From Trypanosoma brucei (Eukaryota), in contig CM000208.1 in assembly GCA_000002445.1 (NCBI GenBank), positions 2,240,001-2,304,000 on the forward strand: a DNA stretch of 64,000 nt. The letters run 5' to 3'. Shown one piece after another: positions 1-64,000 of the stretch. The position numbers and the translations under genes were made by a program. How positions within the stretch are numbered: the first letter of the stretch is position 1; every line of letters begins with the position of its first letter. The notes below the pieces were generated by a model. It saw nothing but the letters and a program-made list of their open reading frames with translations, ran no database searches and was not told the origin of the DNA.

Positions 1-284
1 TTGTTATCGTTCAACCACTGTGTTCCACTTCAGCCTTCCCTGGGAATCTAAGCTTTAAAATTTACTCCTGTGTCGCTCCCCCGATTTCTTGCTAGGCGTG
101 ACCCCACTGGTGACTGTGCGAACAGCAATGAATTAACGGTTTGATAACCCCAAATGGCCTTGTTTGCATTTCTTTCCTCACTTTCTTTTTGTGGGTTTCG
201 GCTTGCCATGTTATCACTTCCACTTAGCACACCTCAGCAAATAGTGGACGTAGGCTGTTCCTCGCTTAGCAACGCTATCTGCTG

Positions 285-1526
285 ATGACGCACTATGTTG
301 ATAGTGTATTGTACTGGTTCCCCACGCTGGTACTTGTGGTTTGTATGATTGTGCTGATCGTCACCGCGGTTGGTTTGAGTCTTGGGAAGTTCTGGCGGGG
401 CTTATCATCGTGGTCATGGCGTCGTATTTTTTCCCTAACACGCATGTCGATGCGTCAAACCACATTTCGTGCATCGATGAATGCAGAAGAGGCGGTGGAA
501 ACGGCACTGCGGAAGGCTGGCTGGAAGCACGTTTTCCTCCGCCGTCGCGTCTTCGTGCCGCGGTTGCAACACAATCGTGAAATTGATGTTGTGGCTGTTG
601 GACCCGTGGTGCTGGTGGTGGAAGTGAAACACTGGCGTGGCTCCGTTTGGTGCAATGGCCAGCGCTGGTTTCAACAGGTGCATAAGACTGCGCGGGCACT
701 CGAGTTTGAAGACATTAGGGAAGATAACGTTGTAAAGGCGGCTGCACTCCGTCGACATATCGAAAACGATAAACGTGTACCGCTTCCAGACTTCAATTTA
801 CTTTCGGACTGTCTGCAGGAGAGTGAAGGGGATGGAACATGGTATGAGGACCGACGTCTCCACAAACAATGCGGCACCGTCATCATCCCCGTAGTAGTGT
901 TCACGAACCCACTGGTTCGCTTGGATCCCAGCACGGTTAAGCAAAAGGATGACGTATTTGACTTGCCCGGGTTAGAGAGGTATGCAAGAAACCTCCTGTA
1001 CAACACGCGTGGAGCGTCAGTCTTTGACTATTACAAACAGCGCGTTGATGAGTTTTTGCGTCCTATATTTATCGGAAGAAGTATAACACCCGATACTTAT
1101 TGCCTATCTTTTTTTACTGAAGAAAAAGTGGCCCGCGTGGTCGAGCGTATGCGCACGTGGGACATGGTTTATCTTCTTAATGGGCGGCTGGTTCATGGGG
1201 ATATTGTATCTTTTGGGCTCCCCTCTACCAACCGCCATTTTGTGCGTCAGCAGATATCTGATGTGGAGATTACATGGTTCGATGGTTTAATTGGTTTTGC
1301 GCGAACCATGTGGATGAACAGTGGTGGAATGGTCAAAATTACCCTTTCAAGTCCGCGAAAGAGGAAGGTTTTTAGTTTTCCTCTAATGCCGCGCCACTTG
1401 AAATCCATTTATAAGAACGACCGACTGGTGCTTAAGTTGGCGGGTACGACCAATTTGGAGGAAATACCTTTGGCGGATATCGCGACACTCCGGCTCAGTC
1501 AGCACCGGGAAACGGACGGATCCTAA
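285..1526 (+). CDS. NERD (nuclease-related) domain protein with N-terminal transmembrane anchor
   Basis: ATG-initiated 413 aa ORF. Residues ~8-30 are hydrophobic (FPTLVLVVCMIVLIVTAVGLSL). The central segment GWKHVFLRRRVFVPRLQHNREIDVVAVGPVVLVVEVKHWRGSV fits the NERD consensus (G-x-GE ... eIDhlhh..G.hhhIEvKnwsG). Nested ORFs in other frames at 341-1006 are shadows. Confidence 0.6.
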   Translation: MTHYVDSVLYWFPTLVLVVCMIVLIVTAVGLSLGKFWRGLSSWSWRRIFSLTRMSMRQTTFRASMNAEEAVETALRKAGWKHVFLRRRVFVPRLQHNREIDVVAVGPVVLVVEVKHWRGSVWCNGQRWFQQVHKTARALEFEDIREDNVVKAAALRRHIENDKRVPLPDFNLLSDCLQESEGDGTWYEDRRLHKQCGTVIIPVVVFTNPLVRLDPSTVKQKDDVFDLPGLERYARNLLYNTRGASVFDYYKQRVDEFLRPIFIGRSITPDTYCLSFFTEEKVARVVERMRTWDMVYLLNGRLVHGDIVSFGLPSTNRHFVRQQISDVEITWFDGLIGFARTMWMNSGGMVKITLSSPRKRKVFSFPLMPRHLKSIYKNDRLVLKLAGTTNLEEIPLADIATLRLSQHRETDGS

Positions 1527-2090
1527 AATGGAGAGATTTAAATCTCCTAAATCCGCTTCACTCGTGGCTGCTCAGCTCTGGAGTGGCTGTGAACGGGAGA
1601 GGGAGAAGTGGAAGACAGTGTTCACTTTGGTTTTTGGTTCTGTGCGCGTGTACATAAAAAACATAATGACTACCGGTGAGTTAGACTGACCATTGGCAGT
1701 TCCTTTCTCTACCTCTTATTAAATGACTTCATTACACGATATTGGTGGACATGGGTACCCTGGTTGTGTGAAGGGAAGTTCATCACAGAGCGGTGTATAT
1801 CCTCGGTTAACTTTCCTCCATTGGGCTCAACTCAAATGGGAAGGTAACTTTTCTACGCGTAATTACTTAACACTATAACCAAGCAAACGGGAGAGCCATC
1901 ATCCTTTCGAGTGGTATTCAAATTCCGCTACGTAGTCACCCATTTTCACACCCCTTCTTCAGGGTCATTGTTTAATTTGTGTTTCTTTACTCTCGAAACC
2001 TCAGGAAGTTAACGGCTTGCAAAAAGGACGGACTCTCAAGTTTGTGGAGTCGGAAGCAATCAAAGCAGCAAGAGCTGCTGACATTGGGTC

Positions 2091-3704
2091 ATGCTTCGCA
2101 CTAGCATTATTGTGCGGTGGGTTCCAAAGTACTTTAAGCGATCTATTCAAGCACCCCAAAGGCAGCGACGAGGAGGTCCAACAATTGAAGCGACATGTGG
2201 GAGGGACAATAAGTCCTACCCATCCGCTGACGCACGACGTGAAACGGTTTCCGGGCATGCGAAGAAACAAAAAGCACGGGATGCAACTGTGATGGCAAGT
2301 AAACAGCGCGTACCACATCCGAAAGCATTTTCTCCACATCGAACCCCAGAGGTTCGGGCGCTTGCAGAAAAGGCAACTACGATTCTCCGTTGTTTTGATC
2401 AACAAAAACTGGAGGGACAAGTGTTTAGTCGAGGAATAGGACCCGATTGCCATAGCTCTGGACTATCACCTTCCGCATTGACGAAGGATCATTGCGAGGA
2501 CGCGCAACTCCGCCGGAGCAAGGGCAGTTTGTGTTTCATGGGAAAGACAGAGGTACTTGCTGTGCTCAAAGCTGTGCTTCCCCCACCCCCACTCAATAAT
2601 GCGGCGTCTCTTTCCCACGGTGACTGCCAACGGCTATCAGAGCCGTGTGGGTCGACCCGTAGCCTTTTAGTTGCTATTCCTGATGACGAGGCTGCCAATG
2701 TTCATGGTTACCTACGACGTATAAGGGGCAAAGCTGAGGACAAGGAGGGAGATATTACAAGCATTGATAGTGCTGCTGGCGGGACAACTTTGGCTGCGTC
2801 TATGTCGTTGCGCGATGTGACTATTTTTTTGCAACTGTACGAAGCCGTGGAGAGTGAGGATGGTGCACTGCTTCTTCAACTAATGGGTGTGCTGAGACGC
2901 ATTGTGTTTTCAGGTCACGGATGTGAATTTAACGAAGGAAGCCCCAAGGACACCGTTGGTGTGGTGTCGCAGCTGCTTGTTGTTCTTTCAAGTCTTGGTC
3001 TGGCAGAGGAACACGTCCTTCAGAGGCTAGTAAGTTCCACTGGGCCCTTCCTCACGACTCCCCTAATCCTTAACAGCAAAGAGTCCAATCTGATACAACT
3101 CCTTGTGGCACTTCACCGCTTCGGTTTCCACCACGAGAAGTGCTACACGGCTTGTGTAAGGGCATTGCAGACTGCAGCACATCGAGATCCGCTGAACTCT
3201 TTCATTCGGCATGCACTTCTGAAGCGTGGTAGCAAAGAGCCCGCGCAGCTCTCGAAGGGAGGCATCAGAATCCCTCGGTGTTTGAATGGGCTAACAGTGA
3301 GTGATTTACTCGAGGCACTCTCTGGGATGGCTCTTAGTTTACACAGACAGAAAGTTGTTGTGGACTTGCTCCTAGCCACGATAGTCGCTATCGTACTGAA
3401 CGAAGAGCTTGCAATGACAAATAAACCCCATCTCCGCAATCCGGAAAATATCGTGACCACTGCCGATGAACATGCCTTCATGCAGGACTGGATTTCGGCT
3501 CGGGCACTACAGGTACAACGTGCAGCTAAAGTAAGCGAACAAATGGAATTGCCTCACCCAGTAATCCCTCAACTCTTCGAGCGACTCGCTGTTCGTTACC
3601 GTGGGCTGATCGTTGATGGTGGCGATGGGGATATTAGTCCAGAGAATGTGGGCTTCTACGATGCCGTCACAGCAGACTTGATAAAGGTATCGAGAAGTAA
3701 GTGA
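2091..3704 (+). CDS. hypothetical protein (no domain recognised)
   Basis: 537 aa ATG ORF with a polypyrimidine tract plus AG upstream (~1975-2005). An alternative in-frame Met (MASKQRV, ~2292) could be the real start. Leu-rich C-terminal half. Confidence 0.6.
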   Translation: MLRTSIIVRWVPKYFKRSIQAPQRQRRGGPTIEATCGRDNKSYPSADARRETVSGHAKKQKARDATVMASKQRVPHPKAFSPHRTPEVRALAEKATTILRCFDQQKLEGQVFSRGIGPDCHSSGLSPSALTKDHCEDAQLRRSKGSLCFMGKTEVLAVLKAVLPPPPLNNAASLSHGDCQRLSEPCGSTRSLLVAIPDDEAANVHGYLRRIRGKAEDKEGDITSIDSAAGGTTLAASMSLRDVTIFLQLYEAVESEDGALLLQLMGVLRRIVFSGHGCEFNEGSPKDTVGVVSQLLVVLSSLGLAEEHVLQRLVSSTGPFLTTPLILNSKESNLIQLLVALHRFGFHHEKCYTACVRALQTAAHRDPLNSFIRHALLKRGSKEPAQLSKGGIRIPRCLNGLTVSDLLEALSGMALSLHRQKVVVDLLLATIVAIVLNEELAMTNKPHLRNPENIVTTADEHAFMQDWISARALQVQRAAKVSEQMELPHPVIPQLFERLAVRYRGLIVDGGDGDISPENVGFYDAVTADLIKVSRSK

Positions 3705-4224
3705 CCGGGACACTATCGACTGTACACATGTTCCTCTTCTTTTCTTCTTGCCGATCAGCTGCTGTGTCGCACCTGCTCAGCTGGTAAATACTTGTATGTG
3801 TGTTAATATGCCGTACCGTGGTTCCTTATTATCCCTCCTGGTGTCGCACCCACTATGTCTCCTCTTTCTGCGCGAAACGTCATTTGTTAGACTATTGTAA
3901 CTAATAGCGCTATCACAGTAACAAAAATAAGGTAATTGCATAAACGTCCAAGCGGTAACAAAAATTGCTACAAACCGCCCTGTAATTCAAAGATAACAAA
4001 CTGCCGGGTGTACATAATTAACTAGCTTGAAAGAGGGAGAGCACACAAAGCAAGGAAGGCTACATTGCACTCTTGTAGGTGGTGGATAGGTGTACGAGAA
4101 GGAGTGGAAAATAGATTCCACAAAATCACACCACACTGAAAGAGAGAGTGAAGGGCAAGTGGATAACTAGTGGAGGCGGTGCGGGTAAAGCAAGAAATAA
4201 GCGGAAAGCTAACAAAGGGACAAA

Positions 4225-4890
4225 ATGTCTGAGGAGTCCTTGACGTTTGCTGAAGTTGTGGCCCGCAAGAATCGTGGGAGCCAATCCGAACTTGTCGGTG
4301 CGGATGACAGTGTTGCCAGCCTGCCTTCACATGGAGCACTTCAAAATGGATTAATTGTATTACCATCGCGCCCTTCGGTGGGTGAGAGCTACGCGGATGC
4401 AGTAAAGTCAGCGAGTGTGAAACTTGGTGGTGTTCCGGTGAATGTGTCCAAGCTGGATGGCCATGAGTCCGTCACGAATTCAACTTTACAAGAACAGGAG
4501 TCCGTACTTTCTTCCTGGGCTGATGATGACGAATGTTTCTTTGACTCGGTTCGAAACGCCTTGCAGAACAGAAATGATGAATTTGAATTGAGGGGCTACC
4601 CCAACAATAGCCTTTCTTACGTCAATGTTGGTAATAACGGTTCTAACAACGTTTATGGCAACTCCAATAACAATTACGGTGGCTACAGCAACTTCCGGCG
4701 GGGTCGTGGGTCACGTGGGTGGCGGTTCATTAACGGTAACGAAGCAAATTCCAGCAATGGCAACACCCACAGCAACAACAACAAAAAACGAAAGGGATAT
4801 AACAACAAAACTTGGGGCTCCTACAATCCACCTTGTGGAGTTGATTCTTTAAACCACTTCGGTGGTGGGAGGTTCAGTGGATTTCGGTAG
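4225..4890 (+). CDS. hypothetical protein with Gly/Asn/Tyr-rich RGG-like low-complexity C-terminus
   Basis: 221 aa ATG ORF. The C-terminal NNVYGNSNNNYGGYSNFRRGRGSRGWRF resembles RGG/FG-type RNA-binding low complexity. The 75 aa overlapping ORF at 4625-4852 is an alternate-frame shadow. Confidence 0.55.
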   Translation: MSEESLTFAEVVARKNRGSQSELVGADDSVASLPSHGALQNGLIVLPSRPSVGESYADAVKSASVKLGGVPVNVSKLDGHESVTNSTLQEQESVLSSWADDDECFFDSVRNALQNRNDEFELRGYPNNSLSYVNVGNNGSNNVYGNSNNNYGGYSNFRRGRGSRGWRFINGNEANSSNGNTHSNNNKKRKGYNNKTWGSYNPPCGVDSLNHFGGGRFSGFR

Positions 4891-5153
4891 CTGTGCATAT
4901 CCTTCCTCTATTCAGTGAATAAATGGAAGTTGTGGCTTCTTTTTTTTTCTTCTCGTTTTGTTTGTTACATGTGATGATGGCATTATATCCCCCTTCTTCT
5001 TACCTGTATTGTTCTCTTCGTAGTGACTGTTGTTGCTTCCCTGGGGCGATAATTGGTTTGTTGTGTGCTGACTCAGTTTTGCTGATGTTCGTTTGGCCTT
5101 CAGCTGCACAAACGATTTTTTTTCCCCCTTTCTACGTTTCTCTTCCACCCCCT

Positions 5154-5213
5154 CCCCCCCCCCCCAAAAAAAAAAAAAGACACACACACACACGTCGTTG
5201 TTGTTGCTGTTGT
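5154..5213. repeat. compound microsatellite C12-A13-(AC)7-(GTT)6
   Basis: Direct reading: ccccccccccccaaaaaaaaaaaaagacacacacacacacgtcgttgttgttgctgttg, in an intergenic spacer. Confidence 0.9.
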
Positions 5214-6184
5214 CCCTGGGGTTCAGTGTGCGGGAAAATGGAGCGGATATTCGGTGTGTGATGAGGTCCCATTTGGAGTGCGTGTAGCGCAGCAGTTGAG
5301 AGTTTAATCGAGCAATGAAATAAACAAAAAATTTAACTGGGCTACTGAGAGGTAATAAACTGGCGAATGGATTCCCTTATGCTTCCATCCAGTAGAGAGG
5401 TAGTGCGGAAGTAAGTGAAGGAATTAGGAAGGTGCTTAAAGGAAGTGCTGCTGTCTTTTTTTTTTTCCTTTGTGACGTTTTTGAATGTTTTTATTTTGCC
5501 ATTTGAAGTATGCCCACATGTGCGCCATATATCTTTGTATATATATATATATATATATGTGTGTATGTGTGTGATTCGTTTGTTTTTTGTTTCTTCGGTT
5601 TTTTCTCATGCTATGCGCTAATACGCTTAAATTGGACCTGCATCCATTTTTCTCCTCTCTTTTCAACGTACGTTTCAGTCTCTAGCAGTTGACACTGCCT
5701 TTATTATTATCATTACGATTTTATTATTTTAGCCTGCTGCCTTTCATTCGATCCGCTGGGCACCTTCTTTTTTTTTCTTTTTTATGTCACCGACCATTAC
5801 CTCTTCTTTCTTTTTTTTTGTTTGTTTGTTTCTTCCATTTTGTTTTGAATTTTCAGACCGCGCTGCCGCTTTTGTATTCCACCAATTAAAAACAAGAGCA
5901 CACGCACAAAAATACTAACACAAAAGGAAAAGAAAAAAAAACAAAATTAAATTAAATTAAATGTATGGTTGGATAAGTAAATAAATGACAAATTGGGCGA
6001 TTTAAAAAAAAAAAAAGGAAGACCAGCTGATGACATGTGGGAAGATGTATACGAACTAACACAAAATTGGCAGCGCTAACCTCCCTTTTTTTCCTTCTCT
6101 TTTGTTTTGCAATTGACAGTGACAATATGAGGAATTGTAACCGGATGAAGGAAAGACAAAATAACTAATACATTTGTACGGAAA

Positions 6185-6186
<2 letters not shown>

Positions 6187-6216
<30 letters not shown>
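6187..6216. repeat. (AT)15 dinucleotide microsatellite
   Basis: Direct reading. Similar (TA)n tracts occur at ~5538-5558, 10764-10781, 15027-15043, 17971-17992, 24901-24921, 26923-26937, 29160-29177, 29769-29795, 30787-30809, 33886-33904 and 54451-54474. All are intergenic. Confidence 0.9.
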
Positions 6217-6218
<2 letters not shown>

Positions 6219-7560
6219 CGTGAATTTTGTTTCTTTTTCAAGTACATGTTGAAATATGTTTGTCTTTACCTTTCTTTTGCTTTTTATTTTTCTTTCCTCA
6301 CGTTAATCACCGCGCACAGTTTCCTCTCGAGGTCATCTGTTTTCAAGAGCAACAAAAGCAAAATAATAAAAAAAAAGGCGCTTTTTCTTTTTATTTCGTT
6401 TACTTCTTTCGGTATGTACGGTGGCCTGACGATGATAGCGTCCAATTTTTTTTTTGTCAATTCTTTTTTTTTCCTTTCTCCCTTTTAGTTAACATGCGCG
6501 TGGAGAAAAAAGGTTAAACTCACAACTCTTTTGGTGGTTACTCATTTTTTTTTGTTTTTTTAAATCTCGTTTTGTTGTTCTATTTTACTTTTTTATGCAA
6601 ATGCATTGCCTGTTGTAATATTTGGTTGCTTCGCATTAACCAGTCCCCCCTCCCTCAAATGTTTACATTTTTTGTTGCATTTGCATCAGTTGATACTTGT
6701 AGGAGACTGTGATGATGATGATTATTATGATTATTATTATAATAATTATTGCGTGGGAAAAGGAAGGCAAAGAGAAGTAAAACAAACGAGGGTGGAAAAA
6801 ATACATCCCCCTCCCCAGGAAGGAAAAAAAAAAACGAATATGATTGGTGTTTTTCAGTTTAATGAATTGTAACTTCTCAACAGGATGCGGGGGGGGGAAG
6901 TGGTGTGAGCCGAGGAATTCGTAATTGATAAGTGACAGTACTGCCATAGCACAAACAAACACGCCAAGTATTGAATTTGAAGGTTCTAAAAAAAAAAAAA
7001 TACTCGGAACTAATTTGGTTCATTTCGATGCCGGAGAGTAGTCACTGTTTCATTACTTTTTTTCTATGTTTTGTTTTTTCTCTTTTGGTTTATGTTTTAA
7101 TTTCAAGGTCAGCTTCTCTGATTTGTGGCGGGCTCTAGCGAGTATTGATCTCAGTTTGAATTTGCGCTTTTCACCTTTCATATTTTTTTTTTTATGGTTC
7201 ACGTGTGAGGTGAGGTGTGCTGCTGTTTTTTCTTTGTTTATTTTATTTTTTTTTTTTTGACACAATCATGTGGGCATAAATGTTCGGTTTGTTCAATTTG
7301 CATTAGTGATATTTGCAGCTGTTGCGACTGTGGATGTGCAATGAGGTAAAGTACAGAGACACAACCCATGATAGTGAGTAAAAAAAATAAAATAAAAAAT
7401 TGAAAGTGATAACTTTTGTATTAGGGGAGGATAAGGGACAAAGAAGAGAAGAATCAGTTAGTGAAGGAATAGTATGAAGTTATTGTAGTACTAGCGAAGG
7501 AGTGCGTGATCATCTGACCAATAGCTGAAATAATTACTTTTCAAAAACGAGTAAAATCGC

Positions 7561-7670
7561 CGTTTTTTTTTTTGGTGTGTGTCGTTCAGGCCGGTACCTT
7601 TTCTTGAAACGATCCTTTCCTTTCCTTCCCTTCCCTTTTTGTTTTTTTTTTCTTACCTTCTCATTGATTA
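7561..7670 (+). promoter_or_regulatory. polypyrimidine tract / probable trans-splicing acceptor region upstream of the adaptin gene
   Basis: T/C-rich runs (cgttttttttttt..., ccttttcttg, cctttccttcccttccctttttgtttttttttt) followed by AG dinucleotides ~70 nt before the ATG. This is the arrangement expected for trypanosomatid SL addition. Confidence 0.5.
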
Positions 7671-7737
7671 GAGGTGAAAATTTCCGGTGCTTCAGTACGG
7701 CATTACCGACGGAAGTTTCACTTTTACACACGACCTT

Positions 7738-10047
7738 ATGGAAACCTCATGTGCCTCTGCAGAAGTGCGTAATGAATTGAGTAAATTATTGCAGCGGTTT
7801 CAAGATCCAGAGGTTCAGTTTGACCCCATTCAAAAACGTGGAGTCATAAGTAAGGTGATTGGTTACATGACGATGGGTGTTGACACTTCATGTCTCTTTC
7901 CACACTTGACACTTGCATGTGAGACGACAGACTTTGTCACCAAGAAACTCGTTTACCTTTATCTCAGCAATCATGCAGAGAAGAATCCTGAAGTGGCGTT
8001 ACTTTGTATAAACACACTTATTAAAGAGTGTAAGGAACAAAGTCCCATTGTGCGAGGACTTGCGCTGCGCTCCCTTTCTTCCCTTCGGTTGCCACAACTG
8101 TTTGAGTACTTATTTCCTGTCCTAAAGACTGCCTTCACCGATCCATCCCCTTATGTGCGCAAGACGGCGTGCACATGCGCCCTTAGAGTTTTCCGCGCGT
8201 CACCCGCGGAGTTTCGCAGGCATCAGTTTCTCAACAACGTCCTAAAGGCCTTGCAGGATAGCGATGCTCTGGTGTGTGGGAATGCATTGGCAGTGCTTCT
8301 TGAAGTCTCCCGCGAAGCCGAAGCTAATGGTTGTACGGAAGGTGTTTTGCATGTGACAAAACCTTTATTGTACCAACTGCTAAACATCATGAAACGCGTC
8401 TCCGAGTACCACCGCGTGCAGATTATTAGCCTCATACATAAATACGTACCTCAAGATGAGAGTGAAATGTATGACATTATGAATTTATTGGATGAACACC
8501 TCCAGACGAGGAATAGCGGTACTGTACTAAGTGTGTGCAAGGCTTTGTTTCACCTGACGCAGAATCACCCTGCGATGTATTCTGAGGTTCTCAGTCGCTT
8601 AAAGGCCCCGCTTCTTACGCTAGTGTCGTCGTGCACTGGAACAGAGGCGGTGTATCCTGTGCTATGTCATATTAAGCTGCTGCTGCAACATGAGCCCCGG
8701 CTTTTTCAGGATGCATACAAGTCATTCTATTGCCGCAACGGGGACCCAACCTATACAAAGACGGTTAAGATGGATATACTTAGTATGTTAGTGACTCCCA
8801 CCTCGGTAGGAGATATTCTCAATGAATTTGTAGCGTATGCGCACGAACGTGGAAGCAGCGCGGTGTCATGTGCCGCCATCGAGGCGATTGGCCGAATCCC
8901 ATTGAAACTACCAGCGATGGTGGAGGATGTGACGAAGCATCTCGTTACATTCCTGGAGAGCAGTGTTGAGTACGTACGTAACACGAGCATCACGGTCATG
9001 AAGGGCGTTCTGAAAAATCGTCGGTATATTCCCACGGTCCAATTGTTTCTTGAGAAGCTGATGGAATCATATCGTGAGATGGATGTGGTGGAACCTGAGA
9101 GCTCCGTAGCGCTTGTGTGGCTTCTCGGCGAGTATGGTGAGCACATAGAAGAGGCGCCGTATATTTTGGAGGAGATGTGTAATGATTCTCTTCTCAAGCG
9201 CCCAGCAGAGTTCCTTCGACAGTTTCTTACATCCTCCATAACATTGTTCTTCAAACGCCCACCGGAAATGCAACGCGTTCTAGGACGGATGTTCCAACTG
9301 CTTGCCAATGACTTCACACATCCAGATGTTCACGACCAGGTGCGTCTCTACTATCGGTTACTCCGAGAGAACCCAGAAGTAGCTTCCTACGTAATATGCG
9401 CCCCGAAGTCTGACATTATCGAGTTTGCAGAGGAGCGGAACGCGGAACTCAAGGATAAACTCTTTGATGAGTTCAATACACTCTCTGTTGTGTATTTCCG
9501 ACCGAGTGAAGAATTTGTCCGCGACTCTGCACCACGCACAGGCGATGATGACGATGATAAAACTGAAGATGAAGAACAGGAAGACGATCCCACACATGAC
9601 GAGGATGGGAATAAGACAACACACGAGGGGATAGCAGGCCACAATGTCTCCACTTTGCCTAACGTTTCTCATCCTCATTTGGAAAGCAACTTTAGTCTCT
9701 CAGTTGATGCGAGCATGGAACTGCACGAGTTTGAGCATCGCTGGATCTCGCTTGGTGATTCAGTTGTGACGACAGCCAACATGCAATTGCGGCTGCGCAG
9801 TGTCCCTGACATGGAAATGTTTGAAGATGCACTTGACGTGTGTGGAGTCGTCATGCTTACGGCTGGTCCTCACAATGATGGTGATAGATGCTTTTTGTAT
9901 GCGCAAGAAGAGGGCGCAATGGGAGCGTACTTTCTACTGGAGGTATGCCTGTCGAGGAATGGTATGGTAAACGTTAAGGTGAAGTCCGACAGCGCTCACA
10001 TGCAGCAATTTTTGCAACATTTTCACAAAATCATGGATCAGTTTTGA
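7738..10047 (+). CDS. adaptor-protein complex beta-type large subunit (beta-adaptin-like; AP-3/AP-4 beta class)
   Basis: The track ORF starts at GTG 7687; the first in-frame ATG is at 7738 (METSCAS...). The adaptin N-terminal HEAT/ARM region (KKLVYLYLSNHAEKNPEVALLCINTLIKECKEQSPIVRGLALRSLSSLR, DPSPYVRKTACTCALRVF) is followed by an acidic hinge (DDDDDKTEDEEQEDDPTHDED) and a short C-terminal appendage. A long polypyrimidine tract lies upstream (7561-7670). Confidence 0.8.
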   Translation: METSCASAEVRNELSKLLQRFQDPEVQFDPIQKRGVISKVIGYMTMGVDTSCLFPHLTLACETTDFVTKKLVYLYLSNHAEKNPEVALLCINTLIKECKEQSPIVRGLALRSLSSLRLPQLFEYLFPVLKTAFTDPSPYVRKTACTCALRVFRASPAEFRRHQFLNNVLKALQDSDALVCGNALAVLLEVSREAEANGCTEGVLHVTKPLLYQLLNIMKRVSEYHRVQIISLIHKYVPQDESEMYDIMNLLDEHLQTRNSGTVLSVCKALFHLTQNHPAMYSEVLSRLKAPLLTLVSSCTGTEAVYPVLCHIKLLLQHEPRLFQDAYKSFYCRNGDPTYTKTVKMDILSMLVTPTSVGDILNEFVAYAHERGSSAVSCAAIEAIGRIPLKLPAMVEDVTKHLVTFLESSVEYVRNTSITVMKGVLKNRRYIPTVQLFLEKLMESYREMDVVEPESSVALVWLLGEYGEHIEEAPYILEEMCNDSLLKRPAEFLRQFLTSSITLFFKRPPEMQRVLGRMFQLLANDFTHPDVHDQVRLYYRLLRENPEVASYVICAPKSDIIEFAEERNAELKDKLFDEFNTLSVVYFRPSEEFVRDSAPRTGDDDDDKTEDEEQEDDPTHDEDGNKTTHEGIAGHNVSTLPNVSHPHLESNFSLSVDASMELHEFEHRWISLGDSVVTTANMQLRLRSVPDMEMFEDALDVCGVVMLTAGPHNDGDRCFLYAQEEGAMGAYFLLEVCLSRNGMVNVKVKSDSAHMQQFLQHFHKIMDQF

Positions 10048-10800
10048 CTTCGTCGTCGTGGCGTTTTATTTTTGTTGACATTGTTTATTTTTGTTCGAGT
10101 TAATCACATTACACAGTCCGTTGCACCGGTTTTTGGTATCACTTCACGCGAAACTGTTAAGTAGAAACAATGAAATTGAGGGACGTACGATTCACTGTAC
10201 ATTTTAGTGCTGTTTGTTCGAGTTGTGCCACTTCATTTATTTTTTTTCTGCTTTCTTATCACCTGTTGCGGCCACACTTGGGCAAATGTATGGCCACGAG
10301 TAACAATCAGTTGCGACTGGGTTTCTCTTATCCGCTGTTGTTTAACCATCTTTTGAGGATGAAGAGTGGGAAATGCGGGAAATCATCGAAATACAGCTTT
10401 TCAGTTTGGGGAAAGGACTGCTTTCGGATTTGACGATTGGCAGAGGCTATTATTATTATTATTTTCTGTTGTCTGCGCAGTTATTTTTTCCCCATCTTCA
10501 TGCATCCGCTCAATAAAACTGTAGCGAAGAAAACAAGAAAAAACAGCACACACACCTCTGGAGTGCATTCTTGATCAACTCGTCGCTATTTTTACCTTAC
10601 TCGCTTAGACTTTGCCTTAGTGTCAAAAGGACAGTTGGCAGGAAGCTTTAACGAAGGGAGGAGGAAGAAAGACGACTGAAGTAGATCGCGGCGTCAGGAC
10701 GTTATAAGGAACTGCGCCTCTTAACTTTTGATTGTGCATATACAGGTAACTATCATTTGCAAGTATATATATATATATATACGCATATATTTGAATAGAT

Positions 10801-11898
10801 ATGGATGACAAACAGGCGTTCTTTGTACGCTGCATAGATGGAAAGACATTTAAGATGGTGATTCGGGGGGACCTGGGGAAGTTAACTGTTGGAAAGATTA
10901 GGCGATACCTAAAATCATACGGTGTCCAAGATGGGATGCAGCTACTCTTCAACGGTTTGTCGCTTGCGGACGAGCAGGTGGGCAGCGATTTTGGCCTTTG
11001 CAATGGTGCCACGCTGCATTTGGGTCCTCCATCGTTTAGTGAACCTGCGGTCCCACAACGGACTCATGGCCAAGGCTTTAGTGACGAGGCAGCTGGTTCA
11101 AGGACCGGAGACCCAACTGATACACCTCATTCATCTCTGAGTGGTGACTCGCGGGAACGTAACTCAAAAGCGGACTCCACGCATCGTGACCCGTGTGGTG
11201 GGTTAAGTCATGCCGATCCAGCGAGAGGGACTGCCACTTACTCAGGGGGACGTTATAATGTGGATAAAGGGATCCCTGTTACCGCTACCTCTGCAACGAA
11301 AACAAATATTGATAGGATCCCCAGCGCCGATTTGACTAGTCACAGTGGTTTCCCGGTGGCTCTCGAAGTAGAGAACCAGCAACTGCGCGAACAGGTGGAG
11401 TTACTGCGTCGGGAGGTCGCCGACTTGAGGCAAAAGAACAAGGCGCCGCGCGCCACGGTATTGCGACAGGATCTCACATCAATAGAGGTGCTGCAGAGTG
11501 CTAAATCCAACCTGCAAGAACTTGCTGAAGAACTTGGTGTTCCACTTCAATTCGATACGAACTTCACTTGTGTGGTGGGTGATGACGAGAGCCACACCGT
11601 CTTGGTTACCTTTGACTGTGTCACTGAGCGTCTCTATATATATTCCACCCTCCTCACTCAAATTCCGCATGATGGTGAGGTTCGCGCCAAGTTGTATGAA
11701 CTTCTACTGGAGGGTTCATTGCTTAGCCGCGAGGTTTGTGGCGGTGGCATCGGCATATCACCGCAGAACGGTCTCGTGCTTCTCTCTACCACCATACCTC
11801 TGCGGCACTGCAACTCCTCCGCGTTGAAGGATATCATGCCGGTGTTTGTTGAAACAGTTGCGCGCTGGCGTTCGCTCATAAATGAACTGCTTAACTAG
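10801..11898 (+). CDS. hypothetical protein with N-terminal ubiquitin-like (beta-grasp) domain and central coiled coil
   Basis: 365 aa ATG ORF. The N-terminus FFVRCIDGKTFKMVIRGDLGKLTVGKIRRYLKSYGVQDGMQLLFNGLSLADEQVGSDFGLCNGATLHL matches the ubiquitin fold pattern (…GK…LxFxGxxLxDxxxLxxxGlxxgxTLHL). Central QQLREQVELLRREVADLRQKNK heptads suggest a coiled coil. Confidence 0.65.
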   Translation: MDDKQAFFVRCIDGKTFKMVIRGDLGKLTVGKIRRYLKSYGVQDGMQLLFNGLSLADEQVGSDFGLCNGATLHLGPPSFSEPAVPQRTHGQGFSDEAAGSRTGDPTDTPHSSLSGDSRERNSKADSTHRDPCGGLSHADPARGTATYSGGRYNVDKGIPVTATSATKTNIDRIPSADLTSHSGFPVALEVENQQLREQVELLRREVADLRQKNKAPRATVLRQDLTSIEVLQSAKSNLQELAEELGVPLQFDTNFTCVVGDDESHTVLVTFDCVTERLYIYSTLLTQIPHDGEVRAKLYELLLEGSLLSREVCGGGIGISPQNGLVLLSTTIPLRHCNSSALKDIMPVFVETVARWRSLINELLN

Positions 11899-13241
11899 CA
11901 CGATAATAGTTTGAAACCTCTTTTCATTGTTATTGTTCGCTTCCTTCCCATTCTTCGTGGGTTGATGAGGGGGCAGTCAAGTTTCATATGAAGTGCTTGC
12001 TGCGCCCCCACCCCGGCCTCTTTCGTTTCTGTCTTGGCTTCCCGCCACCGCTATTTGCAGCTACTGCTGCTTTATCACATCGGAGTTTTGAGGGACACAC
12101 GAGAGAGCATTTGGTCACACAGTCACTATTAACATGTTGAGATGGAGGTAAGACGATAGACCATGTGATAGAGGGGAAAACACTAGTAAGCTCAACGGAA
12201 GGAAGGAAGTTTAGATGAAAATAAAAAAATTTTGAAGAAAGAACACAAATGGGGAAGCATGTGAAGGGGAAGGGGAAAATGAAGGGTAATACCTTTTGTT
12301 GGTACAGCGTAGTTTAGTGATTGCTTGGGGATCGGACAGCCGATCAGAAAGGGCAAGTTTCTTTGCACTACATATCTAACGGGTTCCAATATTCAGTTGA
12401 GTGCAGCACACTGACGGAGATGCGTTTGAAAAACTCGTGAGGCCGCTGCGAAAACTGACGGCAGGAAGGGTTCGAAGAAAAGGAGGAGAGTACGTGCTAG
12501 GTGTGGGTGGTGGTGGTAATTTTATATTGCTTCGTCTTTTATGTTTTATGCTGTTTATGTTTTAACTTATCTGCCCAACCAAAGGCTGTGGTCACACGCC
12601 GCAAACTAGGTGGGTTTAGAAGGCAAGGTTTGAATTATGTGCCTTCTTCTTTTCGTTGTTAACTAAATCCCCTTCCTTTTCTTTCATTTACTTCGTGGAG
12701 TACCACCCTCCATATCACATACATACACACACGCACGTACAGAATTACCTCTCGCCGCGATGTCCTCGTTAAGAATTGGCCTTTAATATGTCCCTTTACT
12801 TACCGTTATATCTGACGTGCACGGATCTACGTATCGGGCCGGGACCTTTTCTCACTTTTACTTCGGTCGGATCTCACCCAATGCATTCCCCTTCTCTCGA
12901 TAGGCATTTGAACGAGCGTTTGCGCGTAAATTTTCCCGTTCCACCTTTTAACTTTCTTCTTCACTGAAAGAATTCAACAATCGTCATACATATAAGTGTG
13001 CGAAAGCATGTGCGTTCATCAACTAACTGTCGGTCTTGTAGTACCCAAGCATACCTTTTTATCTTTCTTTTTTTTTTTACTAAACCGGTGTGTAACCGTG
13101 CCTGTGAGATATAGAGAATCAATAAAAGGGAGACGGTAGGGAAGTGGGTCTTTGAAAAAGACAAAAAACAAAAACAAAAATCAAATCGGACTACGAGGTG
13201 ATATTGAGACCTCCCCGCTGATTTGTGTGCACGGAAGGAAA

Positions 13242-14051
13242 ATGCCGCCGCCGCCACCAGCACCACCGCCACCGCCACCGCCACCACCTCCACCCAAGGC
13301 AACAGAAGGCAACTCATCAAGCACCGTTGGAGGCGCGGCATCGGCCCTCTTTGCTGAGATCCGCCAGGGTGGTGATAACATTACCTCTCGACTCCGCCAC
13401 GTGACGGATGATCAAAAAGCATATAAACAAAACATTCAACACGGTGCCGTTGATTTCTCCGACCTCGATGCAAAGAAGGCAGAGGCGGAGGCCAAGCGAC
13501 AGCAGAAGCAAAAGCAACCGGAAACCACCGCAGCGGAGGAACCCGTGACGCGACTCGAAGGGGACAAGCGGTGGGTGGTTAAACACCACAAAGGAACTCC
13601 TTCGGAACCCTGCAAGGTGACTTTGGAAGATGTCAATATGCGTCATGCCGTGCACATTCACGGTTGTGACAACACATTTGTTGAGGTAAAGGGGAAAGTT
13701 AACACGGTCTCCGTTGTGTCATGCAATAAGGCGCAAGTTATCCTGGAGAGTGTTGTCTCGGCTTTGGAGGTCCTCAAGTCTGACAGCGTTGATGTTACGG
13801 TGCGGCGTTTTGTCCCCACTGCTATGGTTGAGAAAAGCACGTCGGTGAATCTCTTCCTCATGGATGTTGAGGAGGCGCCGAACACTGAAATTGTAACAGC
13901 ATGCAGCAGCGCTGTGAATGTGAACTTCCCTACCGTGGAGGATCCAACAGATATTTTGGAAAGACCCCTCCCGGAGCAGTTCGTCTCACGTATTGTGAGG
14001 GACAATAGAGGAAAGTATAAGATTGAGACGAAGCCAAATGAGGTGGCGTAG
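13242..14051 (+). CDS. CAP: short cyclase-associated protein (CAP/Srv2)-like actin-monomer binding protein: polyproline + WH2-like + C-CAP/CARP beta-helix domain
   Basis: The track ORF begins at TTG 13152; the first ATG is at 13242 (MPPPPPAPPPPPPPPPPPK), encoded by a (CCR)n repeat. It continues with a WH2-like LFAEIRQGGDNITSRLRHV. The C-terminal ~150 aa (KVTLEDVNMRHAVHIHGCDNTFVEVKGKVNTVSVVSCNKAQVILESVVSALEVLKSDSVDVTV...RPLPEQFVSRIV) resembles the CAP C-terminal CARP repeats. Confidence 0.7.
   Translation: MPPPPPAPPPPPPPPPPPKATEGNSSSTVGGAASALFAEIRQGGDNITSRLRHVTDDQKAYKQNIQHGAVDFSDLDAKKAEAEAKRQQKQKQPETTAAEEPVTRLEGDKRWVVKHHKGTPSEPCKVTLEDVNMRHAVHIHGCDNTFVEVKGKVNTVSVVSCNKAQVILESVVSALEVLKSDSVDVTVRRFVPTAMVEKSTSVNLFLMDVEEAPNTEIVTACSSAVNVNFPTVEDPTDILERPLPEQFVSRIVRDNRGKYKIETKPNEVA
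13245..13295 (+). repeat. coding (CCR)n trinucleotide repeat encoding polyproline
   Basis: gccgccgccgccaccagcaccaccgccaccgccaccgccaccacctccaccc within the CAP-like CDS. Confidence 0.9.
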
Positions 14052-15076
14052 TGAAATTCCTATAGCATCCCAGTTTGCGTGTAAGAGCGTATTTTTACTT
14101 CAGCCGCATTTACATTTGGGAAGGGACTGAAGGGCGGGGTAGAGGCGGTTCCTGTTAACGAGCATGGGTGGGAGAAGAGTAACCCCACACGAAAACGATG
14201 CGGCGTGAAAAAGTCGCGCGATCAAGAATAGGAAAAAGACAGTAGAGAGTGTAGCAAGAGGGAAGATTAAGGTGGGAAAAATTTATTACTTACACCAGAT
14301 AGGTTTCGGCATCAACTCTACAATCTTCCGCATTTGGCGGAAGGGATGTCTGTGGAAGGGGGGAGAAGGTAAAAATTTGTTGTGGAATGTACTTTTGTTT
14401 GCTGCTTTCTCGGCAGGCGGAAGGAGCCGTTTCATCCGAATGTCGCAGGTATTTCGTTTTGCTTCGCCTTCGTCTCTTCCCCTGTGTTTGCTCAACCTCT
14501 TGCGTTGGGTGCGTTGGTTCATCGTTGCCGCTCCCCTTCAAACGTTTCGATTTCATTCTGTAAATACGCGCCTCTCAACGGTTGATTTTTACTGCTTTGT
14601 GGCCAAACTAGCTGGTTTATTTCTTTTATAATGCTCCTTTGATGTTGTGTCTCGTTGAAAGAGCAGATGCAGTCCGTTGAGTGAAGTTGTGTGCTTTGGT
14701 GTGTGTACCGTTCCTCCACCCTCTTCTCTGGGGTTTTATCTTTCTTAATTTCCTCTGCATTCCTTTGTACTCATTGTTTTTCGCTTCCCTTCTGTGCCAA
14801 CTTGTATGTGTGCCCTCGCGGCTGGTGCAGCCTGTCCTTCCTATCGCAAAGGGCACGCTAACGAACGTAGAAGGGGTGAGTACGTTGGACGCACTCATAA
14901 GCAGCTGAATTAACAAAGTGACGATAAAGAACGCAGCAAAAAAAGTTAGAGAGAGTTACGGAGTCCGTAAGGGAGTTTCAACGGTCGTCAAGGTGACCAA
15001 ATAGGTCCACGCATACTGGCAGATACATATATATATATATATAATATACGTGTTGTGCTTACCTAGGTGAATCAAC

Positions 15077-16051
15077 ATGACTTCGCTCAACACAGAGCTG
15101 GCTCTCGCAAAGAGGTTTCATATGCTGAGCAAAAATTATAGCAACCGCCCTGTCATCGCGCGCCGCAACACGCTTCCCACTCTTGTGCGGTTTATTCGGA
15201 GTAACGACCGAGAAACTCGTCACTACTCCCTCTCTGCGCTCCTGCTGCTTGCGCAACACGAGGAAAATGTGGAACTACTTTGCTTGGAGCGCGGCCTCGT
15301 CCCGGGTGTTTACGCAGTTTACAAAGATGCCGATTACGACGACCCCCAGTTACGTGAAATAGCAGATCAAATTCTGAACTGTCTCGAACCCGTTTTGCAG
15401 GGCAGAGACCCACGTAAGGCTAGCCAAACAAGCGTAACTCCTGTTGGGAGTAGCAGTGATGCGGTTGACAGCGATCCTTTAAATGATAGTTTTTCCCCCA
15501 GTCGACGAGCGCGCGCGGGCAGGGTGCTGCGGGGAGTTGGCTCGGATGCTATCCACACTGTTCTACTTGACATCCCCGCGTTGGATCCGAATGGGGGGGA
15601 CAATATTGAGGCTATCGAAGACATCTTTCAAACAACGCGCGGCGTTTTGTCATACTCTATTTTTGTGGAGAACAGACAGGCACGTCTGTTCGTTACATGT
15701 GCCACACAGGTAGTGCAACAAGTCCTCTCCGACTCTGGTTTCGAATCAGTGGTAGTTCGCGATGACGTCGTCAACCAGGAGATGTTTGGCGGCGGAGCTG
15801 ACGGCAGTGCCGGGTTAAATAGCGGTGGGAATAGAAGCAATACAAGCTACTACGATGGCGGTTCTCCACAGCACCGTCCCTCTTATCTGCAAAGTGTCGC
15901 CAACAGCATCTACCAGTCCGCACTTGTCCTTGGAGGTGGCAGCAGGAATAATGACACGCTGTCGGCACGTGTTAACGAGCAGCGGACGAGGGAGCAAGAA
16001 GGAGAATCAACATTTGGGTACATATCGAAAACGCTGTCGAAGTGGTGGTGA
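15077..16051 (+). CDS. hypothetical protein (possible ARM/HEAT-like N-terminus, Ser/Gly-rich C-terminus)
   Basis: 324 aa ATG ORF (MTSLNTELALAKRF...). No confident domain. The minus-strand ORFs over the same span are shadows. Confidence 0.55.
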   Translation: MTSLNTELALAKRFHMLSKNYSNRPVIARRNTLPTLVRFIRSNDRETRHYSLSALLLLAQHEENVELLCLERGLVPGVYAVYKDADYDDPQLREIADQILNCLEPVLQGRDPRKASQTSVTPVGSSSDAVDSDPLNDSFSPSRRARAGRVLRGVGSDAIHTVLLDIPALDPNGGDNIEAIEDIFQTTRGVLSYSIFVENRQARLFVTCATQVVQQVLSDSGFESVVVRDDVVNQEMFGGGADGSAGLNSGGNRSNTSYYDGGSPQHRPSYLQSVANSIYQSALVLGGGSRNNDTLSARVNEQRTREQEGESTFGYISKTLSKWW

Positions 16052-16882
16052 TTTGGTTAGTAGCAATACGATCCGTAGCTAACGTCGCTATTTTTGAACA
16101 GGGGAGGTGTGAAAAAGATGTATGAAGCGGGAGGGGTCTCACCGAATGGGTGTCACTCGAACTGCAGCGCTGTTTTATCGTGGATGGACTGGTAAAAGGA
16201 AGTTATACCCCCTTTTTTCCATTGGTAAACACCCATTGCCTTCTAGAAGGGGTTGGGTTGGGCTAATCAGCTCGTTTGGCGACCCCCTGCTGCCATGTCA
16301 ACGTTTTGTTCTTTGTTGTGCCTAGAAAGTGAGATGTGAAAAAAAAAATGTGCGATTTGGGTTAAGAAGGAGAAAATAGACGGGCTCGGGGTGAGACGTC
16401 ACACATGGAGGTGGTGAAAGAAGTGAGTCGGAGGGATCGTGAACGATAGGCAGATGTTTTTTTTTCTTTTACCTCTAACTAGTAAGGAGGGGGTGTTATT
16501 TGCAGGTGGGTGGGACACAGCGCAGTACTGATTGGTGAAGAAGAGGAAGTGGTGTCCTTTTCACCACATACTTTAAAAATTCAATGTGGAACTGTGGACT
16601 CCTTTGTATGTTTGTGCTCTTTCACCTCTGCGAAGCGGTGTCCTTAAGGCATCCAATTGTCTCTCCATGTTGTTTCTATCGTTTGGTCCCCTTCTCGGAT
16701 CTCTCTTTTGTTACTGATATCGAAACAACAATAAAAAGAGAAGACGTGAAGAAAAATTGTAAGCTTCTATAAGTTTGACAAAAATAAAAAGGTTTAAATA
16801 TCATCGTTTTCGATCTGTGTGTGTGTCTGTTTAGTACGGCTACACTCGGCACCTCCCTCGCACCAACGTCAAACTGAGTGAA

Positions 16883-17581
16883 ATGAAGAGTTTCCGCGTA
16901 GTTTGCAGGTTCCCCGCCATGTTGCAGCTGCTAGCACTTGTGGGACTTGCATTGGTTCCGCAAAGCGCTCTCAGTTCTCAAAACGGCGTGTACGTAAAAC
17001 TCTTTCCCGGCCGTGAGTTGTGTTTGAGTTACGAGGGGTACCGGGAAGTGGAGGAAACACCGCCAACAGTTGCCTTGCGACATCGCGCCCTCTCGCCACG
17101 TAACGTTAACGTGCGAACACGCCTCTACGGCCCTGATGGAAACATTATACGACATGATGACCGCATCGATCCCTTTGGACAACCAGCGTCTTTCTTCTTT
17201 AAGGTAACAAAGACGGGTACATATCGGGTTTGCATGCGTACACCGTTGAACCACCCGCCGCTATCGTTTGACATGCGTTTCATCGGCGAGCGCGATGTGG
17301 CGCAGTCACCGGAGACCGTTGAGGGAGTGGAAGTTGCTGACAAACCAATAGAAGCCTCCGACTATCAAAGTTCACTTCACATGTTGGACATTTGTGTGCA
17401 AGTGGCTCTAGATGAAGTGCGTATGAGTGAGAACCGCCTTCATCTTCTTGATGAGATTACAAACTCTACGTACAACCGCGTTGTGGGATTCTTAATTCTG
17501 AACGTTCTGCTTGTCATTGTTGCTAGCGTTGGGTCAGAGAAGTATTTGGAACGATTCTTTATAAAGCAGAAGATTGCTTAA
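16883..17581 (+). CDS. p24/emp24/gp25L family cargo receptor (GOLD domain)
   Basis: 232 aa. N-terminal signal peptide (MLQLLALVGLALVPQSALS), GOLD-domain hallmarks (FPGRELCLSYEG, FKVTKTGTYRVCM), a coiled-coil segment, one C-terminal TM (VVGFLILNVLLVIVASVG) and a short cytosolic tail with an FF/basic motif (LERFFIKQKIA). Confidence 0.8.
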   Translation: MKSFRVVCRFPAMLQLLALVGLALVPQSALSSQNGVYVKLFPGRELCLSYEGYREVEETPPTVALRHRALSPRNVNVRTRLYGPDGNIIRHDDRIDPFGQPASFFFKVTKTGTYRVCMRTPLNHPPLSFDMRFIGERDVAQSPETVEGVEVADKPIEASDYQSSLHMLDICVQVALDEVRMSENRLHLLDEITNSTYNRVVGFLILNVLLVIVASVGSEKYLERFFIKQKIA

Positions 17582-18632
17582 GCATGGCTCCAACTCTCCA
17601 CCCTGTGGATGAGTATTTAACGTTGAGATAACCAATTGAGGGGCAGTAGAAAGCGCTTTAATACCACTCACCACCAATTAAGATGACGAAACCCCTGTGA
17701 AGCAAAATAGGGCAGGGTGGCCAAAAGAAGTTATATTCAACAAACAGGCAGGGTGGAAATGCAATGTGGTTGCAGTAGAAATGCGGAACGTTAATGGGAA
17801 AGACGAAAGGGATGAGTACTCGCAAGTTGCGGCGGTGAGTTTGTGGTCTCTGGGGCTCATGCTGTGTGTGATTATTTTTTCTGTGAGCTTGTTATTCTCT
17901 TCGGTGTAGTCAAGTTGTGCTGTAAGTGCTAAGATTTGTGTGCCTATGAACTCTTTTTATTTTCGTTTTGATATATATATATATATATATATGTTGTTAT
18001 TGTCATTGTTTGTTATTTTGCTGTACTTCTGGTTCCCTTGGCTCACGTAACGGTGGGATTCAAGGGGATAAGATGTGGCTGCAGCGTATGTGCCCAACTG
18101 TTCACTGATCGGCTGCGGCACTAACGGAACTCGATTATGAAATTTTATGTGCGTTGCGTCTGCAATTTATGCATTTTTTTTTCATCGTATTGCTGCGTGC
18201 AAAACAACAACAACAAGGGATCAGAGAGTGTTTTGCACGTGTGTATTAGTGTGAGTGGGCGCCTCTGTAATAAAAAGAAGTGACGAGTTTATACCGGGTG
18301 TCACTGCCATGTTTTCCTCGTCTTGTATGCAGAGCATGCAAACACAATACATATGCCCACATGCGTAAGTAAATACAAAAATGCATGTGCTTATTGTTGG
18401 TTTTACGGTGTGGTATATATGGGAGGTTGTGCGTTTATATATTTCTGTGTGTGTGTCTTTTCTTTGTTATTATTATTTATTGTTATTTTTTTTTTGTTTA
18501 TTCCCTTGCATGTCAGTTGGGTCGCATGTGGCGCCGACACCCCACTGCATACAGTTCTGCAATTCACTCTGAACCACCTGTGTGTTTCAGTGTGCTTGTT
18601 TGTTCTTATATTCCACCGGCTTATGTTCTCTT

Positions 18633-18690
18633 TTTTTTTTTTTGGTGTTGTTGCCTTAAATCTGTACACACTCCATCCATCAGAGTCGAG
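18633..18690 (+). promoter_or_regulatory. polypyrimidine tract + AG acceptor upstream of the 958 aa hypothetical gene
   Basis: ctcttttttttttttggtgttgttgcctt...ccatccatcag, then ATG at 18726. Confidence 0.45.
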
Positions 18691-18725
18691 GAGGAAGGCT
18701 TGACAGCAATTTGTCACGCGGTGCA

Positions 18726-21599
18726 ATGGTATCCGCTTCGAAGTTGCTGCAGGTGTTGGTCCGACGCTTTGAGACTCCCCAACCAGACTTTATGGTCGGC
18801 CACGCGCATTTCGTATTGAAGTTCTTGTCCGCTATTTGTCAAACTAATATAAGTCGTGAGGATATGCTGAACGTGACGAACATTATTACCAACTGCCCCC
18901 ACGCATTACCGATATTTAAGGGTAATCAGCGCTTATGCGAAAGGCTTTTGCTTAGTTGCTTTGCTAGTGTGTCCCGTGTTGATGCCGAGTTACAGGATGG
19001 CGTTCGACATGTAATTTGCACCTTGAGTGTCAATCCTGAATTGAATTCAAACATCATGATGACAATGGCTCGCAAAACTGTGGCCGCGAAGCGTGTGGAG
19101 GGTGCAGTAGCCAAGCAAGTTCTTGACAGAGATGACGCCATTTCCAACGAACTGCTTCGCCGTGTTGTTGCTCAGATGCCCGCTCACGGTGACCTTATAC
19201 CCGATGGAGGTGTTGAAATTGCCCTTCTTCCCCAGAAAGCTATGCACAAACGCCGACAAGAGCGCTTCGAGAGACCTGAACTCTTTTTCCTTGTCTCAAC
19301 TTTACGCTGCATTGCAACACACCGTCAGAGCCGACTTCGTGATAGTTTTGTTGAGGCGGGATGTTCTGCTGTGGGGATGCAGCACAGAAATTTACAATTT
19401 CTTCCAGCTGACGTTGTCGATCCCGTCGTGCGTTGCGTCACATCGCTTCCTGCATTTTGCAATCCTGAAGCACCAATGCGGCCCGATGACTGGTATCTTT
19501 TAGCCAGTCTCATTGCCTGCCCCGACGCGCGGCTCCGGCCATTGGGGATTCGACTGTGGGCGCAAAAGGTGTGTTATTATGATCCACTTGAAATGAATCT
19601 TACGGAAGTAAATAGCCCGTTTCCCCTCACAATTGCCGGGTTCCTGGTATCAATGCGGGGTGAGTTCAAGGAAGAAGCGATGATGTTGTGGTTGGGGGTG
19701 GTCACGGATCCCGCAGCTCTACCGTTGATAGATGAAAGAGTTCTGCAACTGCTGTTGTTTGACATTGCGCAATATGCTCAGGTCAACGATATGAATGACG
19801 TTAAGCGGGAACAAATTTTGGTGGCTCAATTAGCCGTTCTCAAAGCTTTAGAAGATTCTATGTCTCCTATTTACTATTTGGATGCTCGCATGACACTCAC
19901 CAGGACGACAAAGCTTCTCAATACCTCCAGTGATCTGATCAAAACGCTCAGTTCACTTAAGGATGTGCTATCGACCGGTCAGATTTTGAGGGCTTCTTTC
20001 TTACGCAGTGCAACTGATTTTTTGCGTTACGTTCGACAGACGGCTAATGTAAACGAACAGTCGTACATTAGGGTCTTGATTCTTTTGATGGGCAATGTTT
20101 TGCATGCCATACGTGTCTTGTCAGTTCAGGAGTATACATCCGTTTGCATAGTTGTTTTGGCCACCATCGTTGGATTTCTTCGCGACGTTCAGCCGAAAGC
20201 CTCCTCTCCGCAGGGAGACGAGTGGTGCGAATTGTTGAAGGCTCTAGCCACCACTATAATGAACGAAAAATCACTCGTTGATCCCAACATAGTCTCTCTT
20301 CAACTTCATATGATGGAGTTACTTGATTTTGCGTCCGACGAGCATTACAGCACCTCTGTGCGCGAGCGTATCCTTGCATCGCTACGCACTGTTTCGACAA
20401 AAACTCAAGAGATAGCACCGACTAGTGCGCAGCACTGCTACGAACTGCTTCTGCGCGCTGTCCATTTTCACGTCTTGGACGAGGAATTGCTATCTGAAGC
20501 GGTTGCGGCGCTACGTCATGCGACGGATACAACAGTTGCTATTGAGTGTATGAATTGGTCGCAGCGTAGGCATTTGATTGATCGTTGTTCTACATTGTAC
20601 CGCGAGATTGCACCAATGTTTCCCTCATCTCGAGGGGCTCGACGTCTTGGCAAGCAAATGTTAACAGTGGCAACCATAATTACGACTGAAAAACATGCAC
20701 CACGGACACAGCTGCAACGGCGTTCGTATGATGCGCGTCGCCCGGTCCTGGACTCGGGTTCTATGCAATTCTGTGCCCAGGCAATGTGGTCGCTTGCACT
20801 GCGGGCAACGCTGTCTCCCATTCCTCACCTGCCTGTGGATCGTTACCTTGCCGCGATGCTGCGCTTCGCGAAAAAGCATTGGAGACGGGATGAGGCACCT
20901 AGCGGTTACTCTTCCGAAAAAAGTCTAACAGAAGAAGCACAGGTCACTACCAAAACACCATTGGCAGAGCCGCGTGGTGGGCGCACGCGAGTATCATGTG
21001 GGGATGAGAGATTTTGTAGCGATATTGCTAACCTTTTGTTACCGCTGCTCAACCAAGTGCTCTTGCTTTGGTACACGAATAGAACTGCATTTCAGGCAAA
21101 TCAGAGGCGCCATAAAGCCGTTGTTTCAACAGCCTGCGACATAATCGAGCGGAACAGCGCCTTTCTTTCGCCTCGTGTATGGTTTGATACCCAACGTGTG
21201 TTATCCAACCTTCCTATCGTGCTGCCGAATCAGTGTACCCCACTTCATCTGAGCGTACTGAGGCGATCTTTACAGGAAACACTCCGTAACGTTCGCGCTT
21301 GTGGCAACCAAGGAACGTGGCACTTGCCTAGTGAAAAGACTCAATTGAAGGCCCAGGAAGGTTCTACGGAGGCCATATTGGGTGGAAGGATGATTGCAGA
21401 CATGTTTGGATGCGCAAATATAATTGAAGACGCTGATTTGAAGGTGTACCTCATATCTCTCGCGTCGGAGCAACTGAAGATGATCAGTGACCTTGACGAG
21501 ATGGATGAAAAGGCCTTAACACCGGAGGAGAAATCGCGTCTTATGTGTTTGAATAAAATTGTGTCTTCCGTGCGACACGGGACGGTCCTCTACTACTAG
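18726..21599 (+). CDS. large hypothetical protein (~958 aa), alpha-helical/Leu-rich
   Basis: The track ORF starts at TTG 18711; the first ATG is at 18726 (MVSASKLLQVL...). A polypyrimidine tract plus AG lies upstream at ~18633-18690. No domain recognised. It is a long uninterrupted ORF with codon usage matching its neighbours. Confidence 0.65.
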   Translation: MVSASKLLQVLVRRFETPQPDFMVGHAHFVLKFLSAICQTNISREDMLNVTNIITNCPHALPIFKGNQRLCERLLLSCFASVSRVDAELQDGVRHVICTLSVNPELNSNIMMTMARKTVAAKRVEGAVAKQVLDRDDAISNELLRRVVAQMPAHGDLIPDGGVEIALLPQKAMHKRRQERFERPELFFLVSTLRCIATHRQSRLRDSFVEAGCSAVGMQHRNLQFLPADVVDPVVRCVTSLPAFCNPEAPMRPDDWYLLASLIACPDARLRPLGIRLWAQKVCYYDPLEMNLTEVNSPFPLTIAGFLVSMRGEFKEEAMMLWLGVVTDPAALPLIDERVLQLLLFDIAQYAQVNDMNDVKREQILVAQLAVLKALEDSMSPIYYLDARMTLTRTTKLLNTSSDLIKTLSSLKDVLSTGQILRASFLRSATDFLRYVRQTANVNEQSYIRVLILLMGNVLHAIRVLSVQEYTSVCIVVLATIVGFLRDVQPKASSPQGDEWCELLKALATTIMNEKSLVDPNIVSLQLHMMELLDFASDEHYSTSVRERILASLRTVSTKTQEIAPTSAQHCYELLLRAVHFHVLDEELLSEAVAALRHATDTTVAIECMNWSQRRHLIDRCSTLYREIAPMFPSSRGARRLGKQMLTVATIITTEKHAPRTQLQRRSYDARRPVLDSGSMQFCAQAMWSLALRATLSPIPHLPVDRYLAAMLRFAKKHWRRDEAPSGYSSEKSLTEEAQVTTKTPLAEPRGGRTRVSCGDERFCSDIANLLLPLLNQVLLLWYTNRTAFQANQRRHKAVVSTACDIIERNSAFLSPRVWFDTQRVLSNLPIVLPNQCTPLHLSVLRRSLQETLRNVRACGNQGTWHLPSEKTQLKAQEGSTEAILGGRMIADMFGCANIIEDADLKVYLISLASEQLKMISDLDEMDEKALTPEEKSRLMCLNKIVSSVRHGTVLYY

Positions 21600-22017
21600 G
21601 CATGAGAAGCAAAAGTGTTTGGTGGTGCTTTGCTTTTGCAGGAGAGCCAAAGAGTTGGTTGCGGGAATTGATAATACCCCGTATGATTGAGTTTGTGCGT
21701 GTGTGTGGACGGATGAGGGAAAAAGGCAGTTGGAAGTCAAAGATGTTCTAGCCTAACAATCTTTGTGACACAGTGCTAATGGTAGAATTCAAGTAGCACA
21801 AGGGATACATTGGCGTTCGTAACACTCAATGTCTTGGTATTTTTTTTTCTACATATGTGATATACACATTTCTTTTTCACAAACTATGTGCTGATCTCTC
21901 TTTTTTTTTTTTTTTGAGCGACGCCTTCCTGCTTCGTTCAGTTTGTCAAGGGCATGGGAAGGTATAACAGGCGGTGATTTGTGCCGCAACATCGAAAGGG
22001 GGTGAAGAATCGCCATA

Positions 22018-23100
22018 ATGACAGTTTGTCTTGTTCTACTAACTGGGCTGCCAGGAGCGGGGAAGACGACACTAGGCAAGGCTCTTAAACAGTTGGGGGA
22101 TCACATAACCCATGAACTCTCCCTCATAGTCACGGCAGTGGTGGAATTAGATGACTTTATGTGTAACGTCGGTGCGAGTAATGGGTCCCGTGTAGAGAGT
22201 ACCGTTTTCGATCCAAGTCGGTGGCGAGAGGCGTTCGAAGCGGCTCGTCAGGCAACTCGCCAGGAGTTGGAGCGGTGCCTAATGATGGAGAGGAATAAAG
22301 CGGTAATGCACTTGGTTTTTCTGGTGGATCCGCTGCCATATAGGAGTATGAGAGCATCGTACTGGAAAATGTGCAAGGAATTAAGTGCCAAGTGTGCTGA
22401 GACTCACTTTCATGATTCATGGGAAGTGCAGAGCATTGTTGTCTTGTTGGAGGTGCGGATGAACACCCCGGAGGAGGTTTGTCTCCAACGCAATGAGCTC
22501 CGCGCCGGAACCCCGCAGTATATTCCCCCGTATGTTATTAAGGGGATAAGTGACTCGTTTGACCGTGGTGACCTCACTGCTGTGCTGCCGGGTACAGACG
22601 GAAATATGTGGGCCGTACTTCCCGGGCAGAGGTCGGCACCGTGGCCCGTTCTTTTACTGGTTGATGAAGTGAGATGTTGCGCGTCACCACCCAATTTGTT
22701 GGCCACGCAGTTGCTGGAGCGTATCCGAGGGGAAGACATAATGCGTGAGATGACGGAACAACAAGTAAGTGTTTTTAATTATTACAAGTGCCAAGTGGAA
22801 GGGGGGAAGTCGAAGTGCTTGGCGAGTGGAGAAGCACATGACAACGTTAACAACTGTCTTCATCAAGTGGACCTCCACATGCGGGCAGTTGTGGGACATT
22901 ACATGGTCCAGCGGCAGAGTATTGGTTCACTGAAGCCAGGCACTGGGCAACGCGTAAGCAAATGTCGTTCGACCCACTACGCGGGAATTCGGGCAGCAAT
23001 CACGAAGGGAACGAGAAACACAGGAGGATCTTTTTCCGAAGTGCAAGGACTACTGCAGCAGTTACTTTTGGAATTCGAGCATGCCTTAGTAGATCTTTGA
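22018..23100 (+). CDS. PSTK: O-phosphoseryl-tRNA(Sec) kinase (PSTK; KTI12/PSTK P-loop kinase family)
   Basis: N-terminal Walker A in the PSTK arrangement, VCLVLLTGLPGAGKTTLGKAL (cf. human LCVLCGLPAAGKSTFARAL). Also ELDDFM (cf. AYDDVMP), HLVFLVDPLPYRSMRASYWKMCKE, and an exact CLQRN motif as in human PSTK (...ETCLQRNGQR). Confidence 0.8.
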   Translation: MTVCLVLLTGLPGAGKTTLGKALKQLGDHITHELSLIVTAVVELDDFMCNVGASNGSRVESTVFDPSRWREAFEAARQATRQELERCLMMERNKAVMHLVFLVDPLPYRSMRASYWKMCKELSAKCAETHFHDSWEVQSIVVLLEVRMNTPEEVCLQRNELRAGTPQYIPPYVIKGISDSFDRGDLTAVLPGTDGNMWAVLPGQRSAPWPVLLLVDEVRCCASPPNLLATQLLERIRGEDIMREMTEQQVSVFNYYKCQVEGGKSKCLASGEAHDNVNNCLHQVDLHMRAVVGHYMVQRQSIGSLKPGTGQRVSKCRSTHYAGIRAAITKGTRNTGGSFSEVQGLLQQLLLEFEHALVDL

Positions 23101-23624
23101 GAAACGTGCACGAGGTATGCTGTTGGGTGTGGCAAAAGTTGCTGAGAGCAAATGTCACGTGGTTGTTTGACGTGTCAGCTCCTTCATCTGTGCTGGTGGT
23201 GATTACCGGCATGTGTCTCTTGAGAAGGTACATGTGAGTTTAGATCCTTTTTTTTTGTTTTTAGTGTCTGCAAACTTTCCCACGTGTTGGTCGTGTTCTC
23301 TGTCACATCCCCCTCCCCTGCCGCTCTGTCGTCCGCGCCTTGCTGGGACTGGAGAGTTTGCCCTCATCTGTGCGTGTACACGTATCCCGTACGTCCCTAA
23401 CTTTTCTATCATTTCCTCCCCCCGTTGTTTCGCTCTCTGTTTACTTGTTTTTCACGTAGTGTCGGCTGCACTTCTCTCCTTCAAGGGGGTTAGCACTTTA
23501 TTCCCTCACTTCATCCTTCTGATTTTTTTTTCCTTTTCCTTCGTTATATATCTTCACTTCTGTCTGTGTCGACTCATGGAACCGTTCCCACTAGACACAC
23601 ACACCCACACACCGTAGGAGTGCA

Positions 23625-24548
23625 ATGGAATCCACAGTCACCGGTGAACCGTGTCATGCGTGCGAAAAGCAGGAAACAACTGATGAACACAGTCGCTGTG
23701 GCCGCGGGACGCTGCCGCTGTACCACATTCATTCAACGAAAGTGCCAGAATACATGAAGGACAATCCATACATCTATACTGGCTATAGGGCACAGTATAC
23801 CACTATGATGTGCCTGCGGAGTTTCCTTGCGGTTCACAATGAGTCGTTGAACGTGTGGACCCATGCGTTTGGGTTTGTTGTTTTTGTATTGCTTTCAATT
23901 CTACTTTTCACGAACGTGGTGCTGGCCCGAGAGTACGTTTGGCACTGTGTAGTTTATGGAGGCTTTAGTTTTGCTTGCCTAATGTGTATGCTATGTAGCA
24001 CAGTTTACCATCTGTTCATGTGCCATGAGAATGAGGCAGTTTCATTGTTTGTGGAGCTTGTGGACTATCATGGCATTAGTGTCCTCATAGTGGCGAGTTA
24101 CATTCCCCTGCTTTACATTGGTTTCGCCTGTAAGCCATATTACCGGGCAATTTATATGGTGAGCATCATCATGTTTGGTACTTTAAGCGTTGTTTTCTCC
24201 TCTCTACCAAGTCTCCGTGATGCAAAGTATCGATGGATTCGCACAACTGTTTACATTCTCATGGCTGTAGGGGGAATTGTGCCCCTCCTACATTTCTATG
24301 CCTTTACACCCCACAATACTGAAAGTATGATGCCACTCAAAGGTGTGGCACTCATGTTTGCACTTTACGGTGCTGGAGTCCTCTTCTACACATCCCGAAT
24401 TCCTGAACGTTGGTTCCCTGGTCGGTTTGACATATACCTTTCAAGTCATCAAATATGGCACGTTTTTGTACTTGCAGCCGCCTGTGTTCATTTTTTCAGT
24501 TGCACAGCACTGTATCAGCAGTGGTTGGTGAGCCGACACATTTGTTAA
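23625..24548 (+). CDS. PAQR / hemolysin-III family 7-TM protein (adiponectin-receptor-like), copy 1
   Basis: 307 aa. Shows PAQR hallmarks: YIYTGYR, NVWTH, multiple TM helices, HLFMCHSE-like His motif (YHLFMCHENE), DYHGISVLIVASY, and the C-terminal SSHQIWHVFVLAAACVHF (HxxxH metal-binding motif). Confidence 0.85.
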   Translation: MESTVTGEPCHACEKQETTDEHSRCGRGTLPLYHIHSTKVPEYMKDNPYIYTGYRAQYTTMMCLRSFLAVHNESLNVWTHAFGFVVFVLLSILLFTNVVLAREYVWHCVVYGGFSFACLMCMLCSTVYHLFMCHENEAVSLFVELVDYHGISVLIVASYIPLLYIGFACKPYYRAIYMVSIIMFGTLSVVFSSLPSLRDAKYRWIRTTVYILMAVGGIVPLLHFYAFTPHNTESMMPLKGVALMFALYGAGVLFYTSRIPERWFPGRFDIYLSSHQIWHVFVLAAACVHFFSCTALYQQWLVSRHIC

Positions 24549-24663
24549 ACTTTGAGTACACATGCTGTACCACTTGGGGAAGCAAATGCTGCTAAAAGGT
24601 GATGGCGCTCGATTGAGGCAGAGTGAATAAATTAAGCGGTGACGGTCCGAAATGGTGGTGTGG

Positions 24664-24690
24664 GGAGGCAGGCGAGAGAGAGAGAGAGAG
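24664..24690. repeat. (GA)13 dinucleotide microsatellite
   Basis: cgagagagagagagagagagagagagaaaaaaa downstream of PAQR copy 1. Confidence 0.9.
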
Positions 24691-25599
24691 AGAGAGAGAA
24701 AAAAACGTCAGGTAATGCGGCTTTGATGATATCATCTACCGTATTCGGTATATAGACTGTTGTTCGTGTTGTCTCCCCACCCACCTTTTTTTTAAACACC
24801 ATTTAATATATCCATTTTGATTTTTTTTCTTTCGGGAAGTATTGTGGGTTGCTGAAGGACGGGTTTCACACAATGTTTTTCTGTTGTAATTTTTTTTGTT
24901 ATATATATATATATATATATAAGCCTTACCATTTACGCTTTTTCACTCGCTGTAGTGCCCACGTTGTGTTGCCTGCATGTAGTTATCTCGTATATTAGCG
25001 TACACGTGACGAAGTTGAGGAAGCAAAGGGGGAAAAGTGCTACGAAGAGGGACCGGAGAAACGATGATAAAAAAAGAAAAAAAACCGACATAATTGGTTA
25101 TTTTCTTGGTATAAAATAAATATGCACTCGCACATTCCTTTCTTGTTTCCCCCACTTAACCCAACACATATCATTTTTTAGGTACGCACGCAATTATTTT
25201 ACATGGCGCCCGCCCTGCTCTTTCTTTTTTTTTTTCACCTTTCATTTCCCGTCTGGTGGTGGGAATCAAAATCACGGCACAATCGCTCCACTGTTATATT
25301 AAATGCGGTGGAGAGGGGGGGTTGTCTTCCCTTTTTTTCTTTTGTTTTACGGTGTGTTTTTCCGCTTACATACGTGTATCCACGTAGGAATTTTCGAGTA
25401 TGCGCCTTGATTCCTTTATATTTGTCACTAAGTTAAAAGATTTGTCTCATTACTTGTTTAAAACTCACTCGTTTGGGTAGGCTTAGTCGTCGGTATCGTG
25501 GCCATAAGGAATCCGGTACATTCGACTGGGCAGGCAAAAATTCTCGTGTGCGACAGAACTTTTACGACACGCAAAAGCATCCATTCTGAAGTTTAAAAG

Positions 25600-26649
25600 A
25601 TGATTTCATCGAGATTTCGAGGGGAAAACGTGAGCTCGGCATCAACAACCATCACAACAAATGGCGGCGATCAAAGTGAGAAAACATGCAGTTCCTCCTC
25701 AAGCATGCGTGCGACTGAGGCGCCAGTACCGTACAACAGTAATCCAGATCTTCCATTGTATACTGTCGATCAGGTTCCACCCCATCTTGCGGAAAATTTA
25801 TACATTCATACCGGCTATCGCATGAATTATAGTGCAGGCATGTGCTTCCGTAGTGTTTTGGCTTTGCATAATGAAACTTTTAACGTATGGACGCATCTTA
25901 TTGGGTTCGTCATATTTCTCATTGTCTCTTTTGTTTTTTCGATCGGAGTTCTGATTCCCAGGTTGACGGACCGTCCAGGGGAGGGCAGCGAAACCGGTGG
26001 CAGTTCCTTCCCCGACACGGTGTCTCTGCTTGGTTTCCACTGGCCGACACTTTCTATATTTGCAGTGTATTCTGTGAGTTGTCTCATGTGTATGCTCTGC
26101 AGTGCGGCCTTTCATACGTTGATTCCTCACAACCATCCAGTAATATACCGCATTGCTCATACATTGGATTACTTTGGCATCACCTTCCTTGTAGTTGGGT
26201 CATTTCTGCCCATGTGTTACTTCTGCTTTGCATGCAAACCGCACTTGAGATATATTTACCTTATTATGGTGTCGCTGTTTGGTGTTGGTGGGCTTGTGGG
26301 TCCCTGTTTTCGAAGGTGGACTGATCCAGCTTACATGTGCGCAAAGATCACCTTTTACGTTTGTATGGTTGGAAGCGGTCTCTTGCCCGTTTTTCACATT
26401 TACTTAACACTTCCCAGTAGCGCCACGGCATCGGTTGTACAAGGTTTATTACTTATGATGGGTCTCTATGGAGTGGGTGTTATGATTTACGCATTGAAAG
26501 TGCCTGAGTCCTTGTACCCTGGCGAGTTTGATATTTATCTTTCCAGTCACCAATTGTGGCATGTTTTTGTGCTGTGCGCAGCTGTTGTTCACTTCTTTAA
26601 TTGCGCTTCCATGTACATTAACTTTGATAAAATGGCGCTCAACTGCTAG
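25600..26649 (+). CDS. PAQR / hemolysin-III family 7-TM protein, tandem paralogue (copy 2)
   Basis: 349 aa with the same motif series (LYIHTGYRMNY, NVWTHLIGF, AFHTLIPHNH, DYFGITFLVVGSF, SSHQLWHVFVLCAAVVHFF) but a divergent, longer Ser-rich N-terminus. It sits immediately downstream of copy 1. Confidence 0.85.
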   Translation: MISSRFRGENVSSASTTITTNGGDQSEKTCSSSSSMRATEAPVPYNSNPDLPLYTVDQVPPHLAENLYIHTGYRMNYSAGMCFRSVLALHNETFNVWTHLIGFVIFLIVSFVFSIGVLIPRLTDRPGEGSETGGSSFPDTVSLLGFHWPTLSIFAVYSVSCLMCMLCSAAFHTLIPHNHPVIYRIAHTLDYFGITFLVVGSFLPMCYFCFACKPHLRYIYLIMVSLFGVGGLVGPCFRRWTDPAYMCAKITFYVCMVGSGLLPVFHIYLTLPSSATASVVQGLLLMMGLYGVGVMIYALKVPESLYPGEFDIYLSSHQLWHVFVLCAAVVHFFNCASMYINFDKMALNC

Positions 26650-27561
26650 CGGCGAAAAAAAAAAAGTATTTATTTGTGAATTTACGTAATGATGCGATTG
26701 CACACGAACGCAAACGTCCGCATATGTGTGTGTGCGCATACGTGCATATGACGAGGGAGAAAAAAAAGAGAGAGGGAACATCCACCTAAAGTGAGGGAAT
26801 GTGAATGTTTTTTTTTTTAAATGTTGTTGTTGTGTCCATTTGCCTAGTAGTCGATTCAGATTTTTTCTGTACATGGTTTAATAATGAGACGAGAGAAAGA
26901 AAATAACTGTGGAGGGAGTACATATATATATATATATGTGTGTGTGTGTGTATGTGGTTGCGTGTGCATTTAAGAACACAATAAAAAATAAAAAAGCGAA
27001 GAAGGAACGGGAACCGTGTCACTTCATTATCTGCTGAGGCACGCGATGGGTTCTACACGCACCTCTCCCCATACTCTTGTGTGGTTATTCTTGGTTTATC
27101 TCTCAGACATAATATATTTACCATAAGTTGTTGTTCACCCGCTGTGCTAAGGTCTGTGGGACGCGATAATTTCACACATGTGGTAACGAGGCATTCATCA
27201 TTCTTTTCTGTTTCTTCATCTTGAGAGGACGGTTTATATTTCGTGCGTTTGTGGGTAACTTTAGTTGATAACAACATATGGTTAATTCTTTTTTTTTTGT
27301 TGCTGTGCCGTTGTTTGGCGTCAATTTTAACCCTCCATCTTCTCCACATCCCCTCCATTTATTTGTGAGGTGTGTTGTGAAGGTATTTTTTTTTTTTAAT
27401 TCCTATCCGTAATTTAAACAGAAATATCCCAACGTCAAAAAAGACAAAAAAGGGAAAGAGTGTGAGTTCATAGTACAGATTGAGATAGGTTTATAAACAT
27501 TTATATATAGTTAACCCAGTGAATAGGTATCAGCAACAGGCGGGACCCTGCGTTTACTTGC

Positions 27562-28479
27562 ATGAAATCATTGGAAGATTTGAACGGATGCGACATTCTT
27601 AATCGCGTTGAAAAGGCATTGCGGTTGTGCGAACAGCAGCGAGCCTGCCAACAACACATGCTTCAACTCTTGACAACTGTTGAACAAACTCTTGAGGCCA
27701 CTAAATCCGACTTACCGCGCACTCCTAAACTCACAGTACCGCAAAATACGCCTTTAACTTCCCGTTATTCACAACAGTGTATTGGCAAAATCAATTCAAG
27801 TGATGATTCCGCACAACAATTTCACAGTAAGGCGGAGGTCACTTCATCGCTTCGTAATGTCGTTTATGTGCTTGATCAACTCAACTACAGAGCCACTGCC
27901 GCGTTGTTAGACTTGTCAGCGCGCGTTAGTTGCATCGACAAGCGGGTGCAGCACCTCACTAATATTTCTAAGAGAAATGTGATGGCAATAAACGAGCGTA
28001 TGGAAAGAATTAAGCAAGAAGCAGCGGTGGGAGCCACTTCATTGGCTGTTATGGCGACAGTTGTGCGTCTTGGTTGTAGTGAATCCGAAATGGAATTCGC
28101 ATGCCACCGTGAGGAACAAAATGGGGTTGGGAGCGTTGCAATGCGGTCGGAACCCACTTGCAGTAGTGCCATACGCACGGCGTGGAAATCTCTTGAGGAG
28201 GCGGAGGCTTCCGCCATTATGAGTTCAGCTGAAGCTCATGAAGCGGTAGCGAACACAACATGTGGCCTCTTGCGTGCGAGTCTAATGGAGGAATTTAAGG
28301 CGCAACGTTATTTTCCTTCGAAACGTGTTTGGCAACGGCGTCGTGACGGTCAGGCGGAGTGGAGTCGAAAACTGCGGGAAGCGGCTGCGCAGCGAAAAGT
28401 GACGGCGTGTGTGAAGTGGCAGCGCCACGAAAAGGCCGTTGATGAGGCGATGGATGGCGAGTTCATTGGGGAACTTTAA
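27562..28479 (+). CDS. hypothetical protein
   Basis: 305 aa ATG ORF, alpha-helical and Ala/Glu-rich in its C-terminal half, no domain recognised. The minus ORF 27885-28217 is a shadow. Confidence 0.55.
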   Translation: MKSLEDLNGCDILNRVEKALRLCEQQRACQQHMLQLLTTVEQTLEATKSDLPRTPKLTVPQNTPLTSRYSQQCIGKINSSDDSAQQFHSKAEVTSSLRNVVYVLDQLNYRATAALLDLSARVSCIDKRVQHLTNISKRNVMAINERMERIKQEAAVGATSLAVMATVVRLGCSESEMEFACHREEQNGVGSVAMRSEPTCSSAIRTAWKSLEEAEASAIMSSAEAHEAVANTTCGLLRASLMEEFKAQRYFPSKRVWQRRRDGQAEWSRKLREAAAQRKVTACVKWQRHEKAVDEAMDGEFIGEL

Positions 28480-29763
28480 TCACATGCGCAAAAAAATAAA
28501 CAAATGAAGTGGGGAATCTATTGAGTTATACATTTGTAAGCTACCGCTATGGGGTGCGGTGGAATTCTGTTCTTCACAGGGGTGACGTAACGCATGTTGT
28601 GTTCATATTTCTTTTTTTTTTTAATTCCTTCAGCTGTTTTTTTCTCTTTTCTTTTTAGTTTATTTACATGTATGAGAACATATTATTATGTATTGTTTCA
28701 TCCATTGTGAAGTCATTGGTTTATTATTTTTATGATTATTATTGTTGTTGTTGTTCCAGTCGAATTTATAAGTCACTTACTGCTTGTGCATATTGCTTCC
28801 GTGTCTTCTTCCGCATGTTTGAATTGCTGCATTTTACTGCTTTTCTTTTCTTTTTTTTATTTTCGTTCTTTTGACTCCCCCACTAATTTATATTCATCGC
28901 AAATACAAATGTTTATTTGTACTTTAGCATTAGCGTTTCAAGCGAACACATATTCAAGTGGAGCCGAAACAAACAGAAAACAAAACCAAGGGAATAAGCA
29001 CTAAGTGCAAGTGACGGACAAGACAAATACATCAAACAGTTTATTTTCAAAAAAAAAAAGGAGGAAATATAATTACATTTATACAAGGAAAAAAGAGAAC
29101 AAACATAGGAAGAACAGTAGAAAAATAACTTGTGCAGGGAAATAACCGCGACTTCACACATATATATATATATATATTTGGTTCAAGGAAGAGAGTCTTA
29201 CTCGCCTCGGGGGGAAACCACCCAATCTCAGTGAAGGTTAGTTTGTTTTTTTTTTTGTGTGTGTGTGTCTGGACGTAAAAGAAAAGAGAGGAAAGAAATA
29301 AAAGAAAAAGGAAGAAAGAAAGAAAACAAAAAGTGACGTGAAGGCGGAGATCAAACAAAAAGGAAGAATAAACACCGTACGGGTAGATTCATACCTTATT
29401 GGTAAAGTCGGGGCGCTCGCGTGTTTGGGTGTTTGGGTGTTTGTGTTTGTTTTTTTTTTTACTTAGAGGAAAAGTAAAAGAGGAAAGGGGAAAAAAAAAC
29501 TCCAGCGCAGCCTCTTCTTTTCCACATTTTTACGGGTTAGTTGTCATTTGACGGGTTCACGTCCTTTTGGTTTCTTTGTTTACTTCGGTTACTTTGTTTA
29601 TTCCTTTCTTTTCTCGCCTCCCGCCTTTTTCTTCTTCTTACTCTTACACTTTTCATTGTGTCATTTACTGTTACTAATTATAATTGTCATTCGCTCCTCT
29701 TTTCAATCCACTCCATTTATTTTTCCAATTCCGCTTCGACTTCGAACTCTAATTTTGGTTTGA

Positions 29764-29795
<32 letters not shown>

Positions 29796-31107
29796 CCAAA
29801 CAAACAAATAAATATATTTAAGAGAGAAAAGAGGTGCAGAGGTACTGTAACTTTCAGTTACACGTTCAATCGAGATTTACTTTGCCGTTGAGCCGGAAAA
29901 TATAAATAAATAAATAAAAAGCGAAAGTGAAAGTGAGAAGGTTGCACGTACGCCCATACCAAATAAATATTTTTAAGTAAATAGAGGAAGTAACAGGAAA
30001 AGGTGTTGTATTTTGTATTTATATCTCTTTTCCTCATACGTGGTGAAGAGCAGAGGGTCTCCAAGCGTGAAGCAGAGCTCTTCATCATTGTCTCAACTTC
30101 CATTCCTTCTATTGTGTTTTTTGTTTTTTTTTCCTCCTTTTTGTGTTTGTGTGTTTGTGCGTGTCTTTCCTATATAATTTGCATCGCTTGAAACTGCAGG
30201 CTTGTAAGTTTGTTTTTTGAAAGGATTGAACTGCGTATTTTTGTAAGTCTTTGATTGCGCAGTCACATTAATTTTTTTTTGTTTTGTTGTGTTTCGTCTT
30301 CCGCGTGGTTTGATAAAAGGATCAACTGAAAGAAAAGGGAACGAGGAACTAAACGAAACGAAAAGAGGCAAAAAAAGAAAAATAATAATAATAATACACA
30401 CACACACACAAGGGGGAAAAAACAAGGACTGGTTCTGTCGTCGTTTGGTTGGTGTTGGTTTCTTTTTTTTTTTATTCTGAATTTAGTTGTTACATTTTTA
30501 ATTATCTTCTGGTTGTGCTGCTTGGGAAGTTCACCTTCCCTCAGAGTTGAACAACTGAGTTGGCCATTATTTGTGTGTGTTCGTTTCTGAATTTTGTTTA
30601 GTTTTAGTGTAGATTTTCATTACTTCTGTTCATTCATTCATTCCTTTTTGGTCTTTTGTGTTCGACTGTTTTTGTTGTTGTTGTTGTTGTTTTCTTTTTG
30701 CACTCATAAAGTCGTACGAGTGGCAAATCCCAAGGGATTAAATTGAGCGAGTGTGGAAAGAGGAAAAACAAAAAGAGAGAGGAGAAATATATATATATAT
30801 ATATATATAATACGGAGTCACTGATTGGACTGTGGTTGATTTTTTTGTTTGGTCGATTTGTCGAGTAAACAGAAAACGAAGACGGAGAGAAGAGAAAAGA
30901 AAAGAGATTTTAACGCGTTTTGTTTGTTGTTTCTCCTCCGTATCGAAGTGATCACTACTTGTCGTTCCCCTTATACATTAGGAAAATAAATAAATAAATA
31001 AGAGCCACACTGCTCTCTAGGAGGGAGAAAGAGAGAGAGAGAGTAGGGTTCTTTTTATTTCTTTTGGTGCTTGTTCGATCGTCACGGGAAGTTGCAGCGA
31101 GCTCAGG

Positions 31108-32919
31108 ATGGAACACGAAATTCATAAGGGAATGGAGGCTATAGTTGAGCAATCTGGTGATAACCGGGCTTCTGGTGAAGTAAATGCTGAAAGTAATGTA
31201 CATAGCCCTGCTTCTGTAACCGCAAAAGATGGGTGTGAATTTGCCCGGCGCCGGATATCGACACGGGGAATACGAGGATCGGTGCGGAGTCCATATTATT
31301 CTCCCACTCGCTCATCCGCAATGTCTCCCGTTGGTAATGGAGAAAAAGGTGACCAAGAGAAGGAGGAGGGTGAGGGTGCTGCTGAGCCGGATGTGGTACC
31401 TGATATTGATGTCATTCCTCGATATCGCAGTCATCCAAACAGGTCTCAGGGAAGTTTTTCACATCTCACCTACAATGTACATTCACCAGCACACTCGCGT
31501 ATGAGCAGCTATGAGCGTATATCATGGGACTCCCAGGCGTGGAAAGATGTTTTTCCAGAAAATGCCTTCTTGGGTGATCAGTCAAAGGATCTCCTCCGTC
31601 TGCCACACTCTTCCATGGATTTTTATCACGGCTCTCCCACTCAGCAATGCCGCAAGCACGTCCGCTCCCTCGCGACGTGGGGCAAAGTTGAAGGAGATGG
31701 CTCTCCAGAGTTGTTGGCGACGCGTAATAGCTCCCCCATGCGGCCAGCTGGGTGTCAATCACTCGTTAGTACTCTGGATGCTCTACCGGAACCAATCTAC
31801 GAAACTGCTCCATTGGGTCATCAACATTGTTTCAGTCTCTCGAGTCGTAAAGACGCCGCATATCTGAAAACTGAGGCTGGAGGCGAAGCCACAGCTGTCA
31901 CCAACGAGGCGGGAGAGCAACCATCGAAGGGGCCTGCAATGACACATGTATTGGTGGCGTTTAAAAGCTTGTATGGAGTGTACTACGTTCCTGAAGCACA
32001 GTGGGGAACAATTGGAATTGGAGATCTCGTATCAGTGGAAAGTCACTCTGGGGAGAACACCGGGAAGGTTATTTGTGATTTGACACATATCATGAGTGAA
32101 GCATCGCACATGCCAGCTGAAATGGCTCAGTGTCCGAGACATGTTCTGTGGCCGGAAGACGCATCGGCCCCTCTAGAAACGATTAACCCCAAAACAAATG
32201 AGGAGGTACTGCAGCGTCTCCCCCGCGTACTACGAAGGGGAATGAATAAAGGTAAAAAGAGACTGTACTACGCCCGTCGACGCGAGAATGAGGCTCTTGA
32301 CGTCGGCAATAGGCTCGTTCGGGACCGGAACTTCAATTTGGCTCTCACCAGTGTAGAGTATCAAGTCGATTTCAAACGGATAACTGTGTTTTGCAAGGGC
32401 GATAGGTCGCACGTTGATCCTTCCGAGGTTCTCATCTTCTCGCAGCAACTGGCCTCCAGTCTCCGCGGCTCAATTGTTAGTGTGGTGTTCGCCAACGAAA
32501 TTCCTGAGAGGTTGGATGTTACGGGATCTATAACTAAAGCCGCCTTCCAGGATATATACACCGATGCACTAGCTAAGATAAAGGAAGCAGAGAGTGCACA
32601 ACCGCAGCGACAGGCATCATCATCACCTGTGAGACAATCCACAACAGCAGCAGGGGGGCCTCATAACAACATGCGCGCGTCACACATTTACCCCGATCCG
32701 CAATTAGCCGCAATGAACCATACGCCTCTCATGCCATTTTATGGTGTACCGCCTCCCTTTTCTCCACCCGTTGCGCCGGGAGCGCCACCCCTAATGAATG
32801 CAGTAGGTATGAATGGATTATATGGAATGACTGGAGTCCCTCCCATGAATTGGGGAATGCCCACACCACCTCCTTATATTCCTCCACATTTACCTCAAAA
32901 TGTACCGGGAAGAATGTAA
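31108..32919 (+). CDS. PSP1 C-terminal domain protein (putative RNA-binding / post-transcriptional regulator), Pro-rich C-terminus
   Basis: 603 aa. The segment VAFKSLYGVYYVPEAQWGTIGIGDLVSVESHSGENTGKVICD ... LALTSVEYQVDFKRITVFCKGDRSHVDPSEVLIFSQQL matches the PSP1-C conserved core (EYQWDRKKLTFYYTADRRIDFRELV). The C-terminal 100 aa is Pro/Met-rich (PPFSPPVAPGAPPLMN...PPYIPPHLPQNVPG). Confidence 0.7.
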   Translation: MEHEIHKGMEAIVEQSGDNRASGEVNAESNVHSPASVTAKDGCEFARRRISTRGIRGSVRSPYYSPTRSSAMSPVGNGEKGDQEKEEGEGAAEPDVVPDIDVIPRYRSHPNRSQGSFSHLTYNVHSPAHSRMSSYERISWDSQAWKDVFPENAFLGDQSKDLLRLPHSSMDFYHGSPTQQCRKHVRSLATWGKVEGDGSPELLATRNSSPMRPAGCQSLVSTLDALPEPIYETAPLGHQHCFSLSSRKDAAYLKTEAGGEATAVTNEAGEQPSKGPAMTHVLVAFKSLYGVYYVPEAQWGTIGIGDLVSVESHSGENTGKVICDLTHIMSEASHMPAEMAQCPRHVLWPEDASAPLETINPKTNEEVLQRLPRVLRRGMNKGKKRLYYARRRENEALDVGNRLVRDRNFNLALTSVEYQVDFKRITVFCKGDRSHVDPSEVLIFSQQLASSLRGSIVSVVFANEIPERLDVTGSITKAAFQDIYTDALAKIKEAESAQPQRQASSSPVRQSTTAAGGPHNNMRASHIYPDPQLAAMNHTPLMPFYGVPPPFSPPVAPGAPPLMNAVGMNGLYGMTGVPPMNWGMPTPPPYIPPHLPQNVPGRM

Positions 32920-35430
32920 AGTGGTTGGATGTGAATACATGGGAAAAGGTGGGCATGCATTTTTTTTTTTCCAATGATTGGTGGTGTTCACGTTTTTTTG
33001 TTGTTTCTGTTGTTTGTTGAGGGGAACGCAAGAAGGAAGGAGTCGCCTTTACCAAAACAATAATAAAGAAAATACGGAAGAGAAACAGGAGGAGGTAGGT
33101 TTATTGAGGCAACGAGTTTATGAGATATTTTTCGCATGTGAATGAAACCTACTCCAACACATTAGGGGTCTTAAAGAAATGAAAATTAAAAAAAAAAAAG
33201 TAGAAACATATCTGACATGAACGTAACAAACATCAGTGCAGTGTGTTTGTGTTTGTGTTTCCACATGTAGTTGGGTTATGACGTGCTACCAATCGATGGG
33301 AATGACAGAGTGATGTTGAGAATTTATATAATGAGTAAGTGAATAAAGTTACTGACGGAAATATATTGAAAGTTAAGGAAAGTGTTGGACACGAAGTAAA
33401 GGTTGTGTAGAGATGAGGGAAGTAAATGAAAGAGGGAAAAAAGAAAAGAAAAGAAAAGAGAAGAGAGGTCATATCAAATCAAGTTAAATGTGAACAACAG
33501 TTGTGAGATTTAATTCGACGTTGTGATGTGTCTTTATGTTCGCATTTTCAGTGTCTTTTTTTTTACTTTTTTCTTTTTTTTCTTTACTTTTTATTTTTAA
33601 AAAAATATTTTGGTTTCCCCCTCTTTACGTTTTGTTTGTCACTCCCCTTCTGATTGTTTATTTTTGTTTTGTTGTTATAATTATTGGTCGCGTTGTTTTA
33701 AACGTGGTGGCTCTGTGGAAGTTCGTTTCACCAACAAACTCGTGGATAATAATGTTGGTGAAACAAAACAAAGGAAAGAAAAAAAAAAAGAAACCACTAA
33801 ATGTTTTGTTAAATATTTAAAGAGATGAAAAAGTGAATCGGAGAGGTATTGGAAAGAAGAAAAGGTCGCTGCGTGTATATATATATATATATATTTATAT
33901 AAGGAACACAGACCGTCTACGTTTGGAAAAGAAAAAAAAGCAGGACATGCAAGAGAGGATGAAGGATAACAAAATCAAATGAAAGGGAAATGAGCGTATG
34001 AAATTAAAGTCAAGAGGGAGAAGGAGAAAAAAAAATCAAAAAGGAGGAAATAAAGACAACAACGATAACACATAATTTTGTTTCCACTTTTTTCTTAATA
34101 TTCAAATCACTTTAAGAATTAAAAAGAAAAGCAACAAAGGAATGTATGTAGGTAGAAACAAAAAAAAAGTGGCGGGAAGGGAAGGACGGAAAATAAGTGG
34201 AAATGTGAAAACGGCATCGGAGGTTTTTTGGGGAATCTTTTTTTTTTAAAAAAAAAAGAAGAAAAAAACAAAAAATAAATTATTTAGAGAATAGTGGAGA
34301 GGGTTAAATGGGAAAGACACAAAAGGAGGGGGAGAAGAATATGATGGAGGAAGGAAGCTTGCATAAGCAGCTTAGAACCTCATTCAATTTTTTTTTCTTG
34401 TCTTCGTGTCTCTTCTTTCTTTTTGTTTCTCCCCCCCCCCCCTCCCTCCTTTCCCTTCGTTGTTGTTGTTGTAACCTTTCTTTTTTTAATCCGTTACACT
34501 TACTACGGTTATCACTTCGTACTCTTTTTTTTTTTTTACCCATTTAACACCTAACGGTGTTTCGTTAGTTTGGGTTATTTAATATTAATTTTCCTCGTTT
34601 TGTGGGCGCATGTATTGGCTCGTATATTTATCCTCGCCCACCGCACTGAAGTGGAGGAACACCGTACGATGAAAGCGAGTAGTGTATAGTACACAAATTT
34701 TTGGATTTTTGTGTGTTTTTCTTCCGTTTTGTTTTGTTTCTTATGTGTTTGTCGCTCGTGTTTACTTTGATGTAGGAGATGGTTTTATGGGAATTATGTA
34801 AGCCCCCCTTTTTCTCTTTTTTTTTTTTGTCAATACCATTGAGGCGTCTTCATCTTTTTCCCCTCCGCACTCCACATTGTCCGGTTCAAATACACTTCAT
34901 CGCCACCTTCCTTTTCCCCCTTCATCTCCTTCGTGTATTTTTTTTCCCCCCCTTTAAACATTCCCGCTACTGTTATCATAATCATCAGCATCATCACGGT
35001 CATTACTATATTATTACTATTACTATTTTTCAGCTCATCTTTCTTTTTTATTCCCTTTTGCGTATTTTAATGACCGCCACAGCTATTCCCAGCTGCTGGT
35101 TGAGGCTTCGTTTACCCGCCTTCAGTTTCGACGTTTCCGGTTTCATCAGAACAAAAGGGAGAAAAAAAAATGAGGTCATTTCGTTTATAGTGGCTGATTT
35201 ACTTCGGCGGCACGTTCATGACATCACATGTGTTCAAACATTATGTTCACTTTGGACCGCATTCTGCATGCATGGGTTCGTCTTTCTCTCTCCCTTTGTC
35301 AATTTCTTTTGTTTCTTGTATAATTATTTTGTAATTCGTTTAAATGAATTCATCACGTGACAAAACCAAACAAAACAGAAAAAGAAAAAAAGCACTGTGA
35401 AGAAGGAAAAGGAAGGTGGTGAAGGGCACA

Positions 35431-37998
35431 ATGTTAACCTCCCACCGCATTTCGTGTCTTCAGCAAATGGAGAAACAGTTACGCCGCCTGGTGCGTGGGG
35501 AGCCGATCCTTAAGGATGCGCGTAATGGTTCCCATGGCGTCTCAGTCGCTGATTCAAACTTTAAGAGAACACATATCGCTCTGAAGAATAAACTGTTGTT
35601 TCGACGTGTGCCAATAACCCTTTCCCTTCTTGAGCGAAGCCTACTTCCCATCATTCGTATGGAAAGTTCCTCATCGCGTAAAGTTACGGGAAGTAATAAC
35701 GCCCATCCTCCGAAGGAACTCGAAGTGAATGAGGAGGTTACAGTGTCAGCAAGCAGTGCAACATTAGTTGGTTATGAGACCACCCAGAAGAGCCACTTAG
35801 TCCCTCAGCAGTCGATGTCAGCTGTCGCGAAAATCCCATTGGAAGGGCGGCAACGTCACAATAAGCGATCTATCCTTACACATTCAGAGGCTATGTTTCG
35901 CCTCTTTAGTTCGCTGCACTACTTGGAAAGCGAAAGACGAAAACTCTACCTGCACCATACCGATCGCCTGAAGCTAAAATTAACGGAAGCGGAGGCGGCT
36001 GTACGTGCAGCGGGCGGGCGCCAAGGGAAAACAGGGCCTTCACGGCGGGAAGCGATCGGCGCTGTGCGTGGTGTTAATGAAGACATTTCGATTCTTAAGG
36101 ATTCCCTTCTCGCAAGGTCATACCTCTCGGCCCGCTTGTGGCGATTCCTGTTGCGTAAAGAATTGTGGACTGCAGCTATTGAAGACTCGCGCACCAGTGA
36201 GCGAAAAGAGGTCCCCACAGTGCTAATACTACTGCTATCGCTCCAGCGCATGAGTTTTGGCATCTTGCAAGATGTCACGCAGGGCCATCACCTGAACGCC
36301 TGTTCCCCGAGGTTTGTCGTGTCCCTACCGTCGCGAAGTAGAAGGTGCAACCAAGAGGAAATCCATTCGGCAGAGCATGAAACTGGAGATGAAGGGGCAA
36401 CTTCCCAATCGGTGCATGAGGAGCGGTGCGAGACCTCTGAGGCGCCAGAGGATGACTCCATGATAACACTGATGTGTGGAACTCTGCCGTTAACTGCTCC
36501 TGAATCCGTGCAGGCGAAGAAGAGAAGGGAAATTTCTGCAGGTTCAACGGGTATGAAAAAAACGTCAAGAAACTTTGTCGGTAGTTGCCGTCCGTATCCG
36601 CGGAAGTTGCGGTGGCTGCCTCCAAGGTCATGTGACGCGCTGTCCCTGGTGGTGGACTCACTCGCATTATGTAGCGCAGTACTAACGGAGTTAAACATTA
36701 AGAATATTATTATTCAGTGGGGACAAGTGGTTGAGTTGTTTGAGGTGTTGACTGTTGTTCAGTCTACAGCTTCGCTACTACTTGCAGTAGGAGGGACTGG
36801 AGACGAAGAAGAAGTGACCAAGATGCACTCTGTGTTGAGGAACTTGGAGGATGCGATGATTGCAGTGGGTGGATCTGCCAGGCAAACCATATTAATGGAA
36901 GAGTATGAAGTTTTATCCTCTCTCTCTTCTGTCTGCGCCATTCGACTGCTGCTGGCTCTGGATGGCTTGCAGCTGCTTCCCATGTGCGAGTCTTCTTCTC
37001 AACGGTTGATCATGCAGTTGCTGTCTCGCATCTTTCCACAGCTTTCCACGGGAACACAAAGTGCCCTACTTCAGAAATCGAGACAGACTTCTTTGTTTGC
37101 CTTCGCCACCAGAGGGCACAGGTTGAAACTGTTTAGCAACTGCGGAAATAAAAGTGCGGTGACTGCTGCCTTGGAATCTATTCGATCTCGCGCCCGACTT
37201 CAGCAGCGGCAAATGCAGGCAGCCCTTCGATCCAAGTACCTGGAGGAGGTGAATACGCAGAGTATTAGTGAACTCGCACGGAACGTCTCTGTTCATTCCC
37301 TCGTTGCCGCACTAAGTCTTTTTGCACGGACTGTGCAGGATGCACGGAGGCAAGTTTATGAGACCCAAGGGCGACTTCTAACTGCATCTCTTTTTCTTAT
37401 CGAAAGCATTTTGACTGCCGTTACCTTTTCCTCACCACGTGGAGGCGACGGCATTATTCACCACAAAGATCTCGCACCACTTCTCCTGGCCCTTACTCCC
37501 CTATGGTCACTTGCGTACGAACGGTGTAAATTACTGCGAGACGTCTCTAATGTGCGTCATAACAAGTGTTTACCGGGGAAAGGTGCTGGCAGTCCTCTGG
37601 CAAAGTCAGAAGTGGTTATGGTGCGGTACGCCACAGATGTGGTGTTCAACGCTGTAAATGTAGCGCTGGTGCAGCGAGTAGAACTTGTTGAGAATGATTC
37701 CCCTCCGCATAATGCAGTGGATGGAATGGAAGTTATTTCCCCCTCGAATGTAGCAGCCATCGTCACAGCGCTTGGAAGTTGGTGTGATATTTCGCCCAAT
37801 GGCAAAGGCATATCATTTGTGGCGACGACCGCAGCGCTGTTGAAGCGACTCCTGCTTTCCGATGTGAAGATGTGGCAAGAATTACGTTTATTGAGCGATC
37901 CTCGACGAGAAGCCTTCGCTCGGGCACTGACAGAAGTGATGGGAAGCGTTGGTGCAATGGATTCTTCGGTAACAGAAGTACTTGCCTCAATTGGATAG
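35431..37998 (+). CDS. large hypothetical protein (~855 aa)
   Basis: The track ORF starts at GTG 35416; the first ATG is at 35431 (MLTSHRISCLQQ...). Long ORF with no recognisable domain. Internal minus/alt-frame ORFs are shadows. Confidence 0.6.
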   Translation: MLTSHRISCLQQMEKQLRRLVRGEPILKDARNGSHGVSVADSNFKRTHIALKNKLLFRRVPITLSLLERSLLPIIRMESSSSRKVTGSNNAHPPKELEVNEEVTVSASSATLVGYETTQKSHLVPQQSMSAVAKIPLEGRQRHNKRSILTHSEAMFRLFSSLHYLESERRKLYLHHTDRLKLKLTEAEAAVRAAGGRQGKTGPSRREAIGAVRGVNEDISILKDSLLARSYLSARLWRFLLRKELWTAAIEDSRTSERKEVPTVLILLLSLQRMSFGILQDVTQGHHLNACSPRFVVSLPSRSRRCNQEEIHSAEHETGDEGATSQSVHEERCETSEAPEDDSMITLMCGTLPLTAPESVQAKKRREISAGSTGMKKTSRNFVGSCRPYPRKLRWLPPRSCDALSLVVDSLALCSAVLTELNIKNIIIQWGQVVELFEVLTVVQSTASLLLAVGGTGDEEEVTKMHSVLRNLEDAMIAVGGSARQTILMEEYEVLSSLSSVCAIRLLLALDGLQLLPMCESSSQRLIMQLLSRIFPQLSTGTQSALLQKSRQTSLFAFATRGHRLKLFSNCGNKSAVTAALESIRSRARLQQRQMQAALRSKYLEEVNTQSISELARNVSVHSLVAALSLFARTVQDARRQVYETQGRLLTASLFLIESILTAVTFSSPRGGDGIIHHKDLAPLLLALTPLWSLAYERCKLLRDVSNVRHNKCLPGKGAGSPLAKSEVVMVRYATDVVFNAVNVALVQRVELVENDSPPHNAVDGMEVISPSNVAAIVTALGSWCDISPNGKGISFVATTAALLKRLLLSDVKMWQELRLLSDPRREAFARALTEVMGSVGAMDSSVTEVLASIG

Positions 37999-38472
37999 GG
38001 AAGTTAGCGGTGGGAGATATTACATTTGTTTGTTTGTTTGTTTTGTTTTCAATTTGTTAACTGATGTTGGGGGGACGTCACCACTTGGAATTTTTATATT
38101 TTTGGTAGACGTTGGTTCCTCGTCAGTGTGCACTATCGTATGGAGCAAACTGGAGGAGGGAAGAGACCTCATATCCCTCCTTTTTTTTTTCGCATCGTTA
38201 CGCGGTGACCACGGATGTCTTGTTTTTATTTTCCTTTAAGATCTGCTTTGCTCCTACCGCCTCCTGGAACATCACTCTCCGCTGTCGCTTCATCAGGGGT
38301 CATCTGAAAAGCATTGAAGCTTGTAACAGCGGCAGCAAATTCAAAGAGCTAACACATCAAAACGAAATCGAAGGGTGTGGACAAAGCAGAAAAAGAAAAA
38401 AAGATAGGACAGAAGTGAGGAAAAAGTTTGGGAAACGTAACTGTTTTTTTTCTTTACTCTGTCGCGAAGAGA

Positions 38473-40035
38473 ATGGCCAAAAGTTTCCTCAAGTGGACTG
38501 GAGGCCTTGTAATCGCCGGTGGCGTTTACGCCAAAATAAAATACAAGTCCGCTTACGAAGCTGTGCATCTTGATGAGGCGGCAACGGTGCGAGCGTTTTC
38601 TACCTTCTCTATTGACAACCGCAGGGAGTTTTACGACGTTGCCGTTGTTGGTGGTGGCATCGTCGGGGTGGCGACGGCGCGTGAAATAAAGCAGAGATTC
38701 CCCAGTAAACGAGTTATAATGCTTGAGAAAGAGGCAGATGTCGCTTTGCATCAATCAAGTCACAACAGTGGTGTGGTGCATGCGGGTATGTACTACAAGC
38801 AAAATTCACTCATGGCACGCCTTTGCCCGCGGGGACACGATTTAATAATGGAGTACTGCCGGAAGAATAAGTTGCCTCTCGATCGAGTAGGGAAGCTTAT
38901 AGTTGCTGTAAAGGAGACCGAAATACCTGCAGTTGAGAATCTCTACAAGCAAGGGGTCGAAAATGGTGTGCGGGATCTCAAGATGCTGAGGGGTGAGGAG
39001 GAAATAAAGCGCGTTGAACCTAATGTTCGAGGCTTGTGCGCTCTTTACTCCCCAGATACCGCCATCACCGATTTCAGTGCGGTAGCACGCCACATGTTGA
39101 AGGAATTGTTAGCTGACCGCCAACGCGGCTTCGTGGCTCAGTTCTGCTACGAGGCACTCGACTTCGTTGGTGTGTCAATCCAAAGCAGTGAAGGAAGCAA
39201 AGTAACTACTCCACAAGAAATGGTTCTTATTCGTGGACGAGAGGGTGGCCAACTCGGTCCCGAGAAAACCGTCATGGCCAAGAATGTTGTGATGTGTTGC
39301 GGTCTCTCCAATGACTTGCTTGCCCAGCGTTCTGGAACCCCACTAAGTCACATCGGCAGAAAAGTGAAGCAAACTTTTAGCTTTCGGGGGCGTTACTACC
39401 AACTGCGACCAGAGGCCCGCAAACTTGTTTCCATGAATGTGTACCCTGCACCTGAAGAATGGAAAGGAATCAGTGTGGGGGTGCATTTTACTCCAACGGT
39501 CGATGAGCGCCGTGGTCGACAGGTGATCATAGGCCCTGGATCATCGGTAGCCACGCATCGCTACGGATATTCACCGTATTGCTTCGACGCCGACTATTGT
39601 TTTAAATCGTTCTTCAGCAAAGGTGGATGGGTAAGCCTTGTCTCCAACATTGGCACAGTTTTTCGAATGTTTGTGCTGGACACAAACCGACAGGCCTTCC
39701 TACGTGAGGCGCAGAAACTTATACCCTCGCTGCAGGATAGCGATATGGAGGAAAGTTTCTGCGGAGTAATGGGTGTTGCCGTTACACCAGACGGCAAAAT
39801 GGAAAATGACCTCGCCATGGAATTTTCCCGTCCCCGTGTTGTGGTTCCTGCCGTTCTAAAACCTGGAAAAGTGGTGGAGTTGGTTCCCAAGTCTGACGTT
39901 GCAAGTGACGGATCTGCGGTGAATGACAGGCCCCTCATGCTCAACGTCCGGAATGCACCAAGTCCCGCCGCTACGGCTTCTATGGCAATAGCGGAGGCCA
40001 TTGTTGATGCATCTGCTGAACAATTCCGCTGGTAG
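38473..40035 (+). CDS. L2HGDH: FAD-dependent oxidoreductase, L-2-hydroxyglutarate dehydrogenase-like (mitochondrial)
   Basis: The track start is TTG 38428; the first ATG is at 38473 (MAKSFLKWTGG, a likely N-terminal membrane/targeting segment). Rossmann dinucleotide motif DVAVVGGGIVGVATAREI plus VIMLEKEADVALHQSSHNSGVVHAGMYYK, as in LhgO/L2HGDH. Full-length for the family (~520 aa). Confidence 0.8.
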   Translation: MAKSFLKWTGGLVIAGGVYAKIKYKSAYEAVHLDEAATVRAFSTFSIDNRREFYDVAVVGGGIVGVATAREIKQRFPSKRVIMLEKEADVALHQSSHNSGVVHAGMYYKQNSLMARLCPRGHDLIMEYCRKNKLPLDRVGKLIVAVKETEIPAVENLYKQGVENGVRDLKMLRGEEEIKRVEPNVRGLCALYSPDTAITDFSAVARHMLKELLADRQRGFVAQFCYEALDFVGVSIQSSEGSKVTTPQEMVLIRGREGGQLGPEKTVMAKNVVMCCGLSNDLLAQRSGTPLSHIGRKVKQTFSFRGRYYQLRPEARKLVSMNVYPAPEEWKGISVGVHFTPTVDERRGRQVIIGPGSSVATHRYGYSPYCFDADYCFKSFFSKGGWVSLVSNIGTVFRMFVLDTNRQAFLREAQKLIPSLQDSDMEESFCGVMGVAVTPDGKMENDLAMEFSRPRVVVPAVLKPGKVVELVPKSDVASDGSAVNDRPLMLNVRNAPSPAATASMAIAEAIVDASAEQFRW

Positions 40036-40085
40036 GGTGAAATTTTCGATCAATTTTGGAGGGGGGGATTCGCTTTACTCAAACC

Positions 40086-40088
<3 letters not shown>

Positions 40089-40116
<28 letters not shown>
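40089..40116. repeat. (GT)14 dinucleotide microsatellite
   Basis: gtgtgtgtgtgtgtgtgtgtgtgtgtgt directly downstream of the L2HGDH-like stop. A second TG/TC-rich tract lies at ~40628-40664. Confidence 0.9.
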
Positions 40117-41030
40117 CTGATAATGTCGATTCAAAACGGGTTAGTACATGTGCAAATACGATGACAAGACAATCACAGTTGAGTTCGTCCGGTTTTGCAC
40201 AAGAGGAAGAAATTTAGTCCGTTCTCGTTATACTTTCTTTCAATGCCATATTCCGTATCCACCTTCGTTTGTTGGCTTATTGTTCTGCGTAGTGCAAGTG
40301 CGAAATGTTAACGGGAACACGACGGGCGTTCTGACTTGTGAGCGTTGTATGTTGCATATGTGGTAGGAAGGGTTTGCTTTCGATCATCATATCATCTTTA
40401 AAAAAAAAAAACGAAGAGGTACGAGTCAACTAGTAACGCGCAATTTATCTTTTTTTTTACTTGTTGTAGTTTTTTCCCCTACGTGTCCATTGTAGTGACG
40501 CGAAGATCCCCACTTCCCGCATGTATCTTTTTTTTATTCCTTTTGAACAGTGCCATCTCGGGAGACGAATCGTCTGTGCATAATGTTTTTATGCTGACTT
40601 ACTTCAAGAAAGTTAGTTGAGGGACTCTGTGTCTGTGTCTGTGTGTGTGTGTGTTGTGTGTGTTGCTATCTTGATGTACCAACTACTTCCCTGAAGTAAG
40701 TTCCTATCCCTCTCACTTCTGCTCCCGAGAAATTGGATTGAATGGTTTTTCTGTGGGGGATTGTCCGGTAATCATGCGCTTGCGCCAAGGCGGATGTTAC
40801 TGGTACATTACATTCTTCTATGCATATTTTTCTTGTTATTTTTTTTTAAATTTGTGATCGGTCCCCCGAAATTCCCTTGGGAATGCCTCACATTTTACTA
40901 TATACGCATATTTATGTAATTGTTTCTCTTACGTTCTTGCTGCTAACATGTTTTTCCATTTAATTTTTTTCCTTTCCTTTTGTTTTTATTTTATCGAAAG
41001 CCCCTCCCCTACTCCCGCTCCCCCGTCGGG

Positions 41031-42065
41031 ATGTCGCGCTTTCCTCACTCCAATGTTGGGTTGGTGATTGGACTGGTGAGTCTCTTGCTGCAATTGCATC
41101 GGGTGATGGTCATCACTGAGGCCGCGGCGATTAATTCCTTCACAGTCATTTTGGTTAATGACCGCAATTCGGCGGCCCTACGTGAAGCACCTACCGGAAC
41201 AACTATGCAAATACCCCCATATGTTGTACGCCTTTCAGCTGATTGGACAGTCATTGAAAACCCTCAGTGGAATGAAGTGTCATCAGAGGAGAATGACTCG
41301 GAAGGGAGGTTATTGCATTGCCGTCTGCCGCTGCCACAGGATGAGAACACAGTGCAGACGCAAGTGAAACATTACATACAACTTCAAGAGCACCGCACCG
41401 CCGTGAGAATTTGGCATTGGCTGGAAGGTATGATGAATCGAGATGGTTGTATCTTTGGTGACGGCGAAGGACCCATAACGGGGGTATCCGAGTGGTACCT
41501 ATTCTGTGTGAGGGGCGCAGTTCGAAAGGTGAATAAAACTACGGTAGCTGTTCTTTACGGAAATCGAACTTCCCAAAAGTTGCAGCAAACTGTCAGAAGG
41601 TTGGTTCACCGGGCACGGTGGAGCAGTCAAGGAAGTGAAAGATCTAAAAGTTTTAAACGCTGGACTTCCCGCATAGGCGAGTACAAGGCTAATGTAACGT
41701 GGCCCCGGTGGAATGTGGAGCGACAGTTGTGGGAGTTAATTTACCCTACGAGACGAGAGTGCCGTGCTTGGGAAGCAGATGCCGCTGCATTCGGTGAATC
41801 CCCGGAGAGGTACATCCGAAATGAAAGCCACCGGTGGAGCGACAGTCGGTCTTTTACATTACCGAGGAATAAGGAGGTGTGGGAGACTGTTGTGCGCTTA
41901 TACTGCCAGCAAAACCAGGGTGACAGGCACGTGTTGGATTGGAGTATAACGGAGGTACTCCAAACGTGTACGCACGAGGTGTTATTGCGGTCGCCAGCAG
42001 TATGCGAATGGAGCCAGGTCCTGCAAAACTTTCATGTTAATCCCATTCCCTGTATTCCAATTTAG
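41031..42065 (+). CDS. hypothetical protein with N-terminal signal peptide/TM, Cys-containing luminal domain
   Basis: The track start is TTG 40980; the first ATG is at 41031 (MSRFPHSNVGLVIGLVSLLLQLHRVMVITEAAA). N-glycosylation sequons and spaced Cys residues. There is a weak, unconfirmed resemblance of the C-terminus (…VLQTCTHEVLLRSPAVCEW) to MRH-type domains. Confidence 0.5.
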   Translation: MSRFPHSNVGLVIGLVSLLLQLHRVMVITEAAAINSFTVILVNDRNSAALREAPTGTTMQIPPYVVRLSADWTVIENPQWNEVSSEENDSEGRLLHCRLPLPQDENTVQTQVKHYIQLQEHRTAVRIWHWLEGMMNRDGCIFGDGEGPITGVSEWYLFCVRGAVRKVNKTTVAVLYGNRTSQKLQQTVRRLVHRARWSSQGSERSKSFKRWTSRIGEYKANVTWPRWNVERQLWELIYPTRRECRAWEADAAAFGESPERYIRNESHRWSDSRSFTLPRNKEVWETVVRLYCQQNQGDRHVLDWSITEVLQTCTHEVLLRSPAVCEWSQVLQNFHVNPIPCIPI

Positions 42066-42545
42066 TGGGGCCTTGAAGGGTGGCGCATCCGGCAATTGTC
42101 ACTGATCGTATGTACTAACATCGAGGTTGGTGGTGGTTGGTCGTTGTTAAGTGCTTGTTTTTGTATACGTATATATACATATATTTGTGTGTTAGTGCGT
42201 CTACGCGCATGCTGATGGACCTGCTGCTGAGTTTGCAAGCTGTGATCACCGTTTTGTGGGTTCGTGCCCATTCCCCTTCGTGGCTTTGTGCGCTTCGTTT
42301 TACAACGCTTTTGGAAGGTGAAATGGTGAGAGGGTCCGTGCATTTTCCCCACCCCTTTTCATGCACATTTAATTCCAGGCCACTGGCCGCATCACATATT
42401 CCGCATCCTCTACTCTCATGACAACCAGTTCCGTGCCCTATTTTCTTTTATACGGAAGATAAGGTTGCTTTTGCATCCCATCTCATAGGTGGGTAGCCGC
42501 TGTATATTTTTCTCTCGGCCGTGCTAGGCTGGTAAGGTACACAGT

Positions 42546-44189
42546 ATGCCAGTGGATGCGCCCTTACAGAAGTTTAGACCTCGTTGCGCCCAACGCTTGG
42601 CTGAAATTCTTAAGCCTGACGCCCTCGACGAAGAGACACGACGGCAAATATTACGCAACGTGTGCGCGGATGCGGCAGTGACTACAAATGACGGCGGTTG
42701 TAGCGTGGTGTCAGAGGAAGTAAAGCTTGGCGGAAGCTCCGGTACTGGAGGGAACTTCTCGACCATGCTGCGTGATCGTGTTGCAACCGCAAATAGTGAA
42801 CTCGTCACCGCAATGACAAAGCGGTTAAAGATGTTGGAGGCACAGCAACAAGCCTACCGCCTGGAACTTAAGGAAAAGACAGAAAAACTCAACCGCATGC
42901 AGACGGAGTGTGAAGCAGAAAAATCAAGGCGCGAGGAAGCGGAAACGCTTGTGGTAGAGTTGTTCAGCGATAAAGAGGAATTGGAGAAACAAATAATGGA
43001 AATGAAGGAATTCCTTGCTGATTATGGTCTTCAGTGGGTGGGTAATGCTGAGGGTGAAAGCGGTGGCGGATCATCCAGAACACCTAAGGAACGCGCCAAA
43101 AAATCACCTGCTACTCTTGCAGCAGAGACCTCGCCAATCCCCAATAGGGAAATGAAGCGGTTCGATCTGTACGCTGGAGATTACACCAGCGAGGCCCCGT
43201 CCCCAAGGCCTGAAAGTTCCTCACTGGCAGCCGCTGAGTCCCGCAGTACAAATATGTCTCCGGCGAGAGGGGAGTGTTCCCTCCCCGTTTCTATGGAAAT
43301 TCTACAGAAAAATGCTCGAATACTGTCAGATCATGTTGGTTTCAAGGAGGTTGCCACCAACGGGAAACGAGGCGCTATAAAGGATCGCGATGTTGTGCAG
43401 ATTGTTGTGTATAAAGATGGGATTTGCGTCAACAGTGGGCCCTTTAGGCCTTTTGGCTGGCCGCTTTGTGATGCCGTGTTGAACGATATCGCCGAAGGCT
43501 ATTATCCATACGAATTCAAGCAGCGCTATCCTGACGGGTTTCCCATTGAGATAGTTGATCAAACTTCGGTATGTTGCACTGCAGTAGGCACTCGACCGAA
43601 AAACGACAAGGTGCAAGGCACCGAACGTATGCGGGAAGGTGGCTACCAACCGGTGTCACGTGAGGAATTTCTAAAAAGACTACCGACCACACGAATTACT
43701 GCGGGAGGTCGGATTGTTGATGTACAGGGAGAGATAGCGAAAATAATTGGATGTGACAAGGGAGGCCCAAGCGGTAGCGCGGAACCTGATGATGCTTCGC
43801 TTATGAGGCATGTAACCGCATCGGAACAAAAGAAAAGGGGGAACGTAAGCAAAAGTGATGGGGAGTGTGGTGCACCAGTTGCTACTGGTACGGAGACCCC
43901 CAACAATCGTTGCAATAATACGCGGTTGCAGCTTATTGAAGGATTAGTAGCCGTGCAACTGCGGTTTCCATGTGGAAAGAGGTTAGTCTTGAATCTCTCA
44001 CCAGAGGACACCATTGGGGACTTGCGACGCGAGGTGCGATTAGCCATGCCCTCATTCACAACCGAATATAAAATTTGTCTTCCCTTTCCAGCTAAGACGC
44101 TGGGTGATGACAGCAAGACGCTGGCTGAATTGGGTCTTTTGGGAACATGCACCCTCATGATACAGCCACCAAGGGAAACAAAGTCATAG
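42546..44189 (+). CDS. SEP + UBX domain protein (p47/Shp1-like p97/VCP cofactor) with N-terminal coiled coil
   Basis: 547 aa. SEP-like segment (DVVQIVVYKDGICVNSGPFRPFGWPLCDAVLNDIAEGYYPYEF). C-terminal UBX with an FP loop (LQLIEGLVAVQLRFPCGKRLVLNLSPEDTIGDLRREV...KICLPFPAKTL...LGLLGTCTLMIQP). N-terminal Glu/Lys-rich coiled coil (residues ~85-150). Confidence 0.75.
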   Translation: MPVDAPLQKFRPRCAQRLAEILKPDALDEETRRQILRNVCADAAVTTNDGGCSVVSEEVKLGGSSGTGGNFSTMLRDRVATANSELVTAMTKRLKMLEAQQQAYRLELKEKTEKLNRMQTECEAEKSRREEAETLVVELFSDKEELEKQIMEMKEFLADYGLQWVGNAEGESGGGSSRTPKERAKKSPATLAAETSPIPNREMKRFDLYAGDYTSEAPSPRPESSSLAAAESRSTNMSPARGECSLPVSMEILQKNARILSDHVGFKEVATNGKRGAIKDRDVVQIVVYKDGICVNSGPFRPFGWPLCDAVLNDIAEGYYPYEFKQRYPDGFPIEIVDQTSVCCTAVGTRPKNDKVQGTERMREGGYQPVSREEFLKRLPTTRITAGGRIVDVQGEIAKIIGCDKGGPSGSAEPDDASLMRHVTASEQKKRGNVSKSDGECGAPVATGTETPNNRCNNTRLQLIEGLVAVQLRFPCGKRLVLNLSPEDTIGDLRREVRLAMPSFTTEYKICLPFPAKTLGDDSKTLAELGLLGTCTLMIQPPRETKS

Positions 44190-44683
44190 AGTTCACCTTA
44201 CGTGCAAGGATTCGTGGATCCCTGGTTTGGCTGCTAGAAATTGGTTGGCGTTGCTTCATCGGTGGTAACTTCCACACACACACACCCACCTCTTTCTTCC
44301 TCCCTCTGGTTGTATTACGTTGGTAAAGTGATTGGTTGGCGTTGCGTTGCGTATGCGTTGGGAGGCTTTCTTTTTTCTTCCTCCCTCCCACCACCTTCAA
44401 AAGAAAAAGAGGTTTCACCTGCACTCAAGCATACTTGTATCTACCTACATGTGAAGAAAGTCAACACTCCAATGGGTGGCGCTGGGGCCTGTCAGCATCG
44501 TATGCCATCATGTAAGTCACTGCTCTCTTCCCTTCGTTTTTAATATTAAATGTTTTCTAATTCATCTTCTTCTTCTACTTTGGGGCGTCTGTTGTATCAT
44601 TGAGCGCACGTGGCTGTTCCTCATTTCCGTGGTCCTGTTTGTGTGACTTGTTACAATCACGGAAAGTTACGGGTGGAGCATCT

Positions 44684-45667
44684 ATGTTTTTTCTAACCCG
44701 CTTCAAACTGGGTATGGCGGACGTCACGGCAGCCATCGGCTCCGGAAAATGCGGGGAAGTATTGCGGAAGTTGAATGAAAAGAAAGCAGTGCGTGAGCGG
44801 GAAGAGAACATAGATTATCGTCGTGCCCTTTGCTTTTTAGCGAACTCACAGGATGTCTTCCACGCGCGGCAAGCACTCTTGGAGGAGTTGCGTCACTTTC
44901 CGAACAACACTGCGGCTCGCACGCTGTTGCTTGAAGTGAACGAAACTGTTCGTCCGCTACTCATGCCACCCAAAGAGCTGCTGAAAAGTGAACCTCTCTT
45001 TGGTCTCTTGTGTGATGCGCTGCTGGATCACACGATGCTTACGTGGACGCGCCTGTACAGTTTGTATCGATTGTCCAAGGAAGTATGTAGCAAAGAGGGT
45101 GAAGGAGGCGCTCTGATGGAGTGCGGGGTTTCGGGTGGAGGCTCGGTGGTGTTGCTCGCCGTTGTGGCTGCTCATTATTCCAAGAAACCGCGCAAAATCT
45201 ACGCGCTTGACACTTTCAGTGGGATGCCGGAGCCAACTACGCATGACAACTTGGAGGAAGATGGTAATCTTAAGCCAGCAGAATCAACATCATGGGGAAG
45301 TGGCACGTGCAGCGCAACTGTGGAGAACGTTCGTCAACTAGCCAAGAACTTTGACGTGGAGGAAGGTTTAGTTGTTATTCCTGGATTATTCCATGAAACG
45401 ATGCCTAAGACGCTGAGGGAGATTAGTGACGAGGGCATTTCCATGTTGCATGTGGATGCGGACTGGTACGAGTCCACGAGGTGCGCACTGGAACTTGCAT
45501 GGCCCATGGTAAAACAAGGGGGAATGGTACAAGTGGATGATTATCACTATTGGCTTGGCTGTCGTAAGGCAGTGGATGAGTTTGCACAGCGGGAAGAGAG
45601 TGAGCATAGGCCTTTACCGATACTTCAAAACGTTGATGGAAATGCTGTGTACTTTACAAAGCCGTAG
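44684..45667 (+). CDS. macrocin-O-methyltransferase (TylF/MycF) family SAM-dependent methyltransferase
   Basis: The track start is TTG 44600; the first ATG is at 44684 (MFFLTRFKLGMADV...). TylF family motifs: EGGALMECGVSGGGSVVLLA (cf. GDVVECGVWRGGS) and SMLHVDADWYESTRCALELAWPMVKQGGMVQVDDYHYW (cf. LRLDGDWYESTxDALEALYPRLSPGGxVIVDDY). Confidence 0.75.
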   Translation: MFFLTRFKLGMADVTAAIGSGKCGEVLRKLNEKKAVREREENIDYRRALCFLANSQDVFHARQALLEELRHFPNNTAARTLLLEVNETVRPLLMPPKELLKSEPLFGLLCDALLDHTMLTWTRLYSLYRLSKEVCSKEGEGGALMECGVSGGGSVVLLAVVAAHYSKKPRKIYALDTFSGMPEPTTHDNLEEDGNLKPAESTSWGSGTCSATVENVRQLAKNFDVEEGLVVIPGLFHETMPKTLREISDEGISMLHVDADWYESTRCALELAWPMVKQGGMVQVDDYHYWLGCRKAVDEFAQREESEHRPLPILQNVDGNAVYFTKP

Positions 45668-45921
45668 CGTTGGATCGAGGGTGAGGAAGGTCGGACTTTG
45701 TACATTTTGTTTCATCACATGCGAAAGGACCCGCAGCGTCGTGGGGCGGGGGTAGAGCAAAGGGTCGTACGGTTGTCGCTTATCGTTGTTTGCATTTATC
45801 TCCGCACAACCAATATGCCGATAAGTTTTACTAAGTGCTTCAGTCCGCGTCTCATGTTTTGCGTCTTTTCTGTAACTCCTTCACCACTGCCCGCTTTATA
45901 GAAACATATTAGTGAATAACG

Positions 45922-46737
45922 ATGGGGGAGAACCGTCGACCCTCGCGTTGGAGCTCGGAGCGCTACACAAACCTTTTTGTTCCTAATTACATCCCTCCTG
46001 AACTGATGTTGTATGACGAGGGTCAGTTTCTTCGAGCCTTTCTTCTTCGTGTCCTTTCCATCGACCTGAATCGCCTCATCGAAACGAAGCGGTGCGGTGA
46101 CTATTTCATTAATATTCCTTTGGTACCAGAGTACAACAGCGAAGGGCAGCGCACGAACACGCCGGATGAGCTCGTTGCTGAAAAGCGGTTGAAGGTGATG
46201 GATGAACTGACAAACCTCCTGCGCCAGCACTCGGAACTTGAACTTAATGCAAAAACCCAAAAGGAAGTCGTGCGCAAACGTTACTTCACACAGGAGGAAA
46301 TGGACAATGGTGCATATGGTGCTATTTTGGGTGCCCGCGGTATGGTTCATCAGGAGTTGGAGCGGCTGACCAAATGCAAGATTGTACTGGCTGGCCGTGG
46401 TATCACAAACGCACTGAAGGATACCAGTGCTAACGCTGCCCGTGTTGCTCTCGAGGATCCCCATGCCCGTATCACAGCTCCAAATGAGCAGGCGCTTCAG
46501 CACGCGATGGAGCGCATTGAGTGGATTCTTTCTGATGATCCTGAGGCACTAGAGTTCCGTGAGAACAACAGAAAACGCATGGCGCAGATTGAAGGGCGCT
46601 ATGACCCGCGCACTTGGGTTTCTCTAGCAGAAAGGAACGCAAAGAACCCACGGCGTATGGGGGAAAAACGGGAGCGGGAGGAGGAGGCAAAGGAAGAACT
46701 CGATGCGGATTTGCAGGAGTTTCTGGACGAGTTGTAG
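45922..46737 (+). CDS. SF1: splicing factor 1 / branchpoint-binding protein-like KH-domain protein
   Basis: 271 aa. STAR/KH-like core (NGAYGAILGARGMVHQELERLTKCKIVLAGRGI) with flanking helices, and an acidic C-terminal tail. The position immediately upstream of SPS2 matches my recollection of T. brucei synteny. The minus ORF 45796-46503 is an antisense shadow. Confidence 0.65.
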   Translation: MGENRRPSRWSSERYTNLFVPNYIPPELMLYDEGQFLRAFLLRVLSIDLNRLIETKRCGDYFINIPLVPEYNSEGQRTNTPDELVAEKRLKVMDELTNLLRQHSELELNAKTQKEVVRKRYFTQEEMDNGAYGAILGARGMVHQELERLTKCKIVLAGRGITNALKDTSANAARVALEDPHARITAPNEQALQHAMERIEWILSDDPEALEFRENNRKRMAQIEGRYDPRTWVSLAERNAKNPRRMGEKREREEEAKEELDADLQEFLDEL

Positions 46738-47043
46738 CTGGTGGGAGATGTGGCGACAGAATAAAACTGAAACATTTGCTGACACCATGTTTTCGGTGTT
46801 GGGGCGGAGCAACGTGTCTATCCTGTGGATATTGACTCGCTTATTGTACAGCAGTAGCAGACTCGTGCCACGCTGTCTAACTTCACCGGTGAAAGCGGTA
46901 CCGCAGGAATAACCTGACACTGTGATAGACAGAAATACCCGTTCGTTCTCTTCCTGTCATCTGCCTTCGTTGACCTTTTTTTTTCGCATTTTTTTCTTTG
47001 TATTTAAGTGTTGACGACAGCAACAGGTGGGTTCTAATTTGTT

Positions 47044-48225
47044 ATGTCAGAGAAGGAAGGAAAAGTAATACCCGAAACAAATGGCATGAAGAGACCCCGA
47101 TTTGATCCAGTGAAGCTTGGTCTACCGGAAGAGTTTACCTTAACTGACTACACACGGCTTAAGGGTTGCAGTTGCAAGGTGCCACAACCAGAACTTCTAG
47201 CACTTCTGCAAAGTGTTTCCACTACACCCGGACGGAGGGATGTTGGAATGGATTGCAGCATTGTGAAACTGCAGCACAAGGATGAGACCGGGAAACCGCT
47301 GTATATGGTATCGACAACCGATTTCTTTTTCCCCAGTGTTGAAGACCCCTACTTACAAGGCCAAATTGGGGCGGCGAATGTTCTGTCTGATCTATACAGC
47401 ACAGGAATCGACCGCTGCGATACCGTTTTGATGTTACTAGCTGCCAGTACCGACATGGATAAGACGGAGCGTGAGGTGTGCACGCAGGAAATGATGAAGG
47501 GATTTGTGGATCACGTAAGGCTAGCGGGATCTGATGTTACAGGTGGGCAAACTGTGATGAATCCGTGGCCCCTCATTGGTGGCATTGCGACGAGCGTTGT
47601 TGCAGAGTCTCAAATGATCCGTCCAACAGGGCTGCAACCCGGTGATATTTTAGTTTTGACGAAACCTTTAGGATGCCAAATCGCTGTTAATCTTAAGCAG
47701 TGGCTGCGCCGCCCGTCTCCGATCTTTGAAGAGCAGATTCAAGGAAAGATGGACTCGGAGGAGATTGAAGAACTATATAACGCTGCTGCAGATGGGATGA
47801 AGCGTCTTAACCGCATGGCGGCAGCGCTGATGCATTCGCACGGTGCCCATGGTGCAACAGATGTGACAGGTTTCGGTATTCTTGGCCACGCGAAAAACCT
47901 TGGAAGTGCACAGAAGGCTGATGTGTGTTTAGTACTTGATTCCCTTCCAATGTACAGGGGGGCCGTGAAGGCGTCGAAGCTCATGGGGGACAAATATCGC
48001 TTATTTGAGGGTTATGCAGCTGAGACCAGTGGAGGGTTACTTGTGGCGTTCGGAACGAGGGAAGAAGCGGAGGGATATATCCGTGAACTGTACGAAACTG
48101 ATGGGGAGCCGGCGTGGGTGGTTGGCCGAGTGGTGCGTAGAGAGGGGAGTGCCCCGTACGCGCTACTACAGAAAGACTATAAAATTATTGAGGTGGGAGC
48201 GAAGGTAAATGATAAGATTATTTAA
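47044..48225 (+). CDS. SPS2: selenophosphate synthetase (selenide, water dikinase) SPS2, Cys-type
   Basis: 393 aa. SelD/AIR-synthase-related fold. The active-site loop is GCSCKVPQ, with Cys at the Sec/Cys position and no in-frame TGA. Also DSATMV-like DCSIV, GGQTVMNPWPLIGGIATSVV, and C-terminal TDVTGFGILGHA. Confidence 0.9.
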   Translation: MSEKEGKVIPETNGMKRPRFDPVKLGLPEEFTLTDYTRLKGCSCKVPQPELLALLQSVSTTPGRRDVGMDCSIVKLQHKDETGKPLYMVSTTDFFFPSVEDPYLQGQIGAANVLSDLYSTGIDRCDTVLMLLAASTDMDKTEREVCTQEMMKGFVDHVRLAGSDVTGGQTVMNPWPLIGGIATSVVAESQMIRPTGLQPGDILVLTKPLGCQIAVNLKQWLRRPSPIFEEQIQGKMDSEEIEELYNAAADGMKRLNRMAAALMHSHGAHGATDVTGFGILGHAKNLGSAQKADVCLVLDSLPMYRGAVKASKLMGDKYRLFEGYAAETSGGLLVAFGTREEAEGYIRELYETDGEPAWVVGRVVRREGSAPYALLQKDYKIIEVGAKVNDKII

Positions 48226-48678
48226 TTGATTTGCTGGGGGAATGGAGCTGCGGTAAACTCAAGTTATTGTGTGTTCTACTGTAGGAAAGGCTGAACGTCT
48301 CCACGAAACGATCTGGACGGGGAAGGCACGGTAGCTTGGAACTCACGTTGCGTACAGGGTTTGTGTGTGCTTTCGTGGGTGCCACAGTTGGGGGTAGCTT
48401 TCCCTTTTTCCTCAGTAAGGCATTTCTTACCGTGTTCGCATATGGGTGTGTGACCGTGGGCAAGTACCAACCAAACTTCGATACGTAATTCTTCGGTTAC
48501 CGCTGCATGGCTCGACCATTGTCCTTCGTTGTTGTTCATATCTCTACTTGCCCTTTTTTTTTCGCTTTTAAATGCTTTCTGTGCCACCAGCTACTGTTAC
48601 GGTGGCTTTGACACAGCAGTTGTCTATGGAAAGCGATCGGTAATTCACCTCGAAACAGCTGCATTTCTGAGACATTAG

Positions 48679-50277
48679 ATGAGGCGGTGTGTAGCTTATG
48701 TCCAGTTGAAAGTGGGTAAGATCACACCGTCGTTGTGGTGTGTTACAATACATCACACTCGACGCTCAGTAGCACTTCCAGACCCACACTCAATTCTCAC
48801 ATCACCCGCAGGGCTTTTTGCTCTCATGAGCGGAAGAGGAAGCACTTCGTACGACAATACAAGCTGTCCGAAAGGCGTAAAGATGTCGGGGGGCCGAAGA
48901 AGAAGAAGAACAGAACACGGTAATGGAGACGGAGATGGGGATAAGTCCTCCGCAGGGAAGGGTGCTTTCTTTAACCGGGATGCTCTGTCCCTGGCGGTTC
49001 TCATTCTTCTGTTGGCCGTCACTTGGGAAGCCCTCGTTTCCCAAAAGCACATCTTCATCAACAAGCTAAAAGAGTGGGTATTCCTTACTCTCGAAGTGCG
49101 CTCCTCCCGTGAGGAGTACGCAATGATCATGGATTGGATGGGGCAACAACCTCAGGGTAAAAGGGCACGCAACATATCGTTGATGCCTATTTCGGTTATG
49201 AAGGAATCATCTAATGAAAACGAGAATGAAGCCATGAGAGGCTGCAGCGAGGATGAGTGCAGCAGTTGTGGCTTCGTGCCGGGTTTTGGTAGCCACTACA
49301 TGAAATTTGAAGGTACCCGTCTGTGGATCACCCGCTCCATCGACACTACCAAGCAGTACCGTTCATCACCTCACATGGACAGGGAGGACGAAGTGTTGCG
49401 GTTAGTATTTTTTACTCGTGACCGTGATGTTGCCCGCAGGTTCATGGAGAAGGTACGTTTGTCGTGGGAGGAGCGGTCGAGAGATACGGTTCGCGTGTAC
49501 CTTCCCGGTGGTTGGGGAAACCGTTGGGAGTTTCTTTCGCGGCGGCTGAGGCGGCCGCTCTCCACATTGCATTTGCCGGAAAGCACAACTACCATTGTTG
49601 ATGATGCGAAATTCTTTTTGTCCTCTAGGGATCTGTACATGTCACTGGGCGTTCCCTGGCGCAGGGGATACCTCTTTGAAGGGGCTCCTGGGACGGGGAA
49701 GACAAGTTTTATCCTTGCCTTAGCGAGTGAACTTTCCCTTCCCGTCTATCTCCTGTCATTGCAGTCGAAGGAACTTGATGATTCTACGCTTATAAAGTTG
49801 GTCAACTCCGTTCCACCCAGAAGTTTGCTTGTCGTAGAGGATTTGGAAGCGGCCATCAAGTCGCAAGTGGTTAGAGGCGAAGACATCTCCTCCGCGAATG
49901 TTGTTTTCAATACAGAGGTAGGCGGGGGCAGGGACTCTGGTGTTTCGTTGAGTGCCTTGCTGAACGCCATTGACGGGATCGCGAGCAGTGAGGGAAGGAT
50001 TTTGGTTATAACGACGAATGAAACAATGCGCCTCCCGGCACCTCAGGCACTTCTAAGGCCCGGGAGGATCGACCGGCGAGTCTGCTTCGGTCCTTTAGAC
50101 GCCACCATCATGCAGGAGATGCAGCATTCCTTCCTGCATTTGGTTAAACCATTCTGTGCTGATCGCGAAGGTAGTCGCGTAACACTTGAGGATTGCGGTG
50201 TCGGCGCTTTGGGAACAACCCCGGCAGAACTGCAGAATCAATTTCTTGCCGCTATTTACAGAAAATGTCGTCGATGA
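48679..50277 (+). CDS. BCS1-like mitochondrial AAA ATPase
   Basis: 532 aa from ATG 48679. Other in-frame Met (MSGRGS, MSGGRRRRR) are possible starts. Has a TM helix (LSLAVLILLLAVTWEAL), a BCS1_N-like region, Walker A RRGYLFEGAPGTGKTSFILALASEL, Walker B SLLVVEDLEAAI, and the arginine-finger region RPGRIDRRVCF. Confidence 0.8.
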   Translation: MRRCVAYVQLKVGKITPSLWCVTIHHTRRSVALPDPHSILTSPAGLFALMSGRGSTSYDNTSCPKGVKMSGGRRRRRTEHGNGDGDGDKSSAGKGAFFNRDALSLAVLILLLAVTWEALVSQKHIFINKLKEWVFLTLEVRSSREEYAMIMDWMGQQPQGKRARNISLMPISVMKESSNENENEAMRGCSEDECSSCGFVPGFGSHYMKFEGTRLWITRSIDTTKQYRSSPHMDREDEVLRLVFFTRDRDVARRFMEKVRLSWEERSRDTVRVYLPGGWGNRWEFLSRRLRRPLSTLHLPESTTTIVDDAKFFLSSRDLYMSLGVPWRRGYLFEGAPGTGKTSFILALASELSLPVYLLSLQSKELDDSTLIKLVNSVPPRSLLVVEDLEAAIKSQVVRGEDISSANVVFNTEVGGGRDSGVSLSALLNAIDGIASSEGRILVITTNETMRLPAPQALLRPGRIDRRVCFGPLDATIMQEMQHSFLHLVKPFCADREGSRVTLEDCGVGALGTTPAELQNQFLAAIYRKCRR

Positions 50278-50690
50278 GTTTGTGTAGTTTTTCAAATGCG
50301 TCAAGACGCCGCCGGTAGTGCAACACACTCCCTCCCCCCAAAACGGTTTGATTTGCTCCTGTTTTGAAAAGCGGGAGAAACAGTCATTAGCGGCACTTCT
50401 GGCGCACTGCACAGTTGTTCAACCCATTGCGTGTGGGGTGACTGACCACAAGTCGTATCGGTATAGTAGTGTGCAGGCGTTACCTTATCTCCTGTGCTCC
50501 GTTTGGTTAGTTCACTCTTTTCCATCTTTCTATTTATTTTTTTTGATATTGAAAACCGGTTGTTTATAGACTTGCTGCGAGGCCCTCGGAAAACTACCCA
50601 CTACGTGGAGTAGACAACACATAAACACAAACGAGTCGCTTTTAGTATTAACAGTAAGAAGAGGGAGGAGGAAAAGAAGGCAACACCGTA

Positions 50691-51824
50691 ATGTCTTCTT
50701 CAACGTGTGCCTTCAGTGCTAATCTGAGCGCTAACCGGAACGGAAATCTGCGCGTAGTCCACGGCCGCAGCAATCCGAAGCTTGCCGAAGGCATTTGCAA
50801 GGCTTTAGGTATCCCGATCACAGGTTGCCGCGTTGGCGCTTTCGCCAATGGCGAGATTAACTTGCAGGTCGTTGAGTCTATTCGCGGAGATGATATGTTT
50901 ATAATTCAACCGACATGCGGAAATGGCAATATTAATGTGAACCAGGCGGTGATGGAGCTCCTACTCATGATCCACACACTGAAACTCAGTTCGGCCAGGC
51001 GAGTTATTGCCGTTATCCCCCACTATGGCTACGCGCGGCAAGACCGCAAACAGAGCGCTCGCGTTCCGATCAGTGCTTCTGCAGTTGCACGCATGATCAC
51101 TGAACTCGGTGTTAATGGTGTTGTCACAATGGATCTTCACTGTGGACCAATTCAGGGCTTTTTCCATGGCTGCCCTGTCGCCGACCTCAGTGCAACTTCT
51201 GAGTTCGCCGCGTACGGTAAAAGCAAAATGTTTGATACAAAGGAGCTCGCCATTGTCGCTCCTGATGCCGGTGCCGTAAACCGAGCGCGACGCATGGGTG
51301 ACCGCCTCGGCGCTCGCCGCATCGTAACAATCTTGAAGCGGCGAGTGGAGGCAAACGAGGTGGACAGCATGCAACTTGTCGGTGAGGTGAAGGGATGTAC
51401 ATGCATCATCGTGGATGACATGATCGACACCGCTGGCACACTTTGTAAGGCGGCACAGGTGCTGAAGGAACATGGTGCGAAAGAGGTTCACGCGTGGGCT
51501 ACGCACGGTATTTTGACGGACCCCGCATGTGAGCGCATTAATGACTGCCCCGCACTCGTGGAAGTGGTGGTGACGGACAGTCTCCCACAGGATGAATCCC
51601 TACAGAAGTGTTCAAAGCTGAAAATCATTTCCATTGCCAAGCTTTTGGCAGAGGCAATTCAACGCATCCACTGCGAAGAGAGTCTCGAGCGCGTGGGTGA
51701 CATGTCAGCACCAACGCCACATGACCAGGACCTTATCTCCGTGGATGCATTGGTTGAGGATAGTGATTGGTCAGCCGCTTTGCAACCTCACATAATTAAG
51801 CGAGCAACCGGTGCCACTCCATAA
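50691..51824 (+). CDS. PRS: ribose-phosphate pyrophosphokinase (PRPP synthetase)
   Basis: 377 aa. Motifs HYGYARQDRK, DLHCGPIQGFF, and the PRPP-binding loop CIIVDDMIDTAGTLCKAA. It has a C-terminal extension beyond the bacterial core. Confidence 0.9.
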   Translation: MSSSTCAFSANLSANRNGNLRVVHGRSNPKLAEGICKALGIPITGCRVGAFANGEINLQVVESIRGDDMFIIQPTCGNGNINVNQAVMELLLMIHTLKLSSARRVIAVIPHYGYARQDRKQSARVPISASAVARMITELGVNGVVTMDLHCGPIQGFFHGCPVADLSATSEFAAYGKSKMFDTKELAIVAPDAGAVNRARRMGDRLGARRIVTILKRRVEANEVDSMQLVGEVKGCTCIIVDDMIDTAGTLCKAAQVLKEHGAKEVHAWATHGILTDPACERINDCPALVEVVVTDSLPQDESLQKCSKLKIISIAKLLAEAIQRIHCEESLERVGDMSAPTPHDQDLISVDALVEDSDWSAALQPHIIKRATGATP

Positions 51825-52877
51825 GGAAAAAAAAGGGCATCTCGGGATGCTGTGTGCGTTAAAGCCCCTTTCTCCTCGCACCGAGACCGCGACCGACAAC
51901 GATCAACGAGAGCAAAAGGGAAGGCAGGATTAAGATGGCGATCGAAAGAAGGGAAAGGAGCGGGTCGCGATGATTTAATATATTAATATTAAAAAAAAAG
52001 TGTGTCAGAGCGTGGATCAGGCGGAGCGCGACGTGCTCAATCCGCGGATGGATAAAATGGAGGGAGTATGAGTAAAGGGGAGTGCACTGAAAAGAGTGAT
52101 GGTGGGATACGGGAAGCGAAGGAGTAAAGAGGGAGGGGGGTCAAGGGCTGAGCTGATCCTGTTATCATAGCCCGAGGTTAATTGCACGTTAATGTTGTAA
52201 TACATCAAAAATTGTGGCAGTGACTTGGTGACCAGATATTGTCCGTACTGCCTCAAACGCAGGCGTGTGTCGCGCCTTCGCTTCGTCACGTGGTTTCTCT
52301 TCCGGGATAATGTGTGGAAAGGGAACGAAGAAGGAGTCGCGTCACTTAAGTTACTGTGAGTGGTTCATGGGATGTCACTCGAGAGCAACGAATAATATTA
52401 GCAAATTTTATGTGTGAAGGGGAGGATAAGCAGCGCACATGCGTGTGTCGTATCTCGTGTTTCTTCCTGCTTTTTCAATATTTTAAAGTTTAGTGATGTT
52501 TTCTTGCCGCTTGACGGATTCATCACCAGGTGTACGTAAGTGTGTGCATGCATTTGTGTATGTTTGTTTGTGTGTCCGGGCAATAGCGCTGGAGTGCAGC
52601 ACTACGTTATGTTGCTTATGCTCCTCACCGTCTGTTTAATGTCTCCCTTTTTTTTTTTTCCTCTCTCTCTCTCTCTCATACTTCAATTGCTACGCTCGCG
52701 CTTGCTGTGCTTTTGACATATCTACATGGGAGGGGCACGTTGAGAAAAAAGGCAAACAAAGAGGCTCAACGTTATAAGCTGGGTGCATCAGCTTTTCATT
52801 GACAAAGATTATATTTCAACAGAGTGGAGATCTGAACGACAAGTTGGAGGAAGAGGAGGGGAGGAAAAAGAAGGAAG

Positions 52878-54353
52878 ATGATATGCCGCACATCTTTTCT
52901 GCGTAAACCCAAGGTAGTTGTTGTTGGCACGGGATGGGCGGGCTGCTACTTTGTGAGAGACACAAAACCACAATTAGCAGAACTCCACGTTTTGTCCACA
53001 CGTAACCATCACGTACTGACACCCCTTCTCCCGCAAACAACCACCGGTACGCTGGAGTTCCGCTCTATATGTGAGCCCATCACTCGCATTCAACCGGCAC
53101 TCGCACACCTTCCGAACCGTTTCTCACGTTGCTTCGTGTATGACATCAACTTCGAACAAAAGCGGGTTGATTGCATTAGCGTAGACAACACCAGCGTCGG
53201 GCCACACGCCTTAGTTAACACATTTGATGTTCAGTACGACAAACTAGTGTTGGCGCATGGTGCACAGCCAAACACGTTTAATGTTCCCGGCGCTGTGGAG
53301 AGGGCGTGTTTCCTTCGGGAGGTAAATGAAGCACGTACCATCCGCAAACGACTTGTGCAGAATATCATGACGGCGAATTTGCCCGTAACAAGTGTCGAGG
53401 AGAAGAAACGCCTTCTGCACACCGTAGTTGTGGGAGGTGGGCCCACGGGCGTTGAATTCTCCGCAGATTTGGCCGAGTTCCTGCGCGACGACGTGAAGAA
53501 CATCAACCCCGAGCTCGTTCAATTCTGCAAAGTGACAGTACTTGAGGCCGGAGAGGTTTTCAGTACATTTGATTTACGCGTGAGGGAATGGGGCAAGCGG
53601 CGGTTAGATGCCCTCGGCGTGCGAATCGTGAAGGGTAATGTTGTGGCTGTGCAAGAGAAGGAGGTGATCACAAAGAGTGGTGAAGTGTTCTCTACCGGCT
53701 TGGTGGTGTGGAGCACAGGTGTCGGACCCTCACCACTAACAAAAGAATTAAAGGTGGACCGAACGCGACAGGGGCGTATTTCCGTCGATGAGCATTTACG
53801 GGTACTGCGCGACGGCGTCCCAATTCCCGATGTGTATGCAATTGGGGACTGTGCAACCAATGAAAGCAACCCGCTACCTACTTTAGCTGCTGTCGCTTCT
53901 CGTCAAGGCGTGTATCTGGCAAAAAAAATCAACGCGGAATTAGCTGGTAAGCCATTCGCCACGCCGTTCAAATATGAGAGCCTCGGAAGCATGGTGAGTC
54001 TTGGTACTTCCAGCGCTGTTGTGGAATTAAATGGGCCACGCAAACTTGATTTTGTTGGGCTTAAGGCACTCTTCTTCTGGCGTAGTGCATACCTCAGCAT
54101 TGTGGGTTCGTGGCGTAATAGGCTTTATGTCATTGTCAACTGGCTTGGAAGCGCAATTTTTGGCCGGGATTTGACACTCATTAACGACTACAATGACGAG
54201 CGGACGTGGCTCTCTCTGGCGTCAGAGGGGGCGGCGCGCGAGAAAGTGAGCAGAATGAACAAAGTTAAAACCGATGGCGACGGCAGTAATGGAAATGAAA
54301 CAACAGCCCGTTCAAAGGTGGACTTACCCGCGACAAAGAAACAGAACGAGTAG
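52878..54353 (+). CDS. NDH2: type II (alternative, rotenone-insensitive) NADH dehydrogenase
   Basis: 491 aa. Two Rossmann motifs (KVVVVGTGWAGCYF and TVVVGGGPTGVEFSADLAEF), the AIGDCA quinone-region motif, and a C-terminal amphipathic membrane-anchor region. Confidence 0.9.
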   Translation: MICRTSFLRKPKVVVVGTGWAGCYFVRDTKPQLAELHVLSTRNHHVLTPLLPQTTTGTLEFRSICEPITRIQPALAHLPNRFSRCFVYDINFEQKRVDCISVDNTSVGPHALVNTFDVQYDKLVLAHGAQPNTFNVPGAVERACFLREVNEARTIRKRLVQNIMTANLPVTSVEEKKRLLHTVVVGGGPTGVEFSADLAEFLRDDVKNINPELVQFCKVTVLEAGEVFSTFDLRVREWGKRRLDALGVRIVKGNVVAVQEKEVITKSGEVFSTGLVVWSTGVGPSPLTKELKVDRTRQGRISVDEHLRVLRDGVPIPDVYAIGDCATNESNPLPTLAAVASRQGVYLAKKINAELAGKPFATPFKYESLGSMVSLGTSSAVVELNGPRKLDFVGLKALFFWRSAYLSIVGSWRNRLYVIVNWLGSAIFGRDLTLINDYNDERTWLSLASEGAAREKVSRMNKVKTDGDGSNGNETTARSKVDLPATKKQNE

Positions 54354-54442
54354 GTGAAGTTTGTGTACCAAGCAACACAATTGACCTCCCTTCGATTCTC
54401 ACACCCACGTGGCCGCTGAACATACAATTAAGGACGTGTAAA

Positions 54443-54473
<31 letters not shown>

Positions 54474-55682
54474 TTTGTATATATGTTCTTAATTATGATG
54501 ATTTATTGATGTAACATCCGCGATAATTTTTTTTTGTTCGACTCTGTTTATTTCCGATTTTTTTTTCTTTTCTGCTCCCCGTTTTTTTTTTCCTGTGTAC
54601 TCGTTGTTTTGTTTTGTTTTTTTACCTCCAGAGGTTGATGGCCGCTGGCTTTAACGTGATACCCCCCCCTCCCCCTTCAACCCGCCGCGTACGCGTGGAT
54701 ATGCACCTAAACGTACAATTGAAGATGACACAAACACGTGCGTTTGCAATTTTGTGAATGAATGCGGTGAATGTTATTGTTTTTTTTTTGTATATTTGTA
54801 AGCGTGTGTAAGTGGGTGGGAAGGAGGAAGGTGGAAAAAAGTGTTTTTGGGGTGGGAGATGGAACACCTCCTATGTTACGGGATGTGAATATATAAATAA
54901 ATAAATAAATAAATAACGTTTTTAATTTATGCGAATGGAAGAACGAAGTGTGGTTTCATTCGCATGTGCGTGGGGGGAAAAGGAAGAAAAAAAAAAGAGA
55001 AGCGGGTGGGGGTTGGGGGAAATAAAATAAAATAAAAAGGGTAGGGAAGAGGTATTGTTACTTGGTTTCTGATAAAGGCGGAGAGGAAAGGGAACAAGTC
55101 AAACACATACAAAACAAAAGAATCATATGTTTGTGAAAAGTTGAGGAAAGTGACGGTCAGGCATTGGTTGATGAGTAAAGTCGACGTGTATGACACATGC
55201 GCACTCTCTCCTCATTTCACAAAATGAAAAAATATATATATACATTCTTTAAGGGGGTTTTCCTGAACCTTTTTGCCTCCTCTAAACACGCGCGGAAGAA
55301 GGAAGATTCAAACTCGAATAACTCAAGTGTGAAGAGAAAACAATAATAATTAAAGCATCTGGAGTGTGGGGGGGGGGAAGGAGGAAAACAAAGGAGAGGT
55401 GGAAGTCGCGGCATACTTCAGCACAAATGACTCTTTGAAACTTTATTTAGCTGTCGTTTATGATTTATTTTGTTTTTCTCTTTTACCGTTCATTATACTG
55501 GCGGTCGACTGAAATTCTAACCCAATAAATGAATACGCCACGCGACGAGAGAAATAACACTGAAAGAAGAGGGGAAACAAATGTGGCAACATGAAGGAGT
55601 CGAAGGAGACAAAATGACCAGCGTTTAATCAACCGTCACGACAAACTTGGCGCATCCGGTAGGTTTTCAACCTTTCGTCCTT

Positions 55683-55711
55683 TGCTGCTGCTGCTGTTGT
55701 TGTTGTTGTTG
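55683..55711. repeat. (CTG)4(TTG)5 trinucleotide repeat
   Basis: ctgctgctgctgttgttgttgttgttg in the ORF-free region downstream of NDH2. Confidence 0.85.
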
Positions 55712-58550
55712 AGGGGATCCAAAAGGTCGTTGCAGTTCAGTGGTGGTAACTTCGTGTTGGATGGGTTTCACTCATCTTAAAGGAAAGCGGACGAAGGAAT
55801 AATAGCAAAGGGAAAAAAAAACAAAACAAAAGGAGCTAAGCTTATCACATTATTCACTGCTGAGTGGTAGGAGGGAGGTGGGAGAGAAAGAAAAACTGAA
55901 TGAAGAAGGTAATGTTCACATATTATTATTTATTTATTATTATTATTTTTTACAGAGAACTAATCATTGATAATGTATGTGTGTTTGTTTCCACTAGTTT
56001 TCCTGTTGTTGATGTTGTTTTAAGCAAAAAAAAAAAGGAGGCGGGAAACAAGCGCCGATGCCGCTACTGCTTTGGTGGCAGTGGGGTGCGGCAGTAGTGA
56101 TGGCAGCCCATTGATAAGTTACCGTTACGTAAAACATTTATTGCGTCCCTACAGCGCGAAAGTTTCCACACAAAAATAACGTCTCTCCTTCAGAGACCCT
56201 GTTAACTATGTACTCCACTCTGAAACAAAGAGTAATCGGTTCATGTGGCAGCATTCCCTTCTGTATTTCTAACACCACTACTTCATCTCTTTCACCTCTT
56301 TTAATTTCCAACACGCATTCAAGCCATGAGCTGGTACGACCCGAAAGTCTCGTAAGCAATGACAAAAAAAAGGATGAAATGGATGTGAACATGCATATAT
56401 TATTAAACAAATAAATATATGAGAGAGGTTGGTTGCACCAGCCTTTGGCACGTATTGAGCTGAAGAAAGCCTACCGAAGGGGGAGAGGACTGCAGCGAAC
56501 TGAATGGGGTGGGTCCAAACAATGAGAAGTGGTCGCGACGAGGACCCGTCAATTTGTTTGTTTGTTTTGTTTTGTTTTGTTTTTTTTGGTGGAGGGAGGA
56601 AGCGAATACGCCCGTAAAAAAGGTGTAATCTTATGAGCCTGCATTACTTTTTAGCCCGTGCAAAGGGGGTTTGTGGCGGGTTAGTGGACGGAAATGAAAC
56701 TGTTGCAGTGGCTCCTGCGCAGCTCTCCTTTCATCACCCGCTCCATTTAGCGGGTCATAGCTGTGTTTGTCGTAGCAAAGGGGTGATGCATGTTGGGGTA
56801 AACAATACAATATTTTGGTAGCGTTATACGCTGCTTTGTGTGGGGTGGCACAAATGCAAGTGTTGGTCTCTGTTCTCTTTACTAGAATAATATATGAAGG
56901 GAGCAAGTCAGTCAGCAAATTGCTGGGAATCCGTCGCTGCATCTCTGTCAATGGTTCCCACCACCGCCGTACTCCGAGACGGGGACCGCAGCTGATTGAC
57001 ACGTAGCCTTCAAGGAGTCTGTGACGGTTTTACTTGATGGGTGGAAGCCCTTTCCACTGAGGAGACTGCTGAGAATGTGAAATGCCCATTGGTGAGAAGT
57101 AATAGCGAGGAACCCACCGAGCCTCACAGTATCTGGGAAAGAAAATAACAGAAATAATTATGGTAAATGAAAACCGGGGAAGCTACCCGCCTTCGTCCCT
57201 TCCACAAACATATTAATAGCACATCGACTCATTCGTAAGAGATATTTTAATGCTGCTGGGCCAATGTTGGTGAAGTTAGAAGTGGTTTCCTTATCTTGGT
57301 GGCAGACGGGAAGAGGAATATTAGGGACATCCCGTCCCAGTCTTTTTCCACACTATTACCTTCTAAAATTGTGTTTGAACCTCCACAAAACCAAGAAGCT
57401 AACATCGTAATGGGGCATGCCACACGGTGGTGAGAGGAATTGTGTGTGGAAGGAGGCGGAGTTGGCCACGCCAAGGGGAAGGAAAGGGGGGAAGATTATA
57501 AGAGGCAAATAAAACATTACTTAAAAGTGACAGTCAATATCGAAACATGCAGAAAACGTTGTTAAGGGATTGTGTGTCCACAAGGTCATCCAATTGATCA
57601 ATCGTTGGGTAGCTCAAGGAGTTATTATGCTGATTTGGTTGAATACGAACCCCTCGAAAGGCTCAAACACTTCAGTTGGTTGAGAGGTTGCGCGCACAAA
57701 TCACCGTTCCAACAGGACTGCAGAAAGATGCATCAAGTGGAAAATAAAACAAAGAAGACTTAAACGGTGAGAAAGGCTGGCAAATGTGCCACTGCACGCT
57801 ACTCAATCTTGACTAACGGTACTTCCAAATTAAATGTATATCATGGAACGGGAGTCATTATATTTAGCAGGAAAGGCGATGTAACTGAATTCTACAAGGG
57901 TTTTAGTGGGTTGGCTTGTAGTTATCGTGAACAAAGGTGACGCGATGGAAATGAATTTCAAGGGGCTATTGAAAACGATGCGACACGAAGTAAATGTGGC
58001 CATGCTAAATATTTTCATATCACTTCCCCCTCGCCGCCGTAAAGGTAGAATTTTTTGCATCATGTGGAAATCCACCCTTAAAGTCACCAACCGTCAGGTG
58101 TTCGTCTTCATGCAGCACAGTTTTTCTTTATTTTTTTTTATATTTTTGTCTCGCTGCAACGGAGGGGATCACAGAAGTGAATATGTTGGAGTGCATCGCC
58201 CCAAGAATTTGGCAGCAAAACAGTGGTAGCACTTCAAATTTGGTTTTTTTGACTATATTCACGACTGGAATAATAACACTGGTAATATAAAAATACGGCA
58301 ACGAATAATCGGACGAAATTTTTTTTCGAAGTACCACGTAAACTGTACTTTGTGTGTGCCATCAAAACAGAAACAAATCGTTATTTAAAAAAAAATAAAA
58401 ATACTTTCGGATACCCAGTGACATGTCTATTATTTTTACTATTTTGTTTTATTTACCCTCTTATTTATTTGTGGTTTTGAAAAAAAAGAAATACTTTGTG
58501 CATAATCATACAGACACAGTACAGTTTAGAGGTTGGGTTGCTAAGATAAT

Positions 58551-58745
58551 ATGAAAAAAGGCAACCGTCGCGGCCGCTACCGAAAGAGACGAAGCTCGAG
58601 ATCGCCTTTATTTTGGGTTGCGTTGGCTGCATTGGTTTTGTTGACTTTGTCGACAGGGTTGAATGTATGGCTTGCTGTTGAGTACGCATCCAAGAAAAAG
58701 GTGGAAACCAATTTGGAGCTGGCCGAGAAGGCATGCGGATTATAG
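58551..58745 (+). CDS. candidate small single-TM protein (64 aa), unverified
   Basis: ATG ORF MKKGNRRGRYRKRRSSRSPLFWVALAALVLLTLSTGLNVWLAVEYASKKKVETNLELAEKACGL: basic N-terminus, one clean TM helix, short C-terminus. It is preceded by a polypyrimidine tract (58430-58480) and AG. It is the only plausible coding signal in a 4.7 kb ORF-free stretch. Confidence 0.3.
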   Translation: MKKGNRRGRYRKRRSSRSPLFWVALAALVLLTLSTGLNVWLAVEYASKKKVETNLELAEKACGL

Positions 58746-59096
58746 CGTTGCCATGCTAGGCAGGTACCAACCTTGTTCTCCCTGTGGTGATGCACATTTA
58801 TAATGGACTTTTTTTTTTAGTTGTTGTTGTTACATTGTCGGTACATGCGGAAGAAGGATTGTTAGTGAATTTCTTTGTGTGTTTATTTCTCACAGGCTGT
58901 TGCGGCAAAAGTATTAAATTCCTTCTATTGTGTGAACCTACAGGACAAAGGAGGAACAGGGATGGTTTGCTTTTAAAACGATGCCACCATTTTTCTTCTA
59001 TGTTGTGCACATATGCGTTGTTGAATAAAATGAAGTAAAGAGCCCGGCCGAGTGGAGTGGCGCGGTGTGGGAATACATAAAAATAATAATAAGAAC

Positions 59097-59849
59097 ATGA
59101 GCACCTTCGCGGTACTAAATGGTGTCATAATATTAGCGGTATTCGTTGTAACCGCTGCTTGCTTAGATGATCAAAAGCCTATAAGGGAGGGAGGGAAAGC
59201 GCTGAGTGGAGAGGCTGCAAAACATCTCTGCCGCATCAAACAGATAAGTGAATTGCTCGGAAGCCGTGCAGAGTTTGAGCTAATTAGGGACGGATCCAAG
59301 TTTACCAGCGAGCGACAAGTCCTTCGTAATGTCCAGGATAAAATAACGGAAGGGGTCAAAGGCATAAATGAGTTGTTCGGTAGGCACTGTCGGCGAGTGT
59401 CCTTGGGAATTGAAGGAGGTGGGAGCGACATGCTTTCCAACCCAAATTGCGAAGATAGCGATAAAAAAGAGGGAACGGGGGAAGCCACTGACCAAGGCAG
59501 TGGGACGCTGTCTGAAGAGGGTATTATCCAGTGCGAACACGGTAATTTTCTGCGTGATTTCCTAATTCGGGGTGCCCTCGAGGCATACAGAAGTCAAATG
59601 GAGCAGTGGGAAAAGAAAAAACCGACAGAAGGAAACAAAACGAGTACGGAGGTTAAAGGGGATGAATCGTCAAAAAAACACGAGGACCAATGCCAGCAGA
59701 TGGGATACAGCGTTCATGGGGCCTGCACCGTATCAGAGCAAAAATGGAGGCAACATCTGGAAGAGGCTGTGAAGCTCATGGAAGGCATAATTGTAGTGAA
59801 AAAGGAAGACGTTTGTGGGGTATCAAAAGAAGGGGAGACGCAAAAATAA
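59097..59849 (+). CDS. hypothetical secreted protein (signal peptide, 8 Cys, Lys/Glu-rich)
   Basis: The track start is GTG 59052; the first ATG is at 59097 (MSTFAVLNGVIILAVFVVTAACLDD, a signal peptide). The mature part is hydrophilic with no C-terminal TM or GPI-like hydrophobic tail. No family recognised. Confidence 0.5.
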   Translation: MSTFAVLNGVIILAVFVVTAACLDDQKPIREGGKALSGEAAKHLCRIKQISELLGSRAEFELIRDGSKFTSERQVLRNVQDKITEGVKGINELFGRHCRRVSLGIEGGGSDMLSNPNCEDSDKKEGTGEATDQGSGTLSEEGIIQCEHGNFLRDFLIRGALEAYRSQMEQWEKKKPTEGNKTSTEVKGDESSKKHEDQCQQMGYSVHGACTVSEQKWRQHLEEAVKLMEGIIVVKKEDVCGVSKEGETQK

Positions 59850-62800
59850 ATGCGGGTGACAGTGGAAGGCAATGGGGAAGTGGGGTGTAGGGAATGCCTT
59901 TTGTTTTCATTTCTTTCTTTGGGGTCCGTTGGTATCGGTAGCTGCAGGCATATAGTTGCTTGAAAGTGTGCGAGGGTAACTGCGGACGTATATGTAAATA
60001 TGCACAAATTTGTGCTTTTTCTTATTCCGGGTATTTAGGTGTGAATTATGTGTTCCCTGGAGGTAGAGTGTCATCCATATGCGTGCCCTTTGGTAGGACA
60101 CGATCTAAGATAAGGTGTATTGCGTTGGTATTCGTGATTTTTGAAGTGAGTTTCCACCGGAAAGTGTGCGTTTGTACTTAACTATTATGTCCCCCTTCTC
60201 CTTTGTTAAGGTAAGGGGGTTGAATGAACTCTGAAGCGTAAGTGTGCAGAAGTTGGCCGGAGCTCATCGGCCGTTAGGGTGCATTGACGTTTAGAAGATA
60301 AGAGGAATGAGAGCAGCGATTAAATCTTGTGCATCAACAAAAGTCAGATATCATGTGTGAGAGGGCGTGATGCAGGGAGGCAACACTAAGTTTCCGCAAA
60401 GTAATATCGGGGGCAATTCTGTAGTGTTGGTGCAGACTCCGCATTGAATCGAGAATCGGCAAATTGGGGATAGCGGTTCGGTTACCTCCCGTGGTTAGGT
60501 TAGGTGAGGAAAAGCGAAGAGGGGAAATGCACTGAATTGGGGGGCGGGAGCTGGTGACGCCTCAACGATCTTAATGCATAGCGTGACCCCTGTGTACCAA
60601 GCCGTGACGTAAGAGGACGTCATGCATTCGCAAAAGAACGAAAGCAGTTATGGCGTGTGGTGGGGGAAACGCGTACGGGTTTGAACGTGATGCCAGAGTT
60701 TTGGGTCAATACAAGGGGAACACACCAACGAGGGCAACAAGAACTGCTGCAACACGTGGTGAAGCGCAAGACAAGTACCACACCTTCCTTTTCACAGATG
60801 GGTGTGTGGATTGTAGCCCTCTCCCTGCAAGAAAGTAAGGTGCACCACACGAATTACCGATGTTGGTCGAGTTGACGCTTTTCCTCCCCGCCAGTTGAAA
60901 CGGGGGAGAGCAGGGTAGCCCGGGGGGCATTGGATCCCTCCAAATGATGGAGATAGCCTCGCTTTGTGTAGGGCTGAAATCTGAAGGCAAGCACAAATAC
61001 GCTTAGCATGTAAGTGGATCCGCACTCACGAGTGCCTGGGAATGGCATAACCGGATGACGCACAGGCAATCGATGTGAGGAGCAAGGAGGGGAGATGTTG
61101 CCGCCAACGAAGATTACCGGTCTTGAATACACAAGGGTCGTGAATGATAGGGTGCAAACGAAAGGATTGGGAGAGAGAAGATTAGTTGTGCTTCGTTCCC
61201 GGGGGGGAAAAGCAGTCAAGGAATAGGGTATAATTGAATGTAGGAAACCTGCTTCCTGTCGTGAAAGGGGAAATCAATGACCGCAGGAAATTATCCTATC
61301 CGCAGTAAATCGTATTGGTGCATGTTAACAGTTCCAAGGAAAGAAGTGAGGAGGACCTGGTTTTGCCTCACAAGAGCACTTTTTGGAGGGAGCTACACCA
61401 CGCAAAACGACAATTTTGAGCAGTTTTGGGGGGTAAGGAGACTTGATTTGGGGAGGCGGAGGAGAGGAGTCTAATGTTCATTTAGCAGCGGTGGGCCGGT
61501 GAAGAACGGAATTGTGTATGAACGGACCGCAAGTGGTAAAGTTTCCAGAAAGCGATGGAAGTAAGTGCTAATGGTCGGGACGGCCCTCGGAAGCAGCACC
61601 AGGAGCAAAAGGAAGGGGGAAAAGATGCCGAAATATTTATTGTTACATTGAAAATGGTGCACTTTATGTCGTACATTTCTGTTGTGAACAAAACCGTAAG
61701 AATAAACAAACATAACTTTATCCTGATCCCAACCGAACGAAAGAGTAAGGGAAAGGGAGATGTGTTTAAGATCAACTTCTTTTTCCATCGGTTGCTAAAT
61801 GCGTCGCCAGAGGTTTTGTTCATAAATCCCGTCTTTTGAGCATCGATGACGCCGTCGGAAGACGGCTTTTATGAAGTACCGCCTCCTCGTAGGCGACACT
61901 TGTCTTCTCCCATTCATTGCTGGTAGTTAAAATATTCATACTTGCCTAAAAGTTCTGCATCGTATGCACAATCTTAACACCATCCAACATCATACATTTG
62001 GGCGTATTTGCGCGTATCTTCACTTATATATTCCAGCAGCTCCTCTTGCCGTGACCCCTTCCTCCGAATCGTGTCTTCGTGCCGGCAATAAGTAGTATTG
62101 CGTTGGCTAAAAGCATCGCATCTGTGGTCAAATATTTAAAATGTGTGTAGTACATTGGAGGTGTACTGTGTGTTTTTCCCTTCGGACATGCAACCTGGAT
62201 TCAAAAATGCAGAGAAAACGTCGTTCGGTATTATATTCACGCACATTGGCAACTAATTCGTTTATTTTCGTTGCTGTAGGGTAACAAATGTCGCCAGGGG
62301 TCTCCGAAGCAAGGTGGTGAAGTGGACAAGGGTTCACCGGTTCCGTCCACAATTTTCTGGATAATGCGAGTGTTAATGAAAGGACGGAAGGGGACACAGT
62401 TAAAAATGACGACACCCAAGTAAAAAGTAACAGCGGTCATATCCCGCGAGTTTGTGACGCAGTTGCGGCGGCCAAGCTTTTCTCCGCGTAGTGTAGGGCG
62501 CCTACCGCTGGGATACTCGATTGTATCCGTGCCTACGTTGGTTTTGATAGGGTGCCGTGAACATGTGCCGACATAGACTTGGATTTACAAAAATATGCAG
62601 CGTGTTGGTGTTTGCGAGGGTACTGCAACACTGGTGCTTGATGGGGTTAGGTGTTGTTTTTTTTTTTTTGCGCAACCAGACAGAAAAAAAGAGGTCGTAG
62701 AATATGAACGGAGATTCGAGTGCGCCAAGAGTACTCAATTAATCTGGCACCATGCAGGGGAAGATCACGCCAACGACGCTTTATGCGGCTGGAAAATTTT

Positions 62801-63110
62801 TTCTACGTCTCAGATGGAAGTTGTGGCAAAACGGGGAAGTAAAAGACGGGGGATTGTAAGAGGTGGATGAAAATGGGCAAAAAGAAAACTCGCTAAGCAA
62901 TTCGCGCACAGCTGTAAGCCACGTGAGGGATGCATGACCTGGGAGGGTTACATTTAAATCTTCGAGGATAAATAGCCCGTATGGGCGGTAGAAGAAAGTA
63001 GGGATATACTGACATCTAAAAGCAGGACTACGACTGTTAGCGTCACCAACCTCCGGGACGCTATGTATGTGAGGGAGATTGATCGGTAGTGGAGAGTGTA
63101 CGGGTTTGTT

Positions 63111-63440
63111 ATGAAGCGAAAAATTATGAGCCTTGACTACGAAACTCGGTATTTTCATTATCCTTATGGAAAGGTGATCAAAAGGGGTGCCATACTACAT
63201 TTTGCGGGGTCGAGTAACGTGTGGAAGGAGACAATACCCAGGTACCTCAGCGAGATGAGTTGGTTCAAAGCTCTAAAAAATTCTTTCACAGAACGAGAGG
63301 CTTACAGGCGGCTGCTAGAAACAACTTCCGTTGAAATACACTCTGCAAGGGGTGCCTTTAGGTATGTAAAGCTCGGTACTGTGTGCCCCATCTCTAACGT
63401 TTCAAACCCAAATTGGTTATCTGGGGAGTTGAGAAAGTAA
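63111..63440 (+). CDS. small hypothetical ORF (109 aa), weak
   Basis: The track start is TTG 63096; the first ATG is at 63111 (MKRKIMSLDYETRYFHYPYGK...). No domain recognised. It lies in a region otherwise lacking ORFs and could be spurious. Confidence 0.25.
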   Translation: MKRKIMSLDYETRYFHYPYGKVIKRGAILHFAGSSNVWKETIPRYLSEMSWFKALKNSFTEREAYRRLLETTSVEIHSARGAFRYVKLGTVCPISNVSNPNWLSGELRK

Positions 63441-63534
63441 TGCATACGGTCAATCTGCATTGAAGATTACACCCGTAATCCGCGGCACATCGCATCGCAC
63501 TCTCTTATCCCTTACATACTCATTGCAGAAACTG

Positions 63535-63558
63535 ACGTTTTATTTTTGTTTTCAGGAA
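63535..63558 (+). promoter_or_regulatory. polypyrimidine tract + AG acceptor abutting the start codon of the terminal partial gene
   Basis: gacgttttatttttgttttcag|gaaATG. Confidence 0.45.
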
Positions 63559-64000
63559 ATGTTGAGGAGGATCAAGGGTATTTCAACTCGTAAAAAGGGA
63601 GGGAGATTATATTTAATAGTGATTGCGCTGCTGATAGTGGTCGGGGTTATGGCGACAATGGATATAAGAAGTAGTCATACGGAAACCGGTCACGGGTTGA
63701 GAAAAGAAAATTTCCACAGTAGTTATGCACCAAGGATTAGTTATGTTGTGGTGCAAAACAGACCCTCCCCAGGGTGGTGTAGAATGCTCTTAAGCTCTAT
63801 ACTCACCAATGTGTCGGTGCTTACGTTGGGTGTGGAGGGTAAGTACGGGCATGTAAGAAGATGGACCTGGATATATAATTATGTATGGCGGGGAGAAGCG
63901 CGTGAGAGCGATGTGATTGTGATATTCGATGGGGGAGACACTTTTTTCACAGAAACACATTTAAGAGAAGATGCCATGAAGTATTTTCTGGCAACAACGC
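63559..64000 (+). CDS. 5' part of a type II membrane protein gene (runs off the window), possible Golgi glycosyltransferase-like topology
   Basis: ATG at 63559 immediately follows the polypyrimidine tract and AG (ttttatttttgttttcag). It translates MLRRIKGISTRKKGGRLYLIVIALLIVVGVMATMD... with a short basic cytosolic tail and a signal-anchor TM, then ...VIVIFDGGDTFFTE... There is no stop before the window end, so it is not in the supplied ORF track. Confidence 0.55.
   Translation, partial: MLRRIKGISTRKKGGRLYLIVIALLIVVGVMATMDIRSSHTETGHGLRKENFHSSYAPRISYVVVQNRPSPGWCRMLLSSILTNVSVLTLGVEGKYGHVRRWTWIYNYVWRGEARESDVIVIFDGGDTFFTETHLREDAMKYFLATT

What the first reader, a model, noticed from the sequence alone, without database searches (positions are those of the whole stretch)
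44684..45667. Bacterial-type macrocin-O-methyltransferase (TylF/MycF family) gene embedded in a eukaryotic housekeeping cluster
The ORF carries the TylF family signature blocks (…ECGVxxGGS… and LHVDADWYESTxxALExxxPxVxxGGxVxVDDY). To my knowledge this family is overwhelmingly bacterial (antibiotic and sugar O-methylation). A kinetoplastid member flanked by SF1 and a UBX protein suggests an ancient horizontal acquisition. Its substrate is unknown; a glycan, lipid or small-molecule O-methylation are all possible.
Basis: partly seen in the sequence, partly recalled or inferred. Interest (0 to 1): 0.5.

Follow-up and report, generated by a model that had tools for sequence, protein, structure and literature searches.

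The report
Bacterial-type sugar methyltransferase in trypanosome mitochondrion
This Trypanosoma brucei gene (Tb927.10.9390) is a real bacterial-type TylF sugar O-methyltransferase that an early kinetoplastid took from bacteria, but the family assignment, the transfer and its mitochondrial location are already published; only its substrate is still unknown.

Summary
ORF 44684-45667 (+), 327 aa, matches Pfam TylF (PF05711) at E=2.6e-32. It lies between a SEP/UBX gene and splicing factor SF1 in a T. brucei same-strand gene array. It is Tb927.10.9390, already annotated as 'Macrocin-O-methyltransferase (TylF), putative'.

The horizontal-transfer reading is supported but not new. Alsmark 2013 (tree TN004, 'LGT - kinetoplastids only') and Vikeved 2016 already list this orthologue group.

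- **Phylogeny:** all kinetoplastid sequences, including Bodo and Trypanoplasma, form one clade (bootstrap 96%) apart from bacterial relatives.
- **Age:** synteny reaches back to Bodo, and codon usage matches the neighbours.
- **Subfamily:** two TPR-like helical hairpins cap the catalytic domain. In bacteria this unit is usually a module of large glycosyltransferase/methyltransferase proteins in glycan gene clusters.
- **Activity:** the SAM motif, the Mg-binding aspartates and the catalytic base are all conserved.
- **Location:** kinetoplastid proteins gained a short basic N-terminal leader. Published proteomics and curated annotation place the protein in the mitochondrion/kinetoplast, which argues against a surface-glycan role.

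Most likely it is an active mitochondrial Mg/SAM-dependent O-methyltransferase acting on a sugar-type hydroxyl. A speculative, testable idea is that it methylates the unknown product of the mitochondrial fucosyltransferase FUT1.

The parts
44684..45667 (+). Complete CDS of Tb927.10.9390 (327 aa plus stop), a TylF-family O-methyltransferase
   Evidence: ORF. Pfam PF05711 at E=2.6e-32. Differs only at M281V from T. b. gambiense P0001.
44684..44713 (+). Residues 1-10, MFFLTRFKLG: a short basic, acid-free leader and putative mitochondrial presequence
   Evidence: Low-confidence and without regular secondary structure in the AF2 model (mean pLDDT 58). Equivalent net-positive leaders occur in all kinetoplastid-clade proteins, whereas the stand-alone bacterial relative P0055 and two probable bacterial relatives begin with acidic N-termini. 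ATOM40-dependent abundance in purified mitochondria.
44714..44896 (+). Residues 11-71: four helices forming two TPR-like hairpins, with the subfamily signature D44-x2-R47-A-x2-F51 ... E67-E-L-R70-x-F-P
   Evidence: AF2 helices 11-19, 23-35, 43-54 and 58-71 at pLDDT above 93. Invariant residues are shared with bacterial relatives. The equivalent stretch gives sub-threshold Pfam TPR hits in P0126 and P0128.
44909..45091 (+). Residues 76-136: the helical N-terminal 'lid' region typical of TylF/MycF/NovP enzymes, including the invariant TML motif at 117-119
   Evidence: AF2 model. The Pfam TylF match starts at residue 73. Aligns to NovP and SpnH from residue ~114.
45110..45658 (+). Residues 143-325: Rossmann-type class I methyltransferase core
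   Evidence: Alternating strands and helices in the AF2 model. Foldseek top hits are SpnH, NovP, MycF and CalS11.
45119..45145 (+). SAM-binding motif I, ECGVSGGGS (residues 146-154)
   Evidence: E146, G148, G152 and G153 are invariant in 112 sequences. Aligns to the ETGVWRGG motif of NovP and SpnH.
45209..45211 (+). D176, the acidic residue at the end of strand 2, inferred to contact the SAM ribose
   Evidence: Invariant in alignments A1, A2 and A3. The role is inferred from general class I methyltransferase knowledge.
45221..45310 (+). Subfamily-specific loop motifs GMPEPTTHD (180-188) and WGSGTC (204-209), probably part of the acceptor pocket
   Evidence: G180, M181, P182, P184, D188, W204, G207, T208 and C209 are invariant between kinetoplastid and bacterial TPR-TylF sequences. 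The pocket role is inference.
45449..45478 (+). HVDADWYEST (256-265): D258 as metal ligand and D260 as catalytic base
   Evidence: Aligns to NovP 'RMDGDLYEST'. D258 and D260 are invariant in 112 sequences. Residue roles come from published NovP/MycF structures, recalled from my own knowledge.
45527..45562 (+). VQVDDYHYWLGC (282-293): D285 and D286 as metal ligands, plus subfamily residues W290, G292 and C293
   Evidence: Aligns to NovP 'VIVDDY'. D285 and D286 are at least 90% conserved in A2 and invariant in A1 and A3.
44288..44580 (+). Upstream intergenic region with four polypyrimidine tracts (44288-44308, 44368-44392, 44524-44540, 44564-44580), likely trans-splice acceptor signals for this gene
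   Evidence: Read directly from the sequence. The function is inferred from general trypanosome mRNA processing knowledge.
42546..44189 (+). Upstream neighbour, a SEP/UBX protein (Tb927.10.9380). This is a synteny anchor conserved in Leishmania, Bodo and an uncultured kinetoplastid-like contig.
   Evidence: Pfam UBX and SEP. Synteny. Name.
45922..46737 (+). Downstream neighbour, splicing factor 1 (Tb927.10.9400). This is a synteny anchor conserved in Leishmania.
   Evidence: Pfam KH-I_KHDC4-BBP and a weak SF1-HH hit. Synteny. Name.

Best explanation
Tb927.10.9390 encodes an active SAM- and Mg2+-dependent O-methyltransferase of the TylF/MycF/NovP family. It belongs to a distinct subfamily in which two TPR-like helical hairpins cap the catalytic domain.

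In bacteria this unit is widespread. It mostly occurs as one module of very large glycosyltransferase/methyltransferase/sulfotransferase/radical-SAM proteins, or as a stand-alone gene in glycan biosynthesis clusters.

A single copy was transferred from a bacterium into an early kinetoplastid, before Parabodonida, Eubodonida and Trypanosomatida diverged. It integrated downstream of the UBX gene, took on host composition, and gained a short basic N-terminal presequence. The protein is now imported into the mitochondrion (matrix/kinetoplast region).

Inferred mechanism, by analogy with solved relatives:
- SAM binds at ECGVSGGGS and D176.
- D258, D285 and D286 hold Mg2+, which chelates the target hydroxyl and a neighbouring oxygen of a sugar-type acceptor.
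- D260 deprotonates the hydroxyl for methyl transfer.
- The lid and the TPR-like cap shape the acceptor site.

The acceptor is unknown. Macrocin is very unlikely to be the substrate: the gene lies in no biosynthetic gene cluster and its bacterial relatives sit in glycan rather than macrolide contexts.
For: Shown here:
- **Family by sequence:** Pfam TylF at 112.6 bits. PDB sequence hits to NovP, SpnH, MycF and CalS11.
- **Family by fold:** AF2 model with pLDDT 95.9 and pTM 0.93. Its best structural neighbours are exclusively those sugar O-methyltransferases, at E from 3.5e-12 to about 6e-8, ahead of catechol-OMT-like enzymes at E>=2.5e-6.
- **Catalytic residues:** all catalytic and SAM-binding residues are invariant or nearly so.
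- **Subfamily:** signature residues in the N-terminal hairpins are shared with bacterial proteins.
- **Bacterial distribution:** 486 bacterial species across many phyla carry a relative, mostly inside ORFs of 900-3000 aa.
- **Fusion partners:** Glyco_trans_1_2 in 21 of 58, extra class I methyltransferase domains in about 15, CmcI-type in 11, TPR in about 14, sulfotransferase in 4.
- **Bacterial neighbours:** glycosyltransferases and NDP-sugar enzymes dominate.
- **Single eukaryote clade:** 14 named kinetoplastids plus 39 unnamed proteins, bootstrap 96%. The unnamed set includes Trypanoplasma borreli and three proteins verified on eukaryotic contigs.
- **Age:** conserved synteny. GC, GC3 and codon adaptation all lie within 1 SD of 24 neighbouring genes.
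- **Leader:** basic, acid-free leaders occur only in kinetoplastid proteins.

Published:
- LGT call.
- Significantly reduced in purified mitochondria after ATOM40 knockdown: fold 0.42, 4 of 4 replicates, p=0.006.
- Curated GO component 'kinetoplast;mitochondrion', DeepLoc 'Mitochondrion', and hyperLOPIT best allocations in the mitochondrial matrix or inner membrane.
- The tagged protein is expressed.
Against: - No biochemical activity has been shown for any member of this subfamily, so the sugar acceptor is inferred only from distant characterised relatives (21-27% identity) and from bacterial gene context.
- TargetP and MitoFates did not call a presequence.
- Most hyperLOPIT final calls were 'unknown' after thresholding.
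- The ATOM40 candidate list also contains some evidently non-mitochondrial proteins, such as nucleoside transporters.
- No glycan is known in kinetoplastid mitochondria apart from what FUT1 implies.
- In my NJ tree the eukaryote clade is sister to the bacterial TPR-TylF sequences rather than nested in them, and the deep bacterial nodes have almost no support. The donor, and strictly the direction of transfer, therefore rest on distribution alone.
Confidence: 0.72

Rival explanations
1. The enzyme is mitochondrial and active, but its acceptor is not a glycan sugar. Alternatives include a catechol- or hydroxyquinone-type metabolite, a hydroxylated nucleobase (as for TrmR), or the 2',3'-cis-diol of a nucleotide or an RNA 3' end.
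For: The next tier of structural neighbours after the TylF enzymes are Mg-dependent catechol-type OMTs and the tRNA ho5U O-methyltransferase TrmR. The curated localisation includes the kinetoplast. No mitochondrial glycan has been detected in T. brucei.
Against: TylF-family sugar OMTs match far better than catechol-type or TrmR enzymes: E around 1e-11 against 1e-6 to 1e-5, with identity of 21-27% against 11-16%. The presumed pocket residues are invariant between the kinetoplastid enzymes and bacterial modules fused to glycosyltransferases. The protein is not a chain in any solved structure, including T. brucei mitoribosome or assembly complexes; the best PDB hit is NovP at 2.5e-17.
Confidence: 0.18
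2. The gene is an ancient eukaryotic gene inherited vertically and lost from nearly all other eukaryotes, not a horizontal acquisition.
For: The eukaryote clade is sister to the bacterial sequences in my tree rather than nested in them. TylF-annotated genes exist in at least one other eukaryote, the pelagophyte Aureococcus.
Against: Among the top 120 hits of both a single-sequence search and a clade-profile search, the only named eukaryotes are kinetoplastids, although EukProt is one of the sources. The subfamily is present in at least 486 bacterial species across more than ten phyla. Two earlier phylogenomic studies reached the LGT conclusion independently.
Confidence: 0.04
3. The protein is a cytosolic or secretory-pathway O-methyltransferase that modifies surface glycans, GPI anchors or lipids.
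For: The family methylates sugars, and trypanosomatids have abundant surface glycoconjugates. TargetP and MitoFates gave no presequence call.
Against: There is no signal peptide and no TM segment. ATOM40-dependent abundance, curated 'kinetoplast;mitochondrion', DeepLoc 'Mitochondrion' and mitochondrial best allocations in hyperLOPIT all point elsewhere. A basic leader is conserved across kinetoplastids.
Confidence: 0.04
4. The protein has lost catalysis and serves as a scaffold or binding protein (a pseudoenzyme), for example through its TPR-like cap.
For: TPR-like hairpins often mediate protein contacts. No activity has ever been shown.
Against: All SAM-binding, metal-binding and catalytic-base residues are invariant across 53 kinetoplastid-clade sequences that are only about 40-65% identical overall. 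That pattern is what purifying selection on catalysis would produce.
Confidence: 0.03

Closest known systems
TylF / MycF (macrolide 6-deoxyallose 3'''-O-methyltransferases; PDB 4x7u etc.)
   Same: Same Pfam family (PF05711). Same fold, with a helical lid on a Rossmann core. The SAM motif, the Asp metal triad and the Asp base are conserved.
   Different: Only 21-24% identity over the core. The actinomycete enzymes lack the 60-residue TPR-like cap, are encoded in antibiotic gene clusters, and act on macrolide-attached deoxysugars. No such context exists here, so the database name 'macrocin-O-methyltransferase' names the family and not the function.
NovP (noviose 4-O-MT, 2wk1), SpnH (spinosyn rhamnose 4'-O-MT, 4ce0) and CalS11 (TDP-rhamnose 3'-O-MT, 3tos)
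   Same: These are the best sequence and structure matches: E=2.5e-17 by sequence, and 3.5e-12 with TM 0.85 (target-normalised) by fold. The catalytic residues align one-to-one.
   Different: They are stand-alone bacterial natural-product enzymes at 19-27% identity. They have no TPR-like cap and none of the subfamily motifs GMPxP, WGxGTC or DDYxxWxGC.
Bacterial TPR-capped TylF modules, e.g. Pseudodesulfovibrio piezophilus P0055 ('TylF/MycF/NovP-related O-methyltransferase') and fusion proteins of 900-3000 aa in Cyanobacteria, Planctomycetota, Ignavibacteria, Desulfobacterota and Nitrospirota
   Same: 36-42% identity over residues ~11-327, including the cap. There are 38 invariant positions. 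This is the true sister group and the likely source.
   Different: The bacterial units are usually fused to, or flanked by, glycosyltransferases, further methyltransferases, sulfotransferases and radical-SAM domains. They lack the basic N-terminal leader. None has been characterised biochemically as far as I could find.
TbFUT1 / LmjFUT1, the kinetoplastid mitochondrial GT11 fucosyltransferase
   Same: It is an analogue in evolutionary and cell-biological terms. It is kinetoplastid-specific, closest to bacterial enzymes, a glycan-type enzyme located unexpectedly in the mitochondrion, and has an unknown natural substrate.
   Different: It is an unrelated fold and reaction (glycosyl transfer). 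It is essential, whereas the essentiality of Tb927.10.9390 is unknown. Any functional link between the two is my inference only.
Mg-dependent catechol-type OMTs and TrmR (CCoAOMT, norbelladine OMT, COMTD1, TrmR)
   Same: They share the class I fold and metal-dependent O-methylation chemistry, and form the second tier of structural matches.
   Different: 11-16% identity and E values from 1e-6 to 1e-5. They have a different lid, no TPR cap, and aromatic or base hydroxyl acceptors.

Membership tests
TylF/MycF/NovP O-methyltransferase family (Pfam PF05711) | Significant full-length match to the family HMM above the curated threshold | tested here: met
   112.6 bits against a cut-off of 23, E=2.6e-32. 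Profile positions 26-264 of 264 are covered.
TylF/MycF/NovP O-methyltransferase family (Pfam PF05711) | Class I Rossmann methyltransferase core with an N-terminal helical lid, and nearest solved structures that are family members | tested here: met
   AF2 model with pLDDT 95.9. Foldseek ranks 1-21 are all SpnH, NovP, MycF or CalS11.
TylF/MycF/NovP O-methyltransferase family (Pfam PF05711) | SAM-binding motif I (E/D-x-G-x-x-x-G-G) and an acidic residue after strand 2 | tested here: met
   E146, G148, G152, G153 and D176 are invariant in 112 sequences and align to NovP and SpnH.
TylF/MycF/NovP O-methyltransferase family (Pfam PF05711) | Three-Asp metal site plus an Asp general base (NovP D196, D223, D224 and D198) | tested here: met
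   D258, D285, D286 and D260 align to the NovP residues and are invariant or at least 90% conserved. Residue roles are taken from the published structures, recalled from my own knowledge.
TylF/MycF/NovP O-methyltransferase family (Pfam PF05711) | Mg2+-dependent transfer of methyl from SAM to a sugar hydroxyl (biochemical activity) | not testable with these tools
Macrocin O-methyltransferase sensu stricto (tylosin pathway enzyme) | Encoded in a macrolide or natural-product gene cluster and acting on macrocin or a macrolide-bound 6-deoxyallose | tested here: not met
   The gene sits between UBX and SF1 in a housekeeping polycistron. Its nearest bacterial relatives are in glycan contexts, not polyketide contexts. 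The database name should be read as a family label only.
TPR-capped TylF subfamily (bacterial glycan-modification modules) | N-terminal pair of TPR-like hairpins with D-x2-R-A-x2-F ... E-E-L-R-x-F-P, plus the core motifs GMPxP, WGxGTC and DDYxxWxGC | tested here: met
   38 invariant columns are shared by T. brucei, other kinetoplastids and bacterial segments. The helices are confidently modelled.
TPR-capped TylF subfamily (bacterial glycan-modification modules) | Fusion to, or adjacency with, glycosyltransferase or other sugar-modifying domains | tested here: not met
   The kinetoplastid proteins are stand-alone, 302-452 aa, with no glycan genes next to them. Some bacterial members, such as P0055, are also stand-alone.
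Prokaryote-to-kinetoplastid lateral gene transfers ('universal trypanosomatid LGTs') | Eukaryotic distribution restricted to kinetoplastids, which are monophyletic, with bacterial nearest relatives | tested here: met
   Clade bootstrap of 96%. The only named eukaryotes in the top hits are kinetoplastids. 486 bacterial species carry a relative. Previously published as LGT. Caveat: the donor is unresolved, and the clade is sister to the bacterial sequences rather than nested among them.
Mitochondrial matrix proteins imported through ATOM40 by an N-terminal presequence | Basic, acid-free N-terminal leader, import-dependent abundance, and mitochondrial fractionation or imaging | tested here: inconclusive
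   The leader is conserved in kinetoplastids and absent in bacteria. Published ATOM40 dependence, curated 'kinetoplast;mitochondrion', DeepLoc and hyperLOPIT best allocations all agree. However, TargetP and MitoFates were negative, hyperLOPIT calls fell below threshold, and cleavage or necessity of the leader has not been tested.

The most novel reading that the evidence does not exclude
Tb927.10.9390 may be the missing partner of the essential mitochondrial fucosyltransferase FUT1. In this reading it O-methylates fucose, a 6-deoxyhexose like every known TylF-family substrate, or a neighbouring sugar on the still-unidentified mitochondrial fucoconjugate or on GDP-fucose.

Methyl-fucose would escape fucose lectins. 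It would also escape the unmethylated dHex mass (+146.06) that was used in unsuccessful searches for FUT1 products. Two bacterial-derived, kinetoplastid-specific glycan enzymes would then define a previously unseen mitochondrial glycosylation pathway.
Probability: 0.12. Interest if true: 0.75.

Novelty: already known. Interest (0 to 1): 0.33.

Why it matters

What remains open is biologically interesting. Kinetoplastids keep a catalytically intact, bacterial-type sugar O-methyltransferase in the mitochondrion, an organelle with no known glycans. They also keep an essential bacterial-type mitochondrial fucosyltransferase whose substrate has resisted identification for years.

Identifying the methyltransferase's acceptor could expose a kinetoplastid-specific mitochondrial modification pathway that is absent from the mammalian host. 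It would also give the first function for a bacterial subfamily found in hundreds of species.

Tried and rejected
- **NCBIfam:** gave no hit for the protein.
- **AFDB fold libraries:** unavailable, so eukaryotic breadth could not be tested by structure. I used a clade-profile search instead.
- **Names for fusion proteins:** cluster look-up gave no taxon names for the big fusion proteins. This was solved through the GTDB genome scan.
- **TrypTag paper:** the held supplements do not contain the gene ID. The curated GO term was recovered indirectly from the hyperLOPIT supplement.
- **L. major fut1-null proteome:** the supplements gave no entry for LmjF.36.5430, so there is no test of a FUT1 link.
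- **Literature:** searches for functional work on orthologue IDs found nothing beyond the LGT list and the TBsRNA-37 study. I found no characterised polysaccharide-type TylF member.
- **Donor lineage:** NJ bootstraps among bacterial groups are near zero, so I reject naming a donor. Alsmark 2013 reported Proteobacteria as the adjacent taxon, from much thinner sampling.
- **GT11 neighbours:** GT11 fucosyltransferase domains are not among the 25 most frequent families next to the bacterial relatives, so bacterial context gives no support for the fucose idea.
- **Contamination or recent transfer:** rejected on synteny and composition.
- **Other window features:** Rfam, tRNA and tandem-repeat scans of the window found nothing.
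Full report
**1. Observation**

The window holds an ORF from ATG 44684 to the TAG ending at 45667 on the + strand, encoding 327 aa. The tool's longer ORF from 44600 begins at TTG. No in-frame ATG lies upstream, and four polypyrimidine tracts precede the ATG, as expected for a trypanosome trans-splice acceptor region.

Pfam TylF (PF05711) matches at E=2.6e-32, 112.6 bits against a cut-off of 23, covering profile positions 26-264. Methyltransf_24 also matches. NCBIfam gives nothing.

The neighbours are a SEP/UBX protein upstream, then SF1 and a selenophosphate-synthetase-like protein downstream. All 25 other ORFs of at least 220 aa lie on the + strand, except one antisense ORF inside SF1. The locus is therefore one polycistronic unit.

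The protein differs by one residue (M281V) from T. brucei gambiense DAL972. The gene is Tb927.10.9390, annotated 'Macrocin-O-methyltransferase (TylF), putative'.

**2. What the protein is**

Sequence comparison with solved structures finds NovP (2.5e-17), SpnH, MycF and CalS11. The residues of the NovP metal site and base align to D258, D285, D286 and D260.

An AlphaFold2 model built from 112 sequences is very confident, with pLDDT 95.9 and pTM 0.93. Its layout is:
- residues 1-10, low-confidence and without regular secondary structure;
- four helices at 11-71 that form two TPR-like hairpins;
- a helical lid at 76-136;
- a Rossmann core at 143-325.

Foldseek ranks 1-21 against the PDB are all TylF-family sugar O-methyltransferases, with E from 3.5e-12 to about 6e-8 and TM up to 0.85 (target-normalised). 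Mg-dependent catechol-type OMTs and TrmR follow at 1e-6 to 1e-5.

The SAM motif, D176, D258, D260, D285 and D286 are invariant or nearly so across 112 homologues. They are invariant across 20 kinetoplastid-clade proteins that are only 39-65% identical to the T. brucei protein. The catalytic machinery is therefore under selection.

**3. A distinct subfamily and its bacterial relatives**

An exhaustive HMMER search found 9086 relatives at E<1e-3 and 207 at E<1e-30. Outside kinetoplastids, the best hits reach 40-47% identity over residues ~17-327, so they include the N-terminal hairpins. Most lie inside proteins of 600-3000 aa.

Alignment shows 38 invariant positions shared by kinetoplastid and bacterial sequences. 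They include D44, R47, F51 and E67/L69/R70 in the cap, and GMPxP, WGxGTC, HxDxDW and DDYxxWxG in the core.

A scan of one genome per GTDB species found 486 species with a confirmed relative. The best reach 36-42% identity over residues ~11-327. They are spread over Planctomycetota, Ignavibacteria, Cyanobacteria, Desulfobacterota, Nitrospirota, Verrucomicrobiota, Thiotrichaceae, Kuenenia and others, mostly inside very long ORFs.

Among 58 multidomain relatives, the partner domains are:
- Glyco_trans_1_2 in 21;
- further class I methyltransferase domains in about 15;
- CmcI-type rhamnosyl-OMT-like domains in 11;
- TPR repeats in about 14;
- sulfotransferase in 4;
- polysaccharide pyruvyl transferase in 1.

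The 122 ORFs flanking such genes in named bacteria are dominated by glycosyltransferases (GT1-type 18, GT4 7, GT41 5), methyltransferases and NDP-sugar dehydratase, epimerase or aminotransferase genes.

The stand-alone Pseudodesulfovibrio homologue sits among glycosyltransferases, an RmlC-like isomerase, an NDP-hexose C-methyltransferase-like gene and a CmcI-type methyltransferase.

The bacterial subfamily therefore works in glycan modification, not antibiotic synthesis. I found no biochemically characterised member.

**4. Origin**

The single-domain metagenomic proteins at about 40-48% identity are not bacterial. P0044, P0031 and P0032 lie on eukaryotic, same-strand, intron-free gene arrays, next to genes for a UBX protein, HECT, calpain, PRA1, kinases and UCH. 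P0124 is Trypanoplasma borreli from EukProt.

A neighbour-joining tree of 156 sequences and 297 columns, with 300 bootstraps, places all 14 named kinetoplastid proteins and 39 unnamed single-domain proteins in one clade at 96% support. No named bacterial or multidomain protein falls inside it.

In both the single-sequence search and the clade-profile search, the only named eukaryotes among the best 120 hits are kinetoplastids, although EukProt is one of the sources.

Synteny is conserved:
- Leishmania has DAO-x-SEP/UBX-TylF-SF1-SPS2.
- Bodo saltans has DAO...UBX-RING-TylF.
- An uncultured kinetoplastid-like contig has UBX..TylF.

GC, GC1-3 and codon adaptation all lie within 1 SD of the 24 other genes in the window.

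Together these results support one ancient acquisition, before the split of Parabodonida, Eubodonida and Trypanosomatida.

Two caveats apply. The eukaryote clade is sister to the bacterial TPR-TylF sequences rather than nested among them, and deep bacterial nodes have no support. The donor is therefore unresolved, and the direction rests on distribution. TylF-annotated genes also exist in at least one other eukaryote, Aureococcus, but nothing like this subfamily surfaced there.

**5. Already known**

Alsmark et al. 2013 list the Leishmania orthologue (Q4Q0L8) as tree TN004, 'Macrocin-O-methyltransferase', 'LGT - KINETOPLASTIDS ONLY', affecting LM, TB and TC, with Proteobacteria as the adjacent taxa.

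Vikeved et al. 2016 include LmjF.36.5430 / Tb927.10.9390 / TcCLB.508717.50 among the 59 'universal trypanosomatid LGTs'.

Rajan et al. 2020 state that the function is unknown. They show that the rRNA-derived small RNA TBsRNA-37 pairs with the CDS of this mRNA. Silencing it halves the level of tagged protein without changing the mRNA level.

**6. Where it acts**

Kinetoplastid proteins carry a short, net-positive, acid-free leader before the first cap helix. Examples are MFFLTRFKLG, MFVRTLRRCC, MLSRSLCRRS, MRRAPPLCC, MRRHLRSCLRF, MRRASIRLCARL and MLRRFAVAGARS. The stand-alone bacterial relative P0055 and two probable bacterial relatives instead begin with acidic stretches. The leader has low model confidence and no regular secondary structure.

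Published data agree with mitochondrial import:
- Peikert et al. 2017 list the protein among new mitochondrial candidates. It was reduced to 0.42-fold in gradient-purified mitochondria after ATOM40 knockdown, in 4 of 4 replicates, p=0.006.
- Moloney et al. 2023 tabulate TriTrypDB's curated component 'kinetoplast;mitochondrion', no signal peptide, no TM segment, DeepLoc 'Mitochondrion', and mitochondrial matrix or inner membrane as the best hyperLOPIT allocations. One method gave matrix at 0.95. Most final calls were 'unknown' after thresholding.

TargetP and MitoFates were negative. The protein is not a chain in any solved structure, so it is not part of the solved T. brucei mitochondrial complexes.

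**7. How it most likely works**

*Shown:* an intact TylF-type active site and fold, a bacterial glycan context for the sister group, and kinetoplastid-specific addition of a leader.

*Published:* mitochondrial location.

*Inferred:* after import, the enzyme binds SAM at motif I and D176. Mg2+ is held by D258, D285 and D286 and chelates the target hydroxyl and a neighbouring oxygen of a sugar-type acceptor. D260 acts as the base. The lid and the TPR-like cap form the acceptor site. The presumed pocket residues are invariant between the kinetoplastid enzymes and the bacterial glycan modules, which suggests a chemically similar acceptor.

The name 'macrocin O-methyltransferase' should be read only as a family label.

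Rival readings are a non-sugar acceptor, vertical descent, a secretory or cytosolic role, and a pseudoenzyme. They are weighed in the rivals section. The only one with appreciable weight is a non-glycan mitochondrial acceptor.

**8. A lead worth testing**

Kinetoplastids also have an essential mitochondrial GT11 fucosyltransferase. It is kinetoplastid-specific and closest to bacterial alpha-1,2-FUTs, and no homologue was found in Euglena or apicomplexan parasites.

Its natural acceptor is still unknown, despite fucose-lectin blots, [3H]fucose labelling and MS scanning. A follow-up study searched only for unmethylated dHex-containing masses.

Every characterised TylF-family enzyme named methylates a 6-deoxyhexose: rhamnose, noviose or 6-deoxyallose derivatives. 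The identity of these sugars is from my own knowledge. Fucose is also a 6-deoxyhexose.

Methylation of the FUT1 product, or of GDP-fucose, by Tb927.10.9390 would explain why these approaches failed. This is inference only:
- No paper I could search links the two enzymes.
- The Leishmania fut1-null proteome supplement gave no entry for the orthologue.
- GT11 domains are not frequent neighbours of the bacterial relatives.

I give this idea about 12%.

**9. Verdict**

The added value here is:
- definition of the TPR-capped subfamily and its bacterial glycan-module relatives;
- extension of the kinetoplastid clade to bodonids and environmental lineages;
- the conserved presequence-like leader, tied to published mitochondrial evidence;
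- a concrete substrate hypothesis.

Noticed in passing
window 45668-45921: Only 254 nt separate the TylF stop codon from the SF1 start codon. The 3' UTR and poly(A) site of one gene and the splice-acceptor region and 5' UTR of the next must share this very short stretch.
   Followed up: no
window 45796-46503 (- strand): A 235-aa antisense ORF (GTG start) lies inside the SF1 gene. It is the only ORF of at least 220 aa on the minus strand in the whole window, and is probably a chance ORF.
   Followed up: no
window 5000-7700, 28500-31100, 33000-35400, 54400-59000: There are long stretches without large ORFs and with low GC (0.33-0.39, against about 0.50 in coding regions) between + strand genes. 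No Rfam family, tRNA or tandem repeat was found there.
   Followed up: partly
window 1-64000: Cumulative GC skew rises almost monotonically across the window, from 0.05 to 6.4. This fits a single + strand polycistronic transcription unit.
   Followed up: no
window 45524-45526 (codon 281): There is a single amino-acid difference (M281 here, V in T. b. gambiense DAL972) just before the metal-binding VQVDDY strand. The window therefore comes from a different T. brucei strain or subspecies.
   Followed up: no
window 44684-45667 (mRNA CDS): Published work reports that TBsRNA-37, a small RNA from rRNA spacer ITS7, base-pairs with the coding region of this mRNA and enhances its translation. Protein fell by 50% on silencing while the mRNA was unchanged. 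I did not map the pairing site.
   Followed up: no
P0012, P0027, P0033 (Leishmaniinae orthologues; alignment A1 columns ~205-250 and ~340-365): Leishmaniinae proteins are 380-450 aa because of lineage-specific insertions in two surface loops, after the HYSK helix and before the VQVDDY strand, plus a C-terminal tail. Trypanosoma and bodonid proteins lack these.
   Followed up: no
L003 8998-9657 and L004 1309-2163: In two uncultured kinetoplastid-like contigs the TylF gene is followed by a VTT-domain (VMP1/TMEM41-like) gene instead of SF1. Downstream synteny therefore differs from that of trypanosomatids, while the upstream UBX link is kept in L003.
   Followed up: partly
L038 (Candidatus Kuenenia sp.), ORF from 3910: The TPR-TylF unit is embedded in a single reading frame of about 2993 aa in an anammox bacterium. 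This is among the largest fusion proteins seen. Its other domains were not examined.
   Followed up: no
window 47044-48225 and 42546-44189: According to the hyperLOPIT supplement, several neighbouring genes are also mitochondrial: Tb927.10.9350.9360.9420 and .9440. This is probably coincidence in a polycistron, and I did not evaluate it.
   Followed up: no

What the first reader, a model, noticed from the sequence alone, without database searches (positions are those of the whole stretch)
54354..59096. 4.7 kb ORF-free stretch downstream of NDH2 with a lone candidate 64-aa single-TM ORF
No ORF over ~120 aa exists on either strand for 4.7 kb. The rest of the unit has a gene every 1-3 kb. The stretch has intergenic-type repeats ((AT)12 at 54451, (CTG)(TTG) at 55683, many A/T runs) but also non-repetitive sections at 56100-57800. 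The only coding-like signal is the small ORF at 58551-58745 (basic N-terminus plus one TM), which has its own polyY/AG. Possible explanations are a very long NDH2 3'UTR, a snoRNA/ncRNA locus, a small-protein gene, or a decayed gene.
Basis: seen in the sequence. Interest (0 to 1): 0.5.

Follow-up and report, generated by a model that had tools for sequence, protein, structure and literature searches.

The report
NDH2 3'UTR, lncRNA-like transcript, microprotein mRNA
The 4.7 kb gene-free stretch after the Trypanosoma brucei NDH2 gene is three already-catalogued RNA units in a row: a 1.8 kb NDH2 3'UTR, a 2 kb apparently non-coding transcript, and a 426-nt mRNA whose 64-residue membrane protein already has published ribosome-footprint and peptide support.

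Summary
Window 54354-59096 has no ORF above 123 aa, and the longest stop-to-stop frame (132 codons) is what shuffled sequence gives. The repeats and the 64-aa ORF sit where stated.

The window is T. brucei TREU927 chromosome 10 (v4 2,240,001-2,304,000). Published maps divide the interval into three units:
- **NDH2 3'UTR:** 54354-56171, with a predominant poly(A) site at 1818 nt (Kolev 2010).
- **Tb10.NT.104:** 56324-58374, a 2050-nt trans-spliced, polyadenylated, low-abundance transcript with no supported ORF.
- **Tb10.NT.105:** 58489-58915, a 426-nt mRNA whose first AUG opens the 64-aa ORF.

That ORF has published ribosome-footprint coverage (25.8x, 100% of the ORF) and two unique peptides (Vasquez 2014; Ericson 2014), and Ericson lists it as 'Tb only'.

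My own tests agree:
- AG acceptors follow pyrimidine tracts at both mapped 5' ends.
- Poly(A)-to-splice-site spacings are 153 and 115 nt.
- There are no Rfam or C/D-box hits, no Pfam relics, and no trace of the syntenic neighbour genes.
- The ORF has no homologue among 1.84 billion proteins.
- The protein is identical in four T. brucei-group genomes, and the only substitutions are synonymous.

Verdict: real, but already known and ordinary for trypanosomes.

The parts
52878..54353 (+). NDH2 (type II NADH dehydrogenase) CDS, Tb927.10.9440 / old ID Tb10.6k15.0960. This is the upstream anchor gene.
   Evidence: A 491-aa ORF. Pfam families Pyr_redox_2 and NDH2_C. 99% identical to the T. b. gambiense NADH dehydrogenase. 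The Kolev poly(A) table row for Tb10.6k15.0960 back-calculates to this stop codon.
54354..56171 (+). NDH2 3'UTR up to the predominant poly(A) site (1818 nt). The averaged 3'UTR is 1501 nt with dispersion 321, so 3' ends are heterogeneous. It contains (AT)n, a 46-nt pyrimidine tract (54551-54596), purine-rich runs and (CTG)n(TTG)n.
   Evidence: Kolev 2010 Table S13: predominant PAS 2296171, 3'UTR 1818. The window offset of 2,240,000 was verified with exact ORF matches. GC is 0.39.
56172..56323 (+). Processing spacer: a pyrimidine-rich tract (56258-56309, 79% Y) and the AG acceptor (56322-56323) for Tb10.NT.104.
   Evidence: Read directly from the sequence. The PAS-to-SAS distance is 153 nt, against a published median of 142 and interquartile range of 123-178.
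56324..58374 (+). Tb10.NT.104: a 2050-nt trans-spliced, polyadenylated, low-abundance transcript with only short unsupported ORFs. It is lncRNA-like.
   Evidence: Kolev 2010 Table S7 coordinates 2296324-2298374, abundance value 0.75. Seven of its listed ORFs match the window exactly. It is not among the Ericson conserved or MS-supported set. Its six largest ATG ORFs are absent from the Vasquez Ribo-seq candidate list. There are no Pfam or Rfam hits.
58375..58488 (+). Processing spacer: a T-rich tract (58428-58479, 75% Y) and the AG acceptor (58487-58488) for Tb10.NT.105.
   Evidence: Read directly from the sequence. The PAS-to-SAS distance is 115 nt.
58489..58915 (+). Tb10.NT.105: a 426-nt mRNA with a 62-nt AUG-free 5'UTR, the 64-aa CDS, and a 170-nt 3'UTR.
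   Evidence: Kolev 2010 Table S7 coordinates 2298489-2298915. Ericson 2014 Additional file 1 gives ORF_1 at [63-254]. The 5'UTR has no ATG, and there is an A at -3.
58551..58745 (+). CDS of the 64-aa single-pass membrane microprotein (MKKGNRRGRYRKRRSSRS - TM - KKKVETNLELAEKACGL). It is annotated as DPX39_100101700 in T. b. equiperdum.
   Evidence: Ribosome-footprint coverage 25.82 per nt over 100% of the ORF, and 2 peptides matching no other CDS (Vasquez 2014 Table S5). Butter et al. MS '2P', 1 predicted TM, 'Tb only' (Ericson 2014 Additional file 3). The protein is identical in 4 genomes, the 2 and 1 substitutions are synonymous, and there are no indels. Best codon-usage score of 23 ORFs. AF2 gives one helix at 19-62.
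58916..59096 (+). Spacer plus the presumed 5'UTR of the next gene, a 250-aa ISG65/75-like 'T. brucei spp.-specific protein' (CDS 59097-59849). The exact splice acceptor is not established here.
   Evidence: A pyrimidine tract at 58985-59006 and several AGs at 59034-59056. Pfam ISG65-75 at E=1.5e-10. Name. Its poly(A) site is at window 60106.

Best explanation
The interval is not one feature. It is a run of three RNA-processing units inside a single plus-strand Pol II polycistron of T. brucei chromosome 10.

Coupled trans-splicing and polyadenylation at two internal pyrimidine-tract/AG sites cut the primary transcript into three RNAs:
1. The NDH2 mRNA, with a long and heterogeneous 3'UTR. The predominant end is 1818 nt after the stop codon, at window 56171.
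2. Tb10.NT.104 (56324-58374), a 2.05 kb capped (spliced-leader) and polyadenylated RNA. It is low in abundance, and none of its short ORFs has conservation, peptide or footprint support. It belongs to the intergenic lncRNA-like class that is common in this parasite.
3. Tb10.NT.105 (58489-58915), a 426-nt mRNA. Its first AUG has an A at -3, follows a 62-nt leader with no upstream AUG, and opens the 64-codon ORF.

That ORF is translated into a T. brucei-specific microprotein with three parts: a disordered polybasic N-terminus (net +10), one transmembrane helix (about residues 19-43), and a 21-residue C-terminal tail.

I infer the following about the protein. The positive-inside rule puts the N-terminus in the cytosol. 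The hydrophobic helix ends only 21 residues before the stop codon, so it is most likely inserted post-translationally, like a tail-anchored protein.

What is shown: transcript ends, footprints and peptides come from the literature, and the sequence signals, lack of homologues and lack of relics are shown here. What is inferred: the non-coding status of Tb10.NT.104, and the topology, insertion route and function of the microprotein.
For: Window identity and offset: 13 ORF peptides listed for Tb10.NT.104.105 and .106 in Ericson 2014 match the window exactly, at coordinates equal to Kolev's v4 coordinates minus 2,240,000.

NDH2 3'UTR: Kolev Table S13 gives Tb10.6k15.0960 a predominant PAS at 2296171 and a 3'UTR of 1818 nt. 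This back-calculates exactly to the NDH2 stop at window 54353.

Transcripts: Kolev Table S7 lists Tb10.NT.104 (2050 nt) and Tb10.NT.105 (426 nt). Novel transcripts in that study are defined as trans-spliced and polyadenylated.

Sequence signals: AG dinucleotides lie immediately 5' of both mapped 5' ends and are preceded by pyrimidine-rich tracts. PAS-to-SAS spacings are 153 and 115 nt, against a published median of 142.

Translation of the 64-aa ORF: footprint coverage of 25.82 per nt over 100% of the ORF and 2 unique peptides. Ericson lists Butter et al. MS 2P, 1 TM, Tb only. It also appears twice in the Vasquez RIT-seq table.

Own checks on the ORF: it has the best codon-usage score of 23 ORFs in the interval. 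The protein is identical in 4 genomes, with only synonymous changes and no indels, while the flanks carry many indels.

Non-coding character of the rest: ORF lengths are at shuffle expectation. There are no Pfam relics in 73 stop-to-stop segments. There are no Rfam hits. The six largest NT.104 ORFs are absent from the Ribo-seq candidate list.
Against: - Transcript ends come from one procyclic-form data set (T. b. rhodesiense YTat 1.1, 2010). Other stages or strains may use other sites, and read-through NDH2 isoforms are not excluded.
- A strong 46-nt pyrimidine tract with AG at 54630 lies inside the mapped 3'UTR and has no mapped use.
- The protein can give only about one MS-friendly tryptic peptide region (VETNLELAEK and its missed-cleavage forms). 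The two peptides are therefore probably not independent.
- The footprint phase value (23.9%) is uninformative.
- The Vasquez table was cut when it was stored, so the absence of NT.104 ORFs from it is not absolute.
- Only 2-3 substitutions fall in the ORF, so the synonymous-only pattern is weak (roughly p = 0.06 for two).
- The RIT-seq signal rests on 14 versus 0 reads, from a library of 0.6-1 kb inserts that also overlap the neighbouring units. I could not read the column headers of that table.
Confidence: 0.85

Rival explanations
1. The whole 4.7 kb is a single very long NDH2 3'UTR. On this view the 'novel transcripts' are minor processing by-products and the small ORF is not a gene.
For: T. 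brucei 3'UTRs range up to about 6 kb. NDH2 poly(A) sites are dispersed (dispersion 321). NT.104 and NT.105 are low in abundance (values 0.75 and 1.16). NDH2 is followed by a 2.2-2.7 kb CDS-free gap in T. cruzi, T. melophagium and L. major too, so a long 3'UTR looks ancestral.
Against: The predominant PAS is at 1818 nt and the averaged one at 1501 nt, not 4.7 kb. Spliced-leader 5' ends are mapped at 56324 and 58489, exactly after AG acceptors. Ribosome footprints and peptides fall on the ORF.
Confidence: 0.05
2. Tb10.NT.105 is a non-coding or junk transcript. On this view the 64-aa ORF is a chance ORF, and its footprints and peptides reflect pervasive, non-functional translation or false identifications.
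For: There is no homologue outside T. brucei in 5.8 billion or 1.84 billion proteins, and none in syntenic loci of five other trypanosomatids. The codon score is only at the 10th percentile of real CDS windows. The two peptides probably come from one tail region. The ORF lies in a lineage-specific island beside a 'T. brucei spp.-specific' gene.
Against: It is the first AUG of a short dedicated mRNA with an AUG-free leader. Footprint coverage is 100% at 25.8x, and the protein is one of only 24 of 2021 candidate CDSs with peptides. The sequence is identical in four genomes, with synonymous-only changes. It is the top-ranked ORF of the interval by codon usage. It is listed among candidate CDSs with RNAi loss of fitness.
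Confidence: 0.2
3. The non-repetitive core (about 56.1-57.8 kb) is the decayed remnant of a protein-coding gene. Candidates are the tyrosine phosphatase that follows NDH2 in other trypanosomatids, or an ISG- or ESAG-type gene.
For: This is a synteny break point. T. cruzi, T. melophagium and L. major have NDH2 followed by a tyrosine phosphatase. T. brucei instead has species-specific genes and ESAG3-like fragments further downstream. GC in 56.5-57.5 kb rises to 0.47-0.48.
Against: tblastn with all downstream neighbours from T. vivax and T. cruzi, and with the T. brucei ISG-like and ESAG3-like proteins, gives nothing better than E=0.28 inside 54354-59096. Pfam on all 73 stop-to-stop segments of at least 40 aa gives only chance-level hits. 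There is no internal duplication in the window.
Confidence: 0.07
4. The interval hosts a snoRNA or other structured small-RNA locus.
For: Some T. brucei snoRNAs are embedded in long 3'UTRs or in lncRNA precursors such as grumpy.
Against: There are no Rfam matches at gathering score in the whole 64 kb, and none at E<=1 in 54300-59200. My C/D-box scan found 0 candidates on either strand. There are no tRNAs. Ericson's filter removed snoRNA-containing transcripts from the Kolev set, and Tb10.NT.104 was retained.
Confidence: 0.03

Closest known systems
Kolev et al. 2010 'novel transcripts' Tb10.NT.104 and Tb10.NT.105, and the mapped 3'UTR of Tb10.6k15.0960 (NDH2)
   Same: These are the same loci. 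Coordinates coincide base for base after subtracting 2,240,000, and all listed ORF peptides match exactly.
   Different: Nothing differs. This is an identification rather than an analogy. The published data are from procyclic forms only.
T. brucei small-proteome candidates: Ericson et al. 2014 (one of five T. brucei-specific MS-supported small proteins) and Vasquez et al. 2014 candidate CDS getorf_Tb927_10_v5_+_21450
   Same: Identical 64-aa sequence. Both record one predicted TM, two peptides and full footprint coverage.
   Different: Most validated small proteins in that set are conserved in other kinetoplastids, and this one is not. I found no individual functional or localisation study of it.
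Intergenic trans-spliced, polyadenylated lncRNAs of T. brucei (Guegan et al. 2022; e.g. grumpy)
   Same: Tb10.NT.104 is longer than 200 nt, intergenic within a polycistron, spliced-leader capped and polyadenylated. It has lower GC than the CDSs, is low in abundance, and has no supported ORF.
   Different: No embedded snoRNA was detected, unlike grumpy. Whether it is on the list of 1428 lncRNAs could not be checked, and no function is known.
Tail-anchored (C-terminally anchored) membrane proteins
   Same: A single hydrophobic helix ends 21 residues before the C-terminus. There is no N-terminal signal peptide, and the polybasic N-terminal segment is predicted to be cytosolic.
   Different: The protein is only 64 aa and its cytosolic part is 18 disordered residues. 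Insertion pathway, membrane and topology are untested. This is a resemblance, not a demonstrated membership.

Membership tests
Trypanosomatid trans-spliced, polyadenylated Pol II transcript (applied to Tb10.NT.104 and Tb10.NT.105) | An AG splice acceptor immediately 5' of the transcript start, preceded by a pyrimidine-rich tract | tested here: met
   AG at 56322-3 follows a 79%-pyrimidine tract (56258-56309). AG at 58487-8 follows a 75%-pyrimidine, 65%-T tract (58428-58479).
Trypanosomatid trans-spliced, polyadenylated Pol II transcript (applied to Tb10.NT.104 and Tb10.NT.105) | The upstream poly(A) site lies about 100-200 nt before the next splice acceptor (coupled processing) | tested here: met
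   The spacings are 153 nt (56171 to 56324) and 115 nt (58374 to 58489). The published median is 142 with an interquartile range of 123-178.
Trypanosomatid trans-spliced, polyadenylated Pol II transcript (applied to Tb10.NT.104 and Tb10.NT.105) | Spliced-leader sequence on the 5' end and a poly(A) tail on the 3' end of the RNA | not testable with these tools
   No read data were available here. Kolev 2010 states that all 1,114 novel transcripts in Table S7 are trans-spliced and polyadenylated.
T. brucei lncRNA (applied to Tb10.NT.104) | Longer than 200 nt with low coding potential: no conserved, domain-bearing or codon-biased ORF | tested here: met
   The transcript is 2050 nt. Its longest ATG ORF is 94 aa, with a codon score of -0.028 against 0.152 +/- 0.063 for CDS windows. 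There are no Pfam hits. It is absent from the Ericson conserved or MS-supported list.
T. brucei lncRNA (applied to Tb10.NT.104) | Poor ribosome association and no peptides | tested here: inconclusive
   Its six largest ATG ORFs are absent from the Vasquez candidate-CDS table. That table was cut when stored, and shorter ORFs were not checked.
Translated small ORF / microprotein (applied to 58551-58745) | Ribosome footprints across the ORF | not testable with these tools
   From the literature only: coverage of 25.82 per nt over 100% of the ORF (Vasquez 2014 Table S5). The phase value of 23.9% is similar to the long candidate CDSs in the same table and is not discriminating.
Translated small ORF / microprotein (applied to 58551-58745) | Peptides that match only this ORF | not testable with these tools
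   From the literature only: two peptides that match no other annotated or unannotated CDS. An in-silico digest shows that only the C-terminal tail gives MS-friendly peptides.
Translated small ORF / microprotein (applied to 58551-58745) | Evolutionary conservation of the reading frame | tested here: inconclusive
   Within the T. brucei group the protein is identical in 4 genomes, with 2 and 1 synonymous substitutions and no indels. Outside T. brucei there is no homologue. Divergence within the group is too low for a dN/dS test.
Tail-anchored membrane protein | A single TM helix within about 30 residues of the C-terminus and no N-terminal signal peptide | tested here: met
   The hydropathy maximum is at residues 19-43, with 21 residues after it. 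The N-terminus is polybasic, not hydrophobic. AF2 gives one helix at 19-62 and a disordered 1-18.
Tail-anchored membrane protein | Post-translational, GET/EMC-type insertion with a cytosolic N-terminus | not testable with these tools
   This needs cell biology. It is inferred only from the positive-inside rule and from the TM lying close to the stop codon.
snoRNA locus | A match to a known snoRNA family, or C/D-box architecture | tested here: not met
   Rfam found nothing at gathering score or at E<=1. My C/D-box scan found 0 candidates, against 0.44 expected in shuffles. H/ACA-like single hairpins were not scanned beyond Rfam.
Pseudogene / decayed gene | Frame-broken similarity to a known protein or domain | tested here: not met
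   tblastn with 16 neighbouring proteins from T. vivax, T. cruzi and T. brucei gave no hit in the interval. Pfam on 73 stop-to-stop segments gave a best E of 5.5e-4, which is chance level for 73 queries.

The most novel reading that the evidence does not exclude
The 64-aa protein could be a recently born, T. brucei-specific, tail-anchored-type microprotein that is needed for fitness of the mammalian-stage parasite. It is encoded in a lineage-specific island that replaced the ancestral NDH2-phosphatase adjacency. It also appears twice in the Vasquez 2014 table of candidate CDSs that lose RNAi-library reads after induction (14 to 0). If RNAi or start-codon mutants confirmed this, it would be a clean example of a de novo essential membrane microprotein in a parasite.
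Probability: 0.15. Interest if true: 0.45.

Novelty: already known. Interest (0 to 1): 0.15.

Why it matters
It matters little beyond annotation hygiene. The case shows that a long ORF-free stretch in a trypanosome polycistron need not be one UTR or junk. It can hold separately processed RNAs, including a microprotein mRNA that older GenBank annotations omit.

All three components were catalogued in 2010-2014. The only open biology is whether the T. brucei-specific 64-aa membrane protein and the 2-kb lncRNA-like RNA have functions.

The comparison with other trypanosomatids adds two small points. A CDS-free gap of about 2 kb after NDH2 is found in T. cruzi, T. melophagium and L. major. In T. 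brucei and T. vivax, synteny breaks immediately after NDH2.

Tried and rejected
- **snoRNA, tRNA or structured RNA:** Rfam at gathering score on the full window, Rfam at E<=1 on the interval, ARAGORN, and my own C/D-box scan all found nothing.
- **Decayed gene:** three tests gave nothing. These were tblastn of downstream neighbours from T. vivax and T. cruzi and of the T. brucei ISG-like and ESAG3-like proteins, Pfam on the 9 largest ORFs and then on all 73 stop-to-stop segments of at least 40 aa, and a self-blastn for duplications.
- **Homologues of the 64-aa ORF:** the word-indexed search of 5.8 billion proteins and the exhaustive phmmer search of 1.84 billion representatives returned only the identical T. 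b. equiperdum entry. One other hit was spurious, a weak match summed over about a dozen repeats of a 1224-aa repeat protein. tblastn in syntenic loci of T. vivax, T. cruzi, T. melophagium and L. major found nothing.
- **Nucleotide conservation of the NDH2 downstream region across species:** none was found. The T. cruzi versus T. melophagium control also shows none, so this test has no power at that distance.
- **Logan contigs carrying NDH2:** all end 110 nt after the stop codon, inside the (AT)n repeat. I read this as an assembly break, not a poly(A) site.
- **Literature I could not reach:** Parsons et al. 2015 (re-annotation by ribosome profiling) is not held. The Guegan 2022 lncRNA tables are not held. 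T. congolense NDH2 has no contig in the collection.
- **Not used:** the bacterial promoter/terminator scan, because it does not apply to a trypanosome.

Full report
**1. What the window is**

Every long ORF in the window is on the plus strand. The run of genes around the finding is UBX/SEP protein, methyltransferase, KH protein, AIR synthase-related protein, BCS1-like AAA protein, PRPP synthetase, then NDH2. The same run occurs in T. b. gambiense, T. equiperdum, T. vivax, T. cruzi, T. melophagium and L. major.

Thirteen short ORF peptides listed for the transcripts Tb10.NT.104.105 and .106 in Ericson et al. 2014 (PMC3942054, Additional file 1) occur exactly in the window. Their positions equal the Tb927_10_v4 coordinates in Kolev et al. 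2010 (PMC2936537, Table S7) minus 2,240,000. The window is therefore T. brucei TREU927 chromosome 10, v4 2,240,001-2,304,000. The gene ending at 54353 is NDH2 (Tb927.10.9440, old ID Tb10.6k15.0960).

**2. The observation**

It is correct.
- Between the NDH2 stop (54353) and the next start codon (59097), the longest ORF from any ATG/GTG/TTG start is 123 aa, on the minus strand.
- The longest stop-to-stop frame is 132 codons. Shuffles of the same sequence give 112 +/- 20, and 15% reach 132. The interval has exactly the ORF content of non-coding DNA.
- The (AT)n at 54451 and the CTG/TTG run near 55683-55711 are there.
- The 64-aa ORF is at 58551-58745. It has a net +10 N-terminus and a hydrophobic segment at residues 19-43.
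- The gap is the largest between long ORFs in the window.

**3. What is there**

Published single-nucleotide transcript maps divide the interval.
- **NDH2 3'UTR.** Kolev Table S13 gives Tb10.6k15.0960 a predominant poly(A) site at 2296171 and a predominant 3'UTR of 1818 nt. The averaged 3'UTR is 1501 nt and the dispersion is 321. Subtracting 1818 from 2296171 gives 2294353, which is window 54353, the last base of the NDH2 stop codon. The 3'UTR therefore ends mainly at window 56171.
- **Two further transcripts.** Kolev Table S7 lists Tb10.NT.104 at 2296324-2298374 (2050 nt, abundance value 0.75) and Tb10.NT.105 at 2298489-2298915 (426 nt, 1.16). The paper says its novel transcripts are trans-spliced and polyadenylated.
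- **Sequence signals.** The sequence agrees independently. AG dinucleotides lie immediately before both 5' ends (56322-3 and 58487-8), each after a pyrimidine-rich tract. The distances from the upstream poly(A) site to the acceptor are 153 and 115 nt. The published median is 142 nt.

**4. The 64-aa ORF**

It is ORF_1 [63-254] of Tb10.NT.105. It is the first AUG of the mRNA, after a 62-nt leader with no upstream ATG, and it has an A at -3.

Published evidence:
- Ericson's Additional file 3 records 64 aa, '2P' in the Butter et al. mass-spectrometry column, one predicted TM, and 'Tb only'. The paper mentions five T. brucei-specific MS-supported proteins.
- Vasquez et al. 2014 (PMC3973304, Table S5) list it as getorf_Tb927_10_v5_+_21450. 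Footprint coverage is 25.82 per nt over 100% of the ORF, with two peptides matching no other CDS. Only 24 of their 2021 candidates had peptides.
- It also occurs twice in their RNAi-fitness file, with values of 14 reads before and 0 after induction and adjusted p of about 0.006 and 0.003. The text describes that file as listing candidate CDSs with significant loss of fitness. I could not read the headers. The read numbers are small and the library inserts of 0.6-1 kb overlap the neighbouring units.

My own checks:
- The protein is identical in the window, T. equiperdum OVI, T. b. equiperdum IVM-t1 and T. b. gambiense.
- The two and one substitutions are synonymous and there are no indels, although the flanking non-coding DNA carries many indels.
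- Its codon-usage score is the best of the 23 ATG ORFs of at least 40 codons in the interval. The score is 0.075, against 0.152 +/- 0.063 for real CDS windows and -0.28 for intergenic windows.
- It has no Pfam family.
- It has no homologue in 5.8 billion or 1.84 billion proteins other than its own T. b. equiperdum annotation, DPX39_100101700.
- AlphaFold2 without an alignment gives a disordered 1-18 and one helix at 19-62, with mean pLDDT 78.

Caveat: an in-silico digest shows that only the C-terminal tail (VETNLELAEK and its missed-cleavage forms) gives usable peptides. The two peptides are therefore probably not independent.

**5. Tb10.NT.104**

It has several short ORFs (Ericson lists at least eight of 25 aa or more), the longest ATG ORF being 94 aa.
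- It is not in Ericson's list of conserved or MS-supported ORFs.
- The six largest ORFs are not in the Vasquez candidate list, although that file was cut when stored.
- Codon scores are near zero or negative.
- There are no Pfam hits and no Rfam hits.
- GC is 0.44, against 0.52 for the NDH2 CDS.

It fits the class of intergenic, spliced-leader-capped, polyadenylated lncRNAs described for T. brucei. I could not check whether it is on that paper's list.

**6. Rejected alternatives**

- **snoRNA locus.** No Rfam match at any threshold, no C/D-box candidates, no tRNAs.
- **Decayed gene.** tblastn with the downstream neighbours from T. vivax and T. cruzi, including the tyrosine phosphatase that follows NDH2 in T. 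cruzi, T. melophagium and L. major, found nothing in the interval. The same was true for the T. brucei ISG-like and ESAG3-like proteins. Pfam on all 73 stop-to-stop segments gave chance-level hits only.
- **Single 4.7 kb 3'UTR.** This is contradicted by the mapped poly(A) and splice sites.

**7. Context**

- **Outside the African trypanosomes.** NDH2 is followed by 2.2-2.7 kb without a called gene and then a tyrosine phosphatase. A long NDH2 3'UTR is therefore probably ancestral.
- **T. vivax.** The unit ends soon after NDH2 at a strand switch.
- **T. brucei.** NDH2 is followed by species-specific material. This comprises Tb10.NT.104, Tb10.NT.105 and a 250-aa ISG65/75-like 'T. brucei spp.-specific protein'. 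Next come Tb10.NT.106 and .107, then ESAG3-like sequence.

The small protein thus sits in a lineage-specific island. That fits both a recent origin and the lack of homologues.

**8. Verdict**

It resolves into three components that were all published between 2010 and 2014. It is ordinary for a trypanosome polycistron, and I score interest low.

The only open questions are functional: whether the T. brucei-specific membrane microprotein and the lncRNA-like RNA do anything.

The most notable thing I saw lies elsewhere in the window, a 2.2 kb stretch with no ATG at all (see Noticed in passing).

Noticed in passing
window 28909-31108 (+ strand): A 2199-nt stretch has no ATG trinucleotide at all and ends exactly at the start codon of the 603-aa ORF 31108-32919, which has a weak PSP1-domain hit. 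Expected ATG counts are 26 (first-order Markov) to 47 (base composition). The next largest ATG-free gap in the 64 kb is 395 nt. The stretch covers Kolev's 'putative non-coding' transcript Tb10.NT.103 (window 28928-30878, 1950 nt). This looks like strong selection against upstream AUGs, either in a very long AUG-free 5' leader or in an AUG-free lncRNA.
   Followed up: partly
window 54551-54596, with AG at 54630: The strongest pyrimidine tract of the interval (46 nt, 89% pyrimidine) lies only about 200 nt after the NDH2 stop codon, inside the mapped 1.8 kb 3'UTR. A search of the held Kolev 2010 supplementary tables found NDH2 only in the poly(A) dispersion table. It was not in the table of genes with alternative 3'UTR processing, and the full splice-site and poly(A) tables were cut when stored. 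The tract could be a regulatory U-rich element or a stage-specific alternative processing site.
   Followed up: no
window 59097-59849 (+): The next gene encodes a 250-aa protein with an N-terminal hydrophobic signal-like segment and a partial ISG65/75 domain (Pfam E=1.5e-10, profile positions 150-269 of 281). It has no C-terminal transmembrane segment. It is named 'T. brucei spp.-specific protein' in T. b. gambiense, and no homologue was found outside T. brucei. Its mapped 3'UTR is 257 nt.
   Followed up: partly
window 59850-64000: This is a second long-ORF-free stretch. It holds the catalogued transcripts Tb10.NT.106 (60211-61823) and Tb10.NT.107 (61893-63409). ESAG3-like pseudogene fragments at about 63111-63999 match the 411-aa ESAG3-like protein of T. 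b. equiperdum (E=8e-26 and 6e-14). The putative ESAG3 genes Tb927.10.9460 and Tb927.10.9470, which by their gene numbers should lie shortly after NDH2, are reported as missing in T. evansi STIB805.
   Followed up: partly
L002 4823-5809 (T. b. equiperdum IVM-t1, GCA_003543875.1): NDH2 is called as a truncated 328-aa protein in this assembly, because of two indel events in the CDS relative to the window. The same assembly has 16 indel events in the 3'UTR alone. Long-read homopolymer errors therefore seem likelier than a real pseudogene.
   Followed up: no
L003 12044-12547 and 13768-14079 (T. b. gambiense), corresponding to about window 54921-55424 and 56645-56956, minus strand: The T. b. gambiense annotation calls two minus-strand 'genes' (167 and 103 aa) inside the interval, antisense to the polycistron. 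In the window the first is split into ORFs of 89 and 65 aa. They have no Pfam hits, and one lies in a low-complexity purine/pyrimidine region. They look like spurious calls.
   Followed up: partly
L009, L010-L014 downstream of NDH2: NDH2 is followed by a CDS-free gap of 2.2-2.7 kb and then a tyrosine phosphatase in T. cruzi, T. melophagium and L. major. T. vivax instead has a strand switch 1.7 kb after NDH2, and T. brucei has species-specific genes. In T. brucei and T. vivax, synteny therefore breaks immediately after NDH2.
   Followed up: partly
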